From sequence record NC_025447.1: a stretch of DNA of 64,000 nt. The stretch is one strand, 5' to 3'. The translations under genes and the position numbers were made by a program. How positions within the stretch are numbered: the stretch's first letter is position 1; each line of letters opens with the position of its first letter. The notes below the pieces were generated by a model. That model was not told the origin of the DNA, searched no databases, and saw only the letters and a list, made by a program, of their open reading frames with translations. Shown one piece after another: positions 1 through 64,000 of this stretch. This DNA is from Escherichia phage 121Q.

Positions 1-3000
1 AGCACTATTAAGTGTTGAGCTACCAGAAATATTAGCACTAGAAGCAGTAATAGTTCCAGAATCAACTTGTATACCACCAGCAACAACCTGAATTCCACCA
101 GCATTAACTGTTAGTTTACCAGCAGTATTCAATGTATTTGAAACTGTTGTTGCACCAGTTAAAGTTGTAGTGCCAGTTACACCTAAGTTACCAGAAATAG
201 ATGGACTACCTGTAATGTTACCAGTAGTTAGTATCAAATCAGTACCTACGGTAGTGGAGCCAGTACTTTCTAGTGTTACACCGACGATGTTTGCAGAACT
301 TAGGTTAATAGTACCATCAACAGTTAAGTTACCTTGAACGGTTGCATCACCTAGAGAAGTTAATGTCTTCACAGACACATCAGTTGTGCTAAGATCAATA
401 ACACCCGCAGTTAGTGTTCCAGATACTGCTAAATTACCAGTAATCGCGGTATTTTTAGTAATGGATACATTTTCTGCCGCTGAAGTAATAGAACCAACAG
501 TAAGTACACCACCAACAGTTGCGTTATTAGTTACATTTAGAGCAGTTCCAACACCAGATAGTGTTGCTGACCCACCAGTAATTGCACCTGAGATTGAAGC
601 TGTTGCTGCTGAAACATCACCAGAAACTACTGCATTTGTTGCATTTAGAGCAGACACTGTAACTTCAGTACTTTGAACTTTAGGTAGAACGTTGATACCT
701 TCTGCACTACTAACTGTAATAATACCAGTACTTGTTAGAGATTTAACAGATACATCAGCACCACTTAAATCAACTGTACCAGAAACAACAAGATCTCCAC
801 CAATATTTGCTCCAGCGGTAGTAGTAATGGATTTTGCACTTACATCAGTTGTGCTCAAATCAATTGCACCTGGTGTTACTGTACCAGAAACTGTTAGGTC
901 ACCAGTAATAGATGTATTATTGGAAATAGATACACCATCAACGTTACTAATTGTTGGGGTTTCTACAGAAACTGCTTTAACTTTACCTGAAGAAGTTACG
1001 TCAGCTACGGTAGATGCACCAGTAACATTCAAATTAGTAATATTTGCAGTTGTTGAACCAAGGGTTGCAATAGTTGCATCAGTACTTTGAAGTTTAGGTA
1101 GAACACTACTAATTGTGGATTCATTACTAACAATTGCACCAGTACTAGTTAAAGATTTGACAGTAACATCAGCCGTAGTAAGATCTACTGTACCATTAAC
1201 AGTTAGGTTACCACCAATAGTTGCACCAGCAGTAGTAGTAATGGATTTAGCATTAACATCAGTTGTTGCTAGATCGATAGAGCCTGGAATAACTGCACCA
1301 GTAACAGTTAGGTCACCAGTTACATTTGTATTATTGGAAATAGTGACACCACTTGCATTTGAAATGGTTGGGGTAACCAACGATGCAGTTGTAGTTTCAC
1401 CAGTTACAGTTAAAGTTGACCCAACTAGAACAGATGAGCTTGAGTAAATTGTACCCAAATTAGCAGATCCGGTAACAGTTATATCATCAGCATTAACAGT
1501 AGTTGCCGTTATGGTAGTACTATTAAGTACTGGAAGTACGTTAGCATTAACAAGATCATTACTTTTAACAATACCAGAAGTAGTTAATGATTTAACATTA
1601 AGGTCGGCTGCTGATAAATCAAAAGAGCCTTGAACTACTAAATCACCACCAATAGTTGCACCAGCAGTAGTAGTGATTGATTTAGCATTAATATCGGTAG
1701 TGCTCAAGTCTAGAGAACCAACAGTTAAGCTACCAGTAATATCAACATTTTCTGTAAAGTTAGTATTACCACTAATAGTTGGTGCAGTCAGAGTTGTTGC
1801 ACTAATATTAGTACCGTTAATTGTTTGCCCACTTACAGTTCCACTCGCAGTGATAGTAGGGGCCGTTACTTCAGTAGATGCACTAATTGTTGGTGCAGAT
1901 ACAGAAGTTGTACCAGTAATAGAACCAGAACTTACTGAACCAGCGGATAATGCACCAGAAAGAGTTGCAGTTGTACCAGCAATATCACCAGTAACAGTTA
2001 GTTTAGCACCCACGGTAGTGTTACCAGTACTTTCAAGTGTTGCACCTTTAATATTTGCTGCCGCGACAACAGAATTAGGTGTTAGATCCTGCCCACTAAC
2101 ATCAACAGTTAGTCCAGTTACTGTTCCAGTAAATTCAACATCATTAAGAATTGCTTTACCACCAACTTGTAGGAATGGTGTACCTGGAGCTTGTGTTTCG
2201 TTACCAGTAATAGTTAGGTAATCTAGTTTGTTTAGACCGTTACCAGTAATACCATAAGTGGAAAGAGAAGCGTTACCGAAAGTTGCTGTTTTAAGAACGT
2301 TCAATGTAGAAGGAGAAACGACTTCTGATTGAACTTCGTTAGGTAGAATAACTGTTGGGCGTTGACCTGGTGCAGTATATCCAAAACCTAGTTTCACTGC
2401 CGCATCTTGACTATTTTGACCTAAGCTGATAGCTTTAAAGGATGCAGTACTGTTATAACCAGTAATATTAGAACCAAGAGTAACACCACCAACTAATGAA
2501 GTTACACCAGTAACGTTCAAAGATACTGCATTAATATCGTCTAGTTGGAACGTTCCACCAAGAAGACCAGAAACATTAATGTTATTAAAATTAGCAGTAC
2601 CAGTACTTTCGATATTTGGAATAGTTGCAGTTCCGGTTACTTCAAAGTCAGCAACTTTAGTTTTTCCTTTTTGAACTTCTAATAGTGGTGTGTCTGGTGA
2701 TTGTGTATTGTTACCAGAAACTGTTAGATAATCTAATTTGTTTAGACCATTACCAGTAATACCATAAGAAGATAATGACGCATTACCAAAAGAAGCAGAG
2801 GTCAATACTGTCAAGTTTGCAGGTGACATTAGCTCGGACTGAATTTCGTTTTGTAGAATAACAGTTGGGCGTTTACCAGGAGCAGTGTAAGGGAAGCTTA
2901 ATCTGAAGGTTTGTGATTCAGAGTTAGAACCAATACGAATGTCTTTAAAAGTAGCAGTACTGTTAATACCAGTTACGTTAGCACCGAAAGTTACTGCACC

Positions 3001-3612
3001 TTGTTGGTTAGATGCACCAGTAACGTTCAATGTTACTGCATTTAAGTCAGATAGATTAAACTCACCACCAAGTGTACCACTAATTGTCACATCGTTAAAT
3101 GTAGCAGTACCAGTACTACTAATATCTGTTGTACTTACATTAGTAATTTCTGCGGTATTAGCAGTAATTTTATCAAATGCAGCAGTAGTCCCAACATCAG
3201 CAGTAATATTACCTTTAAATGCTGTTGTTTCAGCAACTTCTAAGTTTTTAACTTTAGTTGCTTGTAGAGTGGTTGTACCAGCAGTTTGTGTAAAATCAGA
3301 ACCAACTGATACAGTACCGTTAAAGGTAGCGTTTGAATTAATTGTTGCTGTATCAGACCCGACAACTGCACTACCGATTGTAGTATTACCCTCAACACCA
3401 AGACCACCAGAAAGTGTTGCTTTGCCACCTACATCTAAAGTAGATGTAATGTTGGCAGTTGATGATTCAATGGCAGTAAAAGTTGCATTTGCAAAAGTTA
3501 CAGTACCATTTACAGTTAGGTTATTGTTGAAAACAGCATTTCCTTTGACTAAAAGATCCTTACCAACCGTACCAGCACCAGTAATATCTAAGTCAGTTTT
3601 TATTGAGTACAT
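1..3612 (-). CDS. Long tail fiber protein, partial (3' end lies beyond the window start); Gly/Thr/Ser/Asn-rich with internal tandem repeats
   Basis: Minus-strand ATG at 3610-3612 preceded by GGAGG; my translation begins MYSIKTDLDITGAGTVGKDLLVKGNAVFNNNLTVNGTV and stays open as far as I read. Absent from the ORF track, presumably because it has no stop inside the window. The plus-strand ORFs 386-3682 are its antisense frames. Confidence 0.6.
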   Translation of the reverse strand, partial: MYSIKTDLDITGAGTVGKDLLVKGNAVFNNNLTVNGTVTFANATFTAIESSTANITSTLDVGGKATLSGGLGVEGNTTIGSAVVGSDTATINSNATFNGTVSVGSDFTQTAGTTTLQATKVKNLEVAETTAFKGNITADVGTTAAFDKITANTAEITNVSTTDISSTGTATFNDVTISGTLGGEFNLSDLNAVTLNVTGASNQQGAVTFGANVTGINSTATFKDIRIGSNSESQTFRLSFPYTAPGKRPTVILQNEIQSELMSPANLTVLTSASFGNASLSSYGITGNGLNKLDYLTVSGNNTQSPDTPLLEVQKGKTKVADFEVTGTATIPNIESTGTANFNNINVSGLLGGTFQLDDINAVSLNVTGVTSLVGGVTLGSNITGYNSTASFKAISLGQNSQDAAVKLGFGYTAPGQRPTVILPNEVQSEVVSPSTLNVLKTATFGNASLSTYGITGNGLNKLDYLTITGNETQAPGTPFLQVGGKAILNDVEFTGTVTGLTVDVSGQDLTPNSVVAAANIKGATLESTGNTTVGAKLTVTGDIAGTTATLSGALSAGSVSSGSITGTTSVSAPTISASTEVTAPTITASGTVSGQTINGTNISATTLTAPTISGNTNFTENVDITGSLTVGSLDLSTTDINAKSITTTAGATIGGDLVVQGSFDLSAADLNVKSLTTSGIVKSNDLVNANVLPVLNSTTITATTVNADDITVTGSANLGTIYSSSSVLVGSTLTVTGETTTASLVTPTISNASGVTISNNTNVTGDLTVTGAVIPGSIDLATTDVNAKSITTTAGATIGGNLTVNGTVDLTTADVTVKSLTSTGAIVSNESTISSVLPKLQSTDATIATLGSTTANITNLNVTGASTVADVTSSGKVKAVSVETPTISNVDGVSISNNTSITGDLTVSGTVTPGAIDLSTTDVSAKSITTTAGANIGGDLVVSGTVDLSGADVSVKSLTSTGIITVSSAEGINVLPKVQSTEVTVSALNATNAVVSGDVSAATASISGAITGGSATLSGVGTALNVTNNATVGGVLTVGSITSAAENVSITKNTAITGNLAVSGTLTAGVIDLSTTDVSVKTLTSLGDATVQGNLTVDGTINLSSANIVGVTLESTGSTTVGTDLILTTGNITGSPSISGNLGVTGTTTLTGATTVSNTLNTAGKLTVNAGGIQVVAGGIQVDSGTITASSANISGSSTLNSA
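676..1800 (-). repeat. Three tandem copies of a ~400-bp coding repeat inside the long fiber gene
   Basis: Blocks starting near 676, 1088 and 1520 share long near-identical stretches (for example accagcggtagtagtaatggattttgcacttacatcagttgtgctcaaatc versus accagcagtagtagtaatggatttagcattaacatcagttgttgctagatc); boundaries approximate. Confidence 0.5.
2219..3210 (-). repeat. Two tandem copies of a ~480-bp coding repeat inside the long fiber gene
   Basis: Copy 1 about 2219-2700 and copy 2 about 2729-3210, both starting taatcta(g/a)tttgtttagacc...accagtaataccataag; encoded units share ...PGxRPTVILxNExQSExxSP...FGNASLSxYGITGNGLNKLDYLT.... Boundaries approximate. Confidence 0.5.
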
Positions 3613-3706
3613 TTATACCCTCCATTATAACCTTGTTAATATGTATATATTTAGTTTTATTATGCTGTTATCCAACAATTAATATGTTATTTGACAAAAG
3701 CAAATA

Positions 3707-3749
3707 TAATAAAAACCAGACTTATTTAGAACAAGTCTGGTTAATTTTT
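3707..3749. terminator. Bidirectional terminator hairpin between two fiber genes
   Basis: Stem CCAGACTT/AAGTCTGG (3716-3740) flanked by an A-run and a T-run. Confidence 0.55.
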
Positions 3750-4646
3750 TTACTTACCAGAGATGACAATCTTACCACTGAAAGAAATATCAGAAGTGAA
3801 GATTACATCACCAGTACTACTAATTTGTGTATCAGTCACTACCAATTCAAATGGAGATGACGAAACACTCCCAGGTGTTTTATTTGCATAAATTGAAATA
3901 TACAAATTATCTGGTGTTTGATTGTGTTCAGATGCAGGAATAGTGATTGTAAAATCACCATCACTAGAAACCCAATCTGCTTGGTTTACCAATTTACTAT
4001 AAGGTACTGTCATTGTTGTTGCTCCTATAATGTTTACTTTAACACTTGCATAATCTGTGATTTGACCAATCACATCAATTGTTATATCCCCAATACCACT
4101 AACTGTTACTGTGGTTTGGAATACTGATTCCAATGCAACATTACCTGGGTCACCTTGTAGTTGGATCATAATATCAGAACCTCTACCATGAACTGATTCT
4201 GGTAGTGTGTAAGTATAATGATCAGTAGTATCTGGCACTAATGTAAATGCAGAAACAGGAACTATTTCAGTAGTTACATATGAGCTATCAGTCCCAGGTG
4301 AGCTACCTTTAAATGGTTTCCAAATACCAAGATCTTTAATATAAATTTGAAGAACATTAGTACTATCAACCAAAAAGTAAACGTCACCATCTAGACCGAT
4401 CGAATCGGATGGTGCTGTTGTTCCACGTAAGATACCAGAACTACCACCACCACTGTGTGCGTTTAAATATCCCAATGTAACCAAGTGTGTGTTTGCAGTT
4501 GGTTCACCTGCTGAAATTGGAAGAAGTTGTGTTCCTGAGTAGTTTTGAATTTGCACAACACTACCATTTGTGGTAATCTGTGCACCATTCTTCCCAAGAA
4601 TGAAGGACTTCTTCATGGTTCCTTCTAAATTAGAAAAAACTGCCAT
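3750..4646 (-). CDS. Receptor-binding / tail fiber protein with N-terminal module shared with the 4663-6804 gene
   Basis: 298 aa; N-terminus MAVFSNLEGTMKKSFILGKNGAQI nearly identical to the neighbouring gene; GGAG ribosome-binding site upstream; terminator hairpin immediately downstream. Confidence 0.55.
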   Translation of the reverse strand: MAVFSNLEGTMKKSFILGKNGAQITTNGSVVQIQNYSGTQLLPISAGEPTANTHLVTLGYLNAHSGGGSSGILRGTTAPSDSIGLDGDVYFLVDSTNVLQIYIKDLGIWKPFKGSSPGTDSSYVTTEIVPVSAFTLVPDTTDHYTYTLPESVHGRGSDIMIQLQGDPGNVALESVFQTTVTVSGIGDITIDVIGQITDYASVKVNIIGATTMTVPYSKLVNQADWVSSDGDFTITIPASEHNQTPDNLYISIYANKTPGSVSSSPFELVVTDTQISSTGDVIFTSDISFSGKIVISGK

Positions 4647-4662
4647 TTTAATATAATCTCCT

Positions 4663-6804
4663 TTATGGTAGGGTTATGTAAGTTACGGGTTGGGCAGCTT
4701 TTAATGCTGCACCAGCGGCAGTTGCTGTTATGATAGGATCTGCAATATCAATTCTATATACGTTGTTTACAACATACACTGCACGAGTTATATACGTTCT
4801 CAAATCACCACCATTTTCACCAGCACCGGATATAATGATCTCAGTACCAGCAGCTTTTGCATATTGGTTTTCACCCCATGACACACCCAATGCTTCTATG
4901 TATGTTTGTCCTGCTACCGTTTGTCTAATTGTGTCATATTTTCCGAAAAAAGAACCACCAACAGTTACAATATATTTTCCACCCGATTGTTTATGAATAA
5001 TCGTGCCTTCAGAGAAATAGCGTCCCCCAGGAAAAGTATCGTATGGAATATAATATTGCTCAACTACAGGTATCAGTACTGGGCCACGGTGACCTGTACC
5101 ATCGATTGCAGTTGTAACTTTAAAGTTATTAGATGATTGGTCTATTCTGTCTACATACATTTTAGAAAAACTATATTTTGAAACATTACAATCATCTTGA
5201 ACAACACAGTTAGTCCAATTAGTATAAGTATATTTAGAGCGAGTATAGATACCACCACCTTCGCCTTCGGTAGAGAGGTGTTGACCAATTACATCTAATT
5301 CTTTAGTTCTAATATCACTAAATTTAGATGATGATGGCAAACCACGCCAAAGGATTTTAGAACAAGTGATATTGCTCAATTCTGTATTATTTAACCAATT
5401 ATCAGAACCGGAAGTATAAACAAGTATAGAAGACTCTGGAATATAGAGATTAGAAATTTTAAAGTTTCTAGGTGGTCCAGCAAAACGACCAGAAGTTACA
5501 CCCCAGTTTATTGAAACCATTCTATTTGTGATAGAAGGATCATTAAGCAAATGACCAGTCAACCCATCAATAATGAATTCTTTCGAACCATAAGTTATAA
5601 CACCAGCAGTGGTTAATCCAGTACCAACAGAAACTAAAGATGATGGATAAACTTCATTATTAAGTATTTTAAAGTCCATTCCTAATTCAACGTGTATACA
5701 TTGTCTAACATTATATAGTCTGTTATTTTTAATAACAAAGTTTCTGACATATTGTGTATCTGGTGCATCTAAACCATAAGGACCAGAACCAGCAACGCCA
5801 ATACCAATGCCCCAGTTTGAAAGTGGGATTGGAGCGTTAGAACCATCAACGTTTTCAATTACGTTTCCTTCAATCACAAAACCATCAGGATAATGTGAGT
5901 TAATTACGTTTAGTTCAATTGCATCACCATAGATATCATGAATATGGTTATATGAATATCTACCAACCTTCATTTTCTCACCAGTACCTTGTTGAAGAAC
6001 ACCATACTTACATTGGGTCATTTCATTAAAGCAAAAATCTATTGTTCCTGGTTGTGTCATACCTTGCATTAAAAATGCAGCAGTACTTGTGATGTTTATA
6101 AATTTATTAAAATAAAACTTACCATCTCCACCGAAGAATTTTAAATAACATCCAGTAAGTGTTGCAAATTGTATTTGGGAATTAATAACAGATACCATAG
6201 TACCACCGTTACCAGTAATAGTTCCCCCAAACCAAGTTACATCTTCTAGGTATATTGCAGTTTTGATACGGTAATTACCACCAGCCTGAATTTGGATTTT
6301 ATTTTCTTTAGCATAAGCAGCACATAAATTTACAGCAGCAGTGTCATCAGTTTCGCCATCACCTTTAGCACCAAATTCTTCTGGTGTTATATAAAACTGG
6401 GCCTGTTGAACTGTACCTCCAGTAATAAGTCCGATGAAATCACCACCATTTTTACTGGATAGAACTTTTTTATTAATGTATAATGATTTTACCCATGTAC
6501 CATTACTTTTTGCAAAAATATCAACAATACCATCTTCATCAATTTGAAAATACGTATTATTGTTCTTTCCTACATCATCGGTAGGGGGTACAACACCAAA
6601 TAATGCATTAGGGTTATCTTCAAGATATTTTACGTTAACTGCTGAATTAGGGTCAGATGAAGTTCCTACCTTCAGTGGTAGGAACTGTTCTCCTAGATAA
6701 TCTTTTATAGAAACTGAATCATTGATAAAATTTATTGAAGCACCTTTTTTCCCCAATATGAATTTGGGCTGCATAGTTCCTTCAAAATTAGAAAATACTG
6801 CCAT
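4663..6804 (-). CDS. Tailspike-like protein with pectate-lyase-type beta-helix motif (putative polysaccharide depolymerase)
   Basis: 713 aa; shared N-terminus MAVFSNFEGTMQPKFILGKKGASI; GDGETDDTAAV motif (encoded 6340-6363) typical of pectate lyase 3 / tailspike beta-helix domains; GGGAGG ribosome-binding site. Confidence 0.6.
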   Translation of the reverse strand: MAVFSNFEGTMQPKFILGKKGASINFINDSVSIKDYLGEQFLPLKVGTSSDPNSAVNVKYLEDNPNALFGVVPPTDDVGKNNNTYFQIDEDGIVDIFAKSNGTWVKSLYINKKVLSSKNGGDFIGLITGGTVQQAQFYITPEEFGAKGDGETDDTAAVNLCAAYAKENKIQIQAGGNYRIKTAIYLEDVTWFGGTITGNGGTMVSVINSQIQFATLTGCYLKFFGGDGKFYFNKFINITSTAAFLMQGMTQPGTIDFCFNEMTQCKYGVLQQGTGEKMKVGRYSYNHIHDIYGDAIELNVINSHYPDGFVIEGNVIENVDGSNAPIPLSNWGIGIGVAGSGPYGLDAPDTQYVRNFVIKNNRLYNVRQCIHVELGMDFKILNNEVYPSSLVSVGTGLTTAGVITYGSKEFIIDGLTGHLLNDPSITNRMVSINWGVTSGRFAGPPRNFKISNLYIPESSILVYTSGSDNWLNNTELSNITCSKILWRGLPSSSKFSDIRTKELDVIGQHLSTEGEGGGIYTRSKYTYTNWTNCVVQDDCNVSKYSFSKMYVDRIDQSSNNFKVTTAIDGTGHRGPVLIPVVEQYYIPYDTFPGGRYFSEGTIIHKQSGGKYIVTVGGSFFGKYDTIRQTVAGQTYIEALGVSWGENQYAKAAGTEIIISGAGENGGDLRTYITRAVYVVNNVYRIDIADPIITATAAGAALKAAQPVTYITLP

Positions 6805-6818
6805 TATGACATCCTCCC

Positions 6819-7970
6819 TTAAATATTATCTTGAATCGGTTGGATAGGAGCTTGCCATGAAAGAGTACAAATAATTTCCATTTTTCCATAAGGACTGTTG
6901 TTAACAGAATCGTTGAATACACATGAAATAATTTCATCAACATCGGATGCTGCATGATTAGTTTCATTAACAATAAAACGCATCTGACGATTGATATCAA
7001 AGTAGGAAGTTGGTGCAATTACCGTCCCGCCAATATCTTCTTGTGCTTCACCACCAAAACGTACAAACATATCAGTTACTGGAAGAGAATAAGGTTGTAT
7101 AACGTTTACATCAATATTAGAAACTACATATCCAGCAGGACATGTACCAATAACTAATAGTGCGTTAGTCCATGAGCTATCTATGGTATTTCTAATAGAA
7201 ATTGTATCTTTACCTGGTGCACCTGGTTCGCCTTGTATACCTTGAATACCTTGCTGGCCTTCTTTACCACGGAATAGAATACCCTCACTCCACTCTTTTG
7301 AAGGAGGGGTAGTTGTAGTTACTTCATCAACATAATATAGTTTTCCATCAGTGTTGTTATAAAAACAATAATCAACTGGAAGATTTTCAATACTTGGAAA
7401 TTGATCACCACTGCTATCAATATGGAAACGACCACGCGGACCTTGTTCACCACGGAAAGGTATACCATCACTCCAAGTAGCAGTTACACTTTGATAGAAA
7501 TAAAGTTTACCATCTTGAGTATTATAAAATGTATAGTTATTAAAAAGACCAGTTGTTGGGAAAGTAGTTCCAGCACTATCAATGTGGAACGGCTTACCCG
7601 CTTCACCCGTATCACCTTTACCAAACTCAACACTAATCCATGTACTTGTCGGATCTTGTGCATCATTTGATTTAAAGTATAGAGTACTGGTATTGTTAGC
7701 CAAGCTTAAGTAGCACCACCCAAGTGGTTCACCAACTTTAAATTGTTCGGAAGGAATTTCAAAACCAATCTCATTAGGATAAAAGTTTTTACCATTCTCG
7801 CCATTCTGTCCTACAACAAGACCTAAATCTTGAATTGTGTTATCTGCATAGGTTACAATTAAATGCCCAGCACCATTAATAACTAGACTTTTGATGCCGG
7901 AGTTATTACATGAACCATTAAATGAAATTGTCATAATATTTCCCTTGTATGAGTTAATGTCATATACCAA
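6819..7970 (-). CDS. Tail fiber protein with collagen-like Gly-X-Y triplets
   Basis: 383 aa; GEQGPRGR and GKEGQQGIQGIQGEPGAPGKD collagen-like runs, each preceded by a duplicated ~60-aa unit (FHIDSAGTTFP... and FHIDSSGDQFP...). Confidence 0.5.
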   Translation of the reverse strand: MVYDINSYKGNIMTISFNGSCNNSGIKSLVINGAGHLIVTYADNTIQDLGLVVGQNGENGKNFYPNEIGFEIPSEQFKVGEPLGWCYLSLANNTSTLYFKSNDAQDPTSTWISVEFGKGDTGEAGKPFHIDSAGTTFPTTGLFNNYTFYNTQDGKLYFYQSVTATWSDGIPFRGEQGPRGRFHIDSSGDQFPSIENLPVDYCFYNNTDGKLYYVDEVTTTTPPSKEWSEGILFRGKEGQQGIQGIQGEPGAPGKDTISIRNTIDSSWTNALLVIGTCPAGYVVSNIDVNVIQPYSLPVTDMFVRFGGEAQEDIGGTVIAPTSYFDINRQMRFIVNETNHAASDVDEIISCVFNDSVNNSPYGKMEIICTLSWQAPIQPIQDNI

Positions 7971-8044
7971 TATTTATCAGTACAAAATACATTTCGTTAT
8001 CATTAATAAATAAATGAAAGTTCACTACTAAAAGGGCTTAAACA

Positions 8045-8542
8045 ATGGCATTAAGATCAAAAGACTTTCTCTTCAGAAGAAAAACAAAAGATGGTTCATG
8101 GCAAGATTTTCCTGAATCTGATAGCTGGTATCCAGCTAACTTGGATTATCACTGGAATGAACAAACGTTACCACTAGCAAGTGGTGGCTACTATGGCTGT
8201 ACTACAGGTTTACATACGATTTCATTTACACTACGTAATTTTATTGGTAGAATTTATGTGTTAGCTACATTAGCTAGTAATCCTACTGATGATGATTGGT
8301 TTCCAATTAAATTCACTGAAAGTTGTAATTATTATCTTGAATTTACTGATATGGTTATTTTAAATCCAAATGGTGGGGATTTAATTAGACAACAAGGAAC
8401 TACCGGAACATTTGCTGAAACAGTAACTGGTAATTTTACTTACCTTAAAGTTGGTATAGACCGTGATTATATTAGTAAGTATCCATCAGATGTCCAAAAA
8501 AGTTTAGCTGGGAAGTTAGAACAAATTTTAATTAACTACTAA
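8045..8542 (+). CDS. Hypothetical protein (first gene of plus-strand island)
   Basis: 165-aa ORF with AAGGG ribosome-binding site; no recognisable motif. Confidence 0.4.
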   Translation: MALRSKDFLFRRKTKDGSWQDFPESDSWYPANLDYHWNEQTLPLASGGYYGCTTGLHTISFTLRNFIGRIYVLATLASNPTDDDWFPIKFTESCNYYLEFTDMVILNPNGGDLIRQQGTTGTFAETVTGNFTYLKVGIDRDYISKYPSDVQKSLAGKLEQILINY

Positions 8543-8551
8543 GGATTAGAA

Positions 8552-9160
8552 ATGAAATTAGAAACAGAACAACCAAAACTATTTGTTAAAGGTCATGTCC
8601 TAATTACTGACGTTACTGATCCATCAAATCAAAAAATCGTTTTAGATAAATCTAACGCTATTCACCCTGAAAATATGAGTACTGCCATTGCTAATGCGTT
8701 AGCATATAATCAAGACAGTACTGGTATTCCTATTGGTTCTATTAGCGAGATGCGTTTTGGTAATGGTGGTACAGTAGTTTTAAGTACTGGGCGTGTTACT
8801 TATAAAAAACCACGTGTTACATCATTTGGTGGTTTGTATTCACAAACATATTTGAAAAAAATCAACCCAAGAATTACGGCTGGTATCGATTCACAATATA
8901 ATAATATTACGACTGTTCATATACCAGGTCAGTCCTATACTGATATTGTATGTATTTGTACTTTAGGCTTAGGTGAACCATCAGATCAAGGTGTGAGTTC
9001 AGGGACAAGCATGGACGGAACATATGTGTTTGATGAATTGGGATTATACACCGATGGTGATAGTGGTATTCCTTTAACACATATTATTTTCCACCCAGTT
9101 GAAAAAAGTGCAAACCGTGTTTTGCAAATTAAATACACTGTGCGTGTACAACTACAATAA
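8552..9160 (+). CDS. Hypothetical protein
   Basis: 202-aa ORF tightly packed after the previous gene; GGA ribosome-binding site. Confidence 0.4.
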   Translation: MKLETEQPKLFVKGHVLITDVTDPSNQKIVLDKSNAIHPENMSTAIANALAYNQDSTGIPIGSISEMRFGNGGTVVLSTGRVTYKKPRVTSFGGLYSQTYLKKINPRITAGIDSQYNNITTVHIPGQSYTDIVCICTLGLGEPSDQGVSSGTSMDGTYVFDELGLYTDGDSGIPLTHIIFHPVEKSANRVLQIKYTVRVQLQ

Positions 9161-9172
9161 TGGGGTCATATA

Positions 9173-10273
9173 ATGAGTGTTAACTATACAATTTATCGAA
9201 GTAATGGTAGTGTTTATGCTACCATTCCAAATAACGTTATTTTAGGTCCAAATCAGCCAGGTAGTAACCCAGTTCCATTAAATTTAGTTGGTAGAAACAA
9301 AGTAAGTTATGGTCAAGCATGGAATGAAAACTTTTTACATTTAGTTGAAAACTTCAGTTCAGCTTCAGCACCACGTGGTAACGTAAATGGTCAACTTTGG
9401 TATCGAAATACTGGAAGTACTGGTGAGTTATTAATATCATTAGTGGATAATGCTAGACAACCAGCAGATATGGTAAGTGAAGCGGAATGGGCTTCTATTC
9501 CAATGATAACCGTATTCAACACTGTACCAGATGGTGAAAACAGTGTTATGGGTCGTATGGTATTAACCAGCAATGGTGATTCACTTCGTGTTTTGATGAA
9601 AAACAAAGAATGGCGTGAAATTCAAACATCTCGACCAGAAAACAAAGAATATACATCATTATTAGATATTAACTATGATAATGGAAAAAAATACATAGAG
9701 TTTACACAAAGTAACAGTACTAAACCAATTGCGTATTTTAACTTAGGCGGTACTTCACAAGTAGATACAAATAACTGGACAACATTAACTAATGGTACTG
9801 GTGTATTTGAATTTGGTAGCAACTATTTCTATGAATTAAAAATTATGATTAGAGAAGTAAATGATTCTTCTGGTGAGATAGTTTCTCTTCCATATAATTC
9901 AAAAACCTTTTTTATAAAAGGGCAATTCTATGTAGATAATCAAGGAACTTTTGTTCCTGGTTCGGTTGGGGCAAGTCAAATGCCAGACCCACGTAGGATT
10001 ACACAATTAGAATCCATAAAAGATGTTATTACCAGTAGTCGCCCAAACTGGGACGTAAATATTGTTATTAATGGTGTAGATCCATCTATCCCAAATCCTA
10101 ATGGAACATCTAAAGCTGATTATGAAAATTGGGTTATCAATTCTCTAAACTCAAATAAAAATTTAGGTTTTCGAGTTGATGGTAGCATTAGTAATCTAAC
10201 TGCTGGTGAATCCGTTAAACTACAAGCATCCGTGTTGTTAAATATTACAGGTATTCCGATTATTGGAGTATAA
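9173..10273 (+). CDS. Hypothetical protein, possibly fiber or baseplate associated
   Basis: 366-aa ORF, Asn/Ser/Thr/Gly-rich like the neighbouring fiber proteins; followed by a terminator hairpin. Confidence 0.4.
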   Translation: MSVNYTIYRSNGSVYATIPNNVILGPNQPGSNPVPLNLVGRNKVSYGQAWNENFLHLVENFSSASAPRGNVNGQLWYRNTGSTGELLISLVDNARQPADMVSEAEWASIPMITVFNTVPDGENSVMGRMVLTSNGDSLRVLMKNKEWREIQTSRPENKEYTSLLDINYDNGKKYIEFTQSNSTKPIAYFNLGGTSQVDTNNWTTLTNGTGVFEFGSNYFYELKIMIREVNDSSGEIVSLPYNSKTFFIKGQFYVDNQGTFVPGSVGASQMPDPRRITQLESIKDVITSSRPNWDVNIVINGVDPSIPNPNGTSKADYENWVINSLNSNKNLGFRVDGSISNLTAGESVKLQASVLLNITGIPIIGV

Positions 10274-10304
10274 AAAAAGGAGCCATGTGGCTCCTTTTTG
10301 TTTT
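10272..10304. terminator. Bidirectional rho-independent terminator
   Basis: A-run, stem GGAGCC/GGCTCC (10279-10294), T-run; sits between convergent genes. Confidence 0.6.
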
Positions 10305-10767
10305 AATATCTATATGGTAAACTGTTGACAAACTGTGTACCTTCACGTATACTTTCCCATAGTGAGTAAAAATCTTTCATTAAGTTTGTGTTAAGTAAAG
10401 TATTTTTAGCACCAGGGTGTAATGGTTTAGGCCAAGAACCAATTCTAACCCAAGCATAACCAGAGCTTTCATGATTTAAAGTTGGTACAAATTCATTCTC
10501 AACTACAATAACAAATGAATAATATTTAAATTTACCATTTTTTGTACAAAATACATCAAACGGTATAATATCAATAATGTTAGGTATTGAGTTGCCCAAC
10601 TCTTCTTTAATTTCTCGCATCAGACCTTGTAGTGGTGTTTCGTTATGTTCAAGCTTTCCACCAACAAATGCCCAGTTGTTAGAATAGGTACTTCTTTCAG
10701 AACGCAAGTTTAACATCATATGTCCAGTACTTTTTGATAAAAATATAGCACCAACCGCTTCATTCAT
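10303..10767 (-). CDS. Nudix hydrolase
   Basis: 154 aa; perfect Nudix box GGKLEHNETPLQGLMREIKEELG (G-x5-E-x7-REUxEExGU). Confidence 0.8.
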   Translation of the reverse strand: MNEAVGAIFLSKSTGHMMLNLRSERSTYSNNWAFVGGKLEHNETPLQGLMREIKEELGNSIPNIIDIIPFDVFCTKNGKFKYYSFVIVVENEFVPTLNHESSGYAWVRIGSWPKPLHPGAKNTLLNTNLMKDFYSLWESIREGTQFVNSLPYRY

Positions 10768-10780
10768 AACAACACCTCCT

Positions 10781-12124
10781 TTATTTGTCAGTGAAAGTTA
10801 TTTTCCAATATCCCTGACGATACACAGGCATGATACTTTTATGCCATTTAAATTTGTCATTATATCTATAATAACCATTGTCTTCTTTATTATAAATGTA
10901 ATTTCGTACAGTAGATGGATCAATTAATTGTGCACCATCATTTGTAATTTTAAACAAATAATTTGATGGGATTTCGGTTTCTTTATAAATGATGTTATGT
11001 ATACTGTTATTTACATAATATTGTTCAGGTAATGCACTTGAAAGTACTGAATCTTTCTGCACAAACCCATGTATAGTGTAATCAACAGTATAATTGGTAT
11101 TATCAAGCTGTACTATAATTTTGTTGGCATCTTCATTTTCACCATACGACGCTATATGACCTTTTAGTGGGTTGTCTTCTTCAATAGATTGTTGAAATTT
11201 AATCCCTACTTTTTTGTCATCAAAATTTGGTTCTAGATATTTAAGATATTTTTCCCATGAATATATTCCACCGTTGGGAGAAACCGCAGATAGCGATTGG
11301 CTAACCAAGGTAAGTTGGTATGTATCAGGTAAATTATACTTGGAATTAGTAATTTCTTCAACTTTAATGCATAAATTCTTGGGTGTAAAAACATCTGTTA
11401 TTATATCTGAATAATTTCCCATTTCAAAATCAAATTCGTCACGAGCACCTTTAATATTTGTAGTAATCTGTTGGATTAATTTTGGTTTTTCAACAATAGC
11501 TGGTAAAGAAAACCATATTGTCGTTTCAAATGTTAAAACCATTATATCCAAATCTGGGTCAGTTCCTTGTGGAAAACCACGAGTAGAAAACTGACAATCT
11601 ATTAGTTCAACATCACTAAGCGATGTCCAATCTAACGGGTTATCAGATAATTGAAGTTGTATACTAGGTGCAAACAAAGTTGAGATTTGTTCGAATAATT
11701 CCATTTTAGTTTGAGTTTGAGTTACCCAAATATTCAAATCAAACGTAAAAGTCCAAGGTACTGGGTTATGTCTTACAATTTTGTATTGTGTGTCAAGATC
11801 TTTTGTGTACTCATTAATAGCAGGGGACTTGTTAGACCCCATTACTATAGTTTCGTTGGCATTAGAACGAATATTTTTACGATCCAACTTTAGTTGATTA
11901 ACACTTATGGTCATTATAGGTGCTGATGGGAGAACATTTTCACTATTCCCATTTATAATTGCTGCTGCCATTCTTGAAATATCGGCATAGCGACATGGAA
12001 CCTTTTTGTATTTTGGGTTTCCATTAGCATCAATACCATTTTGTACTTGAAATTCACCAAAAACTCTGATAAGATGTTTCAGTACTCTGCGAAATTGACC
12101 GTCATAATAATAATCTATTTTCAT
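10781..12124 (-). CDS. Hypothetical protein, likely structural
   Basis: 447-aa ORF; 4-nt overlap with the upstream gene suggests translational coupling. Confidence 0.4.
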   Translation of the reverse strand: MKIDYYYDGQFRRVLKHLIRVFGEFQVQNGIDANGNPKYKKVPCRYADISRMAAAIINGNSENVLPSAPIMTISVNQLKLDRKNIRSNANETIVMGSNKSPAINEYTKDLDTQYKIVRHNPVPWTFTFDLNIWVTQTQTKMELFEQISTLFAPSIQLQLSDNPLDWTSLSDVELIDCQFSTRGFPQGTDPDLDIMVLTFETTIWFSLPAIVEKPKLIQQITTNIKGARDEFDFEMGNYSDIITDVFTPKNLCIKVEEITNSKYNLPDTYQLTLVSQSLSAVSPNGGIYSWEKYLKYLEPNFDDKKVGIKFQQSIEEDNPLKGHIASYGENEDANKIIVQLDNTNYTVDYTIHGFVQKDSVLSSALPEQYYVNNSIHNIIYKETEIPSNYLFKITNDGAQLIDPSTVRNYIYNKEDNGYYRYNDKFKWHKSIMPVYRQGYWKITFTDK

Positions 12125-13614
12125 TCTGTGTCCTTATGTATGCGATAAACAGTATTAGGTTTAACTGCGTCATGTAATGGAACTTTGTTATCACTATTTA
12201 CAAACTGTGTAAGTGCTAAGTCTGCACCTTCCCACGGTTTTCTTCCACCATAATCAAAAATAACCCATGAATTCTTAGTTGCATTGAATTCCCATAACGT
12301 AACTGGAGTATAATCGGTGCGATAGAAATAGTCACCATCTACTGCATCAGTTGGGAACATATTTCCTTCAGGGACTGTACCTCGTGCTGGTGGAATTTTA
12401 GGACGATAATCTTGTTGCGAATCAATATTACCATATACACAATTGGACGTGAATGGTTCATTGACATAAGTTACCTTTGGTTCCCCCCACTTGTCATCAT
12501 TATACTGATAAATGTGTGGTTCTTTATAAAAAATACAAAAATCTTCCACATCTTCTGGTGGAACATCACTGGTAGTATATTCTACATCACAATTTAACCA
12601 TTTTTTAGCACTTTTATCATATTGATACAACGTATAACCTGTCACATCTGCGTCATTTTCTTTAAAGAAGAAGTCACCATCCATTGGTTTTCTGGGAAAG
12701 ATGGTTCCACGCTTGACTTCCACAGAAATCCATGTATCATTAACAAACTCTTTGAGTACTGGGTATGTTTTTTTCAAAAAATACATTCCATCGGCAGGTT
12801 CTTCTGGAAAATCATAACCGTTAAGCATATATTTTGATAAATCTACTGTATCAGGTCGATCATCATACAAATGTTCATTTGTATAATGAATATAGGGTAC
12901 TTCATCATCAGCTTGCATGATGATACGGTTCATGATATCCATTTCATTGCCATAGTTACTGTTTTCCGACGAACCATCATCGGTATTTCCATTACCATTA
13001 TTAGGGTCATCTGGATTATCAGGATAATTATTGTTACCGAGTAAATCGGAGTACTCAGGTGAGTCGGTTAGCGGTTTAACTCTAAGTTTATAAATGTGAT
13101 GTTGCCACGTAACCGAGTATCCCTCAGATGTACGAAATGCATCTTGGACGACATAGAAGCGGTTTAGACCTGTATCTTTACCCAATACATCAAAATCACG
13201 TAAATTTGGTAGTTCTATCACATCCCCTGGCATGATTTTTCTACCTAAACGCTGCATCATTGTATTATAATGGATTGTGATGTCCATAGTGTTGAAATTA
13301 AAGAACAATCCTGGGATTTTCAAGTCTGGAGTTGCTTCTTGAACTTGATAGACACAACTAAGTGTGATAGCTTCAAGGTTGTAGTTTCTGTTTGGTGTGT
13401 CACCAAAAATTAAATCGCCAATACTTGACACAACTGATCCTGAAGATGTATAATCACCTCCATAGGATAAGTCAGTGTTGTCAGCAACTTGTTTTGGACC
13501 GACATATGCATAAAGCCACATGTCAACTCCACCAATGTTGTATTGTTCAGCAATGGCAGAATCAATGAACTTGTAATCATTGGTTCTACCTTTTTTCCAC
13601 ATTCTATATGTCAT
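12121..13614 (-). CDS. Hypothetical protein with low-complexity Asn/Asp/Gly/Pro segment
   Basis: ORF track starts at a TTG (13626); I prefer the ATG at 13612-13614, which has GGAGA 5 nt upstream. Contains PDNPDDPNNGNGNTDDGSSENSNYGN. Confidence 0.4.
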   Translation of the reverse strand: MTYRMWKKGRTNDYKFIDSAIAEQYNIGGVDMWLYAYVGPKQVADNTDLSYGGDYTSSGSVVSSIGDLIFGDTPNRNYNLEAITLSCVYQVQEATPDLKIPGLFFNFNTMDITIHYNTMMQRLGRKIMPGDVIELPNLRDFDVLGKDTGLNRFYVVQDAFRTSEGYSVTWQHHIYKLRVKPLTDSPEYSDLLGNNNYPDNPDDPNNGNGNTDDGSSENSNYGNEMDIMNRIIMQADDEVPYIHYTNEHLYDDRPDTVDLSKYMLNGYDFPEEPADGMYFLKKTYPVLKEFVNDTWISVEVKRGTIFPRKPMDGDFFFKENDADVTGYTLYQYDKSAKKWLNCDVEYTTSDVPPEDVEDFCIFYKEPHIYQYNDDKWGEPKVTYVNEPFTSNCVYGNIDSQQDYRPKIPPARGTVPEGNMFPTDAVDGDYFYRTDYTPVTLWEFNATKNSWVIFDYGGRKPWEGADLALTQFVNSDNKVPLHDAVKPNTVYRIHKDTE

Positions 13615-13654
13615 GATTGTCTCCAAAATAAATCGGGTATATCTTTATTTACCT

Positions 13655-13684
13655 TGTAGACAAACCGTAAGAATGTGATATAAT
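13655..13684 (+). promoter_or_regulatory. Sigma70-type promoter candidate for the ClpA-like gene
   Basis: TTGTAGAC -35-like element, 17-nt spacer, TGATATAAT with TATAAT at 13679-13684. Confidence 0.4.
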
Positions 13685-13724
13685 GTTTATTAATTAGAGT
13701 GACGTGAATCACATAGGAGAATAC

Positions 13725-16013
13725 ATGAATCTTACTCAATTGTTCAAAAAAAGCGACGAACTGGCAACATCTCTAGGTCATACATTCTTGACTATTGACC
13801 ACGTAAGTGCCACAGTACTGACTATTGATAGCATCAAGAACGTATTTGAAGATATGAACATTGATGCAGACAAACTGCACAACCGCCTGATGAACTATCT
13901 TAAAAATACAACAGTTCCACATGCACCAAAAAGTGTTAAAGATGAAGACGCGAATCGAACTTCACTTCTAGTGAATCGCGTTGTACATGAGCTTTCTAAA
14001 AAATCAGTCATTGAACAACTAAAAAGTGATGATTTTTCGATTGATGCATATTTTGTTCTATTCGAATGTCTGTCTTTCCCTAACACAGCACTAGAAGCTG
14101 CGTTAAAAGAAGAAGGTGTTAGCTGTACTGAAGCTGCACGTGCATTACAGAAACACGTTGAGTCACTTGATAAGGGTATCAACTTACAAAGTATTAATGA
14201 CGAACCGATTGGAGATAAAAAAGTGGCCCAACAGCAGCAATCATCTAAACAAAAAGGTTTGGAAGACTATACAACGAATCTAACTGCTCTTGCAAAAGAA
14301 GGCAAACTAGATCCTATGATTGGTCGCCAGAAAGAATTGTCTGCATTGATTGAGACTCTTGCTCGCAAAACCAAAAAGAATGCTATTCTCACTGGTGAAG
14401 CTGGTGTAGGTAAAACACAAATCATCGACGGGCTTGCACAAGCTATTGCTGATGGTAACGTACCTGAACACCTGAAAGACGTTGAAATTCTTTCACTAAA
14501 TGTTGGTGCATTGACTGCTGGTACTAAGTATCGTGGTGAATTTGAAGAACGCATCGACAATTTGCTAAAAGAACTAAAGAAACGTGAAAATACTATTGTT
14601 TTCATTGATGAAATTCATATTATGGTTGGGGCTGGTTCCGCAAGTAATGGTTCTATGGACATGAGCAATATGCTTAAGCCAGCACTTTCACGTGGTGAGA
14701 TTCGTGTAATTGGTGCAACAACATATGATGAATATCGTAAAAATATCGAGAAAGATAGTGCATTAACTCGTCGTTTTATGAAAATTGACGTAGTTGAGCC
14801 GACAATTGATGAAACTCGTGCAATTGTTAATGGTTTGAAACCAACGTATGAAAAATTCCATAATGTTGAGTTCACATCTGATGCAATGGATGCTGTAATT
14901 TCTCTCAGTGATAAATTCCTGAAGAATAAGCACTTCCCAGATAAAGCAATTGATCTAATGGATGCTGCTGCGGCTAAAGTTCGTTCACGTGACAACAATA
15001 GTAAGCTAATTACTGCCAATTTGATTCAAGAAGTTGTTGCTGGTATTGCCAATTTGGATATCAACGTGGTTGCATGTACTGAAAGTGATCGTATGCGTAA
15101 TCTACCAGATGCACTACGCTCACGTGTATACGGTCAAGAGGAAGCTATTCAAAAATTAGTTGATAACGTGATGGTAGCTCGTGCAGGACTGCGTGACAAA
15201 TCTAGTGTTCAGGGTGCATTTATGTTTGTTGGACCATCTGGTACTGGTAAAACAGAAATTACCAAAGCATTAGCAGACGCAACTGGTGCGGAACTCATTC
15301 GCTTTGATATGTCAGAATTTTCTCAAGAACATACTGTTTCTAAACTAATTGGTTCACCTCCAGGTTATGTTGGTCATGATTCTGGTAACGGTTTACTGTT
15401 GGATAAAATTGAGCAGTTCCCTAATGCAGTACTGTTACTTGATGAAATTGAAAAAGCAGATCGTAAAGTACTACTAACCTTCCTACAGGTTTTGGATGAA
15501 GGTCGTCTGACTGGTTCTCAAGGTAAAACTGTATATTTTAATAACGTAACTGTTATTATGACTACAAACCTTGGTGCGGCTGATTCAACAAAGCGTAGCA
15601 TTGGTATGAGCGGTAGTGACACTGCACAGGACAAGGCAATTAAAGCATTCTTGCCACCAGAGTTTATTAACCGTATTGATAGTATCGTTACGTTTAAAGA
15701 CCTAAGCAGTGAAGCTATTGACAGCATCATTGATAAGTTCATGGGTGGTTTGAATGAACAAGTCAAAGACCGTAATGTTAAAGTTACATTAACAAAAGCT
15801 GCACGTGAATGGCTTGCGAAAAATGGGGTAAAAGTTGGTATGGGTGCACGTCCAATGAAACGTACCATTGAACAAAACATTCGTGTGCCACTAGCTAAAG
15901 AAATGTTGTGTGGTTCACTTGTGAATGGTGGTAACATTACATTTGATGTTATTGATGGTAAAATCGGTATTAAGCCGAAACGTACCAAAGCTGTAGATAA
16001 AGCACTAGTATAA
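13725..16013 (+). CDS. ClpA-like AAA+ unfoldase (two nucleotide-binding domains, ClpP-docking-type IGM loop)
   Basis: Walker [10 protein letters not shown] (domain 1) and GPSGTGKTE (domain 2); Walker B FIDEIH and LLLDEIEKA; segment [10 protein letters not shown]...[20 protein letters not shown] resembles the E. coli ClpA IGL-loop region. Start moved to the ATG at 13725 (AGGAGA 5 nt upstream); the ORF-track start is a GTG. Confidence 0.85.
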
Positions 16014-16049
16014 AAAAAGAAAAGGAGAGCATAATGCTCTCCTTTTTTT
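16012..16049. terminator. Bidirectional rho-independent terminator
   Basis: Stem GGAGAGC/GCTCTCC (16024-16042) flanked by A-run and T-run, between the convergent ClpA-like and giant genes. Confidence 0.65.
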
Positions 16050-16050
16050 A

Positions 16051-19000
16051 TTACTTAACTAATAATATATTTTTAATATCATTACCACTAACTTGTAGAC
16101 TATCAGTGTATACTGAAAGATCTATAGTGTAACTATTTTGTGTGTAACGTTTTAACATATCATAATTACCTAAATTAATTCCATTGAAAGAATATGTAGT
16201 ATTAAGTTTAAAATCATGTTCTGCACTATACATTACACCACGGAGTAAATTATTTGCATTTCTAACTTCAACTTTTTCATATCCAATCGATATAATATCA
16301 TTCATGTTTGCGGCTGAACCGGATAAAACATTATTTCTAATACTATAAGGACTTATTGATTTAGGTTGAGAAACATAGGTTGTATTTTCTTCACTAATGG
16401 TTGTGATGTTAGTAACAGTACCACCAACAACACCGATATACATACCGTCAACCATTGGGAATCCATAAACCCATATCCCTTCATTATTTCTAAACGGTTG
16501 AATAACACTTGAATCATATTCGATAACGTTGATTTCTAAACTATCAGTCATTTTAGTTCTTGCCAATTCACTAAGAACTCCCGCACCCGTAATTGGTAAG
16601 TTATAACCGTTATCGATAGTAATTCCATCAACATCAAATATTTCATTAGAGATTATCCAAACGTCAACGTCATCTGGTGTTATTCCGTCATTGTACTTAC
16701 CACCATTTAAAGTAGTATCGTAGAAAACATCATAATTAATTACATCAATGGTGTAATTTCTATTTTGTTCATACAATTTAATACCATTCTTGACAAATTC
16801 AGGGTCAGCAAATGTTCTAACACGAACAATGTTCAATGCTAGAGGCTGTACTGGCTCATTTTGTTGTGCAAGAGTGATGTTATCATAACGGAGAACTGCA
16901 CCAGTACTCTCATCAATCAATTCAATCGTTTCCTTACCTGTATTTCTTACAGTGAATAGGATCGGAGTTGTATTGTTTTTGATGTTAGATACACGCAAGA
17001 TTGTTTCCCATGTGTGATTTTGATATCTCACAAAATCTTCACCATCAGGAGTGAAAATCATCACCTTATCACCATCAGATAGGTCATTGTCAACTATTTC
17101 TGCTTCAGTTAAGCTATTAATAGATCTCACACGATAGAAATATTTTTCATCAAACTTCGATGTTGTTTTATTAATATCATTTTCAATCTTAGCATATGAA
17201 GGAATACTTACAATTGCTTCTGTATGTTTATATGGATTGATAATTGCCATACCTTCAGTTTGATATCTGCTGTTATCACGTAATTGTACAAGAGATACAT
17301 TGTCAAACCCATATCCATCAACTGTAAATCTAATTTGACCTACATCACGCCCAGAAGGGTTTATGTCAGATATATCCACAATATAAGGATCAACTTCATC
17401 ATCTTTAACTTCCCATTTTATTGAAGAAGTTTGAGATTCCAATGCTAGGTTATCAAATGCATTCATATCATTGAAGTACTTAGCTTCAGTAATACTATCA
17501 AGTATATATTGATAATCAGAATACATTGGATTATTTTGATCTAGTGGTAAATCATCAAGATTTATTTCAGCTAGTTCAACCATTTCACCATTTGTGATAA
17601 AATAATCTTCCATGAAATCATCAATACTTTGTTCATCAGGTATACTTTGATATACACCGTTAACATTTAAGTAAACATATTTTCGTGGAATCATTGTAAT
17701 TGCATAGATATCAATTGGGGTCTTACTAAGAATCTCTTCAGCTTTTTCGTACTTATCAGTAGCGTCTTTGTCGAATAACCCTCTCATACCTGCTAATACG
17801 TGAATAGCATCAGTATAGAAACGGGTATCACCACCTACTTCATCATAACGATAAACATATACACCATACTCAACTTCAAGTTTAACTTTTACTTCATAGT
17901 CTGATGCGTCAGGATTTTTATCTTTAATTAATGAAATGTATTTTTGATACAATTCACTGCTTATTTCAAAATATCCATAGTTATAATCATTACTAGAAGA
18001 AAAGCCTAATGGAAGTCTAGTACTAGGATTGTCATTATAAGTAAGTCCACTAAATCCACATCCAACTTCATCGTGAATTTTCTCATCACTTATATCTTTA
18101 TAAAGTTTCAAACGGTTTGCCAATGTGTTATACTGAACATATTGTCTAAGGTCAGTAAACATATCGTTATGCGTTGATTCTTTATAAACACGTTCCAATG
18201 TAGCAGTGAATTCATCAGTTGCTTCTAAATCTTCCGCATGGTCTTTATACCACTGGTTAACGCCATATGCTGTTCCTAGTGTTACATCCAATTCTGGATA
18301 GTAGATTTGCATTTGATAAGCAATAAGAAGATCGAAAGTTTCTTCACTATATTCTGGGAAAGAATATATATAACGTTGTAATTCATAGTTACTAACAGCA
18401 TCCTTTTCATTGGATTGATATTTGTTATTAACACTTACTAATTCATTTATGCTTGCCAAATCTTCATTTGGTTTACACTGAATATTATCATAATGCATAA
18501 TAATATCAATTTCTTGGAATCTTCTATTTGGTGTAACGAAATCACTTGGTAGTGAACCTACCTGTTCCCATTTTTGGGTAATTTCATTAAATTGAGCGTA
18601 CTCATAATCCCAAATATCTTTTTCAGTTTTGATCCAAGAACCGTCAACGAAAATATATCCATTAGGATCTAAATCATTACATAGACCTTTTATTAAATCA
18701 TCATCAGATGTCTTTTGCTCTATTTGTGAACGAATTTTAGTTCTATAAGGTTTAACTTCTTCAAAATATTCAACAATTTGATTAATCAAATTATCGTTTG
18801 AATAGTTTTGAACTAATGATTGTTCCAAACCAACAATATAGATATATGATGTTTTAAATACCCAATCCACAACACTTTGTTCAACATGTACATATTTGAC
18901 CATATCAAAAACAATTTCGCTTTGATGTAAATCGAAAGAATTTTTGAGTAAAGCTAGTGCTTTACGAACGTTGATTTCACGATTGCTTAGTGATCCATTA

Positions 19001-22000
19001 TCATTATGAACACTATAATCTGCGTAAAGCATATCATTGAGTTCAACTGTACTGTTTTCACGACCAATCGCTTTCCAATAAATTGAATCGCGTGATTGTG
19101 ATTTAATATACAATGTCCAAATGTTTTCACTATCGGTAACTCTGATAATATCGCCAACTTGGTAGTTTTTAGTATTAGCATCTTCTAAGCTTGACTCTTG
19201 TGTATAAGTCGTGTTACTATCATACCCAACATCATACCAATCAGCATATGACCAGTACTGAGTCATGTCCAATGAAGTTCCCAGTGATTCAACATAATCA
19301 GATTGTTTAATCATTTTATGTTGACCCTCACCTTTGTTCTCTAACGTTATAGTAACAACACTACCCGCGTTTGCTGGACTATTCATTAACTGAATATATC
19401 CATTTTCGTCGAAGTGAATAAAATAAACAGCACTAGAAGTTAATGGATTTGGTAGATATCCACTAGTACTTAAAATAACAGCGTCATTTTCTTTAAATTT
19501 ATCACTTTCAACTGCAATAACTAATTCATTATTGTAAGACAATACACGGAAAGAAACTTCATTCGGATTAACTTCAGTGGTTTTAACATTAAACACATCT
19601 TCCATAACAACACTATTAGTGGTTATGTTTTGTGACCTATAATAATTATTAGCACTTTCTACAAAGTTTCTACGAGCTTCTATAACATTTTGGAACCAAG
19701 TTTTGTTTGAACCTAAACCGTTATCAACATCTGGATATAATAAATTAATCACAGAACCTGATTCAGTTGTTTCTTGACCAATTAGTGAGTTCCACATTGA
19801 ATCCCAAATTAGTGGGTTAAAGTTATAGCTGTCACCTTCTTTACATAGTTGATACTGGTCATGTTTAACAACTTCAGTACTATCCATGTAATAAGAAACA
19901 GTTAAAATACTGGTATCATCATTCACTTTAAATTGCATATTACTAAGAATAAACGAGTTTTCATTGATTGGAGCGAACCAAGGAATGTTTAGCTGTGTTG
20001 GATCTTTAATAATACGAGCAATGTCAGTACATGATTTTGTTCTGGTATGTAGTGGTGGTACATAAATTGTATCACGTACCCAGAAATAGTATTTTGTCAC
20101 ATAACTATCAGTTGAACTATCATATTCCAAAAATGTACTATAATTATCTTCAAGTGCAGTTCCACTTGGTAGATACATAGTATTATTTTTGTTTTTCTTA
20201 GCAACATCTTTACAGTATTTGTCCCAGTTATATGGCTCAACTGGTGAACAAACCCACTCTAACACATCAATTGTACTATGTGGTAATAAACGACCCCAGT
20301 TGTAACGTTTGTATTCATTGGTTGCATCAATATCAACATTACCGTCTGCGTCATAAATTGCACGAGTATAATCCAAATAAAATGCAGTGCTAGTGTTCCA
20401 CCATACTTGACCAACTTTATCAGCACCCCAAGCCTGGATTAACTCTCCATTACTATTATACTGTGCAGGATCAACTGGTGAAGTATATGTTACGTTTTGC
20501 ATAGCCGCACCTGGAATAACACCATTAATTGGGTCATAAACGTTTAGATATAGCTCAGTAATGTTAGTACGTTCATCATATGTCGTTGGACGATCAAATA
20601 AAGTACTTTGTGGTGCTTTAAAACTATATTTCTTGTCAATGTAAGCTTGACGTTCATCAGTACTGGCAAAACGTGATACATAACGATACAAACGTGGACG
20701 TGTATCTGGATCAGTAAATTCAATATCAATAGAAGTGTCAAATGGAACTACCATAACTTTAGGATCAGAACCAGCAGTATAATATTGACTTTCTACTGTT
20801 AAAGTATCTGGCATAAAGTTAGTTTCATCAACAAAATAATAATAATCACCATCTTCAAGTGGTACATTATCAGTTAAAGTTACTTTACAAAATTGTTCAG
20901 CATACACATCGGTATTTTCAATAGGTGTTATAGAAACCATTTGCACATTAGTATCAACCAATTCAAAAATGTTCCACAAACCATTACCGTCTTTAAACAT
21001 CCACACAGATTCAGGATTTTCACCTTTACCATTAGTATAAGTTATGCGGTCATTATATGCAGTACTGAAATCTTTTGTTGTGTACGATACTTCATCCAAT
21101 GTTACTGGACCAATATCTGGAAGTTGGATGTTTTCACTTCTTCCACTACGCATTGGGAATGAGAACTTACCATTTGGACGTGTAATCCAACGAGGATCTT
21201 TACCCTGCTCACCGAAGTATACAATATGATTACCATTACCATTTGAAGTTGCATTTACATCAAAAGAAACCATTTGAGGTTGTTGTTTAAATTGGTCATT
21301 GATTAGTTTAAATTGAAGGTTTTTCTTACCATCAATATTACCATATGTACCAATTTTAAATGCCCATTCTTGTAATGCTTTATATTCATCAGTGTCATAT
21401 GATTTAGAAACACGAAGTACACGTTCTAAAACTTGGTTAGTACCTTTATCGTGAATGAATCCTTTATAGAAATCAACACGACTAACATCACTGCTAATCA
21501 TACGCTGTAGATAATCACGAGATTGATAACCAATCAAATGGTTTGACAACTCTTGTAATTGTACATCACTTACTGGAGTTTCACTATCATAATAATGTTG
21601 GAAATCCGACACTAATTTTTCAAATGATGGTAGTGTTCCAGCTTCCAAGATAATAAATCCAGGAGCTTGTAGGCGACCAGTCCATGAACCAGTAATATAT
21701 CCATACATTTTAATTAGTTCTTGAATAGAACCATATGTTGGCTGATAAATGTAATCACCAAAAATAGTTTTATCATCAAAAATAACAGCATGTTCATATG
21801 AACACAAACTTAAACGAATCAATGCAATGCGTTTATTAGATTCTAAAGTTCTAACAGTGAAGATATTTCCAATACGAGAAGTTTCAATTTCATATTGGCG
21901 AATACCTTGGTTATTATCATCAAGTAATGACCATACACCACCATTATTTTGCGTAATAGATTGTACTGAACCAAAGTCTGCCCCAAATTTAGCGTTTGCA

Positions 22001-25000
22001 GCACTTGGGGTACAAGAAATAAATTCACCAGTTACTAGAGAATTCTGACTCCAGATCACGAAATCTTTAGCAATAGTGTTCCAATCTTGTTGAGCACCAC
22101 TATCATTTACATCTTCAAAAATCCAACCATGTTCTTTAAGATATTCACCATATCCACAAATAAAAGTATAAACTTCTTGGTAACTATTGAAAACTTTACC
22201 ATATTCAATTGAAGCTTCAGACTTCCATTCATTATAATGAACAACATTACGGTTTTCCAATTTAAGAGTTACTTTTCTACCATTTTTTACGGGAAGTTTA
22301 TATTTAAATTTAGCACCAACTAGATCATATCCATCAATCTGATATGCACTACCATTCCAAGTAATTTTGATCGCACTCATTTGCTCATCACGGATATTAT
22401 TAGAACGAACAAGACCAATGGTTTGGTTTTCTTGTGAAATAAGACCGAAAGATTTAGCATTGAATGTTAGCTGATCTGCTTTAGTAAATCCTCCAATTTT
22501 ATGACCAACATTTATATAAGAAGAACGAACTACATCCCCATACTTGGTGGTAATATTTTTATTTTGATACATCAAATGGTCACTTACAAACATTTGATAA
22601 CCAATTGTTCTTGTGCTATTTTCACCATGAACTACTGTATTTTTATCAAAATTAATACGCTTACGTGTATCACCATAAAGGAATTGTGAACCATCAGTGA
22701 ATACTTCTTTTAAGTTATCATTGCGGGTATCCCAGAAATAGTTAGCAAATTGTGCTGGTTTAGCTTTATACAAAAGCATCATTTGGTCATATGCAAACAA
22801 TGTAGTGTTCATGTATGTAAATTCCATGTCACCCATATCACCATATGTCCAAGGTTCTGCTCTATGATTTAAAGATCCAGACACTAAACCTAAAATTTCA
22901 GGTGCAATATATTCAACCACACAAATATCAATACCAGAAGATGTTTTATTTCCAGTTTTTGTAATTTTGAATGGCTGTACACCAAATCTTTTATATTTGT
23001 CATATTGACCACGACGATCACCAAATAAAATAGTTCCAGTACTGCTATCGCCAATAGTTCCGTCAATATCCCAAAGACCACTAGGAACTAAATCACCTTG
23101 CTCATTCATAACAAGTGCTTCATATACATATACAACATCACTATCACGTTCACCAACTTGAACAGCCGTTGGTTCGTATTCTTGGTTCCACCAAGTTGGA
23201 CGTTGTGTAAAGCCAAACATTTCCCACGGATGGGTAGCTGGGCGATATGTACCATATTGGTCAGTGTAAATGGCACGCCATGAACCACGTGCAGGAATTT
23301 CAGTACTTTGACCATTAACTACATAATAAGTGCCAGTATAGTTCCAAGTTCTCCAATTGTTAGGATCATAATCATGTGTACTATTACTGATACCATTAGT
23401 TGCGGTGAAGTTAATGTATCCACGTAGTAATAATGTTTGTTTCTCTTCAGCACTATATTCAGTTTTAGTGAAATATGGTGTAGGGAAAAGGTCATCACTA
23501 TTCAATACTGGTACGTAATCAACATCTTTGAATTTATTATCAATACTATTAAAAATTCTATTTTCTAATTCATATACAACATCATCCATTTTATCAACAC
23601 CATTGATAACACGGTATGCTTTGGAAATAATACCAGTATGACTGATGTTATAACAGCTTGGTTTACTACCAGCAGTGAGGAATGTCGCTTTTTCTGGTAC
23701 ATATGCTTGAAGAATACCTAAGAACTGTGGTGTTGGTGGTATAAATGCACGAATGAATCCAGAAGTACTTCCAACATTATCATAATAGAATGGGAATGAA
23801 CTATCACGTCCCATATTAATAGTAGTTAAAATTGCATCAACAATGTTTGCAGCACTATTTTGTAAAAAGTCTGATGGATTTTCATCATACATACGAAGCA
23901 TTTGTGTATTAAATTTATTAATGAATCTAAAATATTCAGATTGCATAAACATAGTTGCTTCAAATAAATCAATATCTTCATTTGCAGTATGTGCCATCAA
24001 TGGAAGCATAGATGCTTCATTTTGGATAATTTTAGTACCTACGCCATTATTAACCAATCCTTTAGCCAAACGTTCTTCATAGTCATTGAAATCATCAGAA
24101 GAACCACGTGTAATGTTCTTTTGAATAATATCCTGAAAATGTAAAGTGTAGTCACCTTGGTTAATGTATATAATATTGGAATTGTATGGGTTATTTTGTA
24201 AGTTAATTGGAACTTCATATGCACCTAATTCTTTATTAGGAGTTACAGTACTGCTATAAGTTCTAATTTGAATAACTGAATCTTCATCCAAATCTACAGT
24301 GCTATCTAAGGTGATACTTTGAACTTGACCTTTTGATACATTTTTGGTATATTTTGATACATCAACACCATCAACAACAACTTCAATTATGTCAGAATCA
24401 TTATCTAAAACTTTTTGTGCTAATTCGAATGTGTGGTCATATTTTACAATCTGAACACCATCACCAGTGATTGGATGCCAGTCTAGATAAGTTTCGCGGT
24501 CTGCTTTATAGTACTGATAGGTTCTATCAACTTCAATAACATATGCATACATACCATCAACTGGTTCTTTAAAAACTTCCATATCATAAACAGTACTGAA
24601 TACACGATACATATCAGTACGTTTGACTTGTGGAGTTTGTTTTACAAATTGTTTAGAGTACTCTTCTGAACGAACCCAATCGGTTTGAAGATTCATTTCA
24701 TTATTTTCATCAATAATGTTATAATAGTATAAACCATCAATTTCAACTTCTTTTCCAAGATGGTCATAGGTATAACGTTGGGATTGTAAAAAGTTTTCAT
24801 AAATGTAATAATTATAATCACCAAGTTCAATGTTATATCCATATACACTATCAGTTGCATAGTTGTAATTTATTTTAAAACCAAACAACTCTGAACCTTT
24901 AAAGTTACTGGATGGATATGTAGTACTGTTGTCAAGTTTGATACCATTACGATCATAAAGTTGGAATTTAGGGAATATGTTAACACTAGTTTTTGATTGT

Positions 25001-26052
25001 GCACGAACCCACAAAGAACCATTCCAGTACATAGAACTGTTACCATACTCATTACCTTTGGTGATTAGAACAACATCACCATCTTGAGGTTCACCACTTG
25101 GGCGTGATTCGGTTTCTTCTTCTGGATCTAATGCCAAACCATAAACACGAGTACCATCCTGCATTTTTTTGACATATACATTATAAATTCTATTATTTTC
25201 ACCATTGTTACCAATACTGGTGAATAGAATACGCATACCATCTTGTGGAATAATACCATCAATACGGATGCCACTATTAATATCTTTTTGTACGATATCT
25301 TCAGGTTTGATTATATCTGAGAATAGATCGACAGTTCCACGGAATTTTGTACCGTAGTTAATTAGTTCAATATTTTTATTATATTCGATAATTGGAGCAC
25401 GGGCACGAATAAAGCGAGAATCTTGCATTAATTCTTCAGTTAAAATTGAACCATCTTCTAAAGTTTCACCTAAAGTATACCAAAAGTTTTGTAGTGACCA
25501 TGTATTACCATTAAGTGCACCACGTTCCATTACAATGTAATCAGGTGAAGTAATATTATAAGAGTTTTTAGTATCCCAAAGATATGAGCTAAAATTGTTC
25601 ATTTTATTTGGGTTAATAGCTGGAGTCCATGCATAAAACTTACCGTTGAACAAACGGCTTTCATTATCGGTTAGTGCTCCATAATGATTCATGTATCCAA
25701 CTAGATCATCATAAAATTGAATTGAACGAATTGTCGAATCATCATTTTTTGAGACGTAAGCAGTGGACAACTGATAAAGTTGACGTGCTACAGTACTTTC
25801 ATGTAAGAAGATATTACCAGCAGCGGCAGGAGAACCCATATCACCAATATAGCCGTCAACTAATTCGTTTTCAGCCGGATTAAACCATTGTTGAATAACA
25901 TCATCACTGACTTTTTGAATATCTTCTAAGCCTTGCATCCACTCAGGCAATCTTTTAATAAAAAGCTTCTTCTGTACTGCTTCAGCCATCTGTGTAGGTT
26001 GAAACTTAAAATTATTAGTCATTTTTGGACTCCATATAATTCGTTCATTCAT
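16051..26052 (-). CDS. Giant virion structural protein (3333 aa), probably baseplate or fiber associated
   Basis: Uninterrupted 10-kb ORF directly downstream of the gpJ/gp6-like gene in the same operon; no enzymatic motif recognised. Start is ambiguous: ATG at 26052 has no Shine-Dalgarno, the in-frame ATG at 26022 has GGAG upstream. Confidence 0.6.
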   Translation of the reverse strand: MNERIIWSPKMTNNFKFQPTQMAEAVQKKLFIKRLPEWMQGLEDIQKVSDDVIQQWFNPAENELVDGYIGDMGSPAAAGNIFLHESTVARQLYQLSTAYVSKNDDSTIRSIQFYDDLVGYMNHYGALTDNESRLFNGKFYAWTPAINPNKMNNFSSYLWDTKNSYNITSPDYIVMERGALNGNTWSLQNFWYTLGETLEDGSILTEELMQDSRFIRARAPIIEYNKNIELINYGTKFRGTVDLFSDIIKPEDIVQKDINSGIRIDGIIPQDGMRILFTSIGNNGENNRIYNVYVKKMQDGTRVYGLALDPEEETESRPSGEPQDGDVVLITKGNEYGNSSMYWNGSLWVRAQSKTSVNIFPKFQLYDRNGIKLDNSTTYPSSNFKGSELFGFKINYNYATDSVYGYNIELGDYNYYIYENFLQSQRYTYDHLGKEVEIDGLYYYNIIDENNEMNLQTDWVRSEEYSKQFVKQTPQVKRTDMYRVFSTVYDMEVFKEPVDGMYAYVIEVDRTYQYYKADRETYLDWHPITGDGVQIVKYDHTFELAQKVLDNDSDIIEVVVDGVDVSKYTKNVSKGQVQSITLDSTVDLDEDSVIQIRTYSSTVTPNKELGAYEVPINLQNNPYNSNIIYINQGDYTLHFQDIIQKNITRGSSDDFNDYEERLAKGLVNNGVGTKIIQNEASMLPLMAHTANEDIDLFEATMFMQSEYFRFINKFNTQMLRMYDENPSDFLQNSAANIVDAILTTINMGRDSSFPFYYDNVGSTSGFIRAFIPPTPQFLGILQAYVPEKATFLTAGSKPSCYNISHTGIISKAYRVINGVDKMDDVVYELENRIFNSIDNKFKDVDYVPVLNSDDLFPTPYFTKTEYSAEEKQTLLLRGYINFTATNGISNSTHDYDPNNWRTWNYTGTYYVVNGQSTEIPARGSWRAIYTDQYGTYRPATHPWEMFGFTQRPTWWNQEYEPTAVQVGERDSDVVYVYEALVMNEQGDLVPSGLWDIDGTIGDSSTGTILFGDRRGQYDKYKRFGVQPFKITKTGNKTSSGIDICVVEYIAPEILGLVSGSLNHRAEPWTYGDMGDMEFTYMNTTLFAYDQMMLLYKAKPAQFANYFWDTRNDNLKEVFTDGSQFLYGDTRKRINFDKNTVVHGENSTRTIGYQMFVSDHLMYQNKNITTKYGDVVRSSYINVGHKIGGFTKADQLTFNAKSFGLISQENQTIGLVRSNNIRDEQMSAIKITWNGSAYQIDGYDLVGAKFKYKLPVKNGRKVTLKLENRNVVHYNEWKSEASIEYGKVFNSYQEVYTFICGYGEYLKEHGWIFEDVNDSGAQQDWNTIAKDFVIWSQNSLVTGEFISCTPSAANAKFGADFGSVQSITQNNGGVWSLLDDNNQGIRQYEIETSRIGNIFTVRTLESNKRIALIRLSLCSYEHAVIFDDKTIFGDYIYQPTYGSIQELIKMYGYITGSWTGRLQAPGFIILEAGTLPSFEKLVSDFQHYYDSETPVSDVQLQELSNHLIGYQSRDYLQRMISSDVSRVDFYKGFIHDKGTNQVLERVLRVSKSYDTDEYKALQEWAFKIGTYGNIDGKKNLQFKLINDQFKQQPQMVSFDVNATSNGNGNHIVYFGEQGKDPRWITRPNGKFSFPMRSGRSENIQLPDIGPVTLDEVSYTTKDFSTAYNDRITYTNGKGENPESVWMFKDGNGLWNIFELVDTNVQMVSITPIENTDVYAEQFCKVTLTDNVPLEDGDYYYFVDETNFMPDTLTVESQYYTAGSDPKVMVVPFDTSIDIEFTDPDTRPRLYRYVSRFASTDERQAYIDKKYSFKAPQSTLFDRPTTYDERTNITELYLNVYDPINGVIPGAAMQNVTYTSPVDPAQYNSNGELIQAWGADKVGQVWWNTSTAFYLDYTRAIYDADGNVDIDATNEYKRYNWGRLLPHSTIDVLEWVCSPVEPYNWDKYCKDVAKKNKNNTMYLPSGTALEDNYSTFLEYDSSTDSYVTKYYFWVRDTIYVPPLHTRTKSCTDIARIIKDPTQLNIPWFAPINENSFILSNMQFKVNDDTSILTVSYYMDSTEVVKHDQYQLCKEGDSYNFNPLIWDSMWNSLIGQETTESGSVINLLYPDVDNGLGSNKTWFQNVIEARRNFVESANNYYRSQNITTNSVVMEDVFNVKTTEVNPNEVSFRVLSYNNELVIAVESDKFKENDAVILSTSGYLPNPLTSSAVYFIHFDENGYIQLMNSPANAGSVVTITLENKGEGQHKMIKQSDYVESLGTSLDMTQYWSYADWYDVGYDSNTTYTQESSLEDANTKNYQVGDIIRVTDSENIWTLYIKSQSRDSIYWKAIGRENSTVELNDMLYADYSVHNDNGSLSNREINVRKALALLKNSFDLHQSEIVFDMVKYVHVEQSVVDWVFKTSYIYIVGLEQSLVQNYSNDNLINQIVEYFEEVKPYRTKIRSQIEQKTSDDDLIKGLCNDLDPNGYIFVDGSWIKTEKDIWDYEYAQFNEITQKWEQVGSLPSDFVTPNRRFQEIDIIMHYDNIQCKPNEDLASINELVSVNNKYQSNEKDAVSNYELQRYIYSFPEYSEETFDLLIAYQMQIYYPELDVTLGTAYGVNQWYKDHAEDLEATDEFTATLERVYKESTHNDMFTDLRQYVQYNTLANRLKLYKDISDEKIHDEVGCGFSGLTYNDNPSTRLPLGFSSSNDYNYGYFEISSELYQKYISLIKDKNPDASDYEVKVKLEVEYGVYVYRYDEVGGDTRFYTDAIHVLAGMRGLFDKDATDKYEKAEEILSKTPIDIYAITMIPRKYVYLNVNGVYQSIPDEQSIDDFMEDYFITNGEMVELAEINLDDLPLDQNNPMYSDYQYILDSITEAKYFNDMNAFDNLALESQTSSIKWEVKDDEVDPYIVDISDINPSGRDVGQIRFTVDGYGFDNVSLVQLRDNSRYQTEGMAIINPYKHTEAIVSIPSYAKIENDINKTTSKFDEKYFYRVRSINSLTEAEIVDNDLSDGDKVMIFTPDGEDFVRYQNHTWETILRVSNIKNNTTPILFTVRNTGKETIELIDESTGAVLRYDNITLAQQNEPVQPLALNIVRVRTFADPEFVKNGIKLYEQNRNYTIDVINYDVFYDTTLNGGKYNDGITPDDVDVWIISNEIFDVDGITIDNGYNLPITGAGVLSELARTKMTDSLEINVIEYDSSVIQPFRNNEGIWVYGFPMVDGMYIGVVGGTVTNITTISEENTTYVSQPKSISPYSIRNNVLSGSAANMNDIISIGYEKVEVRNANNLLRGVMYSAEHDFKLNTTYSFNGINLGNYDMLKRYTQNSYTIDLSVYTDSLQVSGNDIKNILLVK

Positions 26053-26070
26053 TTGATTTATTTATGATAT

Positions 26071-26094
26071 AAAAAAGGCGTTCCGAAGAACGCC
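26071..26094 (-). terminator. Intra-operon terminator or attenuator hairpin
   Basis: Minus strand reads GGCGTTC-TTCG-GAACGCC followed by TTTTTT, between the stop of the 1153-aa gene and the giant gene start. Confidence 0.5.
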
Positions 26095-26101
26095 CGTTAT
26101 A

Positions 26102-29100
26102 TTAAGAACCGATATTAATATTACTTTTAGCTAGTGAGTTAACAATTTGAACATTTTCAACAGATGCAGTACTCAAAAATATTTGGTCTGAACGTGAAGG
26201 GATTTCAAATAGAGAACCAAATTTTGAATTTGGATTTTGTGCAACTATAACAATAGTACTAATATGTCTACCTAACTGTGAGTGTATGTAAGTACACAAA
26301 TCAGTATAATAGAAACTTTCACCGAAATCCCAGTTATCAACATTGAAGTATTCATTAGTTAATGCTATGACATTTTGACGAATTTCATCATCACTCATTG
26401 TGCTGTTTGGTAATTTCACTACTTTAAAATCAGCTTTGTAATCTTCAGCAGCACTGTTTCCAAATAAAGGTAAGTACTCAGCACTATGCCAAATGATACT
26501 ATCACTAATGACTATTTTTTGTTCAACATCTTTGAACATATCTTTTAATTCAACCGATGTTGGTGGTTTAGGAATACTACCAACAGCATTATTTTTCAAC
26601 CAAACGTCAACTTCAGTTTTATATGAATTGGTTAATACATACATATCAATTAAGTTTGTTCTACTAGGATCAATGCGATTGTCGTCAGGTGCATAGTGTT
26701 TCCAATGGAAGTCTATACTAGTACGTGCATTAGTTTTAACAGTGTACTGTGAAGTAACATCTTTGTATCCATAATAATCTAGCTTCTGATTCTCGTCAGC
26801 ATTAGTTCCCATGTTATTAATTGCACGATAAAAAGCCAATTCAGGACTAACAGTGCCAGTATCATCGGAATAAGTTAAATTACTAATTAGTTGTCCCAAA
26901 CGATCATTGTTATTGCCAACTGTTTGTTCAATAAAATAATATTTACCATCATAGTTAAAACCAACTAAAAATCCAGAACCTTTACTATATAATCCACTCA
27001 ATGTGGTTGAACGAATTGCGTTATTTCTAACAAATTCAGTTCTTTTATATGCATTCGGCTCTGCCAAAGCTTGTTCCATTGTATAAGACCACGATGAATC
27101 AAGAAGTGTGAAGGTATCATTTGGTAACGACAGTACTGATATAGTGAAATCACTATTTTCCTGAAATACCAAAATACCACCATATTTTAATGCATCGGTT
27201 CCAGTCCAAGTAGGAACAATTTCTTTAAATTGGTTTGGTTCCAATGGTATACCATTACTATCTACTTTCCTAGATGTAACAATAACACGAGAACCATCTA
27301 GATAGCCATTCTCTTGTTGAATTGTGTCATAAATTTGAAAATCTATATTACTTGTCAATCCTGAATTACTACTACTAGTAGTGTTAGATGATAAAATTTC
27401 AATCTTATCACTTTGAACTGTACCAGTACTTATATCAGTAATTTTTTTAGATGATACAAAGTAAAATCTTACTTTTTCTCCACCCACAAAAATATATTCA
27501 ATACCGTTAGCATCAAATTCCCAAGTTTCTGCTGTATATTTTACATTTATTATAATTAAAACTTCATTACCATTATACACAATAGTATCGTCATTAGTAC
27601 TTGCTTCGATTGGAACCCATGAAGTTGTTTCTTTATCATGTACAATTACAAAATCGGTTTTTTTATCCAACATAGCAGAAATAGACTGAACTTCAACTGT
27701 GTTAAATCTAGTTCTATATGGTAATATGTACTCTATTGCTTGCATTCCACTAGGAACAGATGTGCTTAGTACATAAAAACCATTATCTAACACACTTACA
27801 ACACTTGCCCATATCGTAGTACCAGAATTAGAAAATTTAATAAGAGTACCTACCTGATACGAACCATACACTGTTCCAGACGAACCCAAAATTCTGCCAT
27901 ATGTATTGGTTGTGTAATTTGAATTGTACACTGGAGTCCATGCTTGTTGTATTTCAATACCAATTGTATTGGATGGATACGCTTGGTAACGTTGTATTAC
28001 TGCATTTTCCCCAATCAATGGTTGAATATTGTCAATAACAATACTAGCATTTGTTTTTGTAGTTGGGAGCAATAACGATCTATTAAATTGCGTGTTTTCT
28101 TGATATAATGCACCATCATCACTAAAAACGTCGGTATTCTGATACTTACCAGTAGGATCATTGATATCAATGAACCTTGATTGACCACTATAAATTCTAT
28201 TAATAGCTTTAGATTTAAGTACTGTATTTCCTAAACTAAGTGGTGCTATATTATAATCTTCACCATTGACAAAACGGTTTTGGGTATAGTACATTTGTGG
28301 TGCACGTGCTTTAATCTGCTCAATAGTTTCAGCACTTTGTGCACGGTCGGATTCATATTGTAATGAAAAACGTATATCCAATGTACTAGATTCATAACTT
28401 GACTGTGTTTTTGTACGATATGTATATTTTACGCTTTTGTTTTGAATTTCAGAAGTTTTAATGTTATATGTTTTACCATTACTAACACGATACCATACAC
28501 GGAACGTCCCACGGGGAACAACACCACTTCTTGAGTCTGGGTACTTAATTGTTATTTGGTCTTTATCACGAGTAGTAACAGCAAAAATTGTTTTTAATTG
28601 ACGATTAACAGTGTTATATGCAATACTTTCCATTGATGGAACTTTTGTCCATTTGGTACGAACAATACCATCTTCATTTATTTCTTGAACCCATACATCA
28701 GTTTCGTTGATATTATCAACGTTAATATCTTGTATACGGTTCTCTTCACGGATAGCATATTGATAATCTTGATATGTTAATGTACCTTGTACGAAATATA
28801 CAAAAAACCCAGTATTTGGTGAGCTAAATCCATTACCATCATTTTGATAAACAATATATTTTTGCTCTTGTGGTTCTGGATGTCGTTCTTCAACACCAAC
28901 AGACGTAATATCAGGATTCACTACTTCAAATGTCATAGATTCACCATTGACAGTTGCAATAAATGGAATACTGGGTGCTGTCATTGGGATGGTGTTCATT
29001 CGATATAGTTGACGGGAGACACCATTAACATCAATACGCTTGACTGGATTACCAAATTGGTTAGTACTGACAAATGAACTGTTCATTACTAGAATAAAGT

Positions 29101-29563
29101 TTTCATACCAGTTAGCATCCATCGGGTCATTCCAACGAATAATTTTATCTTTTAATGATTCATTAAAACTATTACGAACATCTTGGTTTGTTTTAATTTC
29201 GGTTAATTTAGCAACTGCACGACCTGGATATGAGCGGCGTGGTGAGTAAGAAATCATTTTAGCTAGTTTTAGTACTGACGCACGACGAGTTGCAGTATCT
29301 AAAAAGTTTTCACGCGTGTTCAAATCCATACGAAATGCCAAGTTTTGTCCTAGCATAGAAATCGTATCTAAAATAAAAATAAACTGGTCGTTTTCGATCC
29401 AGTCGTTAAATGAATCTGGGTAAGTTGCACGTAGATAATCAATCATACTCTGACGGATAGTGTCGAAGTCATAAGCTGTTAGATTGATTTTATAAAAACT
29501 TTCATATACTTGAGTCCAATCCTCACCACTATATAAATTAGACTGTCTTTTTTGTTGTGACAT
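26102..29563 (-). CDS. Baseplate wedge protein, gpJ/gp6-like N-terminus
   Basis: 1153 aa; N-terminal region (DFDTIRQSMIDYLRATYPDSF...ATRRASVLKLAKMISYSPRRSYPGRA) resembles the baseplate J family as I recall it; position after the gp25-like gene matches the usual spike-W-J order. Confidence 0.5.
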   Translation of the reverse strand: MSQQKRQSNLYSGEDWTQVYESFYKINLTAYDFDTIRQSMIDYLRATYPDSFNDWIENDQFIFILDTISMLGQNLAFRMDLNTRENFLDTATRRASVLKLAKMISYSPRRSYPGRAVAKLTEIKTNQDVRNSFNESLKDKIIRWNDPMDANWYENFILVMNSSFVSTNQFGNPVKRIDVNGVSRQLYRMNTIPMTAPSIPFIATVNGESMTFEVVNPDITSVGVEERHPEPQEQKYIVYQNDGNGFSSPNTGFFVYFVQGTLTYQDYQYAIREENRIQDINVDNINETDVWVQEINEDGIVRTKWTKVPSMESIAYNTVNRQLKTIFAVTTRDKDQITIKYPDSRSGVVPRGTFRVWYRVSNGKTYNIKTSEIQNKSVKYTYRTKTQSSYESSTLDIRFSLQYESDRAQSAETIEQIKARAPQMYYTQNRFVNGEDYNIAPLSLGNTVLKSKAINRIYSGQSRFIDINDPTGKYQNTDVFSDDGALYQENTQFNRSLLLPTTKTNASIVIDNIQPLIGENAVIQRYQAYPSNTIGIEIQQAWTPVYNSNYTTNTYGRILGSSGTVYGSYQVGTLIKFSNSGTTIWASVVSVLDNGFYVLSTSVPSGMQAIEYILPYRTRFNTVEVQSISAMLDKKTDFVIVHDKETTSWVPIEASTNDDTIVYNGNEVLIIINVKYTAETWEFDANGIEYIFVGGEKVRFYFVSSKKITDISTGTVQSDKIEILSSNTTSSSNSGLTSNIDFQIYDTIQQENGYLDGSRVIVTSRKVDSNGIPLEPNQFKEIVPTWTGTDALKYGGILVFQENSDFTISVLSLPNDTFTLLDSSWSYTMEQALAEPNAYKRTEFVRNNAIRSTTLSGLYSKGSGFLVGFNYDGKYYFIEQTVGNNNDRLGQLISNLTYSDDTGTVSPELAFYRAINNMGTNADENQKLDYYGYKDVTSQYTVKTNARTSIDFHWKHYAPDDNRIDPSRTNLIDMYVLTNSYKTEVDVWLKNNAVGSIPKPPTSVELKDMFKDVEQKIVISDSIIWHSAEYLPLFGNSAAEDYKADFKVVKLPNSTMSDDEIRQNVIALTNEYFNVDNWDFGESFYYTDLCTYIHSQLGRHISTIVIVAQNPNSKFGSLFEIPSRSDQIFLSTASVENVQIVNSLAKSNINIGS

Positions 29564-29567
29564 TATT

Positions 29568-30332
29568 TTAATCCTTTAATAATATGTTAAAATTATCATA
29601 AAAGTACTTTTTTAGTACCGAAATATAGTCTTCATTATACTTCAATCGAAGTAAATTTATTCCATTCTCGGTGCAGTACGTGTTTTTAATTTTATCATTG
29701 TGTTGAGTTTGTTTTAGTGATTTTGTTCCACCCCAATGCTCTGAACATTGAAAATGTTGTTCACCATCATATTCGATACACAAGTTTAAATCTTCAATAT
29801 AAAAATCAAATGGCAATGTTAAAATATTCTTACAATTATCAAATCTCTTTTCTCTAACATATTTAAATGAAGATAATATATTTTCTATATCTGATACTGC
29901 CTTGGATTGAGTACTATCTCTCATACATTTTTCACACCCGTATCTACTATTCAAGTGATTATCAGGTCGCTGGTAGAATATACCATGTATTGGACAAATT
30001 ATTGATATATGTGTTTTATTATTAACATAATTAGCCATACTATAATCAAATTTATTTTTAAATTTAAAATTGGCTTTTTTCTTGAAATTTAAAAAATTAT
30101 GTGGACTTTTTTGCCTATTTGTATTATATTCAATAGAACATTTCATGCATCCTTTGCCACATGTATGGTCATTTGGTGTTTGTAGAAAAAATCCATGTTT
30201 TGCACAGCCAATCCATACTTTTGTTTTAGCATTATGATATTTAACCATACTATAGTCATATCGTATACCATGAACTTTTATCGCATTGGTTACAAATTTA
30301 TATTTTGTCGATCTAGTGGTTGCATATTTCAT
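29568..30332 (-). CDS. Homing-endonuclease-like protein: two zinc-ribbon repeats plus C-terminal PD-(D/E)XK-like motif
   Basis: 254 aa; repeats KVWIGCAKHGFFLQTPNDHTCGKGCMKC and HISIICPIHGIFYQRPDNHLNSRYGCEKC; C-terminal FDFYIEDLNLCIEYDGEQH. Inserted between baseplate genes. Confidence 0.5.
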   Translation of the reverse strand: MKYATTRSTKYKFVTNAIKVHGIRYDYSMVKYHNAKTKVWIGCAKHGFFLQTPNDHTCGKGCMKCSIEYNTNRQKSPHNFLNFKKKANFKFKNKFDYSMANYVNNKTHISIICPIHGIFYQRPDNHLNSRYGCEKCMRDSTQSKAVSDIENILSSFKYVREKRFDNCKNILTLPFDFYIEDLNLCIEYDGEQHFQCSEHWGGTKSLKQTQHNDKIKNTYCTENGINLLRLKYNEDYISVLKKYFYDNFNILLKD

Positions 30333-30367
30333 ACATCACTCCATGATTTATATAGAAATATTTATTC

Positions 30368-30394
30368 AAAAAGAAAAGCACTCCGAAGAGTGCT
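30368..30394 (-). terminator. Rho-independent terminator
   Basis: Stem AGCACTC/GAGTGCT (30377-30394) followed on the minus strand by a T-run. Confidence 0.5.
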
Positions 30395-30401
30395 TTTGTA
30401 A

Positions 30402-30797
30402 TTATAAAGACGATACTGAATATGTTGCCATTCTGTTATTACTTCTTGCATCGAATACAATAGTAAGTTCTTCTAATGTATCCAATACTACGTACTGTAA
30501 TACAATATTCATTTGGTATCCATATTCTATTCTTGAAATTTGTAATTTTTTAAGATTTAAACGTGGGTCTAAGCTAATTATTCTACGGGCATCTGCTTCT
30601 AAAAGGTTGATAGTATTATAACCTTCCAATTCAAATAGCAAATCCCATGCAATAAACCCATAGTCAGCATCAAATGCTCGTTCACCTTTTTTTGTATTGA
30701 AATGATTCATTAAATCTTGGCGAACCAATTCACTATCATACAATGTTTCAGTTCTACCAACTACAGGGGTAGAAAACCCTTTAAAAACAACTGCCAT
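30402..30797 (-). CDS. Baseplate wedge protein, gp25/gpW-like
   Basis: 131 aa; TKKGERAFDADYGFIAWDLLFE matches my recollection of T4 gp25 TRKGSRPFDPEFGCDLSDQLFE. Confidence 0.6.
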   Translation of the reverse strand: MAVVFKGFSTPVVGRTETLYDSELVRQDLMNHFNTKKGERAFDADYGFIAWDLLFELEGYNTINLLEADARRIISLDPRLNLKKLQISRIEYGYQMNIVLQYVVLDTLEELTIVFDARSNNRMATYSVSSL

Positions 30798-30812
30798 TGT
30801 CTATTTCCTTTA

Positions 30813-31301
30813 TTATACGGATTCAACGATACGTGCCATCTTTTCCGCTCGTGAAGTGGTTTGTTTATACCATGTACTATCACGCAATTCTTTACCAGCA
30901 GTTTTGTAATCAGCTTTACCTAATGCGGTCATTGCTTTTTTAAATTTCAAAACTTTGGTTTTTCCCATTTGGAATACCATTAACCATAATACACGTTGTA
31001 CCTGTACTGGTGCGGTCATACCGAATTGTTCATAAATTGATTTTGCATCATTGTACGCAGTTTGAGCATCTTTGAGAAGAAGTTGGTCAGCTTGAGCTTC
31101 GGTCAAACCATTCTTGAAATTTTCACCAGGAAGAACTAGATGACCATAACCAATAGTATCAAGACCTAAACTGTCTTTATATACCCAAAACTTATCATTT
31201 TTAAAATAACCAAGTTTTTTCTGATAAGCAATAGTTCCTTCAAATTCTTTAATTTCCTTAAAAAATTGCTCATCTGTATTTTTAATTTCCCATTTACTCA
31301 T
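30813..31301 (-). CDS. Endolysin, T4-lysozyme-like (GH24)
   Basis: 162 aa; FEGTIAY...LDTIGYGHL and VLWLMVFQMGKTKVLKFKKAM...WYKQTTSRAEKMARIV parallel T4 lysozyme (MVFQMG, WYNQTPNRAKRV). Confidence 0.85.
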   Translation of the reverse strand: MSKWEIKNTDEQFFKEIKEFEGTIAYQKKLGYFKNDKFWVYKDSLGLDTIGYGHLVLPGENFKNGLTEAQADQLLLKDAQTAYNDAKSIYEQFGMTAPVQVQRVLWLMVFQMGKTKVLKFKKAMTALGKADYKTAGKELRDSTWYKQTTSRAEKMARIVESV

Positions 31302-31337
31302 AAAGATATCCTCGTTTTATTTATAGTGCTAAAATAT

Positions 31338-34001
31338 TTATTGACATGCCTCCAAACGACGAGCCATTAACTCCGCACGGCGTGTGGTTTGGCGATACCA
31401 AGCAGAATTGCGGATTTGTGCCGCTGCTTGTTTATAATTACCTTTTGCCATTTCTGATAACATAGTTTTAAATTTCAATACACCACCTTTACCCATCTGA
31501 AATACCATTTGGCATAGTACTTGTTGAGCAAGATAAGGAGTTTTCATGTTATATGAAGCATAAATTGATTTGGCATCATAAATTGCTTTACTACTATCAC
31601 GAACTAACATATCATTTGCTTGTTGTTCAGTTATTCCATCAGAGAAGTTTTCACCGCTAACAATTAAGTGACCGTAACCAATAGTTGGATATCCACGACT
31701 ATCTAAATAACGCCAGAACTTACCATTACGATAATATCCCTTTGCTTGTTGATATTGTAATGTACCCTCATATTCTTTTAATTCAGAAATAAACTGAGCA
31801 TCACCTGGAACAACTTTCCAATCTATGGCTGTTTTATCAACATTACCTATATTATAAGTTGGTTGCTCAACTGGCGTAGTTGAAACACCACTTCTTTGTG
31901 TTCTTCTTCGACGAGGAACATGTCGTGAACCACGTTGTGAATAACCTGTACCAATTGTTTTAATTTTTGTAGTAACTACTAATTCATCACTATCAACAGA
32001 AGGTTGCACTACTGCTTGAGGTGCAGATTGATTGGTTGCTTTTCCTGCAATTAATGTTTTATTGGCTGCGTCAGAACCAGTACCAGTTTGAGATGCATAA
32101 AATAGACCCGGATCAACTGAACCGCTAAAACCAAGCACGTTAGCTGATGTAACACGTATTTCAAACTGTATAACACCATTTGCTTTACCAACAACTTGGC
32201 CTTTTTGAACAACATCTTTGTTTAATAAATCAGATTGAATATTATAAAATACAGATTTATATCCTGACTTATGTTGTATTAACAGTGCACCATTAGTAAT
32301 TACTATTACACCACCATCGGGTGCAACTATGTCACCTTTACATTGTATTTCCCATCCAGAACGATCTGACTTCCCACCACTTTGTGTTGGAACACCTTTC
32401 CCCCAATAACCATATTGGCGAATAGTACCACTACATGGCATGAACATATGTAAACCTTCATATGTAATACTATATCCAGTCATCCCAGGGTCAGATGTCA
32501 TTAAATCTTGAGATTGCACTTGTTCAGTTTCTGATGTATAGTTAACAAACTGAACAGCTTCAGTGTCTTGTGCTACGGGTAATTCTGGTGATACATCATT
32601 TGCTGGTTGTGGTTGTACTGGTGATTCACTAGAACCACTTCCACCACCTTGTCTTGGTGGTTCAACATAACTACCATGATTTTCAGCGTTAACCCATGCA
32701 GCAATATCATGAATGTGTTCATTAAGACCAGCAGATGGTGTTCTAAAGTTTGGTGCAGTAAATTCAGCAGTACCGCTATTACCACCACTATTAACTGTTA
32801 ATGTTTGTCCACCACCACTAATAATTGCTGATGATGATCCAATTAGGTTTGCAGATGTTGCGGCAGAAATAGAAGCATTTGAACCAGCCGTAATATCAGT
32901 ACTGCTACCACTTTGCATACGTAATGATGCAGCAGTAACTAAACGAAGGTCTGCCCCAGAATTAACAACAACTTGTCCACCAACTTTTGCATCAAGAGCA
33001 CCAATTAGATCTAATTTAGTATTTGCACCAACTCGTGCATTGAAATCTTGTCCGGTTTCAATATTATATGAACGTCCAGCAGTAATATTAATATCTTGAC
33101 CAGCACGAATATTAATATTCTTATCACAGTGCATGTCAATATCACCTTCACCAGTGAATTTTATACGTGCAGTGCCATCACGGTTAATTAAAAGAACATC
33201 ACCAGTAGCTTCTGATAAAAGAAGTTGTGCACCACTACGTGTTTTTATTACGACACCTTCATTTTTACGAGAACCAACACGTGTATCGTTTACTGGGTTA
33301 TTAAATTGTGTATCTTGATATCCATCTGGGTCTTGATCCCACGTTGGTGCTGTTAATTCCTCTTCAGTATATCCATCATCAATAATAAAACTATTACCAC
33401 GTGGCGAAGACATACCATATACAGTACTGGTGGTTTGTCGAGTACTACTACGATTCGCCAACCCAGCTTCTTCGTCATATAAAAGGTTTTGCTTTTTAAG
33501 ACCTGCGATAATTGGAACGTTAGCATATTTGTCTTGCATATCGGTAGTGATAGTGTTACGATCATAGTCAGTAACAGGAAGTGGCATATCAGTTCCACCA
33601 TAATTACTTACTTCAGTTGCCATGCCTGGAACCATAGTATTCATACGCTGGTCATATACACAACCAATCCAATATGCTTGGAATGTACGGGCTTGTGCAA
33701 AAATTACAACAACTGTACACCCTACATCTGGTGGTACTGCCCAAAAACCGTATCCTTTTGGATATTGACCATATGCATCAGCACTTGGAATACCTGGTGT
33801 TTTACCAGCAAAAGGAGACATGTAAGATGCTTCTATCCATGATTCTTTTGAGTTTTTATCACTTTGAGAACCTTGTATCCAAACTTTCAGTTTTCCTGAT
33901 TTAGTTGGATCTCTGTTATCCATAACAGTTGCTAACTGCGGATAAGATGGGTCAAAACGACCCAACTGCTGTTGTGCATACTTTTTACTTGTATCTGCCA
34001 T
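31338..34001 (-). CDS. Baseplate central spike: gp5-like N-terminus, beta-helical repeats, degenerate M23/LytM-like domain, C-terminal T4-lysozyme-like domain
   Basis: 887 aa; repeat region INIRAGQDINITAGRSYNIETGQDFNARVGANTKLDLIG...; M23-like GDIVAPDGGVIVITNGALLIQHKSGYKSVFYNI...VQKGQVVGKANGVIQFEIRV with the HxH motif replaced by QFE; C-terminal EYEGTLQY...PTIGYGHL...MVFQMGKGGVLKF lysozyme domain (about 31338-31829). Confidence 0.7.
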   Translation of the reverse strand: MADTSKKYAQQQLGRFDPSYPQLATVMDNRDPTKSGKLKVWIQGSQSDKNSKESWIEASYMSPFAGKTPGIPSADAYGQYPKGYGFWAVPPDVGCTVVVIFAQARTFQAYWIGCVYDQRMNTMVPGMATEVSNYGGTDMPLPVTDYDRNTITTDMQDKYANVPIIAGLKKQNLLYDEEAGLANRSSTRQTTSTVYGMSSPRGNSFIIDDGYTEEELTAPTWDQDPDGYQDTQFNNPVNDTRVGSRKNEGVVIKTRSGAQLLLSEATGDVLLINRDGTARIKFTGEGDIDMHCDKNINIRAGQDINITAGRSYNIETGQDFNARVGANTKLDLIGALDAKVGGQVVVNSGADLRLVTAASLRMQSGSSTDITAGSNASISAATSANLIGSSSAIISGGGQTLTVNSGGNSGTAEFTAPNFRTPSAGLNEHIHDIAAWVNAENHGSYVEPPRQGGGSGSSESPVQPQPANDVSPELPVAQDTEAVQFVNYTSETEQVQSQDLMTSDPGMTGYSITYEGLHMFMPCSGTIRQYGYWGKGVPTQSGGKSDRSGWEIQCKGDIVAPDGGVIVITNGALLIQHKSGYKSVFYNIQSDLLNKDVVQKGQVVGKANGVIQFEIRVTSANVLGFSGSVDPGLFYASQTGTGSDAANKTLIAGKATNQSAPQAVVQPSVDSDELVVTTKIKTIGTGYSQRGSRHVPRRRRTQRSGVSTTPVEQPTYNIGNVDKTAIDWKVVPGDAQFISELKEYEGTLQYQQAKGYYRNGKFWRYLDSRGYPTIGYGHLIVSGENFSDGITEQQANDMLVRDSSKAIYDAKSIYASYNMKTPYLAQQVLCQMVFQMGKGGVLKFKTMLSEMAKGNYKQAAAQIRNSAWYRQTTRRAELMARRLEACQ

Positions 34002-34014
34002 AATATTTTATTCC

Positions 34015-36264
34015 TTAATCAACTATACTATCGTGACGTTTGAGTGCACGAATTACAATTGCAGCTTGAATTTGTTGTGTAAAAGAACCACCTGCACCAA
34101 AATCATGAACAATTTTATTAACACGATAAATTGTTTGGTTAAATGTGGTTGGTGTATTAATATCCAAAACACCAGTGTTATCATTTATTGATATTACTGG
34201 TTGTAATTTTAGTAATAGATACGCTTCAGATGTTATATAATTTGCTACATGATAATCATCTGGGTTAATTTCCATATCTTCACCATTAATTACTTGTTCT
34301 AGATATTGTAAGTAAGAGTAATCACTCCACCCTAACCAGTACGGGTCGCCTACTACACGCATATCGAGTTTACACAAAAAAGGTCTATTGTAATAGTTGT
34401 CACGTATTTTACGTCTATCCATTTCATATGTGCTGCTGTTATCGTTTAACGAAGCGGATAAAGTTGTTTCATTGTTAGTTGCTTCGGTTGGCATTGTGAA
34501 CACTTCACCATAACGGTGACCAACACCATCAGTACCGCCATCGTTTTCTTCATAAGTGGTTACATAATCTTCAATATATTGAGGTAAAACATTGACTTGA
34601 TAGTTATTATAACGGTCTTGTTCTTCTGCGTTACCAACCTGCATTTGATTTTTTGCTAAAGTTTCAACTTCAGTTAACAATTGTTGTTGGGCTTGTGTTA
34701 ACATCCCTCCTAAATCACGAGTTACACGTAAATCACTTGTTTTTGCCCATGCGTCTGGTATACTATTGTATTGTACACCTTGAATATTGAGTTCTTGGGA
34801 TGTATGTGTACCTGCATGGTTCGCTACATCTTGTATCGGACCAGGGTTACGTGTAGTGGCTACGAAAAATTGCTGATCAAATTTCAAATCCAAATCAAGT
34901 ATCTCACTATTAAGCCCACTAAATTGATAATTATAAGTTTTCATGTTTATTTTTGGTTTTTGATCATTAGGATCTACGTATTTTTCTGCGTTCTCAAAAA
35001 AGTACTCAAATGTGAAATTTTCAGGTTGTAAATCCGATTCATGAACAATATCACCTATTTTAAATCTAACAATATAAAAAATTACTTTATAAACAGAAGT
35101 ATTACGATAATTATCAAAACCAACGTATTGTTTAACTGGTATAATGTTTACAAATTGACGCACACTAGTACTATCATCGGCTTGTACAGTACATGTATCA
35201 ATAACGTCATCAATAATTCGAGATATAGGAGTACTTGGGTTCCATGAAAAGTTTTTAGAACCTTGTGCACCACTTTTAGTTGTTCCGGCCTCTGCCATTT
35301 GTTTAGAATCATAGTTTATAAACAAATCTTGCAAATCAGGTGCTACTTTAAATTCGAAAAATTTACCTTCGGATAATTCACCAAATTTATATCTAAGATA
35401 ACCATATTGTTGGTCAGCCATCTGATTTAATTTATCTTCTAAATCAAAGCAGAAGTCACCAAAGTTTTCAGCAGTACAATTGAATGGTTCTTTTAAGGTC
35501 CATTCAATGTTATCAACTAAAGCTGCTCTATTATGAACTAAGTTCATAGTATACATCATAGTACTACCACTTTGTGAAGCACTTGCAGTAACACTATTAA
35601 TTTTAACTGACCAGCGTCTTGTTGTTTCTGGGATAATTTCAGGTATTCCATTTTTATTAAAGCCAATAAACTTTAATTCCAAGATCAATGGCAAGTCCAT
35701 AAATTTATGATATCTAAGTTTGTTACTTAACGAAATTAATTCATCATATAGACTCATACTATTATTTTCAGACATATTAAGTACTGCTGTATTAAAACAA
35801 TAGTTTGTTGTCATTCCTGGTGTTGAAGGTCCAGCTTGTGTCATTTGTACACTAGTGATATTATATTTGCCAGTAACACCACTTTCTGATATCACATGTC
35901 GTTGCACTTCTGCATCTGGGTAAAGCCAAAAGTTTTTAAAATCATCTTTATCTAAGGCAAATAAACAAAAGTGCCAAGTTGGGTTATCATATTTCAATAA
36001 TTTATTGTCATACGGTATTACAAACTGACTTAAATCGAGATCTTCATAAACTTGATCAACACTAGCACTTTGTTTTGGTAATGATACTACATTACTTACA
36101 TTTGCTTTGTAATTATTTTTTGTAATAGTTTTTACATCATTTTGTAATGTATTTGCTGTAGCTTTCAAACTATCAAGTGCATTAGATGTGGTGGTTTTAG
36201 CCTTACCAGTAATACTTGTAATATCATTTTGAAAATTATCAACTGTACTTCGTAAATCTGCCAT
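34015..36264 (-). CDS. Hypothetical baseplate or tail protein (749 aa)
   Basis: ORF immediately upstream of the spike gene in the same operon; coiled-coil-like N-terminus; function not determinable from sequence. Confidence 0.4.
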   Translation of the reverse strand: MADLRSTVDNFQNDITSITGKAKTTTSNALDSLKATANTLQNDVKTITKNNYKANVSNVVSLPKQSASVDQVYEDLDLSQFVIPYDNKLLKYDNPTWHFCLFALDKDDFKNFWLYPDAEVQRHVISESGVTGKYNITSVQMTQAGPSTPGMTTNYCFNTAVLNMSENNSMSLYDELISLSNKLRYHKFMDLPLILELKFIGFNKNGIPEIIPETTRRWSVKINSVTASASQSGSTMMYTMNLVHNRAALVDNIEWTLKEPFNCTAENFGDFCFDLEDKLNQMADQQYGYLRYKFGELSEGKFFEFKVAPDLQDLFINYDSKQMAEAGTTKSGAQGSKNFSWNPSTPISRIIDDVIDTCTVQADDSTSVRQFVNIIPVKQYVGFDNYRNTSVYKVIFYIVRFKIGDIVHESDLQPENFTFEYFFENAEKYVDPNDQKPKINMKTYNYQFSGLNSEILDLDLKFDQQFFVATTRNPGPIQDVANHAGTHTSQELNIQGVQYNSIPDAWAKTSDLRVTRDLGGMLTQAQQQLLTEVETLAKNQMQVGNAEEQDRYNNYQVNVLPQYIEDYVTTYEENDGGTDGVGHRYGEVFTMPTEATNNETTLSASLNDNSSTYEMDRRKIRDNYYNRPFLCKLDMRVVGDPYWLGWSDYSYLQYLEQVINGEDMEINPDDYHVANYITSEAYLLLKLQPVISINDNTGVLDINTPTTFNQTIYRVNKIVHDFGAGGSFTQQIQAAIVIRALKRHDSIVD

Positions 36265-36275
36265 ACGTTACTCCA

Positions 36276-36590
36276 TTAGCCTATGTTTCGAGTACCATTA
36301 AGATAATTCTGTACTCTTTGATTTGCTGGTATTCTAATTGTTACTCCACTTTTAAAATTATATATAGGATCTTCTCCTAGTATGTCTGGATTTAACAATG
36401 CGAAAATATAATATAAGCGTTCATTACCATACATTTCGTATGCTAAACGCCAAGGTTGATATTCATATTTCAATGGGATCTCATAAAAATCATCAGTATC
36501 AGCCGGAACAATATCACGTGGTAAATTATACCCAAGATACCATGTTTGTTTCACCTTAGCGTAAGGTGAGTATTGACTATAGTTGGACAT
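36276..36590 (-). CDS. Small tail protein with possible LysM-like segment
   Basis: 104 aa; LYYIFALLNPDILGEDPIYNFKSGVTIRIP loosely resembles a LysM motif; 1-nt overlap with the upstream gene. Confidence 0.35.
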   Translation of the reverse strand: MSNYSQYSPYAKVKQTWYLGYNLPRDIVPADTDDFYEIPLKYEYQPWRLAYEMYGNERLYYIFALLNPDILGEDPIYNFKSGVTIRIPANQRVQNYLNGTRNIG

Positions 36591-37321
36591 TAAATGAATC
36601 CTCCTTTACGTAATAGTTCACCACGTTTGAATGCATTGAGGTTGAACGTTTTAGTCATATAATCCGATGTTGGTTGTTCTTCAAGTTGTAACATAACTGA
36701 GATTTTTTGTGGAACCCAAACTTCATCTTGTGGGTTCATATATCCAGTACTTCTAAGTTGTTCGAAGAATTTTCTACTATCCATGTCGGATAAATTAAAA
36801 GTACTATCGCTACTATTCAACGGAACTTGAATATAAGAAACATCATTTGGGTAAGTAAAATTATAAGATTTTAAAATAACAGGAATATCATTATATGTAT
36901 AACGACCATATCCACTTAGAAGTAAGATTGGTGGTGGTGCACCTGCAATTGCGAGTTCGGGGTTATTAGCCGAAGCAGCTTGTCTACCAAAATCCATCAA
37001 TGAAACAGAACGTATAAAATGAACACATGCCAACGCATACATAGCTTCTGCTGCTGTATTTGCATAAAATTCACCCTGAATAGTGAAAACTGTATTAGTA
37101 GTGTTCTTATAGTTGTTATAGTTACTGTTGGTATGTATAGGAGACTGTGTTTCATACTGAATTGACCTTTGTTCAGTAATTGTTGGTGTTACAGTCCAAA
37201 CCAACCCATTAGTTGGACGCAGAAACGAAAGTAGTGTTGGTTCGGAGCTATCCCCGAAATCACCATATACATAGTTAGCACCTGCGGCTTTAGGTCGTAA
37301 TCGAATTCTACGATCAATCAT
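36590..37321 (-). CDS. Hypothetical tail or baseplate protein
   Basis: Start moved to the ATG at 37319-37321 (GGAGAA 8 nt upstream, downstream of a TATAAATA late promoter); the ORF-track start at 37411 has no ribosome-binding site. Confidence 0.4.
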   Translation of the reverse strand: MIDRRIRLRPKAAGANYVYGDFGDSSEPTLLSFLRPTNGLVWTVTPTITEQRSIQYETQSPIHTNSNYNNYKNTTNTVFTIQGEFYANTAAEAMYALACVHFIRSVSLMDFGRQAASANNPELAIAGAPPPILLLSGYGRYTYNDIPVILKSYNFTYPNDVSYIQVPLNSSDSTFNLSDMDSRKFFEQLRSTGYMNPQDEVWVPQKISVMLQLEEQPTSDYMTKTFNLNAFKRGELLRKGGFI

Positions 37322-37356
37322 CTTTTTGATTCTCCATAATAAGGGAACATTTGATG

Positions 37357-37364
37357 TATTTATA
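37357..37364 (-). promoter_or_regulatory. T4-type late promoter TATAAATA
   Basis: Minus strand reads TATAAATA about 36 nt upstream of the ATG at 37321. Confidence 0.45.
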
Positions 37365-37366
37365 CG

Positions 37367-37395
37367 TGGGACAAAATGCTTTTTGGTGCTATAAT
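37367..37395 (+). promoter_or_regulatory. Sigma70-type promoter (TGGGAC-N17-TATAAT) for the sigma-like gene
   Basis: TGGGAC 37367-37372, 17-nt spacer, GGTGCTATAAT with TATAAT at 37390-37395; same motif as at 42068 and 63957. Confidence 0.5.
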
Positions 37396-37452
37396 AACAT
37401 TGATGGTACAAGGATTGTACCTATTGGATTTAAACATGGAGAGTAAAATACA

Positions 37453-38292
37453 ATGACAAATAGACCAAAGCGTAAAAAGTATCTCAATAATGCTGATTTA
37501 CTTCGTGAAATACAAAAAAGTAAGATTTCATACTGCTGGTTATTAGACAAATCATATAGTATGTATGATTATATTGTTTTTCATGAGTCAGAAATTACTG
37601 CTGAGTTACTTGAAAAAGCCAAAGCAGCACGAATCAAACGACTAAACAATGAAATGCTTGATAGTATTCGTGAAAAGGAAAGTATGAGTGCTAAAAAAGC
37701 TAAAGAATATGCAGATGAAAATAATTTAGTTATCACTGATGTTCCAATCGATGAAGTTGTTATTCGTGTTATCACTGATGAACATATTCCACCCGACACT
37801 AGAGTTAACTTTGAACCATTCAAGCATTACATTGTAGATAATGAAGGAATTCTCTATGAAGTATGTCGTTCTCATTGGAAAGGAGATCTTGAAACTGGTG
37901 AATTCAGTACTGTTCATGGTAAAATTACAAATGAACTAGGGAAGATGTTCATTAAACTTGCTGAGGAAATCTCTCATAAATCTAATTACAGAAACTATAC
38001 ATACTTAGATGAAATGATGGGTGATGCAAGAATACAATTAGTTAAAAACGCACTTCTCTTTAAAGAGAGCATTCTTTATAAAAAAGATAAACCAGCAGTT
38101 CAGCTAAATCCTTTCTCTTACTATACATCATTCGTAAACAATAGTTTTCGTTCTATATTGAATAGTGAGAAAAATGTTCGAAATATACGTGATGATTTAC
38201 TTGAAATGCATGGCTTTACGCCATCACATACACGTCAAATTGAAATTGAATTGAACATGATTGAAAGGAAAAATGAAGATGGCTCTGTTTGA
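37453..38292 (+). CDS. Putative late-transcription sigma factor, gp55-like
   Basis: N-terminus PKRKKYLNNADLLREIQKSK resembles my recollection of T4 gp55 (PKYNYVNNKELLQAII); adjacent to the gp47/gp46 homologs as in T4; TATAAATA motifs occur upstream of structural genes. Longer than T4 gp55, so tentative. Confidence 0.45.
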   Translation: MTNRPKRKKYLNNADLLREIQKSKISYCWLLDKSYSMYDYIVFHESEITAELLEKAKAARIKRLNNEMLDSIREKESMSAKKAKEYADENNLVITDVPIDEVVIRVITDEHIPPDTRVNFEPFKHYIVDNEGILYEVCRSHWKGDLETGEFSTVHGKITNELGKMFIKLAEEISHKSNYRNYTYLDEMMGDARIQLVKNALLFKESILYKKDKPAVQLNPFSYYTSFVNNSFRSILNSEKNVRNIRDDLLEMHGFTPSHTRQIEIELNMIERKNEDGSV

Positions 38293-39310
38293 TAAAGCAA
38301 TTACATTCACTGATATTCACTTAGGTTTAAAGAATAACAGCAAGCAACACAATGAAGATTGTTTAAACTTCATTAAATTCATGATTGATGTAGCTAAAAA
38401 AAATAATATCAAAGTTTGTGTTTTTATGGGAGATTATTTTCATAATAGAAGTAATATCAATATTCAAACACTAAACTATGGTTTACAAATTCTTCAATTA
38501 TTAAATGATAATTTTGAAAAAGTATATTTTTTAGTAGGCAACCATGATATGTATCATAAAAACAAACGTGATATAACAAGTATCAATATGGCTCAAGTTT
38601 ATGAAAATATAGAATTCATTAATGAAATTACAACCTTTGATGATTGTACTTTCATTCCATTTATGATTGAAGATGAATATAAGTTGTTACCTCAACTAAA
38701 AAGTAAGTATGTTTTTGGTCACTTAGAGTTACCAGGTTACTTGCTTAACAAGATGGTAGAAATGCCTGATCATGGAAAAGAAACAGAAGGTTCTTTTGGT
38801 GGATGTGAGTATGTTTTTAGTGGACATTTTCATAAACGACAGTCAAAAACAACTTCAAAAGGAACTCGTGTAGTTTATACTGGTAATTGTTTTCCACATA
38901 ATTTTTCCGATACATGGGATGATGCAAGAGGTGTGATGATTCTTGAACATGGCAAAGAACCTATTTTCAAGTCATGGGATAATGCACCAAAATATAGAAC
39001 ATTCACACTTTCTGAATTGTTGACTGATCCAAGCTATTATCTACAAGATAACACAATATCAAAAGTTCAAGTTGATATATCAATAACAACTGATGAGATT
39101 AGTTTTATTCGTGATACATTTACTAAACTTTATAACATTAGGGAGTTTAATGTTGTAACTAGCAAGCAAAGTATTTCAGAATTAATCGAAGATGGTGTTA
39201 GTTTTGAAAGTACTGAATCAGTTGATGAGATAGTTTTACAGCAAATTATGGAAATTGATTCACCAATGTTTGATAAAAATCTTCTAATCCAAATTTACAG
39301 ATCGTTATAA
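38279..39310 (+). CDS. Mre11/SbcD-like recombination nuclease (T4 gp47-like)
   Basis: Calcineurin-like phosphoesterase motifs TDIHLG, GDYFH, GNHD, GHLE and GHFH. Start set to the ATG at 38279 (AAAGGA 9 nt upstream); the ORF-track start is a TTG. Confidence 0.8.
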   Translation: MALFDKAITFTDIHLGLKNNSKQHNEDCLNFIKFMIDVAKKNNIKVCVFMGDYFHNRSNINIQTLNYGLQILQLLNDNFEKVYFLVGNHDMYHKNKRDITSINMAQVYENIEFINEITTFDDCTFIPFMIEDEYKLLPQLKSKYVFGHLELPGYLLNKMVEMPDHGKETEGSFGGCEYVFSGHFHKRQSKTTSKGTRVVYTGNCFPHNFSDTWDDARGVMILEHGKEPIFKSWDNAPKYRTFTLSELLTDPSYYLQDNTISKVQVDISITTDEISFIRDTFTKLYNIREFNVVTSKQSISELIEDGVSFESTESVDEIVLQQIMEIDSPMFDKNLLIQIYRSL

Positions 39311-39318
39311 GGGACTAT

Positions 39319-41466
39319 ATGCTAAACATTACACGTATATCTATGAGGAACTTCTTTTCATTTGGTAATGCACCACAATCAATTGATTTGAATGGTTCCG
39401 ACATTTCATTAGTACTGGGTCAAAATAATGATGCAGTTATTGAAGGTGGTGACAGTACCGGACGTCGAAATGGTGTAGGGAAAAGTGCTATTATTCAAGG
39501 ATTAGTTTTTGGATTATTTGGTAAAAGTATTGGTAATGATATTAAAATTCCGAACCTAGTCAATAAAACTAATGGCAAAAATTGTGAAGTAGTTGTAGAG
39601 TTTGAAAAAGATGGTGTACAATATCTGGTTGAACGTGGGAGAAGTCCCACGTATTTCAATTTTGTTACTTTAGGGAAAGATAATAAAATTGAAGATGAAT
39701 CAAGGGGAGAAAAGAAAGACACACAAGAAGATTTGAATGAAATTCTTGGTATATCTCAATTATTATTTGAACATATTGTAGTACTGAATGCTAACGTTGA
39801 ACCTTTCTTAGCTTTATCCACACAAAAACAACGTGATATGATAGAAGAACTTCTTGGAATAACACAGTTGACGGAAAAAGCTGAAATGCTAAAGGAGATG
39901 TATAAGGATACTAAACGTTTAGCCGAACAAGAAAAGTTCAAAAATGAAACTGTAGCTGCAAGTAATGAACGTATTCAAAAAAGTATTGAGGCACTACAAG
40001 AACAGGCAAACCAGTTTGAAATTGATAAAAATAATAGAGTATCTAAGTTAAATGAAGAGTTGAATATATATAAAACTTTAGACTTTAATGACCTCTATGA
40101 AGCTGCTGACATAAAAGAGAAAGCTCTTATTCATAACGCAAAGCGTGGTGAAATCGAACGCCGTGTACAAGAGTTGGCTTTAAAATTTGATGCATATGAC
40201 CGTGAACTTGAAAGATCTAAAAGAGCATTAAATCTAAGCATTGATAAGCTAAAAACTATTGATATTAGTGCAGAATTGGAAAATCATAATGAGTTGGAGA
40301 TATGGAAACAGTTAGAGGGTATTCTAAAAGAGAATAATAACCAAAAACGTTTCAAAGAACAAAAACTAAACTCACTAAAAATAGCTTTAAAAGGATATGA
40401 ATGTTCAATTAATGCTGAAATTGACAAATTATCAACAGTTGAAAACAGCAAATGTCCACTTTGTATGTCTGAATTGGAACATAACGAACATACTTCTTCA
40501 ATTAAAGACAAAATCCAAAGTACTATTAATGATCTTCGAGCTAAAATTGATAGTTCTTCTTCTGAAATTGAAACATTACTTCAAGAAATTGATAGTATTG
40601 AGATTTTTGATATGCCACCTAAACCTGTGACATATTATAATACACTTTCGGAAGCACAAATGCATGAACATAAGCTTCAAGAATTGGTCAGAAAGAGTGA
40701 AGAAGAACCAATAAACATCTATGCAAATGAACTTATGTCATCATATGATGAACTTAACTCATATGAACTAATGGAAGTTCCAGATACATTAAACAAATAT
40801 GAAGTTAAAGAGTTAGAAATGACTGTAAATTCATTATCACAGCAATTAGATCGTGAATTGAAGACTACTAACACATTTATTAGCCAAATTAATACTCTGA
40901 AGACTGATTCTTTAGTACCAATCGATTATAGCGACTATAATAATCTTGATAAAATGTCAAATCACCAAGATTTCTTGGTTAAATTACTTTTAAACAAGGA
41001 TTCTTATGTCCGTAAACGTATTATTGAGCAAAATATCTCATATTTGAATACACGTCTCCAGTACTATATCGATATGTGCGGTTCTGAGCATAATGTTGTG
41101 TTTTTGAATGATTTGAGTGTTGAAATTGAGAAGAGTGGACAGTACTTTGACTATAAACAGCTTAGTAGAGGTGAGCGTACAAGGGTAAACATCGCATTAT
41201 CTTGTGCTTTCCGTGATACATATGAGTCATTATACCAAAGTATTAATATTCTTATCATTGATGAGATGATTGACCAAGGTCTTGACTCAAGTGGTGTTCT
41301 ACGTGTGTGGTCTATCTTCCAAGATATGGCTGCTGTACGTGGTAAGAACGTTTATGCTATTTCCCACAGAGAAGAGTTACTATCTAAGACTGAAAAAATC
41401 CTCAAAGTTGTTAAAGAGGACGGTTTCAGTACTGTTGAATATGCAACCCTTGACGATGTTTTCTAA
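39319..41466 (+). CDS. Rad50/SbcC-like ATPase (T4 gp46-like)
   Basis: 715 aa; P-loop GRRNGVGKSA, long coiled-coil middle with CxxC zinc hook (NSKCPLC), signature LSRGERTRVNIALSCA, Walker B ILIIDE. Confidence 0.8.
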   Translation: MLNITRISMRNFFSFGNAPQSIDLNGSDISLVLGQNNDAVIEGGDSTGRRNGVGKSAIIQGLVFGLFGKSIGNDIKIPNLVNKTNGKNCEVVVEFEKDGVQYLVERGRSPTYFNFVTLGKDNKIEDESRGEKKDTQEDLNEILGISQLLFEHIVVLNANVEPFLALSTQKQRDMIEELLGITQLTEKAEMLKEMYKDTKRLAEQEKFKNETVAASNERIQKSIEALQEQANQFEIDKNNRVSKLNEELNIYKTLDFNDLYEAADIKEKALIHNAKRGEIERRVQELALKFDAYDRELERSKRALNLSIDKLKTIDISAELENHNELEIWKQLEGILKENNNQKRFKEQKLNSLKIALKGYECSINAEIDKLSTVENSKCPLCMSELEHNEHTSSIKDKIQSTINDLRAKIDSSSSEIETLLQEIDSIEIFDMPPKPVTYYNTLSEAQMHEHKLQELVRKSEEEPINIYANELMSSYDELNSYELMEVPDTLNKYEVKELEMTVNSLSQQLDRELKTTNTFISQINTLKTDSLVPIDYSDYNNLDKMSNHQDFLVKLLLNKDSYVRKRIIEQNISYLNTRLQYYIDMCGSEHNVVFLNDLSVEIEKSGQYFDYKQLSRGERTRVNIALSCAFRDTYESLYQSINILIIDEMIDQGLDSSGVLRVWSIFQDMAAVRGKNVYAISHREELLSKTEKILKVVKEDGFSTVEYATLDDVF

Positions 41467-41477
41467 TTAAAGATAAA

Positions 41478-41500
41478 GGGAGCCTTAGCTCCCTTTTTTT
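41478..41500 (+). terminator. Rho-independent terminator (between convergent genes)
   Basis: Stem GGGAGC/GCTCCC with CTTA loop (41478-41493) then a T-run; overlaps the stop of the minus-strand gene. Confidence 0.6.
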
Positions 41501-41976
41501 ATATCAACCATATTTAATTTACCGTCCTTAATCAGCTTTCTAGCTTGCTTTACACGAGCAGTAGTGTTACTACCAGGGACAACTCCTAACCCTTCCAGAA
41601 TCGCGTTTTGCTGTGTTGCTGGAAGCCTTTTAAACTTATTAACATCCACAGTTAGTGCAGTGTGATGTATAACTTGTTCATCGTCAGGAATGCTGTTATT
41701 ACGCTCTAAGTAATCAGCAAGATTTCTGAGTACCTCATATAATGGTTTATCAGTTAAGTGCTTCATATATCGATTGAAGCTGTTTTGTACCTTTCCTTCC
41801 CAAGCATTGACTTCATTTTGAAGAACTTGTCTACAATGTTGGTTTCCATAGTGGTAGTGATCCAGTACTGGTTTAGTTATTGGTTCTTTAATTATAGGAT
41901 CTATTCCATTTTGTTTCTTTAGTAATTCGTTTCGATAGTTTGCAGCATCCTTACTATCTTTTAATCTTTTTTTCAT
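41485..41976 (-). CDS. Endonuclease VII-like protein (junction resolvase or homing-endonuclease-like)
   Basis: 163 aa; VLDHYHYGNQHCRQVLQNEVNAWEGKVQNSFNRY resembles the T4 endonuclease VII core (HLDHDHELNG...AAEGQMKHKFNR) as I recall it; minus-strand TATAAATA at 42007-42014 upstream. Confidence 0.5.
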   Translation of the reverse strand: MKKRLKDSKDAANYRNELLKKQNGIDPIIKEPITKPVLDHYHYGNQHCRQVLQNEVNAWEGKVQNSFNRYMKHLTDKPLYEVLRNLADYLERNNSIPDDEQVIHHTALTVDVNKFKRLPATQQNAILEGLGVVPGSNTTARVKQARKLIKDGKLNMVDIKKGS

Positions 41977-42006
41977 AATTCCTCACCAAACTATTTGTTA
42001 TCAAAA

Positions 42007-42014
42007 TATTTATA
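42007..42014 (-). promoter_or_regulatory. T4-type late promoter TATAAATA
   Basis: Minus strand reads TATAAATA about 30 nt upstream of the ATG at 41976. Confidence 0.45.
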
Positions 42015-42067
42015 GATTAGTTATTTGCAATATTTTAAGTACTTAATGAATATTTTTATAAAAATAG

Positions 42068-42096
42068 TGAGACAACTTTAAAGTTTGTGCTATAAT
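42068..42096 (+). promoter_or_regulatory. Sigma70-type promoter (TGAGAC-N17-TATAAT) with no downstream ORF
   Basis: TGAGAC 42068-42073, 17-nt spacer, TGTGCTATAAT with TATAAT at 42091-42096. Confidence 0.5.
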
Positions 42097-42102
42097 GTTT
42101 GT

Positions 42103-42557
42103 TGTAGTAATGACAATCCTGTTGAATGCAGAAATGCATATAAATTAGAACCTGATCCTATCGAAAATGTAGATGGCAGATGAGCAGTTCAACAGTGCGA
42201 TGAGCAAAAGAAACCCGTTAGATGTGGGCATAGTTTGAACCCCTCACGGCAATGCGGCTCAATAAAGAACTCCGATAAGCATACAGAGAGTTCCTCGATA
42301 GACATATAAGGATCGCACCTTACCAGATTTGCTAAGGGAGTTTATTAAGTGATTTTAATAAACAGCCTGAAGTTTGATTGTATAGACTTTCAGGTGAGTG
42401 TCAGGATGATTAAGACTGACGACCGTTGCACATGACTGCGATAGAGAGAAACAGAGCAACCCGCTTTCGTTCTTAATATATTTTTAAGAAATTCGCAATA
42501 CAATAAATGCTGAAACCATCAGCGTCAAGAAATAGAGACTTCATTGTCTCTTTTTTA
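42103..42557 (+). ncRNA. Candidate structured non-coding RNA (~450 nt), function unknown
   Basis: Bracketed by the promoter at 42068-42096 and the terminator at 42534-42557; no ORF of 60 aa or more on either strand; visibly more GC-rich than its surroundings; several local hairpins (CCTGAA/TTCAGG, GTCAG/CTGAC, GTTGC/GCAAC, CCTTA/TAAGG). No tRNA T-loop signature found. Confidence 0.4.
42534..42557 (+). terminator. Rho-independent terminator
   Basis: AGAGAC-TTCATT-GTCTCT followed by TTTTTT. Confidence 0.6.
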
Positions 42558-42773
42558 TTGTCTTCATTCCCCTGCGGGGGGATGAAAATGTCCTCAACAA
42601 ATCCCGTCAAGTATTAAATCTTTTAAAGTTCTTTATAATTAATTTAATTAAATGAATATGAGTTACGTAGTAACGAATATTCTTCAGCTAACGAATGAAA
42701 TGAGTTAGATGAATCCAATAATATTAAAATTAATCCTTTCATAATTCAATTCAAATAATTCTGTAGTTTAAAA

Positions 42774-42801
42774 CCAAAAAAAACCAGCAACAATGTGCTG
42801 G
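42774..42801 (-). terminator. Rho-independent terminator of the minus-strand operon ending at 42813
   Basis: Stem CCAGCA/TGCTGG (42784-42801); the plus-strand A-run 42774-42783 is a T-run on the minus strand. Confidence 0.55.
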
Positions 42802-42812
42802 CTATATGAAAA

Positions 42813-43022
42813 TTAGTGCTTCTCGTTTTGTTTTTTAATTTTTTTATTAAAAGACTTAACTAATAAGTCTCTATCTATTAATGGCATATTAAGGAGTGTT
42901 CCATAGTCAATGTTATCCATATATACAGAACATTCCATTAGTGCATTTTTGATTTCTGACTTATTCAGTTCTATCTCCTTCAGTACTTCTTGTATTTCTT
43001 CAGGAGATGACTGGAGAAGCAT
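42813..43022 (-). CDS. Hypothetical small protein
   Basis: 69-aa ORF with 1-nt overlap to the upstream gene; charged, coiled-coil-like. Confidence 0.35.
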   Translation of the reverse strand: MLLQSSPEEIQEVLKEIELNKSEIKNALMECSVYMDNIDYGTLLNMPLIDRDLLVKSFNKKIKKQNEKH

Positions 43023-43858
43023 TACTCGAAAAAATGACTAGGATCATATTTTAGTCCATCAATTTCCCATTGATGATTACATCCATCACATTCTACTTCC
43101 ATACTATGTGATACTCCAATTTCAAGTACTTCATCCATTTTTTCACGAATTAGTTTAAGTACTCCCTTCGATTGTTGTCCAAGCCATTCATTAATAAATT
43201 CTTTTTCAACTACTTCATCACCATCTGGTGTTATAATTTTTGCAATAACTCCACCGATCATGTCGAAGTTAAGTTGAGCCATGTTTTCAAATACTTCAGA
43301 AAATATTTTTACTTTTTCATCTTTATCAATATCAGCAGTTTCAAGAAACTTAGTCTTCTGTTGCTCACTGAACATGCGTTCAGCAAACGATGAATATTCT
43401 TTCCATGTCAGTGGTCTAAATTCTAAACGGAGTCCATTATCTAAATCAATTGATGGGATTTCTTCAAATGCTTGTGCAGTTTCAAGAAGATATGATAGAT
43501 TACGCTCAAATCGACCTTCTTTTTCACATTCAGGACATACAACGTTAATATCATATGTTTCTTCTTTAGAAGCAACTTTAATAGCAATAAGAAGCATTTC
43601 AACGTCATTTACATACAACTCATCAGCGTCAATTACATTAGGAACACAGTTTTCAATAACACGGGATACTGCATCTCCGTTTAGTAACATATCGGGGGTA
43701 TTAAGTGTCATTTCATCACGTGCACTACGTGCACAAACTCCACATTTGACACCTTTTGGACCTAGAACTCCTTCTTTATAAGGAATAACGCCGTTTGTAA
43801 CTAACTTAGTACTGATCTCTTCAATTTTAGTGTACTTAGCAAGTGGATTCATAGCCAT
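43022..43858 (-). CDS. Hypothetical Cys-rich, probably zinc-binding protein
   Basis: 278 aa with three CxxC pairs (CGVC, CPEC, CDGC); function not assigned. Confidence 0.45.
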   Translation of the reverse strand: MAMNPLAKYTKIEEISTKLVTNGVIPYKEGVLGPKGVKCGVCARSARDEMTLNTPDMLLNGDAVSRVIENCVPNVIDADELYVNDVEMLLIAIKVASKEETYDINVVCPECEKEGRFERNLSYLLETAQAFEEIPSIDLDNGLRLEFRPLTWKEYSSFAERMFSEQQKTKFLETADIDKDEKVKIFSEVFENMAQLNFDMIGGVIAKIITPDGDEVVEKEFINEWLGQQSKGVLKLIREKMDEVLEIGVSHSMEVECDGCNHQWEIDGLKYDPSHFFE

Positions 43859-43988
43859 TTTATTAAATCTCCATGTAATAAATGTGTTTTAGTATTTATA
43901 AGACCAAAAAAGATTAAATTAAACTAATTTTTATATTCTCTATAGTTTCATAAATATTTCTATAATACATCTATTAAAAGGGAATGTT

Positions 43989-46193
43989 ATGGCTGGAAAT
44001 ACAAGTGATTACCTACTCCAGCAGTTGGTTAATCAAACTAAAGATAACAACGATAGTTTGAGTGCTATACGTGAGTTATTGGCTGAAAATATAAAAAATG
44101 ATAGAAAGAAATCCGGTTCTAAAAGTGGAAAACGTAATGGAAGTAATTCATCAAGTACTGGAAACCGTGGCTCTCGAACAAATAACAAAGCTGATGATGG
44201 TAAAGAATTTGGAAAAATATTTAAATCATTATCATCTGAAGTATCGAATGTCGGCAAAACTATGATGAGTACGTCTGCAAACGTTAGCAATGTTGTAAAC
44301 TCACTAGGAATGAGTGCATCTTCATTTGCTGGTTCATTAGCAATGATCCCAGGTCCAGTTGGTGCAGCAGCATCTGCCTTCAAATTGGTTGCTGACGCTG
44401 GTTTAGCAGTTTATAATGTGTTAAATGCACAGCTTGAAGTTTATAATAGAATAAACAGTGCTGGTGTCGCTCTATCTGAAGGTTACGGCTCCATATTAAA
44501 AGGTGCTGGTGCATCAATGATGAGTATTGATGCATTTGGTGAAGCATTACAAACTCATAGTGCCGTTGTTGCACAATTAGATGGTGCATATGGTGATGGT
44601 GTTTCTACATTTGGTAAATTATTGGGTACTGTGCAACAAGCACAAAATCAATTAGGTTTATATGGTGTTTCTCAAAAAACATTAACTGATTTAACTGCAC
44701 GTAATATTAAATTCCAAAAGCAATTTGGTGGAAGAGAAATGTTACGTAGTATGGATCAAGCAAAAAGTACTGAACAGTTTATCATGAGCATGACTAAGTT
44801 CAGTAAAAGCATGGGTGAGTCAGTTGATGCACTATTAAATAAAACACAAAACTTAGATAAATCATTAGACACACGTTCAATGCAAATCGCATTACAAAAC
44901 TATTCTGGATTATCTAGTAAAGCAGCAGTTGCAACATCAAAAGCATTTAACGAAGCGGCTGCCAGTATGGGTGATGCTGGTGCAGATTTTCTACGTTTAA
45001 TTTCACATCGTTTAACTATTGGTGGAGTACCAGATGATTTATTGACTCCAGTACTGAACCAATTTGCTGATTTAGGTGAGAACTTGGTACGTAGTGGTGT
45101 TACTGATTCACAAGAAATTCGCCGTCAACAATTGGAATTTGTTAAAAAGAACAAAGAACTAATAAAGCAAGATTTATTAAATCAGATACAATTAGGAAAC
45201 ACTACGGCAGCAACCTTCAACCAACAACTACTTGATATGGAAGCTGCGATTAATGATCCTAAGAGTCAACCAGCAGATAAACTAACACAATTCACTGATA
45301 GATTCAATAGATGGATTAGTAAAGAATTTACTGAACCATTTAATAAAATGTATGCAGATACACAAAATTCTATTGCGGATTACCTTACTGATATTGCAGA
45401 CCGTACTGATGGTGCATGGGAATTTATCGGAGAGTTAGCACTTGATGGTTTTGGTTTGGTTCCTATTGCGAAAGATGCAGTTGCGTATTTGGATAGGATT
45501 GGTGGTGAGTTTGAGCAGTGGTTAGAAGGGTTAGGTACTGAAATTTTTGGTAGTGGATATAATAAAGTTTCAGAAGCATTTGATAGCTTTATGAATAACC
45601 TAATGGATCTTCCTGGTAAACTTTGGGATTCTGTTAAAGGTTGGTTTGGTGGTTCAGACGACAAAGTAAAAGTAGAAAACAATTCTGTTACCGATGGTGC
45701 AGAAAAAGTTAATAATTATTTTGAAGAAAAAATGAATTCATTTGGTGATTATATTTCTAGTTCATTTGATGGTTTTTTAAAATGGAATTCAAGTAGAAAC
45801 TTTAAACAACCAAAACCCCTTGATGAATCAGTTGCTGAAAAACTTATTAGTAGTGGTCTTGAAAATAAGCCAAGAGCAACTGCGAGAATCGAAAAATCTG
45901 AACATGTTGCACCATATGTTACCATAACTCCAAAAACTTTTGATAAATCAGCATGGGGTCCAAATGAACCACCAATTCAAGCTGAACCGGACGATTATGA
46001 GGCCATGAAAGCGATGATAAATAGTGGTAGTAGTATGGCAAATGCTAATAATAATGCCACAATATCAGAAGACATGAAAGAGTTACTTAAAAAACTTGCT
46101 GATGTTAATGAGCAATCTCTATCTGCTGTGCAACAGACAAATAACTATCTAAGAACTATCTCTGAAAACACTCAAGGTGAGAGAAACAGTTAA
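43989..46193 (+). CDS. Hypothetical virion protein with Gly/Ala/Ser-rich hydrophobic segments
   Basis: 734 aa; basic Ser/Gly-rich N-terminal region, hydrophobic stretch LAMIPGPVGAAASAFKLVADAGLAVYNVL; sits directly upstream of the portal gene. Confidence 0.4.
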   Translation: MAGNTSDYLLQQLVNQTKDNNDSLSAIRELLAENIKNDRKKSGSKSGKRNGSNSSSTGNRGSRTNNKADDGKEFGKIFKSLSSEVSNVGKTMMSTSANVSNVVNSLGMSASSFAGSLAMIPGPVGAAASAFKLVADAGLAVYNVLNAQLEVYNRINSAGVALSEGYGSILKGAGASMMSIDAFGEALQTHSAVVAQLDGAYGDGVSTFGKLLGTVQQAQNQLGLYGVSQKTLTDLTARNIKFQKQFGGREMLRSMDQAKSTEQFIMSMTKFSKSMGESVDALLNKTQNLDKSLDTRSMQIALQNYSGLSSKAAVATSKAFNEAAASMGDAGADFLRLISHRLTIGGVPDDLLTPVLNQFADLGENLVRSGVTDSQEIRRQQLEFVKKNKELIKQDLLNQIQLGNTTAATFNQQLLDMEAAINDPKSQPADKLTQFTDRFNRWISKEFTEPFNKMYADTQNSIADYLTDIADRTDGAWEFIGELALDGFGLVPIAKDAVAYLDRIGGEFEQWLEGLGTEIFGSGYNKVSEAFDSFMNNLMDLPGKLWDSVKGWFGGSDDKVKVENNSVTDGAEKVNNYFEEKMNSFGDYISSSFDGFLKWNSSRNFKQPKPLDESVAEKLISSGLENKPRATARIEKSEHVAPYVTITPKTFDKSAWGPNEPPIQAEPDDYEAMKAMINSGSSMANANNNATISEDMKELLKKLADVNEQSLSAVQQTNNYLRTISENTQGERNS

Positions 46194-46204
46194 GGACGAA
46201 AATA

Positions 46205-47944
46205 ATGAGTTGGAAACGACATATGACAGTGGGAAGGTCTAAACTATCGACCATCCCAAATCAGTCCAGTAATAGCAATAAATCAACAGGAACGAAAACA
46301 AATTTCGCTTCCTATCTTCCTGTTGTATATAATGGATTGGCAAACCGTACTGAGCGTTATAGTCAGTATGAGCAAATGGACCAAGATCCTGAAATTAGAA
46401 CTGCATTGAATATAATTGCTGACTTTTGTACCCAAAGTACTGAAGATTTTGGTTTACCATATAAAATCAAATATAAAGATGATATTGGTGATACTGAAGT
46501 AACGACTATTGAAGATCGTTTAGATGCATGGACTGAACAAAATGATTTTAAAACACGAATGTATGAAATTATGCGTGGTCTTCTGAAATATGGTGATCAA
46601 TTTTTCATTCGAGATCCAGAAACATTCGATTGGTATTGGGTAAGTCCCAAAAATGTTGAGCAAGTATTTGTTAACGAAGCCACTGGTAAAACACCAGTAA
46701 TTTATTATATACGTGACGTATCATTAAATTTGAAAGATAAAGTTTTTAGTAACCTTCAAGTAGGATTTGATAAAACCGCTTATCCAGGAGCTATTCCGAC
46801 AACAATGGGTGGTGGTGGTTCAGTAGCTGCGGGTGGTGCATCTGGTTTTACAAGTCAAGGAAATACTGCTGATCCATTCAGTACTAACGGTCAATTAGAC
46901 GTTATTCCTGTTGGTGCAGAACACGTAATTCATCTAACGCTAAATACAGGACAAGATGGGGTATGGCCTTTTGGTACTAGTATACTTGAGGACGTATTTA
47001 AAGTCTATAAGCAAAAAGAACTTCTGGAAGATAGTATCATAATTTATCGTGTACAACGTGCACCTGAGCGTCGTGTATTTAAAATTGATGTTGGTGATAT
47101 GCAAGCACACCAAGCAATGGCTTATGTTGAAAGATTTAAAAATGAAATCCACCAGCGTAGAATACCTTCAAACAAAGGTGGAAGTACTTCATTAATGGAT
47201 GCAGCATATAATCCATTAAGCATTTTAGAAGACTACTTTTTCCCACAAACTTCTGAAGGTCGTGGTTCAGATGTTCAAACATTACCAGGCGGTGATAACT
47301 TAGGACAAATTGATGACTTACGTTATTTCAATAATAAATTGATTCGTGGTCTTCAAATACCAGCTTCTTATCTACCACAAGGTCCAGATGATGGTGGTGT
47401 TTCATTATTTGGTGATGGTGCTACACAAGCTATGGCAAGTGAATTGCGATTCAATAATCAATGTATGCGTTATCAACGTTTAGTTGCAAAACATTTTGAT
47501 GCTGAATTCAAAAGATTTATGGTTAAAAATGGATATAACATTAGTACTTCATCTTTTGAAGTTATTATGAATCCACCTATTAACTTAGCTTCTTATCGTA
47601 AAGCTGAACTAGATGCTAAACTAATTAATACATATCTTCCTCTTAATGACTTGCCTTATATGGCGAAACAAACAATTCTTGAAAAAATGGGCTTTTCTAA
47701 AGCTGATATTGTTAAGAATGAACAAATGTGGTTACAAGAGAATCCACAAGATGGTTCCCAACCTTCTGGTGGTGAAGAAGATTCCGCAGGATTACAGTCT
47801 GTTGGTATTGATGCTCCAAATGATCCTGGAATGGATCTTGGTATTGATGGAGAAGGTAATTTGGAAAGTGCTGATGCCGAATACCAAGAGCAACAGAGTG
47901 GAAGTGGTGGTTTCAACCCTAATAATTTAGGCAATTCTTTTTAA
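46205..47944 (+). CDS. Portal protein (T4 gp20-like)
   Basis: LEDSIIIYRVQRAPERRVFKIDVGDM...TLPGGDNLGQIDDLRYFNNKLIRGLQIP aligns with T4 gp20 [26 protein letters not shown]...[28 protein letters not shown] as recalled. Confidence 0.85.
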   Translation: MSWKRHMTVGRSKLSTIPNQSSNSNKSTGTKTNFASYLPVVYNGLANRTERYSQYEQMDQDPEIRTALNIIADFCTQSTEDFGLPYKIKYKDDIGDTEVTTIEDRLDAWTEQNDFKTRMYEIMRGLLKYGDQFFIRDPETFDWYWVSPKNVEQVFVNEATGKTPVIYYIRDVSLNLKDKVFSNLQVGFDKTAYPGAIPTTMGGGGSVAAGGASGFTSQGNTADPFSTNGQLDVIPVGAEHVIHLTLNTGQDGVWPFGTSILEDVFKVYKQKELLEDSIIIYRVQRAPERRVFKIDVGDMQAHQAMAYVERFKNEIHQRRIPSNKGGSTSLMDAAYNPLSILEDYFFPQTSEGRGSDVQTLPGGDNLGQIDDLRYFNNKLIRGLQIPASYLPQGPDDGGVSLFGDGATQAMASELRFNNQCMRYQRLVAKHFDAEFKRFMVKNGYNISTSSFEVIMNPPINLASYRKAELDAKLINTYLPLNDLPYMAKQTILEKMGFSKADIVKNEQMWLQENPQDGSQPSGGEEDSAGLQSVGIDAPNDPGMDLGIDGEGNLESADAEYQEQQSGSGGFNPNNLGNSF

Positions 47945-47965
47945 ACATAAATAACAGTGTATAAG

Positions 47966-47991
47966 AATGAGGGTTTATTTTTACCCTCATT
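47966..47991 (+). other. Perfect 9-bp stem-loop after the portal gene
   Basis: AATGAGGGT-TTATTTTT-ACCCTCATT, followed by TATAAT. Confidence 0.4.
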
Positions 47992-48017
47992 TATAATGCA
48001 TATTTCAAGGAGATCAA

Positions 48018-48245
48018 ATGTTAAAGGACATCTTTGAATCTAGCAGTGATTCAATGTACGACCCTGAAGATGATCAGAACGTATATAAAATTACTGATTC
48101 CAGAAAACCGAAACTAACATTACAAGTATTAAACAACTTAAGAAAGTACCGTGAATTTAAAGCACATGAAGAACAACGCCGCAAAAATGTGGTTGCAGTT
48201 GTTTATGCCGCTGCACCAACTGGTGACGGTTCTGGGTTAATGTAA
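48018..48245 (+). CDS. Small head-module protein (hypothetical)
   Basis: 75-aa ORF with AAGGAG ribosome-binding site between portal and core genes. Confidence 0.35.
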   Translation: MLKDIFESSSDSMYDPEDDQNVYKITDSRKPKLTLQVLNNLRKYREFKAHEEQRRKNVVAVVYAAAPTGDGSGLM

Positions 48246-48334
48246 ATCAAAAATCGCACTTTTTAAAGCTTTTAAAAAAGGCGATTTTATTCAGTACTAA
48301 ATAATATCATACTTTATACGAATGTAATATATCT

Positions 48335-49195
48335 ATGGAGGATATAATGGCGAATTTAAAACTACTACAAGAAGCAATTGCGGCGTTTGCAAATGGCGAA
48401 CAAGATATTGCTGATAAAAAAATGCGTAAGTATTTCGTTGAGCAAGCTCAAGAAATTAACAAACAACTAGAAGAAAGCATGGAAGATGAAGACGACGATG
48501 AAGATTGTGAAGTCGAAGTTAAAGTCAAAGATGAAGAAAAGCTTGACGAAGATTTTGATGTACAACCAGACGAAGGTCTAAATGCTGAAATCGAATACAC
48601 CCTTGGTGAAGAAGATGAAAGTGCAGAAGAAGAAGTTGAATTCTCTGCTGATGCAGATGGTGACGGTGAAGACGATGTTGACGTTGAAGTGAAAGCTGAT
48701 GCTGATGTTCCTTCCGAAGACCAATGGGAATCAATCCAAGATGCTTTCCGTGGCCTACAACAAATGTTTGATGAAATCGGTGACGGTGAAGTTGATCTAG
48801 ATTCTGAAGAAGAAGTAGAAGATAGCGAAGAAGAAGTTGGCGTTGACGGTGACGACGAATTTGCTGATGTTGAATTCGGTGATGAAAAATTCGGTGAATC
48901 CTTCAAACTAGAAAAAGTTGCTCCAGTTGATAAGAAAGAAAAAGCTGGCACTCATTCCAAATCTCCAGTAGCACCAGAAGCTAAATCTCCAGTAGCAGGA
49001 GCAGAGCCAGTTAAATTCGCTAAGAAAACTGACCAAGCACCACTACTAGACCTAGATGATAAATCTGTTCTACCAAAAGATAGTCTAGATCTTGGTAAAA
49101 ATGCTCGCGGTGAAATGAAAGATGTTAAAGCACCAAAAACTACTGCATCTAATTCTAAATCACCACTAAGCAAAGCACAACCTAAACTAAAATAA
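48335..49195 (+). CDS. Highly acidic prohead core or scaffold-like protein
   Basis: 286 aa with long Asp/Glu-rich runs (EDEDDDEDCEVEVKVKDEEKLDEDFD...); GGAGGA ribosome-binding site; located between portal and protease genes. Confidence 0.5.
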   Translation: MEDIMANLKLLQEAIAAFANGEQDIADKKMRKYFVEQAQEINKQLEESMEDEDDDEDCEVEVKVKDEEKLDEDFDVQPDEGLNAEIEYTLGEEDESAEEEVEFSADADGDGEDDVDVEVKADADVPSEDQWESIQDAFRGLQQMFDEIGDGEVDLDSEEEVEDSEEEVGVDGDDEFADVEFGDEKFGESFKLEKVAPVDKKEKAGTHSKSPVAPEAKSPVAGAEPVKFAKKTDQAPLLDLDDKSVLPKDSLDLGKNARGEMKDVKAPKTTASNSKSPLSKAQPKLK

Positions 49196-49215
49196 ATATC
49201 TGAAAGGAGATCATT

Positions 49216-49839
49216 ATGAGTAGTATGATTCGTGAATGGTCTTCATTCAATGATTCTAAAGTTGTTTTGGAACATCGTGATAATGGATTTGGTGGGCGTG
49301 ACTGCTATCTTCGTGGTATTGCTATTCAAGCCGACCAACGAAATTTGAACGAGAGAATTTACCCTTTATCTGAAATTACAAGGGCAGTAAATAACATGAA
49401 CCAGCGTTTAGCTAAAGGTGAAAGCATTCTTGTTGAATGTGACCATCCAGAAACACTAACTATTAACCTAGACCGAGTAGCAGCAATGATTACTAAGGTT
49501 TGGATGGAAGGTGCTAATGGTATGGCAGAAATCAAACTACTTGATACTGCACATGGTCAAAATATCCGTAAAATGCTAGAGGCTGGTGTAAAACTTGGTG
49601 TAAGTTCTCGCGGTTCCGGTAACGTTGATTATAATGGAATAGTTTCTGATTTTGAAATTATCACTATTGATATTGTTGCTCAACCTAGTGCTCCAGAAGC
49701 ATACCCAACAGCGGTATTTGAATCTCTGATGAGTAAGTACGGATCACCTTGTAATAGTTCTAAAAAAATCACTGAATCTAAAAAAGTAAATAATTTAGAT
49801 TCTGAAATATACGATTTTTTCAAGAAATTAAAAGGTTAA
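49216..49839 (+). CDS. Prohead protease (T4 gp21-like)
   Basis: 207 aa; VECDHPE and GVSSRGSGNV segments consistent with the prohead serine protease family; position upstream of the scaffold and major capsid genes. Confidence 0.7.
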   Translation: MSSMIREWSSFNDSKVVLEHRDNGFGGRDCYLRGIAIQADQRNLNERIYPLSEITRAVNNMNQRLAKGESILVECDHPETLTINLDRVAAMITKVWMEGANGMAEIKLLDTAHGQNIRKMLEAGVKLGVSSRGSGNVDYNGIVSDFEIITIDIVAQPSAPEAYPTAVFESLMSKYGSPCNSSKKITESKKVNNLDSEIYDFFKKLKG

Positions 49840-49850
49840 CATTTTAAAAA

Positions 49851-49858
49851 TATAAATA
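49851..49858 (+). promoter_or_regulatory. T4-type late promoter TATAAATA upstream of the scaffold gene
   Basis: TATAAATA at 49851-49858, about 48 nt upstream of the ATG at 49906; overlapped by an inverted repeat at 49856-49881. Confidence 0.45.
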
Positions 49859-49905
49859 TCTGTATGTTGAAGTACAGATATTTCAGTACTTAAAGGAGAG
49901 AACGA

Positions 49906-51021
49906 ATGTCTAAATTAGAAAAGCTTCTAAAAGAATCATCTCTTTCTGATGAGGCAAAACAGCTAATTCAGGAAGCATGGAATGAAGAAAAGAATACACT
50001 AGCCGCAGAGATGCGTGAAGAAATGAAAGGCCGTTATCAGCAAGATTTGGCTGAACTAACCGAAGGTTTGAACACTATGGTTACTCAAGTCATTGCTGAA
50101 GAAATGGGTGCTGTATATGAAGAGAAAAAACGTCTCGTTGAAGATCGTGTAACTCTACGTAAAACACTAAGCAATTTCTCTGCGTTTTCAAACTCTGTTT
50201 TGGCTGAAGAAGTTAAACAAATGCGTAAAGAACGTAAGCATCTTCATGAATGCATGGGTAAATTCGTTAATTTTTCTAACGGTATCCTAGCAGAAGAGCT
50301 AAAAGAATTCCACACTGAAAAACGCCAACTAGTAGAAACTCGCGTTAAACTACTTGCTGAAGGTTCACGTCAAATTGCTGAAGCTCGTAATAACTTCATC
50401 AAACGTACATCTGAAAGTGCTGCTAAATATATTGCAGAAACCACTCAGAAGAATCTATATGCGTTGAAACAAGATCTAGTGGAAGCAAAACAAAATATGT
50501 TTGGTCGTAAAATCTTTGAAGCATTTGCTCAAGAGTTTAATGTCAAACAATTTAATGAAAACTCATTGCTACGTTCCCTAACTGAATCAATTAAATCTAA
50601 AGAAGATGAAATTGCTCAAGTTAAGCAAGAACTACATGAAACTGCTAATGCCGTTAAAGCTGCTAAAACCAAACTACGTATTATGGAAGATGCACAAGCA
50701 CGTAATGCGATTATGTCTGAACTAGTAAAACCACTAACTGCACAGCAAAAACAAATTATGGAATCCCTTCTAGCTACTTCACCTACTGAAAAGCTTAAAG
50801 AAGATTTCAGCAAGTACCATAAGTCAGTACTTAACGGTACTAAAGTAAATGAATCTGCTACCACTCGTCAAGCAGTTCAGTCTTCCGCTAAGAAAACTCT
50901 TGCAGAAGGTAAAGTAATCACTGGCAACCGTCAGGCTATTGTTGAAAGCGAAGAAATGACCGCTGACGATATGGCATTCCTAAAAGAACTAGATGTTCTT
51001 TCAGGTATCAATAAAAAATAA
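49906..51021 (+). CDS. Prohead scaffold protein (T4 gp22-like)
   Basis: 371 aa, Glu/Lys/Ala/Leu-rich and predicted alpha-helical; sits between the protease and major capsid genes. Confidence 0.6.
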   Translation: MSKLEKLLKESSLSDEAKQLIQEAWNEEKNTLAAEMREEMKGRYQQDLAELTEGLNTMVTQVIAEEMGAVYEEKKRLVEDRVTLRKTLSNFSAFSNSVLAEEVKQMRKERKHLHECMGKFVNFSNGILAEELKEFHTEKRQLVETRVKLLAEGSRQIAEARNNFIKRTSESAAKYIAETTQKNLYALKQDLVEAKQNMFGRKIFEAFAQEFNVKQFNENSLLRSLTESIKSKEDEIAQVKQELHETANAVKAAKTKLRIMEDAQARNAIMSELVKPLTAQQKQIMESLLATSPTEKLKEDFSKYHKSVLNGTKVNESATTRQAVQSSAKKTLAEGKVITGNRQAIVESEEMTADDMAFLKELDVLSGINKK

Positions 51022-51059
51022 ACATTTTAAAGCATTTTAATAATCAAATTTTTCAGTTC

Positions 51060-51067
51060 TATAAATA
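51060..51067 (+). promoter_or_regulatory. T4-type late promoter TATAAATA upstream of the major capsid gene
   Basis: TATAAATA at 51060-51067, 45 nt upstream of the ATG at 51113; the extended motif TAAATAATATCATACT recurs upstream of 48335. Confidence 0.5.
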
Positions 51068-51112
51068 ATATCATACTGAAAAACGAATATAACATCTTTA
51101 AGGAGATATATA

Positions 51113-52288
51113 ATGTCACAACTACTAAATGAATCCAAATGGGTAGCAGTAAAAGAGAAACTAGTTGAAGGTCTACAGGGTACTCGTAAGTCTGTAATGG
51201 AAACTGTTCTTGATAACCATCGTAAAGTTATGCTAACTGAATCCGCAACTTCTGGTGCAACTACCGCTGGTAACATCGCTACTCTAAACAAAGTGATTCT
51301 ACCAATTATGCGTCGTGTAATGCCAACCGTTATTGCTAACGAAATCATCGGTGTTCAACCTATGACTGGTCCAGTTGGTCAGATCCACACCCTACGTGTA
51401 CAATATGCTGATAACGCACCTGGTGTAATCGCTGGTGAAGAAATGCTTTCTCCATACAAAATCGCTAAATCTTACTCTGGTGATCTAAATGCGGATAATA
51501 GCAACCCACAAGCTGCTCCTACTAGCCAACTAGAAGGTACTATGGGTCGTCGCGTTAACATCCGTATTCTACGTGAAACTGTTGAAGCGAAATCTCGTCG
51601 TCTATCTGCACGTTGGACTGTTGAATCTGCACAAGATGCTCAATCCCAACATGGTGTTGACGTTGAAGCAGAACTAATGGCTGCAATCGCTCAAGAAGTT
51701 ACTGTAGAAATCGACCAAGAGCTACTAAGCCGTCTACGTGCACTACCTGGTGCTGCTGCTGTAACTTATGACCAATCTAAAGTTACTGGTGTTGCAACCT
51801 TCGTTGGTGATGAGCACGCTGCTCTAGCTACTCTAATTAACCGTCAAGCAAACGAAGTTGCTCGTCGTACTAAGCGTGGTGCTGCAAACTGGGCTGTTGT
51901 TTCCCCAACTGCACTAACCATTCTACAATCTGCTACTACTTCTAGCTTTGCACGTACCACTGAAGGTACTTTTGAAGCACCAACTAACGTTAAGTTTGTA
52001 GGTACTCTAAACAGCACTATGCGTATTTTCGTTGATACCTATGCTAGTGATGCAGAAGATATTCTAATTGGTTATAAAGGAAATGCGGAAACTGATGCTG
52101 GTGTATTCTATTGCCCATACATCCCACTAATGGCTTCCGGTACTGTAATGGACCCTAACACTGGGGAACTCGTTACAACTTTCTTAACCAGATACGGGTA
52201 TGTTCAGTTGACCGATAGCACCAGTTCACTAGGTAACGCTGCGGACTACTACAGCAAAATCGCTATCAAAAACGTTACTTTCATGTAA
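51113..52288 (+). CDS. Major capsid protein (T4 gp23-like)
   Basis: RVMPTVIANEIIGVQPMTGPVGQIHTLRVQY and RILRETVEAKSRRLSARWTVESAQDAQSQHGVDVEAEL align with T4 gp23 (RRAIPNLIAFDICGVQPMNSPTGQVFALRAVY; RIDKQVIEAKSRQLKAAYSIELAQDLRAVHGMDADAEL) as recalled. Confidence 0.9.
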   Translation: MSQLLNESKWVAVKEKLVEGLQGTRKSVMETVLDNHRKVMLTESATSGATTAGNIATLNKVILPIMRRVMPTVIANEIIGVQPMTGPVGQIHTLRVQYADNAPGVIAGEEMLSPYKIAKSYSGDLNADNSNPQAAPTSQLEGTMGRRVNIRILRETVEAKSRRLSARWTVESAQDAQSQHGVDVEAELMAAIAQEVTVEIDQELLSRLRALPGAAAVTYDQSKVTGVATFVGDEHAALATLINRQANEVARRTKRGAANWAVVSPTALTILQSATTSSFARTTEGTFEAPTNVKFVGTLNSTMRIFVDTYASDAEDILIGYKGNAETDAGVFYCPYIPLMASGTVMDPNTGELVTTFLTRYGYVQLTDSTSSLGNAADYYSKIAIKNVTFM

Positions 52289-52333
52289 TTGTAATAGATT
52301 TAAAAGATTTAATCAAAAAAAATAAAAACAAAA

Positions 52334-52360
52334 GGGACTCTTCGGAGTCCCTTTTCTTTT
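52334..52360 (+). terminator. Rho-independent terminator after the major capsid gene
   Basis: GGGACTC-TTCG-GAGTCCC followed by a T-run. Confidence 0.7.
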
Positions 52361-52434
52361 TATTAAAAAACCCTTTACACAATGTTCTGGAATGTATATA
52401 ATACGCACATACACGAAAATAAAGAGACAAAATT

Positions 52435-53532
52435 ATGCCAAACGTAAGTATCAACAAAGAAGAGTTTATCAGCAAAATGACTGCTAAGTATGGTGAATTT
52501 GATTTCAGTACTTTAGTATTCAAAGCAAGTAAAACAACTGTGAAATGTAACAAGTGTGGAAAAGAAAACATAAAATCTGCACTTCGTCACATTGCATGTA
52601 CATGTGCATCATGTTATTCAAACATGTCGCAACGTTCAAACAACGACACATTCATCAGCACGGTAGAAAATAAATTTGGTAAAGATAAATTCAAATTTGA
52701 TAAACTAAATTACACTAACGCTATAACAAAAGTAACACTCTTTTGCACTGATGAAGAGCACAACGATTACTTTGAAATAACACCAAACAAATTTCTTTCT
52801 GGTAAGGGATGTCCTGTGTGTAATAAAAATGAAGCATACAGTACTGAATCATTCACTGCAAAAGTAAAAGAAAACTATGGTGATGCATTGGATTTGACAA
52901 ATACTGTTTATGTCAATCAGAAAACTAAAGTAACGGTTCATTGCACAAAAGGACATCACGACTGGACAGTAGATCCAAAAACTTTAATCGTCGGTAAAAC
53001 TGGCTGTGGTACATGCTCTGGTAAAGGTGGACGAAGTACTGAGCGTTTCATTGAACTAGTATCACCAATTCATAACCATAAGTATGATTATAGCTTGGTG
53101 GATTATACAACAAGTGAGAAGTATGTGGATATTGTGTGTCCGACGCATGGTGTTTTTTCCCAACAACCAAAAGCACATATGGCGGGTAAAGGATGTCCAT
53201 CATGTGGTGAATATGGATATCAACCATCAAAACCTGGATATTTCTATGTTCAAAAACTAACTAACAATGACAAGACGGTGTACAAATATGGAATCACTGG
53301 TGATATGAAACGCCGTGTAAACGAACAAAGTCGTAATTCTGGGTTCGAACATGAAGTACTAGTAGAACGCTACTTTGAAGATGGAAATCAACCATTACTG
53401 TTGGAAAAGTTCATAAAGAAATACATTGAAAGTGGAGTAGTAAGTACTGAAGAGTTGCCGTCAGGATTTACTGAAACGTTTGATGAAAAGTATCTAAAAT
53501 CTGTACTGGAAATTGTAAATAACTTTAAGTAA
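52435..53532 (+). CDS. Homing-endonuclease-like protein: three zinc-ribbon repeats plus C-terminal GIY-YIG/T5orf172-like domain
   Basis: 365 aa; repeats ...CTDEEHNDYFEITPNKFLSGKGCPVC, ...CTKGHHDWTVDPKTLIVGKTGCGTC, ...CPTHGVFSQQPKAHMAGKGCPSC; C-terminal GYFYVQKLTNNDKTVYKYGITGDMKRRVNEQ. Confidence 0.5.
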   Translation: MPNVSINKEEFISKMTAKYGEFDFSTLVFKASKTTVKCNKCGKENIKSALRHIACTCASCYSNMSQRSNNDTFISTVENKFGKDKFKFDKLNYTNAITKVTLFCTDEEHNDYFEITPNKFLSGKGCPVCNKNEAYSTESFTAKVKENYGDALDLTNTVYVNQKTKVTVHCTKGHHDWTVDPKTLIVGKTGCGTCSGKGGRSTERFIELVSPIHNHKYDYSLVDYTTSEKYVDIVCPTHGVFSQQPKAHMAGKGCPSCGEYGYQPSKPGYFYVQKLTNNDKTVYKYGITGDMKRRVNEQSRNSGFEHEVLVERYFEDGNQPLLLEKFIKKYIESGVVSTEELPSGFTETFDEKYLKSVLEIVNNFK

Positions 53533-53546
53533 ACAATCTAAAGGAG

Positions 53547-53906
53547 TTGACACGGATGTTAACTGTATACAAATTTAATAGAGAAGAGTACTTAAAGAGT
53601 CAGTACTCAAACATAGAAATAAATGTTCCTTATGGGACATTAGTTGGTTATGATGAATCCACCGAAACTTTATATTATAATGATGATAGATTGGATTATA
53701 GTTTAGATTCTTTTATAGAAGATATACTAAACACACATACTGAAGATATGTTATATGAAGAATACATAGATCATTATAGGGAACGTATGTCACAATTACA
53801 CTCGGACGCTCCAGTACTAAACATTACACAAGAACCTTCTGAATTTCAGCCCCATAATCCTTTTCAACGTTTAATAGATATTGGTTTGAAATTCACTATT
53901 AGTTGA
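53547..53906 (+). CDS. Hypothetical protein
   Basis: 119-aa ORF with GGAG ribosome-binding site inside the endonuclease island. Confidence 0.35.
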   Translation: MTRMLTVYKFNREEYLKSQYSNIEINVPYGTLVGYDESTETLYYNDDRLDYSLDSFIEDILNTHTEDMLYEEYIDHYRERMSQLHSDAPVLNITQEPSEFQPHNPFQRLIDIGLKFTIS

Positions 53907-53927
53907 TAGATAAATATCTCCATATTA

Positions 53928-54254
53928 ATGATGGAGATTGAATCTATGTCACAGATATGTTATGTTATAATAAATTCTGCATGGCCTGAGTATGTTAAAA
54001 TTGGTTTTACTTCAAAATCAGAAATGACAGAACGTCTAAGAACGTATCAGACTGCTACACCATTTCGTGACTTTGAAGTATATCATGAAGTTCATTTTGA
54101 TGACGCACGTTTAGCTGAAAAAGAGATACATAAAAGGCTTAAACAAATGAATGCAACTAGACAACCAAACACGGAGTGGTTTAAAATGTCTAAAAAGATA
54201 GCAGCAAACATCATTGATTCTGTGTGGGATGATATGGATAACGACTTGCTATAG
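53928..54254 (+). CDS. GIY-YIG/T5orf172-like domain protein
   Basis: 108 aa; CYVIINSAWPEYVKIGFTSKSEMTERLRTYQT fits the pattern of a hydrophobic strand, then KIG-T, then a conserved Arg. Confidence 0.45.
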   Translation: MMEIESMSQICYVIINSAWPEYVKIGFTSKSEMTERLRTYQTATPFRDFEVYHEVHFDDARLAEKEIHKRLKQMNATRQPNTEWFKMSKKIAANIIDSVWDDMDNDLL

Positions 54255-54294
54255 GAATAAATATAGTATATATTAATCATAAAGGGATTTATAC

Positions 54295-55905
54295 ATGAGC
54301 ATAAGTTTTAATAACCCATTGGATACAATGACCAGTACTGGTGCTAATGGATCTTTAGAACTAATAGTGCTTGGTGGTACACCAACTAACCCAAGACCTA
54401 TTCGTTTTAATTCGTCATCAGTTATTATACCAGTACAAACGTTACCTACTGGTGAACAAGGTGCAATGGTTTTTGATCGAAACGAATTAGTTTTGAAGTA
54501 TCATAACGGTACAAGTTGGATTGCAGTATACGATACTGATACTATTTTGGAACCAATTAGAATTTCATTAGATGAAGTAAACAGAAAATTAAATTTAAAA
54601 GTAGAAAGTGTAACATACAGTAGTAGTACTGTTCCTAGTGCAAGTATTAGTGGAACAAACTTAAACATTGTATTCCCTACTGCTTCTAGTGGTGGTTCTG
54701 GTCCAACTGGTCTTTACACTTCACTTAAACCAGGTGCTATTACACAATATTCATTGACTTCTGGTCAATCTGTTGCTAGTATACGTGAACAAATGTCAGG
54801 ACAATCGAATGGACAAAGTGGGAGAAACGGTTCACAAGGTGCTCCGTGGAAAACGTCTGACGGTTGGTGTTTTGCTGATGGTATGTGGTGGCAATGGGAG
54901 GGGGAAAATGGTACAATTACCAAACAAGTACCAAACCTTAACCAAAACGCGTACTTAAAAGGGATATCCACATCAGGTGTAACTAAAACTGATAGTGTTA
55001 TTGGTAGTAGCGGTAATATTAGCGGCACAGTATTAAGTGTTGCCCAATTACCATCACACTCATTTAGTTTTAGTGGGACCACAGGGGCTGCTGGTCGTCA
55101 TGGTCATAGTCAAGCACTAAAAGGTATGGACCGTAGTGGTCTAAATGCGTTAACTTCAAGTAATGATAACGGTATACCAACTGTAATCAATAACATTAAC
55201 GAAGCACCAGACCACATTCACTCATTTAGTGGAAACACTAACACACTTGGTGGAAACCAACCACACTATCATGGTATTAGTAACATTGATGTGGAACACT
55301 TTAACGTTGCATATCTATATAACATTGCTGAATCTAACGTCGCATTGAGTGAAAAAGTTGCAAACACTCGTTATGTACTAAAAACTGGTGATACAATGAC
55401 TGGTTCATTGACTATTGCAAACAGTGCGTCAATTAAGTCAAATGATACATCATTAGTTCTATATTTCCGTAACGCAAGCGGTGGTGAGCGTGCGGCAGTG
55501 TATCATAACTCTTCAAATAATACATTGAGATTACGTTCCGGTGGAGCAGAAGTTACTGTAAACTCTTCTGGTACTTTAGCTGCTCCATCATTAACTGTTT
55601 CTAACAACTCAGCTACTGTTGGTGGTAAAAATATTGTTCGTTCAATTAACGGTACTGCTGCTGATGCTAGTGGCAACGTTACTTTGCAAATTAGTACTAA
55701 TAACGTACAAAGTATTCGTTTGAGTGCACGTATTGAAACAAGTAAAATACCTGATTCTTCATGGACATATACACCAGAAGGTGCATTTATGGATGGCGTA
55801 TGGATTTCTGTTAATGGTAGTTCAGGCACTCACTTAGAACGAATTAGTTATCGCTATGTTCAAATGCAAATAAATGGTAACTGGGAAACAGTACGTCAAC
55901 AATAA
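54295..55905 (+). CDS. Tail-fiber-like protein with His-rich (HxH) motifs
   Basis: 536 aa, Ser/Thr/Gly/Asn-rich; SHSFSFSGTTGAAGRHGHS and DHIHSFSGNTNTLGGNQPHYHGIS resemble metal-binding HxH motifs of T4 fiber tips. Confidence 0.45.
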   Translation: MSISFNNPLDTMTSTGANGSLELIVLGGTPTNPRPIRFNSSSVIIPVQTLPTGEQGAMVFDRNELVLKYHNGTSWIAVYDTDTILEPIRISLDEVNRKLNLKVESVTYSSSTVPSASISGTNLNIVFPTASSGGSGPTGLYTSLKPGAITQYSLTSGQSVASIREQMSGQSNGQSGRNGSQGAPWKTSDGWCFADGMWWQWEGENGTITKQVPNLNQNAYLKGISTSGVTKTDSVIGSSGNISGTVLSVAQLPSHSFSFSGTTGAAGRHGHSQALKGMDRSGLNALTSSNDNGIPTVINNINEAPDHIHSFSGNTNTLGGNQPHYHGISNIDVEHFNVAYLYNIAESNVALSEKVANTRYVLKTGDTMTGSLTIANSASIKSNDTSLVLYFRNASGGERAAVYHNSSNNTLRLRSGGAEVTVNSSGTLAAPSLTVSNNSATVGGKNIVRSINGTAADASGNVTLQISTNNVQSIRLSARIETSKIPDSSWTYTPEGAFMDGVWISVNGSSGTHLERISYRYVQMQINGNWETVRQQ

Positions 55906-55915
55906 GGAATGTGTA

Positions 55916-56431
55916 ATGCAACTAACAAATTTTAAGATGTATGAAAAAGAAGGTGGTAATCCTAATTCTTTGTATATGATGTCCGATGAAGGTATGGATT
56001 GGTATGAATCTCGTGAATTGTTTGACATTAATAAAGCAAAATTTATGTATGATACTAATGGTTTAATTGTTTCAGCATCATATAACATTTATGATCTAGT
56101 ACCTTTAGGTTTTAGTGTTTCTGAAATTGAATATGATGGTGATATTAACAAACTTTATGGTATGGTTTACGATGGAAATACTATTCATGACTATATTGAA
56201 ACTAAAGAAGAAAAAATTGAACGCCTAAAAAATGAATTATCTAATTTGAAATACATTGCAATTCAAGAACTTGGACACTTAAAAACTGCTATGGATCTTG
56301 AGTTAGCAACTGATGAAGAAGCTGTATTGTTTGTAAAATTGAAAGATTATGTAACGCAATTGAATTCAATCAAACCAGCAGACATGATCAAGAAAACATT
56401 TTCATTTCCAGTTAAACCGGAAAAAAAATGA
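55916..56431 (+). CDS. Putative tail fiber assembly chaperone
   Basis: Immediately downstream of the fiber-like gene; start set to the ATG at 55916 (AAGGA 7 nt upstream). Assignment is by position and size only. Confidence 0.35.
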   Translation: MQLTNFKMYEKEGGNPNSLYMMSDEGMDWYESRELFDINKAKFMYDTNGLIVSASYNIYDLVPLGFSVSEIEYDGDINKLYGMVYDGNTIHDYIETKEEKIERLKNELSNLKYIAIQELGHLKTAMDLELATDEEAVLFVKLKDYVTQLNSIKPADMIKKTFSFPVKPEKK

Positions 56432-56464
56432 GACAACACGTAAAGACGTGATACAATTAAGTCA

Positions 56465-56497
56465 TCTCACCGATTGTGGTGAGGTGGCATTTTTTTT
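56465..56497 (+). terminator. Rho-independent terminator candidate
   Basis: CTCACC-GATTGT-GGTGAG hairpin followed within a few bases by an 8-nt T-run. Confidence 0.45.
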
Positions 56498-56522
56498 GAA
56501 AACACACATGGAGAAATACAAA

Positions 56523-56825
56523 ATGGCTAAATCTAAAAAAGAAGTTAAAGTTGAAATTCGTGATCTAAACGATGAACAACGTAAACGTCTCGGTGATGCA
56601 CTGAACAACATTGTCGTACAACTAACTTTCATTGATGATACCAAAGCATCCTTATCTGATTTTGTTTCTAGTGTTTCTGATGAACTTGGTATCGATGCAT
56701 CTGATATCAAGCAAGCTGCACAACGTATGTACAAAGGTGATTACTTTGACAAACAAAATAAACTCGATAATATCGAAACTATTCTTAGTGTTACTAATAA
56801 TCTTCCACAAGCAGATGATTACTAA
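56523..56825 (+). CDS. Hypothetical protein
   Basis: Start set to the ATG at 56523 (GGAGAA 7 nt upstream); the ORF-track start runs through the terminator hairpin. Confidence 0.4.
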   Translation: MAKSKKEVKVEIRDLNDEQRKRLGDALNNIVVQLTFIDDTKASLSDFVSSVSDELGIDASDIKQAAQRMYKGDYFDKQNKLDNIETILSVTNNLPQADDY

Positions 56826-56847
56826 TTAGTACTAAAATATATTAAAT

Positions 56848-56876
56848 AGCCTCCAATGACGGAGGCTTTCTTTTTA
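56848..56876 (+). terminator. Rho-independent terminator
   Basis: AGCCTCC-AATGAC-GGAGGCT followed by a T-rich run. Confidence 0.6.
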
Positions 56877-56904
56877 ACTTAATAAACGTAAGGGAATACA
56901 AACG

Positions 56905-59900
56905 ATGTATATCGATGCTTATATGGAACGTAAACGTACTGGTGATATTCTTCATGTAGTTGAACGTAAGAATGGTAAACGTATTCTACGCGAATTAGAT
57001 CCAGTATATGAATATTATGTTGAATCCCCACAAGGAACACATAAAACTGTTTATGGTACAATGGCTAAACATTTTGAGTTTCAAACTCAAGCTCAAATGA
57101 ATAAAAGTGTAGAGCAACACAAAAGTGAAGGTCTACGTATTTTTGAAAGTGATTGTAACATTACATTTAAAACATTAGCTAAAGAATATATGGGAAAAGG
57201 TTCACCCGATTTGAACATCGTGTTCTTCGATATCGAGACTGATTTCCATAAGAAATTTGGTTATGCTCCACCATCAGACCCGTTTAACCGAGTAACCGCT
57301 ATTTCTCTATATCAATCATGGACTGGAAAGGATTATGTACTTACTTTACCACCTGCTGATATGGAAATTTATGAAGCACAAGATATTGTTCGCCAACTAA
57401 ATGAAGAAACAAACGATCCTAACAGTACTGTAATTTTATATACAGACGAAAAGGAAATGTTTATGGAATTCTTTAGTTTAATTGATGATTCTGATGTTAT
57501 TTCAGGATGGAATAGTGAATTCTTTGATATTCCATATATGATCAATCGAACTAAAAAAATCTTCAATGAAGCAACAACTGCTCGTTGGTGTTTATGGAAT
57601 AAAAAACCAAATTCACGTGAAGCAGACAACTTTGGTAAAACTGTTCAAACATATGATCTGGTAGGTCGCGTCCATCTTGATTATTTGGCTTTGTATAAGA
57701 AACATGCTGGTCAAGTTGAACAATCTTATAAACTAGATTATATTGCTGAAAAAGTAACTAAAGAAAATAAAGTATCATATGAAGGTTCATTGGATAAACT
57801 TTACAGAGAGGATTACATTACTTTCTTGCGTTATTCTAAACAGGATAGTATTCTTCTTAAAAAGATTGATGCTAAATGTGACTATATCAACCTACACAAT
57901 CGACTTGCACACAAAGAATGTGTACTTATCAGTACAACAATGGGTTCAGTAGCACTAATCGACACTGCTATTATCAACTTAGCACATACTCGTGGTGAAG
58001 TTGTTTTCAACAAAGCACCGAAAGATGATCTTGAGTTTGATCCAGAAATGGAATATTATGGTGAAGATGGTGAAGATGAAGATGAGAAAATTAGTGCAAA
58101 AGCAGCAGGTGCATGGGTACAAGATCCAGTACTAGGACTTGTAAGTGACCTTGGGTGTACTGACTTTAACTCTCTTTACCCTACTGTTCTACGTACTTTG
58201 GGTATGAGTACTGAATGTATTCTTGGTCAATTACGTCAAGATTACACCGATGCGTATCTTGCAGCTAAAATCCAAGAACAGAAGAACAAATCTAAATCTA
58301 AATCATTTGAACCAGATTGGACTGCGGCATGGCATGGTTTATTTGCTGCTGTTGAATTTACAATGGTTCATGAAAAGTCAGAAGAAACATTGATTGTTGA
58401 TTTAGAAGATGGGAGTTCTTTTAAAGCAACGGGCAAAGAGCTATATGATATTATTTTTGCAGAAGATAGTACTATTGTACTTAGTGCAAACGGAACACTT
58501 TTTGATAAGTCTAAGTCTGGTGTAATTCCTGACATTCTAACTCAATGGTATTCTGAACGTAAAGCACAGCAAAAAATGGTCATTGACTACAAACATATGT
58601 ATACTGATGGTTGGGAGTTTAATGGCTATGAAAAAGTCGAACCACTACTATCAAACTATACCCCTGGTACAATGTTTAGAACTAATATTCATGATAATGA
58701 TCCTGTATACTTACTTCGTAAAGAAATTGGTAAAGGACAGTGGGATGAAGTTGCTAAGTTGATTGTAGAAAACGGATTAGTACTAAAAGATGGTCGTATT
58801 TTCTGTCCTAAAGAAGAAAAAGATTACTTCAAACAACGTAGTGCTTTCTGGAAACAGAACCAACAGATTCGTAAGATTCTTCTAAACAGTCTATATGGTG
58901 CACTATTGAACAAAGGTTCTCGTTTTTTTGACAAACGTTTAGGTCAATCCGTAACATTAACTGGACGTTCTATGACCAAACATATGGCAAGTCGTATCAA
59001 TGAAATTACTACTGGTGTATATAACCACCAAGGTGGTTCAGTAATTTATGGTGATACTGACTCAGTTTACTTTAGTGTAACTCATTATCTGAAAGAACAA
59101 GGTATTCCATATAATCTATCTAAAGAAGAGATTGTTGATATGTATATTAAAATTGGTGAAGAAGTTGGTGAATCTTTCCCATCATTTATGCATGAGATGT
59201 TCAACACTGGTATTGAAAAAGGTAAGATTGTTGGTGCAGACCTTGAGATGGTTGGTTCGCGTGGCCTATTCTTGAAGAAAAAACGTTATGCAATTCTGAA
59301 GTACTGGGAAGATGGGTTCCGTAAAGATATTGATGGTAAACCAGGTGAAATCAAAGCGATGGGTCTTGAAATTAAACGCTCAGACACGCCAAAATACATC
59401 CAGAACTTCCTAGAAGAGACTCTAATCGCATTACTGGTAGGTGAGAGTGAACAACAGCTAAAACAGCGTGTACGTGAGTTTAAGGACGTATTTAAGGATA
59501 TGCCTGTACATGAAAAAGGTTCACCAAAAACTGTAAAAAACTACACTAATTTAGAGGCTGAATATCAGCTAACTGGTAAGTGTAAAGTTGGTCACGTTCT
59601 TGCTGGTATCCAATGGAACCGTCTACGTGAAGTTTATGATGATAAATCTGTTCCAGAAGTAACAGATGGAACAAAAGTAATTGTCTGTAACTTAAAAGAT
59701 AATCCTATGGGAATTAAAGCAGTTGGTTATCCAATTGACTGTGTTGAGTATCTTCCAGAATGGTTCTTGGAACTACCATTTGATACTGAAAAAATGGAAG
59801 AGATTGTTCTAACTAAAAAATTAGAGAATATTTTTGGTATTTTGGATATGGATATTGGTATTCATGAAAAAAGTACTGCGTCAGTAAACAATGGATTCTT

Positions 59901-59910
59901 CACTTGGTAA
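56905..59910 (+). CDS. Family B DNA polymerase (T4 gp43-like)
   Basis: 1001 aa; exonuclease motif VFFDIETDF; polymerase motif A DFNSLYPTVL; motif C YGDTDSVYF. Confidence 0.9.
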   Translation: MYIDAYMERKRTGDILHVVERKNGKRILRELDPVYEYYVESPQGTHKTVYGTMAKHFEFQTQAQMNKSVEQHKSEGLRIFESDCNITFKTLAKEYMGKGSPDLNIVFFDIETDFHKKFGYAPPSDPFNRVTAISLYQSWTGKDYVLTLPPADMEIYEAQDIVRQLNEETNDPNSTVILYTDEKEMFMEFFSLIDDSDVISGWNSEFFDIPYMINRTKKIFNEATTARWCLWNKKPNSREADNFGKTVQTYDLVGRVHLDYLALYKKHAGQVEQSYKLDYIAEKVTKENKVSYEGSLDKLYREDYITFLRYSKQDSILLKKIDAKCDYINLHNRLAHKECVLISTTMGSVALIDTAIINLAHTRGEVVFNKAPKDDLEFDPEMEYYGEDGEDEDEKISAKAAGAWVQDPVLGLVSDLGCTDFNSLYPTVLRTLGMSTECILGQLRQDYTDAYLAAKIQEQKNKSKSKSFEPDWTAAWHGLFAAVEFTMVHEKSEETLIVDLEDGSSFKATGKELYDIIFAEDSTIVLSANGTLFDKSKSGVIPDILTQWYSERKAQQKMVIDYKHMYTDGWEFNGYEKVEPLLSNYTPGTMFRTNIHDNDPVYLLRKEIGKGQWDEVAKLIVENGLVLKDGRIFCPKEEKDYFKQRSAFWKQNQQIRKILLNSLYGALLNKGSRFFDKRLGQSVTLTGRSMTKHMASRINEITTGVYNHQGGSVIYGDTDSVYFSVTHYLKEQGIPYNLSKEEIVDMYIKIGEEVGESFPSFMHEMFNTGIEKGKIVGADLEMVGSRGLFLKKKRYAILKYWEDGFRKDIDGKPGEIKAMGLEIKRSDTPKYIQNFLEETLIALLVGESEQQLKQRVREFKDVFKDMPVHEKGSPKTVKNYTNLEAEYQLTGKCKVGHVLAGIQWNRLREVYDDKSVPEVTDGTKVIVCNLKDNPMGIKAVGYPIDCVEYLPEWFLELPFDTEKMEEIVLTKKLENIFGILDMDIGIHEKSTASVNNGFFTW

Positions 59911-59921
59911 GGAGTAATAAT

Positions 59922-60071
59922 ATGGTTATTGTAAATGAAATTGAACTAAACTATGACGAAGTAAACGATACTTTCACTAATGAGATGTTGAATCTTACTG
60001 AAGAAAGTGTAAATGAGGCATGGGAAAAATATGTAGAATGGACTTCATTACAAGGTAAAAATGATGAGTAA
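59922..60071 (+). CDS. Small ORF (49 aa) translationally coupled to the next gene
   Basis: ATG at 59922 preceded by AAGGAG; my translation is MVIVNEIELNYDEVNDTFTNEMLNLTEESVNEAWEKYVEWTSLQGKNDE; its end overlaps the start of the 60061 gene. Below the 60-aa cutoff of the ORF track. Confidence 0.35.
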   Translation: MVIVNEIELNYDEVNDTFTNEMLNLTEESVNEAWEKYVEWTSLQGKNDE

Positions 60072-60360
60072 TATATATAAGCGTATTGGTGAAGTATTAG
60101 AAGGTAATGGTATCATTAATTCTGTACTAGCGTATGATAATGATGAAGAAGTAGTTCTAATTGGTGCGGGTTTTACTCGCACTGGTTCCGTGGAAGTTGA
60201 CGGAGAGATTGCTGATGTTTACACTCTTGTGAAAAAGCGTAAAGTTGTTTTTGTCGATGATGTACATACATTAAAAGACTTGAAAAAATTACGCGATAAA
60301 ATTGGCATGAGTTCTACAATTGATAAGCCTTATCTTCAACGTTGGAATACAAAATACTGA
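60061..60360 (+). CDS. Hypothetical protein
   Basis: 99-aa ORF. Confidence 0.4.
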   Translation: MMSNIYKRIGEVLEGNGIINSVLAYDNDEEVVLIGAGFTRTGSVEVDGEIADVYTLVKKRKVVFVDDVHTLKDLKKLRDKIGMSSTIDKPYLQRWNTKY

Positions 60361-60462
60361 TAAAAAATTGAGACAAGCATCATTTTTGAGATATAATGGT
60401 GCTTGTAGTAATCTTACATAAAAAAACATTTTTGATTAACAAATAAAACGGAGAATTATATA

Positions 60463-61194
60463 ATGGATCTACGCAACGTACTACGTGACCTCGTAAACAC
60501 AACCAGCGGTATTGACTTCTCTTGTATTGCAGTAAGCAGTGAAGACCGTGGTGAAGGACAACGTGTATATCTAGAAGCGTACACGGATGACCGAACTCTT
60601 GTAATGCGAGCATATACTAAAGAAGATGTTCCTGAAGTTCAGGGTCGTTTTGGTTTAGGTAATCTAGGTCTTCTTCAGGGTCTAATGTCTCTAAAAACAT
60701 ACAGTACTGAAGGAACCACAATCACATCAAATGTTAAAGATGGTTCAGTTAAAAGTCTGGCATTTAAATCTGAAGATGCAAGCACTACATTTATGGTACA
60801 AGCTGAAAAACTTATTCCAGTTCAACCACGTTTCCATGAACAACCATATGACGTACAGGTTATTCCTAGTGCAGCAAAAGTTCAGGAACTAAAGAGTTTT
60901 TCTGGCGTATTTAAATCTTTTAGTTCTCTTGTAACTCCATATACTGAAGGTGACACCCTATACTTTCACGTTGGTGAGAAAAACAAAAGCAACCACGTTG
61001 GTTCTCTAGCTTTTTCTAAAACTGAAGGTGAATTAGGTCTTGGTTTTGGTTATAATATTGATCGCGTACTTCAAGCATTATCTCGCGTATCCAATGCCGA
61101 ATCAGTATCACTTGGTATTACTAAAACTGGTATGCTAAATGTAACACTAGATACTGGAATTGCAGTATACAAATTTTACGTAACAGGCTGCTAA
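60463..61194 (+). CDS. Putative sliding clamp (T4 gp45-like)
   Basis: 243 aa (T4 gp45 is 228 aa); LRDLVNTTSGIDF and GLGNLGLLQGLMSL loosely match recalled gp45 segments (LKNFATINSGIML; YDLNGFLGILSLV); downstream of the polymerase. Confidence 0.4.
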   Translation: MDLRNVLRDLVNTTSGIDFSCIAVSSEDRGEGQRVYLEAYTDDRTLVMRAYTKEDVPEVQGRFGLGNLGLLQGLMSLKTYSTEGTTITSNVKDGSVKSLAFKSEDASTTFMVQAEKLIPVQPRFHEQPYDVQVIPSAAKVQELKSFSGVFKSFSSLVTPYTEGDTLYFHVGEKNKSNHVGSLAFSKTEGELGLGFGYNIDRVLQALSRVSNAESVSLGITKTGMLNVTLDTGIAVYKFYVTGC

Positions 61195-61258
61195 TATAAA
61201 TAACGGGGAACATAGTGTTCCCCAAATTGGTTTGATTTAAAAAGTAAAGGAATACAAA

Positions 61259-61465
61259 ATGCCATTATATACATATCGTTGTGAAAAAGAAGAATGCAAA
61301 CATAGCATGGAAAAAATTGTTAAAATTGCAAACCGTGATGAACCTCATGATTGTCCTAAATGTAATGGTGAAAAAACTATGAAGTTGGAAGTATTCACTC
61401 CAGGTGATAAGGGTGCTAATCTTTATTTCCGTGGAAAATGGTTTGCAAATACTGGAGGTTACTAA
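61259..61465 (+). CDS. Zinc-ribbon protein (FmdB-like)
   Basis: 68 aa; MPLYTYRCEKEEC ... CPKCNG gives two CxxC pairs. Confidence 0.5.
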   Translation: MPLYTYRCEKEECKHSMEKIVKIANRDEPHDCPKCNGEKTMKLEVFTPGDKGANLYFRGKWFANTGGY

Positions 61466-61466
61466 T

Positions 61467-61766
61467 ATGAAAATTAAAATGATTAATGATTACGTTCTTG
61501 TTCGACAAATTGAAGCACAGAATAAAAGTACTGGTGGTATTATTCTAGGTAATGTTGAACCACCATGTATTGGGATGGTAATTTCCGTTGGTCCAGGTAA
61601 AATTCTTCCGAACGGACAACTTGCAGAACATAATATTAAAGAAGGTGATATGGTTGTGTTTGGTCGTTCATCTTTGAACACACCTCTGACTGAAGATCTT
61701 GGTGGTGGTGAAGATACATATTATGTAATGAAAATCGAAGAGATTTTTGGTAAGAAAAATGGCTAA
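61467..61766 (+). CDS. GroES-like co-chaperonin (Cpn10)
   Basis: MKIKMINDYVLVRQIEAQNKSTGGIILGN...GMVISVGPGKILPNGQ...IKEGDMVVF parallels E. coli GroES ([25 protein letters not shown]...GEVLAVGNGRILENGE...VKVGDIVIF). Start set to the ATG at 61467 (GGAGG upstream). Confidence 0.75.
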   Translation: MKIKMINDYVLVRQIEAQNKSTGGIILGNVEPPCIGMVISVGPGKILPNGQLAEHNIKEGDMVVFGRSSLNTPLTEDLGGGEDTYYVMKIEEIFGKKNG

Positions 61767-62484
61767 AAAGAAATTTATTCCATTTTGGATGGTCCCTGCT
61801 CACTGGGGACTTTCTGGAAAGGCAAAAGAGATAGCTAAAGCATACTACTACAATGATGATTATGAAGCTGATATGAAAGTTGCTGAATTGACATATCTAA
61901 CTCCATATGAAGTTGAACTGGCCCAATTGGATATTAAAAAGAAATATAGCGTAATTGGAGATTTGGAATATCTAATTACAGTACTTGATGTTGAACTAAA
62001 ATATTCTAAAATTACTCGTGAACAGTATAATGTTAAAGTTCTTGATGCAAAACTAAGTACTGGTTCTATTACTGAAAAAGAATATGATATGGAAATCATT
62101 GAGTTAATGCCAGACGGTGATGAAAAAAGGCTTAAGGCTATAGAATTTGCATATCGTTATGAAGAAATCACTCAAAGTGAATATTCAAAGGAGATATATA
62201 CACTTCGAAAAGAGCCTTGGATTGATTTGGATGTGGTTCTTGATCCTGAAACAAATGAAGTTGAGTTTGTTTTTGACTATAACGAATATTTCTGGAAAAA
62301 GTTGAAAGCCGAAGGTCATCCAGGTAATGATGAAGAAGAAATCATAGATAACTTTGTTAGAGACTTGGGGCGTAAACTTGCTACGGATGATTTCAGTGAT
62401 GATTACGACACAAAGCTAGTGAGTGCGAACGAAGGATTAGACAAGCTACCTGGTTTACCTGAAGGATTTCGTTCATATAGATAA
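61747..62484 (+). CDS. Hypothetical protein
   Basis: 245-aa ORF overlapping the end of the GroES-like gene; Glu/Lys/Tyr-rich. Confidence 0.4.
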   Translation: MVRKMAKKKFIPFWMVPAHWGLSGKAKEIAKAYYYNDDYEADMKVAELTYLTPYEVELAQLDIKKKYSVIGDLEYLITVLDVELKYSKITREQYNVKVLDAKLSTGSITEKEYDMEIIELMPDGDEKRLKAIEFAYRYEEITQSEYSKEIYTLRKEPWIDLDVVLDPETNEVEFVFDYNEYFWKKLKAEGHPGNDEEEIIDNFVRDLGRKLATDDFSDDYDTKLVSANEGLDKLPGLPEGFRSYR

Positions 62485-62494
62485 AAATAAAAAA

Positions 62495-62520
62495 GGAGAG
62501 CATTTGCTCTCCTTTTCTTT
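62495..62520. terminator. Bidirectional rho-independent terminator
   Basis: Stem GGAGAGC/GCTCTCC with ATTT loop, flanked by A-run and T-run; the stem is nearly identical to the one at 16024-16042. Confidence 0.65.
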
Positions 62521-62529
62521 TGTAAAATA

Positions 62530-63219
62530 TTAAACCAATGCTGGGATGTATTGGAAAAGTTTAACACCGAAATCCCCTGCTGCATCAGCAGACTGGGAAC
62601 GTAGATAAACTTCAGTAACACCATCTTTAGCAAGTAGCGGAACACCAGTTAGATCATCAATTAGTAGACGGCCTTCTTCGGATTCAGTACTTGGTACACC
62701 TTGTGGTGATTTAAGATCTTTGTTAAAGACACCAGCACGTTCAACTAGGAAGGTTACAACGGAAGCATCAGCAATACTAACTGAACCTGCACTCAATACA
62801 CCATCAGGTGCGTTGGTGAAACCAGTAACTGGAAATACTTCAAGACCATTACCTGCGATGTTAGAGGTAGCGATGATAACCGCACGTTGTTGAACAACAT
62901 CGACAATACGTTTAACGTTAGTTTGTGCTGCATAAGATGCATTGTAATCAGCTTCTAGTGTGCCAAGAACAAATGCAGTTCCATCAATACGTTTGATACC
63001 TTTATCATTTAGATATGCTAGAATTTCTTCTGGAATATCAGTGTTTAGAAAACGTTGTAGACCAGCATAAGAAGAAACTGCACCAGTAACTAGAACGTTT
63101 ACGTTTCCTAGCTTACTGATAGCAATGGATGCTAGGGCGTTAGTGCCACAAAAGTAACCTAGAATACGTTCAAAGGAATAACCATTGATACGTTCAAAAG
63201 AAGTATTAGTATATGACAT
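62530..63219 (-). CDS. Hypothetical protein, paralog of the 63234-63833 gene
   Basis: 229 aa; shares a central block (QQRAV..., FL/FICER..VFNKD/Q) with the neighbouring gene. Confidence 0.45.
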   Translation of the reverse strand: MSYTNTSFERINGYSFERILGYFCGTNALASIAISKLGNVNVLVTGAVSSYAGLQRFLNTDIPEEILAYLNDKGIKRIDGTAFVLGTLEADYNASYAAQTNVKRIVDVVQQRAVIIATSNIAGNGLEVFPVTGFTNAPDGVLSAGSVSIADASVVTFLVERAGVFNKDLKSPQGVPSTESEEGRLLIDDLTGVPLLAKDGVTEVYLRSQSADAAGDFGVKLFQYIPALV

Positions 63220-63233
63220 AATCTATCCTCCTA

Positions 63234-63833
63234 TTATAGTTGAACAGGAAGAGCAGCACGTACTTTAATTGCTACAGCAGTAGATGCACCTGCATCACCA
63301 ACACCATCAGTACCTTGACTTACGAAAGTTTTGGTACGGAAAACTTTAGCTTGAGCGATAGACTTAGCTAGGTCAACAGTTGGATCAACTGGAGCAGGAC
63401 ATGCTGAACCAGGACGAACTTCTTGCTTGTTAAATACGTCTTGACGTTCACAGATGAAAGTCAATGCAACAGAATTAGCACCACCTGCTACATCAGCACC
63501 ACTAGTACCGAACGCAACTACGTTTGGATTAGCATTTTTGAAATCAGCAGGAATAACAACTTCTGAATCAAGAGCTAGTAGAGAGGTAGTAACTAGAACT
63601 GCACGTTGTTGTAGTAGTTGGGTAACCATGAATAGGTTATATTGAGCATTACTTAGAGCAGTTTGATACGCTTCAGCTTGAACATCAGAACCGTCAGAAG
63701 TAACTTTGGTAGTACCTAGTTCAACATCAGTTGGTAGATCGATTACGATGGTAACGAAACCGTTATTACCACCCCACCATTCGCGAGCAACGCTAGACAT
63801 ACCATAGTTACGGTTAAAAGAATTAAGACTCAT
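63234..63833 (-). CDS. Hypothetical protein, paralog of the 62530-63219 gene
   Basis: 199 aa; shared QQRAVLVTTS...TFICERQDVFNKQ block; Ala/Val/Gly-rich. Confidence 0.45.
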   Translation of the reverse strand: MSLNSFNRNYGMSSVAREWWGGNNGFVTIVIDLPTDVELGTTKVTSDGSDVQAEAYQTALSNAQYNLFMVTQLLQQRAVLVTTSLLALDSEVVIPADFKNANPNVVAFGTSGADVAGGANSVALTFICERQDVFNKQEVRPGSACPAPVDPTVDLAKSIAQAKVFRTKTFVSQGTDGVGDAGASTAVAIKVRAALPVQL

Positions 63834-63956
63834 GAAAATCTCCTTGTCAAATTTTGTGCAGGTATATCCTGCTTAAAGTTATTTATCAAAAAATATCACT
63901 AGCATTTAAATTTACTGAGATATTTAATGAATTTCTATGATATTATTTATCAAATC

Positions 63957-63985
63957 TGGGAAAGTGATTCAAGATGTGCTATAAT
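63957..63985 (+). promoter_or_regulatory. Sigma70-type promoter (TGGGAA-N17-TATAAT) reading out of the window
   Basis: TGGGAA 63957-63962, 17-nt spacer, TGTGCTATAAT with TATAAT at 63980-63985. Confidence 0.45.
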
Positions 63986-64000
63986 TATCAATGAAAATCA

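What the first reader, a model, noticed from the sequence alone, without database searches (positions are those of the whole stretch)
49851..49881. Perfect 9-bp inverted repeat overlapping the late promoter of the scaffold gene
ATATCTGTA-TGTTGAAG-TACAGATAT begins inside the TATAAATA element and would form a hairpin in the 5' leader. It is not followed by a T-run, so it is unlikely to be a terminator. It may be an RNase processing site, a protein binding site or a translational control element.
Basis: seen in the sequence. Interest (0 to 1): 0.35.

Follow-up and report, generated by a model that had tools for sequence, protein, structure and literature searches.

The report
Conserved RNA hairpin built onto late promoter
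The inverted repeat is real and conserved in related giant phages, but because its first arm is the scaffold gene's own late promoter, the hairpin should form only in longer messages that read through from the upstream protease gene, a variation on a design already known from phage T4.

Summary
The window is an Asteriusvirus jumbo phage, 99.9% identical to PBECO4. The repeat exists and is longer than reported. It has 11 perfect pairs, or 12 with a U.G pair: AAATATCTGTAT 49854-49865 against GTACAGATATTT 49872-49883, with loop GTTGAA. It folds at -11.8 kcal/mol (z = -6.2), is unique in the window and is not terminator-like.

Seventeen distinct variants from several jumbo-phage genera keep the stem. 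The substitutions preserve pairing on the + strand (18 G.U cells, and a C-G to U.G to U-A series at one pair), and loop length varies. That pattern fits an RNA structure better than a protein operator. RaK2 and K64-1 have deleted the right arm.

The left arm is the last 5 nt of TATAAATA plus the 7 nt after it. By the T4 spacing rule, transcription starts near 49864. The scaffold promoter's own transcript therefore lacks the left arm and cannot form this hairpin. It is predicted to fold a conserved alternative hairpin instead (AAGUAC 49870-75 with GUACUU 49886-91). Only read-through RNA from the protease gene can form the reported hairpin.

This is the T4 e/soc/49/I-TevI layout, except that the Shine-Dalgarno sequence is not sequestered. 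The function is inferred: an isoform-specific element between the two genes that affects mRNA stability, processing or translation. Interest is modest.

The parts
49216..49839 (+). Prohead protease gene (gp21-like). It is the upstream cistron whose read-through RNA would carry the hairpin. Stop codon TAA is at 49837-49839.
   Evidence: ORF. Annotated as prohead core scaffolding protein and protease, or head maturation protease, in PBECO4 and relatives.
49851..49858 (+). TATAAATA, a predicted T4-type late promoter box for the scaffold gene.
   Evidence: All 7 exact TATAAATA copies in the window lie in front of an ORF with a Shine-Dalgarno sequence. The box is invariant in 13 relatives; RaK2 has CATAAATA. 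A late sigma factor homologue lies at 37453-38292. An ATAAATA motif was predicted as the late promoter in CBB and GAP32 (PMC5259590).
49864..49864 (+). Predicted transcription start (+/-1 nt) of the scaffold late promoter.
   Evidence: Inferred from the T4 rule that the box sits at the -10 position, about one helical turn upstream of the start. Not mapped in this phage.
49854..49865 (+). Left arm (L) of hairpin 1, AAATATCTGTAT. Its first 5 nt are the last 5 nt of the promoter box.
49866..49871 (+). Loop of hairpin 1 (GTTGAA). Loop length and sequence vary among relatives, from 5 to 11 nt.
49872..49883 (+). Right arm (M) of hairpin 1, GTACAGATATTT. It is absent from RaK2 and K64-1.
49870..49891 (+). 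Alternative hairpin 2: AAGUAC 49870-75 pairs with GUACUU 49886-91, plus G49877-C49884 and A49878-U49883. It shares element M with hairpin 1, so the two exclude each other. It is the predicted fold of the promoter-initiated leader.
   Evidence: It is the minimum-energy structure of the predicted late transcript in the window and in all 14 other hairpin-bearing relatives. 94.6% of cells are paired, but only one-sided changes occur. The stem is lengthened by a CAG-to-CUG change in L075 and L092.
49892..49908 (+). Shine-Dalgarno sequence AAAGGAG (GGAG at 49895-98) and the ATG of the scaffold gene (49906-08). Both lie outside hairpin 1.
   Evidence: Predicted accessibility of the Shine-Dalgarno sequence is similar in read-through and late RNA.
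49906..51021 (+). Scaffold-like gene (371 aa) between the protease and the major capsid protein.
   Evidence: Annotated as scaffolding protein in A4, 7t3 and BF. Matches PHROG 10922, function unknown.

Best explanation
The inverted repeat encodes a + strand RNA stem-loop of 12 pairs that is under selection in Asteriusvirus and related jumbo phages. Its 5' arm is the scaffold gene's own late promoter: the last 5 nt of TATAAATA plus the 7 nt after it. Two mRNA forms therefore carry different leaders. Polycistronic RNA that reads through from the protease gene contains both arms and folds hairpin 1. This sits 14 nt after the protease stop codon and 11 nt before GGAG. RNA started at the scaffold promoter begins near 49864 and lacks the 5' arm. 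The freed 3' arm then pairs with the downstream CAGUACUU to give the weaker hairpin 2 next to the Shine-Dalgarno sequence. The most likely role is post-transcriptional. Hairpin 1 would mark the boundary between the protease and scaffold cistrons on read-through RNA. It could act as a barrier to 3' exonucleases, or as a structure flanking a processing site. Either would uncouple the fate of the low-copy protease message from the high-copy scaffold message. The architecture and its conservation are shown here. The start site, the existence of read-through RNA and the effect on stability or translation are inferred.
For: The stem is real, stable and improbable by chance.

It is conserved. In an 11-sequence alignment 98.3% of cells are paired, against 22-59% when the partner is slid by 1-3 columns. 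Seven of 11 pairs vary, and five of those stay paired throughout.

A table of 17 variants shows 18 G.U cells on the + strand. One pair runs from C-G through U.G to U-A. Loops range from 5 to 11 nt, and the stem would be weaker if read on the minus strand.

Hairpin 1 is the minimum-energy structure in read-through context in all 15 hairpin-bearing sequences, and hairpin 2 is the minimum-energy structure of the predicted late transcript in all of them.

The left arm persists in RaK2, which lacks the right arm. So the left arm is held by promoter function, and the right arm evolved to match it.

Among 20 ATAAATA boxes in the window, complementarity spanning the start site is significant here (p = 0.007) and at 53910 (p = 0.047), and borderline at the capsid promoter (p = 0.09).

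The capsid promoter is bracketed by a second conserved hairpin with compensatory changes: A-U to U-A in 5 versus 5 variants, and C-G to U-A.

The window encodes a gp55-like late sigma factor. T4 provides the precedent of late promoters encoded in the 5' strand of a leader hairpin (PMC3014915).

The scan finds no sigma-70-like promoter on the + strand just upstream that could start an RNA containing the whole hairpin.
Against: No transcript ends have been mapped in this phage group, so the start site rests on the T4 rule.

Covariation is thin. Only one pair shows a change on both sides, the shuffle control is 15/500, and the relatives are closely related.

The left arm is also constrained as a promoter, which inflates apparent conservation.

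The hairpin has no U-tract and only two G-C pairs, so it is a weak barrier.

RaK2 and K64-1 do without it.

Predicted accessibility of the Shine-Dalgarno sequence hardly differs between the two RNA forms, so no clear functional output is predicted.

Hairpin 2 is not better than shuffled sequence (z = -0.5 to -1.0). Its 3' arm is also a copy of AGTACT, which is over-represented across the window, so its conservation may have another cause.
Confidence: 0.55

Rival explanations
1. T4 e/soc/49/I-TevI-type translational discrimination. Read-through RNA folds a structure that lowers scaffold translation, and only promoter-initiated RNA is translated well.
For: The geometry is the same as in T4, with the late promoter in the 5' strand of the hairpin. 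A canonical example lies in the same window at 53910-53938, where AUCUCCAU pairs with AUGGAGAU and buries GGAG. In the window's own read-through fold, an outer helix UUUUAA/UUAAAG reaches the first G of GGAG.
Against: The conserved stem ends 11 nt before GGAG. The probability that the Shine-Dalgarno sequence is unpaired is 0.56 in read-through RNA and 0.64 in late RNA in the window, and is similar across relatives. The outer helix is not predicted in GAP32, BF, Yen9-04 or 7t3. Hairpin 2 of the late RNA lies closer to the Shine-Dalgarno sequence than hairpin 1 does.
Confidence: 0.17
2. The RNA hairpin (1 or 2) is the binding site of a trans-acting protein. Candidates are the scaffold or protease protein regulating its own synthesis, a RegA-like repressor, or a phage or host RNase that recognises the stem.
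For: The structure is conserved but no cis effect on the Shine-Dalgarno sequence is predicted. CAGUACUU next to the Shine-Dalgarno sequence is nearly invariant. From my own knowledge, the P22 scaffolding protein regulates its own synthesis post-transcriptionally.
Against: No candidate protein was identified. The loop sequence is not conserved between genera. RaK2 lacks the element. For RNase III, the conserved duplex is only about 11 bp.
Confidence: 0.1
3. A DNA-level element: a palindromic operator or a cruciform that modulates the late promoter.
For: The repeat overlaps the promoter box. Watson-Crick compensatory changes fit DNA as well as RNA.
Against: The spacing between the arms varies from 5 to 11 nt. 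Many variants carry G.T-type changes, which weaken a DNA duplex and break the symmetry of the half-sites. The arms are short for cruciform extrusion.
Confidence: 0.07
4. One reading: the hairpin forms in the 5' leader of the transcript started at this promoter.
For: The hairpin lies between the promoter box and the Shine-Dalgarno sequence.
Against: Five of its 12 left-arm bases are inside the -10-like box. The rest lie at -5 to +2 by the T4 rule, so they are not transcribed from this promoter.
Confidence: 0.04
5. A chance or relict palindrome with no function, conserved only because the phages are closely related.
For: The region is AT-rich. The promoter constrains the left arm. The shuffle control is only 15/500. 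RaK2 has lost it.
Against: Right-arm substitutions across genera fall almost only at positions and types that keep pairing. Flanking intergenic bases diverge freely.
Confidence: 0.07

Closest known systems
T4 inhibitory leader hairpins of genes e (lysozyme), soc, 49 and I-TevI (PMC3014915)
   Same: A TATAAATA late promoter is encoded in the 5' strand of an RNA hairpin. Long transcripts from upstream fold the hairpin, and late transcripts start inside it and lack the 5' strand.
   Different: In T4 the 3' strand contains the Shine-Dalgarno sequence and/or AUG and blocks translation. Here the 3' strand ends 11 nt before GGAG, and no loss of accessibility is predicted. The gene lies in a late head operon rather than an early region. 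The late RNA refolds into a second conserved hairpin.
Hairpins between cistrons that give the parts of a polycistronic mRNA different stabilities (REP-type 3' stabilisers; the pap operon papB-papA junction). Recalled from my own knowledge.
   Same: A stem-loop just after a stop codon, between genes needed in very different amounts, with no U-tract.
   Different: No decay or processing data exist for this phage. The stem is AU-rich, and its left arm doubles as a promoter.
Intrinsic (Rho-independent) terminators
   Same: A hairpin 14 nt after a stop codon.
   Different: Only two G-C pairs and no run of U. The scan does not call it. The phage's real terminators, such as 52330-52355, are GC-rich with T-runs.
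T4 head-gene promoters P22 and P23
   Same: TATAAATA late promoters directly upstream of the scaffold and capsid genes.
   Different: T4 has no hairpin spanning the start site at either promoter. More distant T4-like contigs couple the protease stop directly to the next Shine-Dalgarno sequence, with no promoter between.

Membership tests
T4-type transcript-specific inhibitory leader hairpin (e, soc, 49, I-TevI) | [quoted passage not shown] | tested here: met
   The box at 49851-58 overlaps the left arm at 49854-65, and the predicted +1 is near 49864. The start site is predicted, not mapped.
T4-type transcript-specific inhibitory leader hairpin (e, soc, 49, I-TevI) | The Shine-Dalgarno sequence and/or the start codon is sequestered in the helix. 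| tested here: not met
   The right arm ends at 49883, GGAG is at 49895-98 and ATG at 49906. Accessibility of the Shine-Dalgarno sequence is 0.56 in read-through RNA and 0.64 in late RNA.
T4-type transcript-specific inhibitory leader hairpin (e, soc, 49, I-TevI) | Longer transcripts from upstream promoters run through the site. | not testable with these tools
   No terminator-like site was found between the upstream ATAAATA-like boxes (49192; 48297-48304) and the hairpin. No RNA data are available.
Intrinsic terminator | A G+C-rich stem followed directly by a run of U. | tested here: not met
   Two G-C pairs and the tail UCAGUACUU. Not reported by the scan.
RNase III processing site | About two helical turns (around 20 bp) of mostly paired RNA. 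| tested here: not met
   The conserved duplex has 10-12 pairs. The 20-pair extended fold appears only in Asteriusvirus sequences.
5'-terminal stabilising stem-loop (ompA type), considered for hairpin 2 | The stem begins within a few nucleotides of the 5' end of the transcript. | tested here: inconclusive
   Hairpin 2 begins about 6-7 nt after the predicted +1. This depends on an unmapped start site.
Known RNA families (Rfam 15) | A match to a curated covariance model. | tested here: not met
   No match at 49800-49910 even at E up to 1.
Palindromic DNA operator | Fixed spacing and conserved sequence of the two half-sites. | tested here: not met
   Spacing varies from 5 to 11 nt. The half-sites diverge asymmetrically with G.T-type changes.

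The most novel reading that the evidence does not exclude
The three elements form a switch set by promoter choice. L is the promoter and left arm, M is the right arm, and R is CAGUACUU next to the Shine-Dalgarno sequence. Read-through RNA folds L:M and promoter-initiated RNA folds M:R. A trans-acting factor, for example free scaffold protein as in P22 autoregulation, or a nuclease, would read the two states. Together with the covarying hairpin that brackets the capsid promoter, this would set the protease:scaffold:capsid ratio in RaK2-like jumbo phages.
Probability: 0.12. Interest if true: 0.55.

Novelty: new variant of a known kind. Interest (0 to 1): 0.3.

Why it matters
If correct, jumbo phages related to RaK2, GAP32 and PBECO4 reuse the T4 trick of building a late promoter into one strand of an RNA hairpin. 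Here, however, the trick sits inside the head-assembly operon and does not mask the ribosome-binding site. That would point to control of mRNA isoform fate, meaning stability or processing, rather than on/off translation. It may be one way these phages produce very different amounts of protease, scaffold and capsid protein from adjacent genes. It also gives annotators a concrete caution: a hairpin that overlaps a T4-type late promoter is not in that promoter's own leader. The finding does not open a major question.

Tried and rejected
Terminator: rejected.

Known RNA family: none found.

Dispersed repeat: rejected. The arms are single-copy in the window.

General property of late promoters: rejected. 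Only 2-3 of 20 ATAAATA boxes show complementarity spanning the start site.

Homologous structure in T4 itself: absent at P22 and P23.

Masking of the Shine-Dalgarno sequence: no meaningful difference in predicted accessibility.

A 9-codon upstream ORF starting at the predicted +1 (ATG 49864 to TAA 49891-93): rejected. The ATG is missing in ph0011, GAP32 and the others.

A third hairpin (UGUUGAAGUA/UAUUUCAGUA) is predicted only in Asteriusvirus and is not conserved.

Minus-strand terminator (the reverse strand has AUAUUUUU after the stem): disfavoured. The G.U pairs become C.A mismatches on that strand, and no minus-strand genes lie nearby.

A stricter scan of viral contigs returned only three known loci.

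The PA5oct RNA-seq paper gave no usable information on late start sites.

Full report
**Identity and context.**
The window matches Escherichia phage PBECO4 and other Asteriusvirus jumbo phages at 99.9% identity. More distant relatives, at 69-78% identity over the query, include 7t3/Munch, GAP32, CBB, BF, the Yersinia fHe-Yen9 phages, Erwinia phages, XaC1 and RaK2/K64-1.

The finding lies in the head module:
- portal gene, 46205-47944
- two small virion-protein genes
- prohead protease, 49216-49839
- scaffold-like gene, 49906-51021
- major capsid protein, 51113-52288

A gp55-like late sigma factor is encoded at 37453-38292. All seven exact TATAAATA copies in the window sit in front of an ORF with a Shine-Dalgarno sequence. 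An ATAAATA motif upstream of structural genes was predicted as the late promoter in CBB and GAP32 (PMC5259590). Reading 49851-49858 as a T4-type late promoter is therefore reasonable, though it has not been tested.

**The observation.**
The repeat is real and larger than reported. AAATATCTGTA (49854-49864) pairs perfectly with TACAGATATTT (49873-49883). T49865.G49872 adds a twelfth pair around the loop GTTGAA.
- As RNA it folds at -11.8 kcal/mol, against -2.1 +/- 1.6 for shuffles (z = -6.15).
- Perfect repeats of at least 11 bp with short loops number 5 in the window, against 0.28 in shuffles. The other four look like canonical GC-rich terminators with T-runs.
- This one is not terminator-like.
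- It matches no Rfam family.
- It is single-copy in the window.

**Conservation.**
I collected the protease-scaffold spacer from 18 GenBank relatives and from IMG/VR contigs. The hairpin is present in 17 distinct variants, and two phages lack it.
- In an 11-sequence alignment, 98.3% of cells are paired, against 22-59% when the 3' partner is slid by 1-3 columns. Seven of 11 pairs vary, and five of those remain paired throughout. One pair changes on both sides. The shuffle control is 15/500, which is only moderate support.
- A hand-aligned table of all 17 variants shows the pattern directly. Right-arm A-to-G changes occur opposite U at three positions. One pair appears as C-G, U.G and U-A in different lineages. 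There are 18 G.U cells on the + strand.
- Loops range from 5 to 11 nt, and the stem would be weaker if read as minus-strand RNA.
- Breaks occur in CBB (one mismatch), in Hallingskeid (a 2x2 internal loop), in XaC1 (one internal mismatch) and in the distant contig L024, which keeps 7 of 12 pairs.
- RaK2 and K64-1 have a 44-nt spacer in which the loop, the right arm and the downstream element are deleted. The left-arm sequence (CATAAATATTTGTAT) remains.

I infer that the left arm is held by promoter function and that the right arm has been kept complementary to it. The variable spacing and the G.U-type changes argue for a + strand RNA structure rather than a DNA operator.

**Which RNA can form it.**
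T4 late promoters place the 8-bp box at the -10 position, about one helical turn upstream of the start (PMC2988020). From my own knowledge the box spans -13 to -6. With the box ending at 49858, +1 falls at A49864, give or take one base.
- The left arm spans -10 to +2. RNA started here therefore lacks it and cannot form the hairpin.
- The scan finds no sigma-70-like promoter on the + strand just upstream. RNA that contains both arms must come from at least as far back as the protease gene. ATAAATA-like boxes lie at 49192 and 48297-48304.
- For the predicted late transcript, the minimum-energy fold in the window and in all 14 other hairpin-bearing relatives is an alternative hairpin. It reuses the right arm: AAGUAC 49870-75 pairs with GUACUU 49886-91, two to three bases before AAAGGAG.
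- This second hairpin is 94.6% paired across relatives but shows only one-sided changes. It is not better than shuffled sequence (z about -0.5 to -1.0). In two IMG/VR lineages a CAG-to-CUG change lengthens it to 8-9 pairs.

**What it does.**
The layout is that of T4 genes e, soc, 49 and I-TevI. There a late promoter is encoded in the 5' strand of a leader hairpin, so only long upstream transcripts fold it (PMC3014915). The defining T4 feature, sequestration of the Shine-Dalgarno sequence or AUG, is not met here.
- The right arm ends 11 nt before GGAG.
- The predicted probability that the Shine-Dalgarno sequence is unpaired is 0.56 in read-through RNA and 0.64 in late RNA. It is similarly close in relatives.
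- The window's own read-through fold has an outer helix that touches the Shine-Dalgarno sequence, but that helix is not predicted in the other genera.

I therefore favour a boundary element between the two cistrons that exists only on read-through RNA. It would give the low-copy protease message and the high-copy scaffold message different fates, through 3' protection or a flanked processing site. Softer translational discrimination and a protein-binding RNA are the main rivals. This functional step is inference.

**Supporting context in the same window.**
A test for complementarity spanning the predicted start site was run over all 20 ATAAATA boxes. It singles out this site (p = 0.007), 53910 (p = 0.047) and, at the borderline, the capsid promoter (p = 0.09). 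The feature is therefore gene-specific and not a general property of late promoters.
- **Capsid promoter.** TTTTTCAGT (51049-57) and ACUGAAAAA (51075-83) bracket the box at 51060-67. One pair is A-U in five variants and U-A in five. Another switches from C-G to U-A. RaK2 keeps this hairpin.
- **Site 53910.** The hairpin AUCUCCAU/AUGGAGAU starts at the last base of the box and buries GGAG. The ORF behind it looks to me like a T5orf172 or GIY-YIG-type gene; I did not run a domain search on it. This is a textbook T4-type arrangement.
- **T4 and distant relatives.** T4's own P22 and P23 promoters have no such hairpins. More distant T4-like contigs couple the protease stop directly to the next Shine-Dalgarno sequence.

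**Verdict.**
It is wrong about which transcript carries the hairpin. I class this as a new variant of a known T4-type design. The functional output is unproven and the interest is modest.

Noticed in passing
window, whole (e.g. 49885-49890, 48293-48298): The palindrome AGTACT occurs 118 times in 64 kb, against about 22 expected from base composition. CAGTACT occurs 56 times on the + strand and 51 on the minus strand, against about 4 expected on each. AGTACT is the top 6-mer by Markov(4) z-score (6.75). It is enriched 4-8 fold in GAP32, BF, 7t3-like, Kaldavass-like and RaK2 loci but not in the more distant T4-like contigs I checked. Most copies lie inside genes in all three frames; frame 0 (Ser-Thr) accounts for 64 of 108. 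I found no explanation in the literature.
   Followed up: partly
window 51049-51083: The hairpin TTTTTCAGT/ACTGAAAAA brackets the capsid gene's late promoter box (51060-67), so it too can form only in read-through RNA. It shows compensatory changes across relatives (A-U to U-A in 5 versus 5 variants; C-G to U-A) and is kept in RaK2.
   Followed up: partly
window 53910-53948: An ATAAATA box is followed by the hairpin ATCTCCAT (53916-23) / ATGGAGAT (53931-38), which buries the GGAG in front of ATG 53946. The ORF, about 102 aa, looks to me like a T5orf172 or GIY-YIG-type gene; no domain search was run. This is a canonical T4 I-TevI/e-type arrangement in which the ribosome-binding site is sequestered in long transcripts.
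   Followed up: partly
window 52435-53532: A 365-aa ORF sits directly after the capsid gene's terminator. It matches PHROG endonuclease and HNH endonuclease families, so it is likely a free-standing homing endonuclease.
   Followed up: no
window 61195-61223: A TATAAATA box is followed 2 nt later by the GC-rich hairpin GGGGAACA-TAG-TGTTCCCC. The predicted start falls inside its left arm.
   Followed up: no
window 47947-47991 and 48250-48288: Other junctions in the head module also pair a late-promoter-like box with a hairpin. CATAAATA is followed by AATGAGGGT/ACCCTCATT, which starts near the predicted +1. The terminator-like hairpin AAAATCGC...GCGATTTT precedes an ACTAAATAATATCATAC box that resembles the capsid promoter. 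RaK2 has the second hairpin with different stem bases.
   Followed up: partly
window 49192-49204: ATAAATATCTG, the same 11 bases as at the scaffold promoter, lies immediately before the protease Shine-Dalgarno sequence. A start by the T4 rule would leave almost no leader.
   Followed up: no
window 37453-38292: A late-transcription sigma factor homologue (PHROG 12791 and 234), preceded by a divergent TATAAATA box at 37364 on the minus strand.
   Followed up: no

What the first reader, a model, noticed from the sequence alone, without database searches (positions are those of the whole stretch)
52435..54254. Homing-endonuclease-like gene island directly downstream of the major capsid gene
Three consecutive small genes follow the capsid terminator. 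One has three zinc-ribbon repeats (C..H....P..H..GKGCPxC) plus a GIY-YIG/T5orf172-like C-terminus, and another is a stand-alone GIY-YIG-like protein. Freestanding homing endonucleases commonly insert next to highly conserved genes. This is a likely mobile insertion and a hotspot for strain variation.
Basis: partly seen in the sequence, partly recalled or inferred. Interest (0 to 1): 0.5.

Follow-up and report, generated by a model that had tools for sequence, protein, structure and literature searches.

The report
Homing endonuclease beside capsid gene
Only the first of the three genes after the capsid gene is a mobile, selfish nuclease gene of an already described phage type; the other two are old resident genes of this jumbo-phage group, so the finding is real but largely ordinary.

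Summary
The window comes from an Asteriusvirus (PBECO4/121Q-like) jumbo coliphage. The three ORFs exist as described, with small corrections. Gene 1 (52435-53532, 365 aa) has four tandem treble-clef zinc-finger modules, not three, followed by a C-terminal T5orf172/GIY-YIG nuclease domain. It sits in a 1.19-kb cassette that carries its own sigma70-like promoter, inserted just after the capsid-gene terminator.

In close relatives the same slot is empty. Elsewhere it holds at least five other occupants, one of which is an unrelated PD-(D/E)XK-type nuclease. All 11 database phages carrying this gene-1 allele share a synonymous haplotype in the last ~150-200 bp of the capsid gene, whatever their genomic backbone. 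That is a co-conversion signature of homing.

Genes 2 (53556-53906) and 3 (53946-54254) are not part of the mobile unit. They are syntenic, single-copy and under purifying selection in every relative examined across several genera. Gene 3 is a 102-aa stand-alone T5orf172 domain with intact catalytic residues. A late-promoter-like box and a conserved hairpin covering its ribosome-binding site precede it, as in T4 endonuclease genes.

Verdict: a new member of the known class of T5orf172 homing endonucleases (Barth et al. 2023). Cleavage and homing were not tested.

The parts
51113..52288 (+). Major capsid protein gene (Gp23 family). This is the conserved neighbour next to which the endonuclease cassette sits.
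   Evidence: Pfam Gp23 1.3e-89. phrog_138 major head protein 1.4e-98.
52106..52288 (+). Capsid-gene 3' tract whose synonymous haplotype is linked to this endonuclease allele (inferred co-conversion tract). It is the candidate region for the cleavage or immunity site.
   Evidence: Window vs PBECO4 has 41 mismatches in the last 450 nt of the gene plus 75 nt downstream, clustered at 52030-52243, with the two capsid proteins 100% identical. The 11 records with the 365/368-aa allele are exactly the 11 with >=90.7% identity to 52140-52300. The last 200 nt are 92.5-99.5% identical in allele carriers on 88-99.8% backbones, and ~90% in all non-carriers.
52330..52362 (+). Intrinsic terminator of the capsid gene. 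It marks the left edge of the variable slot.
   Evidence: An 11-bp stem plus T-run. It is conserved in all relatives, and sequences diverge immediately after it.
52362..53555 (+). Endonuclease cassette: the segment present here and replaced by 46 bp in empty-site phage PBECO4.
   Evidence: BLASTN junctions are window 52361/53556 against PBECO4 L001 2861/2908. The slot is also empty in fEgEco12, the Salmonella SD phages, Serratia BF, Yersinia fHe-Yen9-04 and Hallingskeid.
52374..52402 (+). Sigma70-like promoter carried by the cassette (TTTACA-17-TATAAT).
   Evidence: 11 of 12 consensus matches. A TTGACA/TATAAT-like pair occupies the same place in the UB, SP27, slurp01 and E9.1 cassettes. Function is inferred.
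52435..53532 (+). Gene 1: free-standing T5orf172-type (GIY-YIG superfamily) homing endonuclease, 365 aa.
   Evidence: phrog_681 endonuclease 9.8e-79. Model pLDDT 86.9. dN/dS 0.07-0.14.
52456..53214 (+). Four tandem treble-clef zinc-finger modules (aa 8-63, 70-132, 137-197, 201-260), presumed to be the DNA-recognition array.
   Evidence: Pfam DUF4379 27.4 bits (cut-off 24.5), plus sub-threshold DUF723 and CapR hits. Self-alignment. Invariant Cys. Blockwise identity among alleles falls to 62-88% in modules 3-4, which indicates module exchange.
53230..53529 (+). C-terminal T5orf172/GIY-YIG nuclease domain of gene 1 (aa 266-365).
53516..53521 (+). TAAATA box inside the last codons of gene 1, 34 nt before the gene-2 ATG. 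It may replace the late-promoter-like box (CTAAATAC) that precedes gene 2 in empty-site phages.
   Evidence: Read directly from the sequence. This is a 6-mer in AT-rich DNA, so it is weak evidence.
53556..53906 (+). Gene 2: conserved resident gene, 116 aa, acidic (pI 4.4), no Cys, SH3-like barrel plus helix, function unknown.
53908..53938 (+). Late-promoter-like box (GATAAATAT) followed directly by a hairpin (ATCTCCAT-N7-ATGGAGAT) whose 3' arm contains the gene-3 Shine-Dalgarno sequence.
   Evidence: The same layout occurs with different stem sequences in seven divergent relatives (z = -1.7 to -4.5).
53946..54254 (+). Gene 3: conserved stand-alone T5orf172 nuclease-domain protein, 102 aa, with no DNA-binding domain.
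   Evidence: Pfam T5orf172 6.7e-13 and MUG113 1e-12. 32 orthologue clusters, all 100-108 aa. Invariant Y6, K18, G20, T22, R30, E58, E60, E77, W78, N88. 70-80% aa identity across genera. dN/dS 0.03-0.14.

Best explanation
Gene 1 is a free-standing homing endonuclease gene of the T5orf172 branch of the GIY-YIG superfamily. It sits in a 1.19-kb cassette inserted between the capsid-gene terminator and gene 2.

Proposed mechanism (inferred, by analogy with T4 Seg endonucleases and the ICP1 T5orf172 genes). The cassette's own sigma70-like promoter drives expression. The four zinc-finger modules read a long, asymmetric DNA site. The C-terminal GIY-YIG-type domain cuts a co-infecting relative that lacks this allele, most likely in or near the 3' end of its capsid gene. 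Recombinational repair then copies the cassette, together with the last ~150-200 bp of the donor's capsid gene, into the cut genome. The carrier is protected by the synonymous differences in that tract.

Repeated rounds, invasion by other endonuclease genes at the same slot, and exchange of zinc-finger modules between alleles make this the most mosaic stretch of the structural module.

Genes 2 and 3 are ancestral residents, not cargo. Gene 3 is a fixed nuclease-domain-only T5orf172 protein, probably translated only from late transcripts that begin inside the hairpin masking its ribosome-binding site. Its cellular role is unknown. A late DNA-processing or structure-specific nuclease is the most plausible guess.
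For: Domain plan and fold.

Variable slot: it is empty in PBECO4, fEgEco12, the Salmonella SD phages and three other genera. It holds the 365-aa allele in 11 records. It also holds 364-, 332-, 307-, 306- and 304-aa T5orf172 relatives, and a 552-aa DUF7487+REase_MTES_1575 protein in UE-S1.

Exact indel: 52362-53555.

Transfer between lineages with flanking DNA: carriers on backbones only 84-88% identical overall (WPEC3, Turkey3, EcMJ, BF17, A4) are 95.5-98.5% identical to the window in the last 200 nt of the capsid gene. In contrast, 97-99% backbone relatives without this allele are ~90% identical there.

All window-PBECO4 differences in the capsid gene leave the protein identical. The endonuclease gene is under purifying selection with catalytic residues kept. 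No intron or other RNA family is present.

Resident status of genes 2 and 3. Hairpin plus late box before gene 3.

Published parallels: T5orf172 endonuclease genes with repeated CapR/DUF723/DUF4379 fingers, often near capsid genes, with domain shuffling (PMC10448857). T4 co-conversion, promoters embedded in endonuclease genes, late-promoter/hairpin control, and segD next to gene 23 (PMC2988022).
Against: No cleavage, target site or homing has been shown for this protein or, according to PMC10448857, for any phage T5orf172 homing endonuclease gene in a cross.

Only one position (52213) separates all carriers from all six non-carriers compared. phAPEC6 and SP27 carry the gene with a largely PBECO4-like tract, so the linked haplotype is a gradient rather than a clean immunity signature.

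Gain versus loss cannot be assigned for each lineage. Promoter, late box and transcript starts are sequence inferences. ATAAATA is not over-represented in the window as a whole (10 plus-strand copies in 64 kb).
Confidence: 0.8

Rival explanations
1. One reading: all three genes form one mobile island, with two nucleases plus cargo, inserted downstream of the capsid gene.
For: The three genes are adjacent and two carry T5orf172-type domains. Sequence divergence among close relatives extends through genes 2 and 3. dS between the window and PBECO4 is 0.58 and 0.31 there, against 0.04 in the tail fibre gene.
Against: Genes 2 and 3 are present, in the same order and single-copy, in every relative, including four other genera whose slot is empty. 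The indel ends at the gene-2 ATG. Gene 3 is as conserved as the prohead protease and scaffold. WPEC3 shares the endonuclease and capsid tract with the window but keeps its own lineage's genes 2-3 at 80-83% identity.
Confidence: 0.05
2. Gene 1 is a domesticated DNA-binding regulator or phage-versus-parasite weapon (like the satellite repressor CapR or the ICP1 nuclease Odn) rather than a self-propagating element. On this view the slot variation reflects ordinary recombination and deletion.
For: The zinc modules give sub-threshold CapR-domain hits. CapR represses a capsid operon, and endonuclease-derived domains are recruited in phage-satellite conflicts (PMC8096241; PMC10448857). The gene is intact and under purifying selection in all carriers, whereas many homing endonuclease genes decay.
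Against: The nuclease domain and its catalytic residues are retained, whereas CapR lacks them. The gene is dispensable, since close relatives lack it. It moves between backbone lineages with flanking capsid sequence. Unrelated nuclease genes occupy the same slot.
Confidence: 0.1
3. The resident gene 3 (possibly together with gene 2), rather than gene 1, is the nuclease that makes breaks here and turns the locus into a recombination hotspot. On this view gene-1-type cassettes are opportunistic passengers.
For: Gene 3 keeps all catalytic residues across genera. The mosaic zone is centred on genes 2-3 as much as on gene 1, and includes haplotype swaps unrelated to slot occupancy (the window's genes 2-3 match slurp01/CRJP21, while its endonuclease matches UB).
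Against: Gene 3 has no recognisable DNA-binding domain. The cross-lineage linkage is between the gene-1 allele and the capsid tract, not genes 2-3. Nothing ties gene 3 to a specific site.
Confidence: 0.05

Closest known systems
T5orf172 homing endonuclease genes of vibriophage ICP1 and other phages (Barth, Dunham & Seed 2023, PMC10448857)
   Same: Both have N-terminal tandem CapR/DUF723/DUF4379 zinc fingers plus a C-terminal T5orf172 domain. Both are free-standing, vary between close isolates, often lie near capsid genes (31% of neighbourhoods) and show module shuffling.
   Different: This one is in Rak2-like jumbo coliphages, which that paper does not mention. Sequence identity to the Vibrio phage members is only ~28-31%. 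Here a single slot shows an allelic series plus a cross-lineage co-conversion tract.
T4 Seg endonucleases (free-standing GIY-YIG), especially segD between genes 23 and 24, and segG (PMC2988022)
   Same: Both are free-standing GIY-YIG-superfamily genes in intergenic DNA next to essential genes, including the gp23-type capsid gene. Both show co-conversion or marker exclusion of flanking sequence, carry promoters for the downstream gene inside the endonuclease gene, and can be replaced by a different endonuclease at the same site.
   Different: Seg proteins have the classical GIY-YIG motif at the N-terminus and different DNA-binding domains. Here the nuclease domain is C-terminal and of the T5orf172 subtype, with four zinc modules. 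This cassette also carries its own promoter and lies in the same orientation as its neighbours, unlike segD.
Late-promoter/hairpin translational control of T4 I-TevI, I-TevII, I-TevIII, segB and Aeh1 mobE (PMC2988022)
   Same: Before gene 3, a TATAAATA-like box abuts a hairpin that sequesters the Shine-Dalgarno sequence, so only transcripts starting inside the hairpin should be translated.
   Different: Here the controlled gene is a fixed, clade-wide, DNA-binding-domain-less nuclease rather than a variable homing endonuclease gene. Transcript starts have not been mapped.
Stand-alone or partner-dependent GIY-YIG nucleases: SLX1, UPF0213/EF2693-type proteins, T4 endonuclease II; and the conserved Uri/T5orf172 proteins of 'group 2.2' jumbo phages, proposed to act in recombination (Iyer et al. 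2021, PMC7824862)
   Same: Gene 3 is a ~100-aa nuclease domain with no appended DNA-binding domain. The related domain in gene 1 superposes best on SLX1. A recombination or junction-resolving role has been proposed for such jumbo-phage proteins.
   Different: No structural model was made for gene 3 itself. There is no sequence-level match to any solved structure. No partner or substrate is known. I did not confirm that gene 3 is one of the two proteins cited in that paper.
PLE CapR and ICP1 Odn (PMC8096241, PMC8263062)
   Same: They share the zinc-finger DNA-binding module family. Odn shares the T5orf172 nuclease domain.
   Different: CapR has no nuclease domain and is a repressor. Odn is a chimeric anti-satellite nuclease. 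Nothing here points to a satellite target.

Membership tests
T5orf172 / GIY-YIG superfamily nuclease domain (gene 1) | Match to Pfam PF10544 at or above the gathering score | tested here: not met
   18.5 bits against a 20-bit cut-off, covering only the N-terminal half of the profile. At family level, 22 of 48 aligned full-length homologues match T5orf172/MUG113, best 1e-10, and the SHEFM2K slot occupant scores 26 bits.
T5orf172 / GIY-YIG superfamily nuclease domain (gene 1) | GIY-YIG alpha/beta fold | tested here: met
T5orf172 / GIY-YIG superfamily nuclease domain (gene 1) | Conserved catalytic Tyr, Arg and metal-binding Glu | tested here: met
   Y271, R294 and E347 are near-invariant and E324 invariant in 48 homologues. 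The mapping to I-TevI residues rests on general knowledge of the family, not on a residue-level structural alignment.
T5orf172 / GIY-YIG superfamily nuclease domain (gene 1) | Endonuclease activity | not testable with these tools
   This needs purified protein and DNA substrates.
Free-standing homing endonuclease gene (gene 1) | Presence or absence at the same site among closely related genomes | tested here: met
   The slot is empty in PBECO4, fEgEco12 and the Salmonella SD phages, and filled in 11 records with this allele and in others with different alleles.
Free-standing homing endonuclease gene (gene 1) | Own ORF in intergenic DNA, not inside an intron or intein | tested here: met
   It lies between the capsid terminator and gene 2. 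No group I/II intron or other Rfam family was found in 50900-54600.
Free-standing homing endonuclease gene (gene 1) | Horizontal spread with co-conversion of flanking markers | tested here: met
   The capsid 3' tract tracks the endonuclease allele, not the backbone lineage. This is inferred from natural genomes, not from crosses.
Free-standing homing endonuclease gene (gene 1) | Site-specific cleavage of the allele-free genome and super-Mendelian inheritance in mixed infection | not testable with these tools
   This needs cleavage mapping and phage crosses.
Treble-clef zinc-finger DNA-binding modules (DUF4379/DUF723/CapR group) | Pfam match above threshold and conserved metal ligands | tested here: met
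   DUF4379 scores 27.4 bits against a 24.5 cut-off. DUF723 at 20.3 and CapR at 17.5 are below their cut-offs. Nine Cys of modules 2-4 are invariant. 41 of 48 homologues match DUF4379. Zinc and DNA binding were not tested.
T5orf172 domain family (gene 3) | Pfam PF10544 above the gathering score, with catalytic residues conserved | tested here: met
   49.5 bits against a 20-bit cut-off, and MUG113 at 49 bits. Y6, K18, G20, R30, E77 and N88 are invariant in 27 orthologues.
Homing endonuclease gene (gene 3) | Variable presence among relatives and a DNA-recognition domain | tested here: not met
   One copy is present at 70-100% identity in relatives from several genera, and it was found in all 22 loci examined. 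dN/dS is 0.03-0.14. All 32 orthologue clusters are 100-108 aa, nuclease domain only.
Nuclease (gene 2) | Any nuclease family or fold match | tested here: not met

The most novel reading that the evidence does not exclude
Gene 3, perhaps working with the fast-evolving SH3-like gene 2, is an ancient homing-endonuclease remnant that became fixed and domesticated in the whole GAP32/PBECO4/Eneladusvirus jumbo-phage clade. It has lost its DNA-recognition array but kept both its catalytic centre and the T4-style late-only translational switch. It now serves a late DNA-processing function, for example debranching before packaging. In parallel, the neighbouring slot provides a natural allelic series of zinc-module swaps paired with synonymous capsid-gene haplotypes, from which the recognition rules of these fingers could be read.
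Probability: 0.25. Interest if true: 0.55.

Novelty: new member of a known kind. Interest (0 to 1): 0.33.

Why it matters
This locus shows that T5orf172 endonuclease genes, so far studied mainly in ICP1 and other vibriophages, also shape the structural module of Rak2-like jumbo coliphages being isolated for therapy.

One intergenic slot next to the capsid gene holds at least six different states in near-identical phages, and drags the end of the capsid gene between lineages. This has practical consequences. Capsid-gene phylogenies and typing amplicons that include the last ~200 bp will be misled. The locus is also a ready natural system for mapping the target and specificity of multi-finger T5orf172 enzymes.

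The conserved stand-alone T5orf172 gene with an endonuclease-style late translational switch is a tractable candidate for a domesticated nuclease.

Tried and rejected
- Sequence searches of solved structures with gene 3 alone and with its family profile found nothing meaningful.
- NCBIfam had no model for any of the three proteins.
- PADLOC gave only domain-level hits for gene 3 (PDC-S57, PD-Lambda-1), which I do not read as a defence system.
- BLASTP between the gene-1 nuclease domain and gene 3 found no alignment. Profile-profile comparison was weak (E 0.017, probability 2.6%), although it lined up the conserved K-x-G, Arg and Glu positions. Gene 1's nuclease domain is therefore not a recent copy of gene 3.
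- MAFFT could not align the gene-3 leader hairpins in register. I therefore report per-sequence folds and shuffling z-scores, not formal covariation counts.
- A strict search for capsid-tract positions separating all carriers from all non-carriers gave only one site (52213). No target site can be named.
- Rfam found no intron or known RNA.
Full report
**Where the window comes from.** The 5.5 kb around the finding matches 61 phage records. The best is Escherichia phage UB at 97.5% over the full length, followed by other Asteriusvirus (PBECO4/121Q-like) jumbo phages of ~350 kb. The gene order is prohead protease, scaffold, Gp23-type major capsid protein (51113-52288), the three genes of the finding, tail fibre (54295-55905), tail-fibre assembly protein, a small ORF, and family-B DNA polymerase.

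**The observation.** The three ORFs are there. Gene 1 (52435-53532, 365 aa) matches phrog_681 'endonuclease' at 9.8e-79. In Pfam it hits the treble-clef zinc finger DUF4379 above threshold, DUF723 and CapR below threshold, and T5orf172 just below threshold (18.5 vs 20 bits).

Self-alignment shows four ~60-aa modules, not three. The first is a CxxC...CxxC variant and the other three are C-x3-4-H...CxxC. In an alignment of 48 homologues the module 2-4 cysteines are invariant. In the C-terminal domain G268, Y271, K284, G286, R294 and E347 are near-invariant and E324 invariant. Twenty-two of those homologues hit Pfam T5orf172/MUG113, best 1e-10.

Gene 3 (best start ATG 53946, 102 aa) matches T5orf172 at 6.7e-13. 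Gene 2 (best start ATG 53556, 116 aa) has no family beyond phrog_15724 'unknown'.

**What is mobile and what is not.** Against PBECO4, homology runs to window 52361 (just past the capsid terminator) and resumes at 53556, the ATG of gene 2. The 1194 bp in between replace 46 bp in PBECO4. Annotated relatives show the slot in many states:
- Empty: PBECO4, fEgEco12, four Salmonella SD phages, Serratia BF, Yersinia fHe-Yen9-04 and Erwinia Hallingskeid.
- The 365/368-aa allele: 11 records.
- Related T5orf172 proteins of other lengths: EJP2 (364 aa), SHEFM2K (332 aa), slurp01 group (307 aa), E9.1 (306 aa) and Munch (304 aa).
- An unrelated 552-aa protein in UE-S1, with DUF7487 and a PD-(D/E)XK-type REase_MTES_1575 domain.

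Genes 2 and 3 follow in every case. Gene 3 is single-copy, and 70-80% identical in protein between genera. That is comparable to the prohead protease (69-85%) and scaffold (67-71%), and higher than the tail fibre at 46-60%. Its dN/dS is 0.03-0.14. Gene 2 evolves fast (26-37% identity) but is still under purifying selection. A search of 5.8 billion proteins found only 32 gene-3 clusters, all 100-108 aa, several on ~350-kb contigs. Gene 2 has 18 hits among 1.84 billion representatives. The mobile unit is therefore gene 1 with its promoter, not the trio.

**Evidence for homing-type spread.** Among phages that are 99-100% identical to the window over the scaffold gene, most of the capsid gene and the tail fibre gene, identity drops to 76-93% from about 52040 to the slot, and to 73-96% through genes 2-3.

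The window and PBECO4 differ at 41 positions in the last 450 nt of the capsid gene plus 75 nt downstream, yet the capsid proteins are identical. A query of 52140-52300 ranks 62 records. The top 11 (90.7-100%) are exactly the 11 that carry the 365/368-aa allele, and every other record is at or below 89.4%.

Five of those carriers (WPEC3, Turkey3, EcMJ, BF17, A4) belong to backbones only 84-88% identical overall (88-93% in the scaffold segment), but are 95.5-98.5% identical in the last 200 nt of the capsid gene. Non-carriers on a 99.8% backbone are ~90% identical there.

On the other side, WPEC3 keeps its own lineage's genes 2-3 (80-83%). The shared tract is thus asymmetric and extends leftwards, which points to a cut site in or near the capsid 3' end (inference). 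The endonuclease gene itself is a mosaic of 60-nt blocks from 62 to 100% identity, with the sharpest breaks in zinc modules 3-4. This matches the module exchange described for this family.

Caveats:
- Only one site (52213) strictly separates all carriers from the six non-carriers compared.
- phAPEC6 and SP27 carry the gene with a largely PBECO4-like tract.

**Expression signals (inferred).** The cassette begins with TTTACA-17-TATAAT at 52374-52402 (11/12 consensus). A TTGACA/TATAAT-like pair occupies the same position in the other T5orf172 cassettes.

ATAAATA boxes resembling T4 late promoters lie 25-45 nt upstream of the protease, scaffold, capsid, gene 3 and tail fibre genes. The motif is not over-represented overall, so only its placement is suggestive.

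Empty-site phages have CTAAATAC before gene 2. In carriers, a TAAATA lies within the last codons of gene 1, 34 nt before gene 2. This echoes the T4 cases where promoters for downstream genes sit inside seg and mob genes (PMC2988022).

**The gene-3 leader.** Directly after the box GATAAATAT (53908-53916) comes a hairpin, ATCTCCAT-N7-ATGGAGAT (53916-53938). Its 3' arm contains the GGAG Shine-Dalgarno sequence 9 nt before the ATG.

The same layout, with different stem sequences, is found in the EcMJ/fEgEco12 type, A4, EJP2, Munch, Hallingskeid and Serratia BF/Yersinia fHe-Yen9-04. Dinucleotide-shuffle z-scores are -2.4, -4.1, -3.95, -4.5, -3.7, -3.55 and -1.7.

This is the arrangement described for T4 I-TevI, I-TevII, I-TevIII, segB and Aeh1 mobE. 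Long transcripts sequester the ribosome-binding site, and late transcripts that start inside the structure are translated (PMC2988022). I infer late-only translation of gene 3. Transcript ends are not known.

**What genes 2 and 3 may do.** In Pectobacterium phage CBB the capsid protein is CBB_257 and the tail fibre CBB_260. The passage of the virion mass-spectrometry table retrieved lists both, with nothing between them (PMC5259590). If synteny holds, the gene-2 and gene-3 counterparts were not detected in particles. I did not check the CBB locus directly.

Iyer and colleagues noted conserved Uri/T5orf172 endonucleases in 'group 2.2' jumbo phages and proposed a recombination or junction-resolving role (PMC7824862). 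The best structural neighbours of the related domain in gene 1 are SLX1-type structure-specific nucleases. A late DNA-processing role for gene 3 is therefore plausible but untested.

Gene 2 models as an SH3-like barrel plus helix (pLDDT 82), with only weak, generic structural neighbours.

**Comparison with what is known.** The architecture (tandem CapR/DUF723/DUF4379 fingers plus T5orf172), the location near capsid genes, the variability between isolates and the domain shuffling are all described for T5orf172 endonuclease genes by Barth, Dunham and Seed (PMC10448857). That paper does not mention the Rak2-like jumbo phages. The CBB genome paper lists only HNH endonucleases for that group.

T4 itself has a GIY-YIG gene, segD, next to gene 23. 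This is therefore a new member of a known kind.

What goes beyond the published pattern is modest:
- A clear multi-allelic slot with a cross-lineage co-conversion tract.
- A neighbouring clade-wide stand-alone T5orf172 gene with endonuclease-style translational control.

**Verdict.** Interest is about 0.33.

Noticed in passing
window 53908-53948: A late-promoter-like box (GATAAATAT) is followed directly by a hairpin that sequesters the gene-3 Shine-Dalgarno sequence. The layout is conserved with different stem sequences in seven divergent relatives. It matches the T4 I-TevI/segB type of late-only translational control.
   Followed up: yes
window 29568-30332 (- strand): A second endonuclease-like gene (254 aa; DUF723 zinc finger plus a sub-threshold DUF2726 PD-(D/E)XK-like domain) lies between the baseplate hub/lysozyme and baseplate wedge genes. 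It is present in only 2 of 47 matching records (JP4 and JNE01). The other listed relatives, including UB and PBECO4, are about 740 bp shorter there.
   Followed up: partly
L005:2881-4539 (Escherichia phage UE-S1): The same post-capsid slot holds a 552-aa protein of a different nuclease class (DUF7487 plus sub-threshold REase_MTES_1575). Unrelated endonuclease genes therefore use one landing site.
   Followed up: partly
window 53516-53521: A TAAATA box lies inside the last codons of gene 1, 34 nt upstream of gene 2. Empty-site relatives have CTAAATAC before gene 2. This may be an embedded replacement promoter, as in T4 segG/gene 32.
   Followed up: partly
window 49192, 49852, 51061, 53910, 54257: ATAAATA motifs lie 25-45 nt upstream of the protease, scaffold, capsid, gene 3 and tail fibre starts. 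They are candidate late promoters of this phage group. The motif is not over-represented in the window as a whole.
   Followed up: partly
window 53578-54105: The window's genes 2-3 carry a haplotype close to slurp01/CRJP21 (96-97% identity), while its endonuclease and capsid tract are UB-like. UB's genes 2-3 are only 90-95% identical. The first ~100 nt of gene 2 (53578-53681) has substitutions seen in none of the 13 relatives in that alignment.
   Followed up: partly
window 54228-54251 (gene 3 C-terminus): Gene 3 orthologues all end in a conserved acidic tail with a hydrophobic tip (DDxxN/GDLL). This is reminiscent of protein-interaction tails, but no partner was identified.
   Followed up: no

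What the first reader, a model, noticed from the sequence alone, without database searches (positions are those of the whole stretch)
54295..56431. Extra fiber-like gene with HxH motifs plus a possible chaperone, located between the head and replication modules
The 536-aa protein has Ser/Thr/Gly/Asn-rich repeats and clustered HxH motifs (RHGHS, DHIHS, PHYHG) reminiscent of metal-binding fiber tips. The next gene is the right size and position for an assembly chaperone. It lies away from the main fiber locus, suggesting a separately acquired receptor-binding cassette.
Basis: partly seen in the sequence, partly recalled or inferred. Interest (0 to 1): 0.45.

Follow-up and report, generated by a model that had tools for sequence, protein, structure and literature searches.

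The report
Jumbo-phage baseplate fibre with chaperone
This is the known baseplate fibre gene of RaK2-like jumbo phages and its assembly chaperone; the fibre is an old core gene, and only its last ~73 codons plus the chaperone were swapped in as a unit.

Summary
A 536-aa ORF (54295-55905) has three HxH motifs, and the next gene is a Caudo_TAP tail-fibre assembly protein. Its real start is probably 55916, giving 171 aa.

The window is an Asteriusvirus jumbo coliphage, 99.9% identical to phAPEC6. The protein is 100% identical to proteins annotated as "tail fiber" in several phage records.

It is the orthologue of Klebsiella phage RaK2 gp098 and Pectobacterium phage CBB gp260. Both are virion proteins by mass spectrometry. 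RaK2 gp098 sits at the baseplate, is needed for infection, and has been proposed as a secondary receptor-binding protein.

The gene is not a separately acquired extra. It occupies the same slot, between the capsid gene and the DNA polymerase gene, in at least four genera.

Only the last ~73 codons plus the chaperone gene (55684-56420) form an exchangeable cassette. A close relative carries a different tip and no chaperone gene.

The HxH motifs lie in an internal module (aa ~184-345), not at the end of the protein. This module is homologous to the collar/HxH end-modules of other fibres and motif-similar to T4 gp37. Metal binding is inferred, not shown.

Verdict: ordinary and already known, with one undescribed architectural detail.

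The parts
54281..54287 (+). Shine-Dalgarno-like AAAGGGA, 7 nt upstream of the fibre start codon
   Evidence: Read directly from the sequence.
54295..55905 (+). Tail/baseplate fibre gene, 536 aa. Orthologue of RaK2 gp098, K64-1 S2-8 and CBB gp260.
   Evidence: ORF. phrog_13229, E 1e-273, full length. 100% identical to proteins under 'tail fiber'/'hypothetical' CDSs in PBECO4, G17, SP27 and others. Orthology and synteny. Literature on the orthologues.
54295..54843 (+). aa 1-183: conserved N-terminal region, presumed baseplate anchor and proximal part
   Evidence: 53-65% median identity to sequences from other genera, against about 36% for the tip. The anchor role is inferred.
54844..55329 (+). 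aa 184-345: internal collar-like, HxH-repeat, small head loop and closing-strand module
   Evidence: Profile of aa 180-350 found 312 proteins at E<=1e-3 among 1.84e9. In the non-family hits the match ends a median of 11 aa from the C-terminus. Some of those hits carry Pfam Collar or Gp10_C. hhalign family versus non-family: 99.6% probability, E 1.5e-23. Versus T4 gp37 C-terminus: 89.8%, E 1.8e-6.
55057..55065 (+). His site A (aa 255-257, H-S-F here; HxH in the 'type II' subfamily)
   Evidence: H255 in 107 of 121 sequences. Position 257 is F in 77 and H in 43.
55099..55107 (+). HxH site B (aa 269-271, HGH)
   Evidence: Present in 79-80 of 121 sequences. Always lost together with site C.
55213..55221 (+). 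HxH site C (aa 307-309, HIH)
   Evidence: Present in 79 of 121 sequences. Co-occurs with site B.
55264..55272 (+). HxH site D (aa 324-326, HYH), invariant
   Evidence: H324 and H326 are present in 121 of 121 sequences.
55330..55587 (+). aa 346-431: conserved distal shaft, beginning with the RYVLKTGDTMTGSL fibre motif
   Evidence: 60% median identity across genera. The motif is shared with the Seunavirus SPLA5a fibre. The matching region of RaK2 gp098 was modelled as a T4 gp34-like beta-helix (PMC10253068).
55588..55902 (+). aa 432-536: exchangeable distal tip of the Tfa-dependent type
   Evidence: 44% identical to the SPLA5a fibre tip, E 7e-21. 37-44% identical to the 4MG and GAP31 fibre tips. 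Replaced by Gp53-like_C or Peptidase_S74 ends in relatives. Identity of aa 471-536 falls to 11-57% even in close relatives.
55684..56420 (+). Swapped cassette: last ~73 codons of the fibre gene plus essentially the whole tfa gene
   Evidence: blastn of the window against the close relative L009. Homology runs to 55683 (80.8%) and resumes at 56421 (85.5%), with nothing in between. L009 has a Gp53-like_C tip and no tfa.
55904..55908 (+). AAGGA ribosome-binding site for tfa, overlapping the fibre stop codon
   Evidence: Read directly from the sequence.
55916..56431 (+). Tail-fibre assembly chaperone (Tfa), 171 aa. The 185-aa ORF from 55874 is the mechanical maximum.
   Evidence: Pfam Caudo_TAP, 38.3 bits against a 22.1-bit cut-off. 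phrog_136, E 1.6e-37. 29% identical to the CBB Tfa, E 8e-11. 26% identical to the SPLA5a Tfa, E 3e-5. The phAPEC6 record annotates this start.
56461..56498 (+). Intrinsic-terminator-like hairpin (12-bp stem, 6 GC pairs) followed by a run of T, 30 nt after the tfa stop
   Evidence: Consensus scan: 5 sites found against 1.3 expected. Function is not shown.

Best explanation
The gene pair encodes the conserved baseplate-associated fibre of RaK2-like jumbo phages and its Tfa-type assembly chaperone.

Shown here:
- The 536-aa protein is the full-length, syntenic orthologue of RaK2 gp098, K64-1 S2-8 and CBB gp260.
- It has four parts: a conserved N-terminal region (aa 1-183), an internal collar-like/HxH module (aa 184-345), a conserved distal shaft (aa 346-431) and an exchangeable tip (aa 432-536).
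- The tip and the tfa gene come and go together as one cassette.

Taken from the literature on orthologues:
- The protein is a virion component.
- Antibody against it blocks infection, and it has been proposed as a secondary receptor-binding protein.

Inferred:
- The protein is a homotrimer.
- Each HxH site supplies six histidines on the threefold axis and holds one Fe(II) or Zn(II) ion, as in T4 gp37, T4 gp12 and R-pyocin fibres. That would give three ions in this phage and two in the RaK2/CBB subtype. The ions would register and stiffen the three chains.
- Tfa binds the nascent distal tip through its variable N-terminal domain and trimerises through its conserved C-terminal helices. Folding would start from the tip.
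- After primary adsorption by other fibres or spikes, the C-terminal tip binds a cell-surface receptor and commits the phage to irreversible attachment. This is the role T4 gp12 plays.
- This protein is a good candidate for the six ~29-nm short baseplate fibres seen by electron microscopy on phAPEC6 and CBB.
For: Identity:
- phrog_13229 matches at E 1e-273 over the full length.
- The protein is 100% identical to PBECO4, G17 and SP27 proteins. It is 50% identical to CBB and GAP32 and 48.5% identical to RaK2 over the first 87%.

Synteny: the order capsid gene, fibre, small conserved gene, DNA polymerase holds in four genera.

Virion presence and function of orthologues:
- CBB_260 gave 11 peptides and 24% coverage (PMC5259590; locus tag checked).
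- RaK2 gp098 was found by MS/MS, placed at the baseplate of contracted particles by immunogold labelling, and neutralised by antiserum (PMC10253068).

Chaperone:
- Pfam Caudo_TAP scores above its cut-off.
- tfa is absent where the tip is Gp53-like_C, both in RaK2 and in the close relative L009.
- The cassette boundaries are 55684 and 56420.
- The related tip in Seunavirus SPLA5a and 4MG is also followed by a 171-aa Tfa.
- Tfa proteins are modular (PMC9608196).

HxH module:
- Site D is invariant in 121 of 121 sequences. Sites B and C are always gained or lost together, and site A becomes HxH when they are lost.
- The family profile matches collar/HxH end-modules at 99.6% probability, E 1.5e-23, and T4 gp37 at 89.8%.
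- A mixed profile reaches PDB 2XGF (gp37) at E 1.9e-10.
- HxH sites bind Fe or Zn octahedrally in gp37, gp12 and pyocin fibres (PMC6116203).

Weak fold support: the best Foldseek hit of the full-length model is the Mu fibre-chaperone complex 5YVQ, E 5.7e-4.

Short fibres on the virion: six short baseplate fibres are reported for phAPEC6 and CBB, 28.6 nm long in CBB.
Against: - Nothing has been measured for this phage. The phAPEC6 virion proteome does not list the protein. That is uninformative, because the ORF is not annotated in the phAPEC6 record.
- The RaK2 orthologue has a different tip (Gp53-like_C) and the other His configuration, so function transfers only by orthology.
- In RaK2 the recombinant C-terminal fragment did not block adsorption, and no short fibres were seen.
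- Metal binding and the trimeric state are not shown.
- The family-only profile reaches no solved structure significantly, and HMMER against gp37 gives E 0.14. The link to gp37 therefore rests on hhalign and on intermediate sequences.
- The collar/HxH module is terminal in other fibres. How a trimer continues for about 190 residues after it is unexplained.
Confidence: 0.78

Rival explanations
1. One reading: an additional, separately acquired receptor-binding cassette (fibre plus chaperone) that supplements a main fibre locus and extends host range.
For: - The gene pair is far from the other fibre and tailspike genes of the window, such as the tailspike-like gene at 4663-6804.
- The 3' end of the fibre gene plus tfa really is a swapped unit.
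- The tip is related to tips of unrelated Vequintavirinae phages.
Against: - The first ~460 codons are conserved and syntenic across four genera.
- There is one copy per genome, that is, one matching place in every record listed.
- The RaK2 orthologue is essential, not accessory.
Confidence: 0.1
2. It is the distal subunit of a long tail fibre, in the manner of T4 gp37. The fHe-Yen9-04 record annotates its orthologue as 'Long tail fiber protein p37'.
For: - The HxH repeat and head-loop region aligns with the gp37 needle and head.
- The orthologue carries that annotation.
Against: - In RaK2 the long fibres are built from gp526-534, and gp098 is not among them by immunogold labelling.
- The similarity to gp37 covers only about 70-130 residues.
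- No gp34, gp35 or gp36-like partner genes lie next to it.
Confidence: 0.07
3. It forms the 'hairy' whisker filaments seen on the tail sheath and capsid of phAPEC6 and CBB. The genes for these filaments are unknown.
For: - Both hairy phages carry the gene.
- The whisker proteins were never identified.
- The ORF was missing from the phAPEC6 protein database.
Against: - The family is equally present in RaK2 and GAP32, for which the CBB paper says no such whiskers have been described.
- The CBB whiskers are ~119 nm long, too long for a 536-aa trimer. From my own knowledge, T4 gp12 has 527 aa and is about 34 nm long.
- The RaK2 orthologue is at the baseplate.
Confidence: 0.04
4. The N-terminal two-thirds (aa 1-345) is a baseplate-embedded adaptor like T4 gp10. 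Its collar/HxH knob would contact other baseplate proteins rather than the host, and only the C-terminal ~190 residues would form the actual fibre.
For: - Several non-family relatives of the module also match Pfam Gp10_C.
- The head loop (aa 272-306) is 97-100% conserved among close relatives whose tips differ.
- The C-terminal part resembles a complete short fibre of SPLA5a from its GDTMTG motif onward.
- This would explain why a normally terminal module is internal here.
Against: - There is no direct similarity of this family to T4 gp10.
- The head loop differs strongly between genera (9-17% identity), which is more than a purely structural contact would suggest.
- No structural data exist.
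Confidence: 0.3

Closest known systems
Klebsiella phage RaK2 gp098 (identical to K64-1 S2-8)
   Same: - Orthologue: 48.5% identity over the first 87% of the protein.
- Same gene slot between the capsid gene and the DNA polymerase gene.
- Same family in the profile search.
- Experimentally a virion baseplate protein, essential for infection and proposed as a secondary receptor-binding protein (PMC10253068).
   Different: - The RaK2 protein ends in a Gp53-like_C domain (PF21882, E 5.5e-10) and has no tfa gene downstream.
- It has the 'type II' His pattern, with HxH at sites A and D only.
- Its hosts are capsulated Klebsiella.
Pectobacterium phage CBB gp260/gp261 and Cronobacter phage GAP32 homologues
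   Same: - A fibre plus Tfa pair in the same slot.
- 50% identity for the fibre and 29% for the Tfa.
- CBB_260 was detected in virions by MS.
   Different: - Type II His pattern.
- A different tip sequence.
- The Tfa is shorter, at 137 aa.
T4 gp37 C-terminal collar-needle-head domain (PDB 2XGF)
   Same: - The same repeat unit, SH-x-FSF-G-T-x-x-AG-x-H-x-H.
- The same layout: HxH, a short head loop of about 30 aa, HxH, then a closing strand.
- In gp37 the HxH motifs bind iron octahedrally (PMC6116203).
   Different: - gp37 has seven HxH motifs and the module ends the protein. Here there are three, and the module is internal.
- The direct sequence statistics are marginal.
- gp37 uses gp38 and gp57A as chaperones (PMC9608196), not a Caudo_TAP protein.
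T4 gp12 short tail fibre
   Same: A functional analogy only. It is a baseplate-bound fibre of similar size (527 aa) that is hidden until the baseplate changes shape, then performs secondary, irreversible binding. It has one HxH metal site.
   Different: - No detectable sequence similarity.
- Pfam Collar hits none of 32 family members.
Phage Mu tail fibre and Tfa (PDB 5YVQ); lambda Stf/Tfa
   Same: - The downstream chaperone belongs to the same Pfam family, Caudo_TAP.
- The best Foldseek hit of the full-length model is 5YVQ.
- Tfa proteins have a variable N-terminal domain and a conserved C-terminal domain.
   Different: - The fold match is weak (TM 0.10-0.15).
- Mu Tfa stays on the virion, whereas phAPEC6 Gp220 was not detected by MS.
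Seunavirus (Vequintavirinae) SPLA5a and 4MG baseplate-adjacent fibre plus 171-aa Tfa
   Same: - The distal ~105 aa are 44% identical, E 7e-21.
- The GDTMTG motif is shared.
- A 171-aa Tfa follows directly.
   Different: - These fibres are only 370-410 aa long.
- The pairwise comparison shows no counterpart of aa 1-336, so they lack the N-terminal region and the collar/HxH module.
- The Tfa is only 26% identical over 53 residues.

Membership tests
Caudo_TAP tail-fibre assembly proteins (Pfam PF02413; lambda Tfa, Mu Tfa) | Profile match above the curated threshold | tested here: met
   38.3 bits against a 22.1-bit cut-off, E 1.7e-9. phrog_136, E 1.6e-37.
Caudo_TAP tail-fibre assembly proteins (Pfam PF02413; lambda Tfa, Mu Tfa) | Encoded immediately downstream of the fibre gene it serves, and varying together with the fibre tip | tested here: met
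   The start codon lies 11 nt after the fibre stop. tfa is absent when the tip is Gp53-like_C. Tip and tfa are replaced as one block, 55684-56420.
Caudo_TAP tail-fibre assembly proteins (Pfam PF02413; lambda Tfa, Mu Tfa) | Required for folding and trimerisation of the fibre tip | not testable with these tools
   Needs co-expression experiments.
RaK2 gp098 / CBB gp260 fibre family (phrog_13229) | Full-length sequence homology | tested here: met
   phrog_13229, E 1e-273, residues 1-536. 141 homologues found. Alignment A1.
RaK2 gp098 / CBB gp260 fibre family (phrog_13229) | Conserved gene position between the major capsid protein gene and the DNA polymerase gene | tested here: met
RaK2 gp098 / CBB gp260 fibre family (phrog_13229) | Virion component located at the baseplate | not testable with these tools
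   Shown only for orthologues. The phAPEC6 MS study could not score the protein because the ORF is unannotated.
T4 gp37-type collar-needle-head, HxH iron-binding end-module | Conserved HxH motifs in a repeated S/T/G-rich unit | tested here: met
   Three HxH here. Site D is invariant in 121 of 121 sequences, and every member has at least two.
T4 gp37-type collar-needle-head, HxH iron-binding end-module | Significant sequence or profile similarity to gp37 or its relatives | tested here: inconclusive
   Strong to non-family collar/HxH proteins: hhalign 99.6%, E 1.5e-23, and HMMER E down to 3e-10 in 1.84e9 proteins. Moderate to gp37 itself: hhalign 89.8%, E 1.8e-6. Not significant by HMMER or BLASTP.
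T4 gp37-type collar-needle-head, HxH iron-binding end-module | The module forms the C-terminal end of the fibre | tested here: not met
   179-260 residues follow the closing strand in all 121 family members. In 89% of non-family relatives the match ends within 25 aa of the C-terminus.
T4 gp37-type collar-needle-head, HxH iron-binding end-module | Octahedral Fe/Zn coordination by six His in a trimer | not testable with these tools
   Only monomer prediction is available. pLDDT is 45-55 in this region.
T4 gp12 short tail fibre / Pfam Collar (PF07484) | Sequence or profile similarity | tested here: not met
   BLASTP found nothing. hhalign probability was 0.1-0.2%. Pfam Collar matched 0 of 32 members at E<=1.
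T4 gp12 short tail fibre / Pfam Collar (PF07484) | Predicted fold matches the gp12 collar or head | tested here: inconclusive

The most novel reading that the evidence does not exclude
The gp098-family fibre may be a covalent 'fibre on a fibre'. A complete miniature gp37-like tip (collar, two-rung HxH metal needle, ~32-aa head loop; aa 184-345) would be followed by a second, Tfa-folded fibre segment with its own exchangeable tip.

On this reading the trimer carries two distinct binding heads. One is conserved within a genus. The other is swapped between close relatives.

The protein would have to adopt a branched or folded-back geometry that is not seen in solved fibres. That would also account for the reported failure of AlphaFold to model RaK2 gp098, both as a monomer and as a trimer.
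Probability: 0.2. Interest if true: 0.55.

Novelty: already known. Interest (0 to 1): 0.27.

Why it matters
This settles what the gene pair is: the secondary, baseplate-level receptor-binding fibre of a group of jumbo phages now being tried as therapeutics, not an exotic add-on.

Three practical points follow:
- The host-range-relevant part is small and well delimited. It is the last ~73 codons plus tfa, and natural alternatives exist that need no separate chaperone. That is useful for tip swapping.
- The published phAPEC6 virion proteome could not have seen this protein, because the ORF is unannotated. The assignment of that phage's six short baseplate fibres should be revisited.
- The family carries an internal collar/HxH module that was not described in the RaK2 study. 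This gives a concrete target for metal analysis and for trimer modelling.

Tried and rejected
- Single-sequence and family-profile searches of PDB sequences found nothing significant.
- T4 gp12 was compared directly by BLASTP and hhalign and showed no similarity, so gp12 membership is rejected.
- Pfam Collar did not match any of the 32 family members.
- An HMMER profile of the middle region against T4 proteins ranked gp37 first among non-family sequences, but only at E 0.14.
- AlphaFold2 monomer models were weak: pLDDT 65.1 for the full length and 68.8 for the middle module with distant homologues added. The HxH region stayed near 45-55.
- Foldseek on the full-length model gave the Mu fibre-chaperone complex at E 5.7e-4 but with TM 0.10-0.15. 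I treat this as weak support only.
- The sigma-70 promoter scan was at chance level, 17 sites against 15 expected, so I make no promoter call.
- I considered the whisker-filament reading and the long-tail-fibre reading and rate both unlikely (see the rival explanations).
- A literature search for an Asteriusvirus receptor found only a second-hand mention of flagella for phage SHEFM2K.
Full report
**What is in the sequence**

The two ORFs are real: 54295-55905 (+), 536 aa, and 55874-56431 (+), 185 aa.

- Ser, Gly, Thr and Asn make up 42.7% of the larger protein.
Eight of the 11 histidines fall in residues 255-335.
- Three or more HxH arose in only 0.14% of 20,000 shuffles of the protein.
- The fibre start has an AAAGGGA 7 nt upstream.
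- The second gene most likely starts at ATG 55916, giving 171 aa. An AAGGA overlapping the fibre stop codon lies 7 nt upstream. The family alignments begin at residue 15 of the 185-aa ORF. The phAPEC6 record uses this start.
- A strong terminator-like hairpin (12-bp stem plus a run of T) sits at 56461-56498, just after the pair.

**Where the window comes from**

- The region is 99.9% identical to Escherichia phages phAPEC6 and SP27 and 98.7-99.3% identical to PBECO4, G17, Sharanji, slurp01 and others. These are Asteriusvirus jumbo myoviruses of about 350 kb.
- The protein is 100% identical to products of several of these records, annotated either 'tail fiber protein' or 'hypothetical protein'. 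RefSeq PBECO4 calls the pair 'tail fiber protein | tail fiber assembly protein'.
- The window also holds the baseplate wedge, the hub/lysozyme gene, a 3333-aa giant ORF, a colanic-acid-degrading tailspike-like gene and the head module.

**Identity of the two proteins**

- The 536-aa protein matches phrog_13229 'tail fiber protein' over its full length, E 1e-273. It has no Pfam hit of its own.
- The downstream protein passes Pfam's threshold for Caudo_TAP (38.3 against 22.1 bits) and matches phrog_136 at E 1.6e-37.
- A database search found 141 homologues. Nearly all are 515-600 aa long and many come from contigs of 300-380 kb. Named members are from GAP32, CBB, XbC2, SE_PL, fHe-Yen9-04, pEa_SNUABM_47 and phiKp_21.
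- tblastn adds RaK2, K64-1 ('S2-8: tail fiber protein'), Muenster, Serratia phage BF and others. Every record listed shows a single matching place.

**Not a separately acquired extra gene**

- The gene order is the same in four genera: major capsid protein, one to three small endonuclease-like genes, this fibre, a small conserved gene (phrog_12534) and DNA polymerase. The genera are Asteriusvirus (phAPEC6), Mimasvirus (CBB), Alcyoneusvirus (RaK2) and Eneladusvirus (fHe-Yen9-04).
- Against sequences from other genera, median identity is 53-65% for aa 1-254 and 60-68% for aa 327-431. It is only about 35% for aa 255-326 and aa 432-536.

**What is known about the orthologues**

- CBB_260, the CBB orthologue by locus tag, was found in purified virions with 11 peptides and 24% coverage (PMC5259590).
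- RaK2 gp098 is in virions by MS/MS. Antibody to its C-terminal part labels the bottom of the baseplate, mainly on contracted particles.
- That antibody lowers plating efficiency. The protein is not part of the long fibres.
- They also report that AlphaFold2 failed on the first ~370 residues and that HHpred found nothing for the full length.
- In phAPEC6 the Tfa (Gp220) was not detected by MS, and the fibre is not in the proteome table. The 536-aa ORF is intact in that genome but has no CDS annotation, only a 150-nt 'gp221c' inside it. Its absence from the table therefore says nothing.
- Six short baseplate fibres are visible on phAPEC6 and CBB, 28.6 nm long in CBB. Linking them to this protein is my inference.

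**The tip and the chaperone form one cassette**

The family has three kinds of C-terminal end:
- the type here, which ends ...W-x-T-V;
- a Gp53-like_C domain (PF21882);
- a Peptidase_S74 intramolecular chaperone domain (PF13884).

RaK2 has the Gp53-like_C end and no tfa. The small conserved gene follows the fibre directly.

I tested the prediction in a close relative. Protein P0015 is 90% identical over the first 86% and ends in Gp53-like_C. On its contig the fibre is followed directly by the small gene and the polymerase, with no tfa.

blastn of the window against that contig shows homology up to 55683 and again from 56421, with nothing between. The exchanged unit is therefore the last ~73 codons of the fibre gene plus tfa.

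Among close relatives, aa 471-536 drop to 11-57% identity while the rest of the protein stays at 65-100%.

The tip (aa 432-535) is 44% identical (E 7e-21) to the tip of a 410-aa fibre of Seunavirus SPLA5a. That fibre sits next to baseplate genes and is likewise followed by a 171-aa Tfa. The fibre of phage 4MG is arranged the same way.

Tfa proteins are described as modular. A variable N-terminal domain binds the fibre, and a conserved C-terminal helical domain trimerises (PMC9608196).

**The HxH region is an internal end-module**

Across 121 sequences there are four His sites:
- A: aa 255/257
- B: aa 269/271
- C: aa 307/309
- D: aa 324/326

Site D is invariant. The sequences fall into two patterns:
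- 'Type I' (78 sequences, including this one) has A = HxF and B, C and D = HxH.
- 'Type II' (42 sequences, including CBB, GAP32 and the RaK2-like protein of phiKp_21) has A = HxH, has lost B and C together, and keeps D.

One further sequence has HxH at all four sites.

A profile of aa 180-350 built from family members only (A2) was run against 1.84 billion representative proteins. It gave 312 hits at E<=1e-3.

- Beyond the family, the hits are mostly short proteins, median 271 aa.
- In these the match ends a median of 11 residues from the C-terminus, and within 25 residues in 89% of them.
- Several carry Pfam Collar (P0182, E 5e-16) or Gp10_C.
- The alignment shows shared blocks: GW-x-x-x-DG; P-[DN]-L-[RN]; L-[ST]-x-x-Q-[LI]-P-x-H-x-[HF]-x-F-S-G-x-T-x3-G-x-H-x-H; a variable loop; G-x-H-x-H-[TS]-F-S-G-x-T; and a closing hydrophobic strand.

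Profile-profile comparison:
- Family against these relatives: 99.6% probability, E 1.5e-23, over 129 columns that run to the relatives' C-termini.
- Family against the T4 gp37 C-terminus: 89.8%, E 1.8e-6. Sites A and B, the loop and site C align with gp37's HTH/HSH, its head domain and its HSH.
- Family against the T4 gp12 C-terminus: 0.1%.

A profile mixing family and relatives reaches several PDB entries:
- 2XGF (T4 gp37), E 1.9e-10
- 9NXK (phage Pa223 fibre), E 2e-11
- 9QGO (Photorhabdus PVC fibre), E 5e-10
- 1OCY (T4 gp12), E 1e-3

The family-only profile reaches none significantly, and HMMER against gp37 gives E 0.14.

I conclude that the module is a diverged member of the collar/HxH end-module superfamily. 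The link to gp37 is well supported through intermediate sequences but only moderately supported directly. It is not a detectable relative of gp12.

HxH sites in gp37, gp12, R-pyocin fibres and P2/phi92 spikes bind Fe or Zn through six histidines on the trimer axis, probably as folding reference points (PMC6116203). Metal binding here is an inference from that.

**What is unusual**

In every one of the 121 family members, 179-260 residues follow the closing strand. A module that normally ends a fibre is internal here.

- The C-terminal part starts with the RYVLKTGDTMTGSL motif. From there on it resembles a whole short fibre of SPLA5a.
- Sites B and C, which lie on either side of the loop, are always gained or lost together. 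This fits an out-and-back hairpin like the gp37 needle.
- If so, the chain returns to the collar before continuing. How a threefold-symmetric trimer accommodates this is open.

Two readings remain:
- a two-headed or branched fibre;
- a gp10-like baseplate adaptor knob followed by the real fibre.

The loop (aa 272-306) is 97-100% conserved among close relatives whose tips differ, but only 9-17% conserved between genera. It is not the fast host-range determinant.

**Structure prediction**

- The full-length monomer model had pLDDT 65.1. Its best Foldseek hit was the Mu fibre-chaperone complex 5YVQ, at E 5.7e-4 but TM 0.10-0.15.
- Monomer models of intertwined trimers are not informative here.

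**Verdict**

The pair is the already annotated, conserved baseplate fibre of RaK2-like jumbo phages and its Tfa chaperone. The family has been characterised experimentally in RaK2.

This analysis adds four things:
- the precise limits of the tip-plus-chaperone cassette;
- the recognition of an internal collar/HxH module with two alternative histidine patterns;
- the corrected chaperone start;
- the annotation gap in phAPEC6.

Interest is low to moderate.

Noticed in passing
window 54295-55905; L001 12001-13611 (phAPEC6 MK817115 137511-139121): The phAPEC6 GenBank record has no CDS for the intact 536-aa fibre ORF. It has only a 150-nt 'gp221c' inside it. The published virion mass-spectrometry list therefore could not include this protein, and the assignment of that phage's six short baseplate fibres to other gene products may need revisiting.
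   Followed up: partly
window 52435-53532 and 53928-54254: Homing-endonuclease-like genes sit between the capsid gene and the fibre gene. One is a 365-aa protein with treble-clef zinc-finger repeats and a T5orf172 end (phrog_681 'endonuclease', E 1e-78). The other is a 108-aa T5orf172/MUG113 protein. Window 52365-53145 has no DNA homology to the close relative L009, which carries a different 309-aa DUF723 protein there. This interval looks like a hot spot for mobile endonuclease genes.
   Followed up: partly
window 56448-56825 (probable true start ATG 56521): A small conserved gene (phrog_12534; weaker match to phrog_639 'transcriptional regulator') always lies between the fibre/tfa genes and the DNA polymerase gene in RaK2, fHe-Yen9-04, CBB and here. 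The mechanical GTG ORF overlaps the terminator-like hairpin at 56461-56488, so it probably starts later. Its function is unknown.
   Followed up: partly
window 16051-26052 (-): A 3333-aa ORF lies next to the baseplate wedge (26102-29563) and hub/lysozyme (31338-34001) genes. By size it corresponds to phAPEC6 gp245 (382 kDa, 17 peptides in virions, annotated hypothetical).
   Followed up: no
window 4663-6804 (-) and 6819-7970 (-): A 713-aa protein matches phrog_6117 'colanic acid degradation' (E 3e-264) and has tailspike-like N-terminal matches. A 383-aa 'tail protein' lies next to it. This is a likely depolymerase spike, separate from the fibre studied here.
   Followed up: no
L004 6635-7198 (Yersinia phage fHe-Yen9-04 g254): In this phage the fibre ends in a Peptidase_S74 intramolecular chaperone domain. 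An unrelated 188-aa gene (phrog_26008, unknown function, no Pfam hit) occupies the position where tfa sits in other phages.
   Followed up: partly
window 55057-55272 (aa 255-326) across 121 homologues: The family splits cleanly into two histidine patterns: HxF+HxH+HxH+HxH (78 sequences) and HxH+none+none+HxH (42 sequences). One sequence has all four HxH. The two middle sites are never lost singly.
   Followed up: yes
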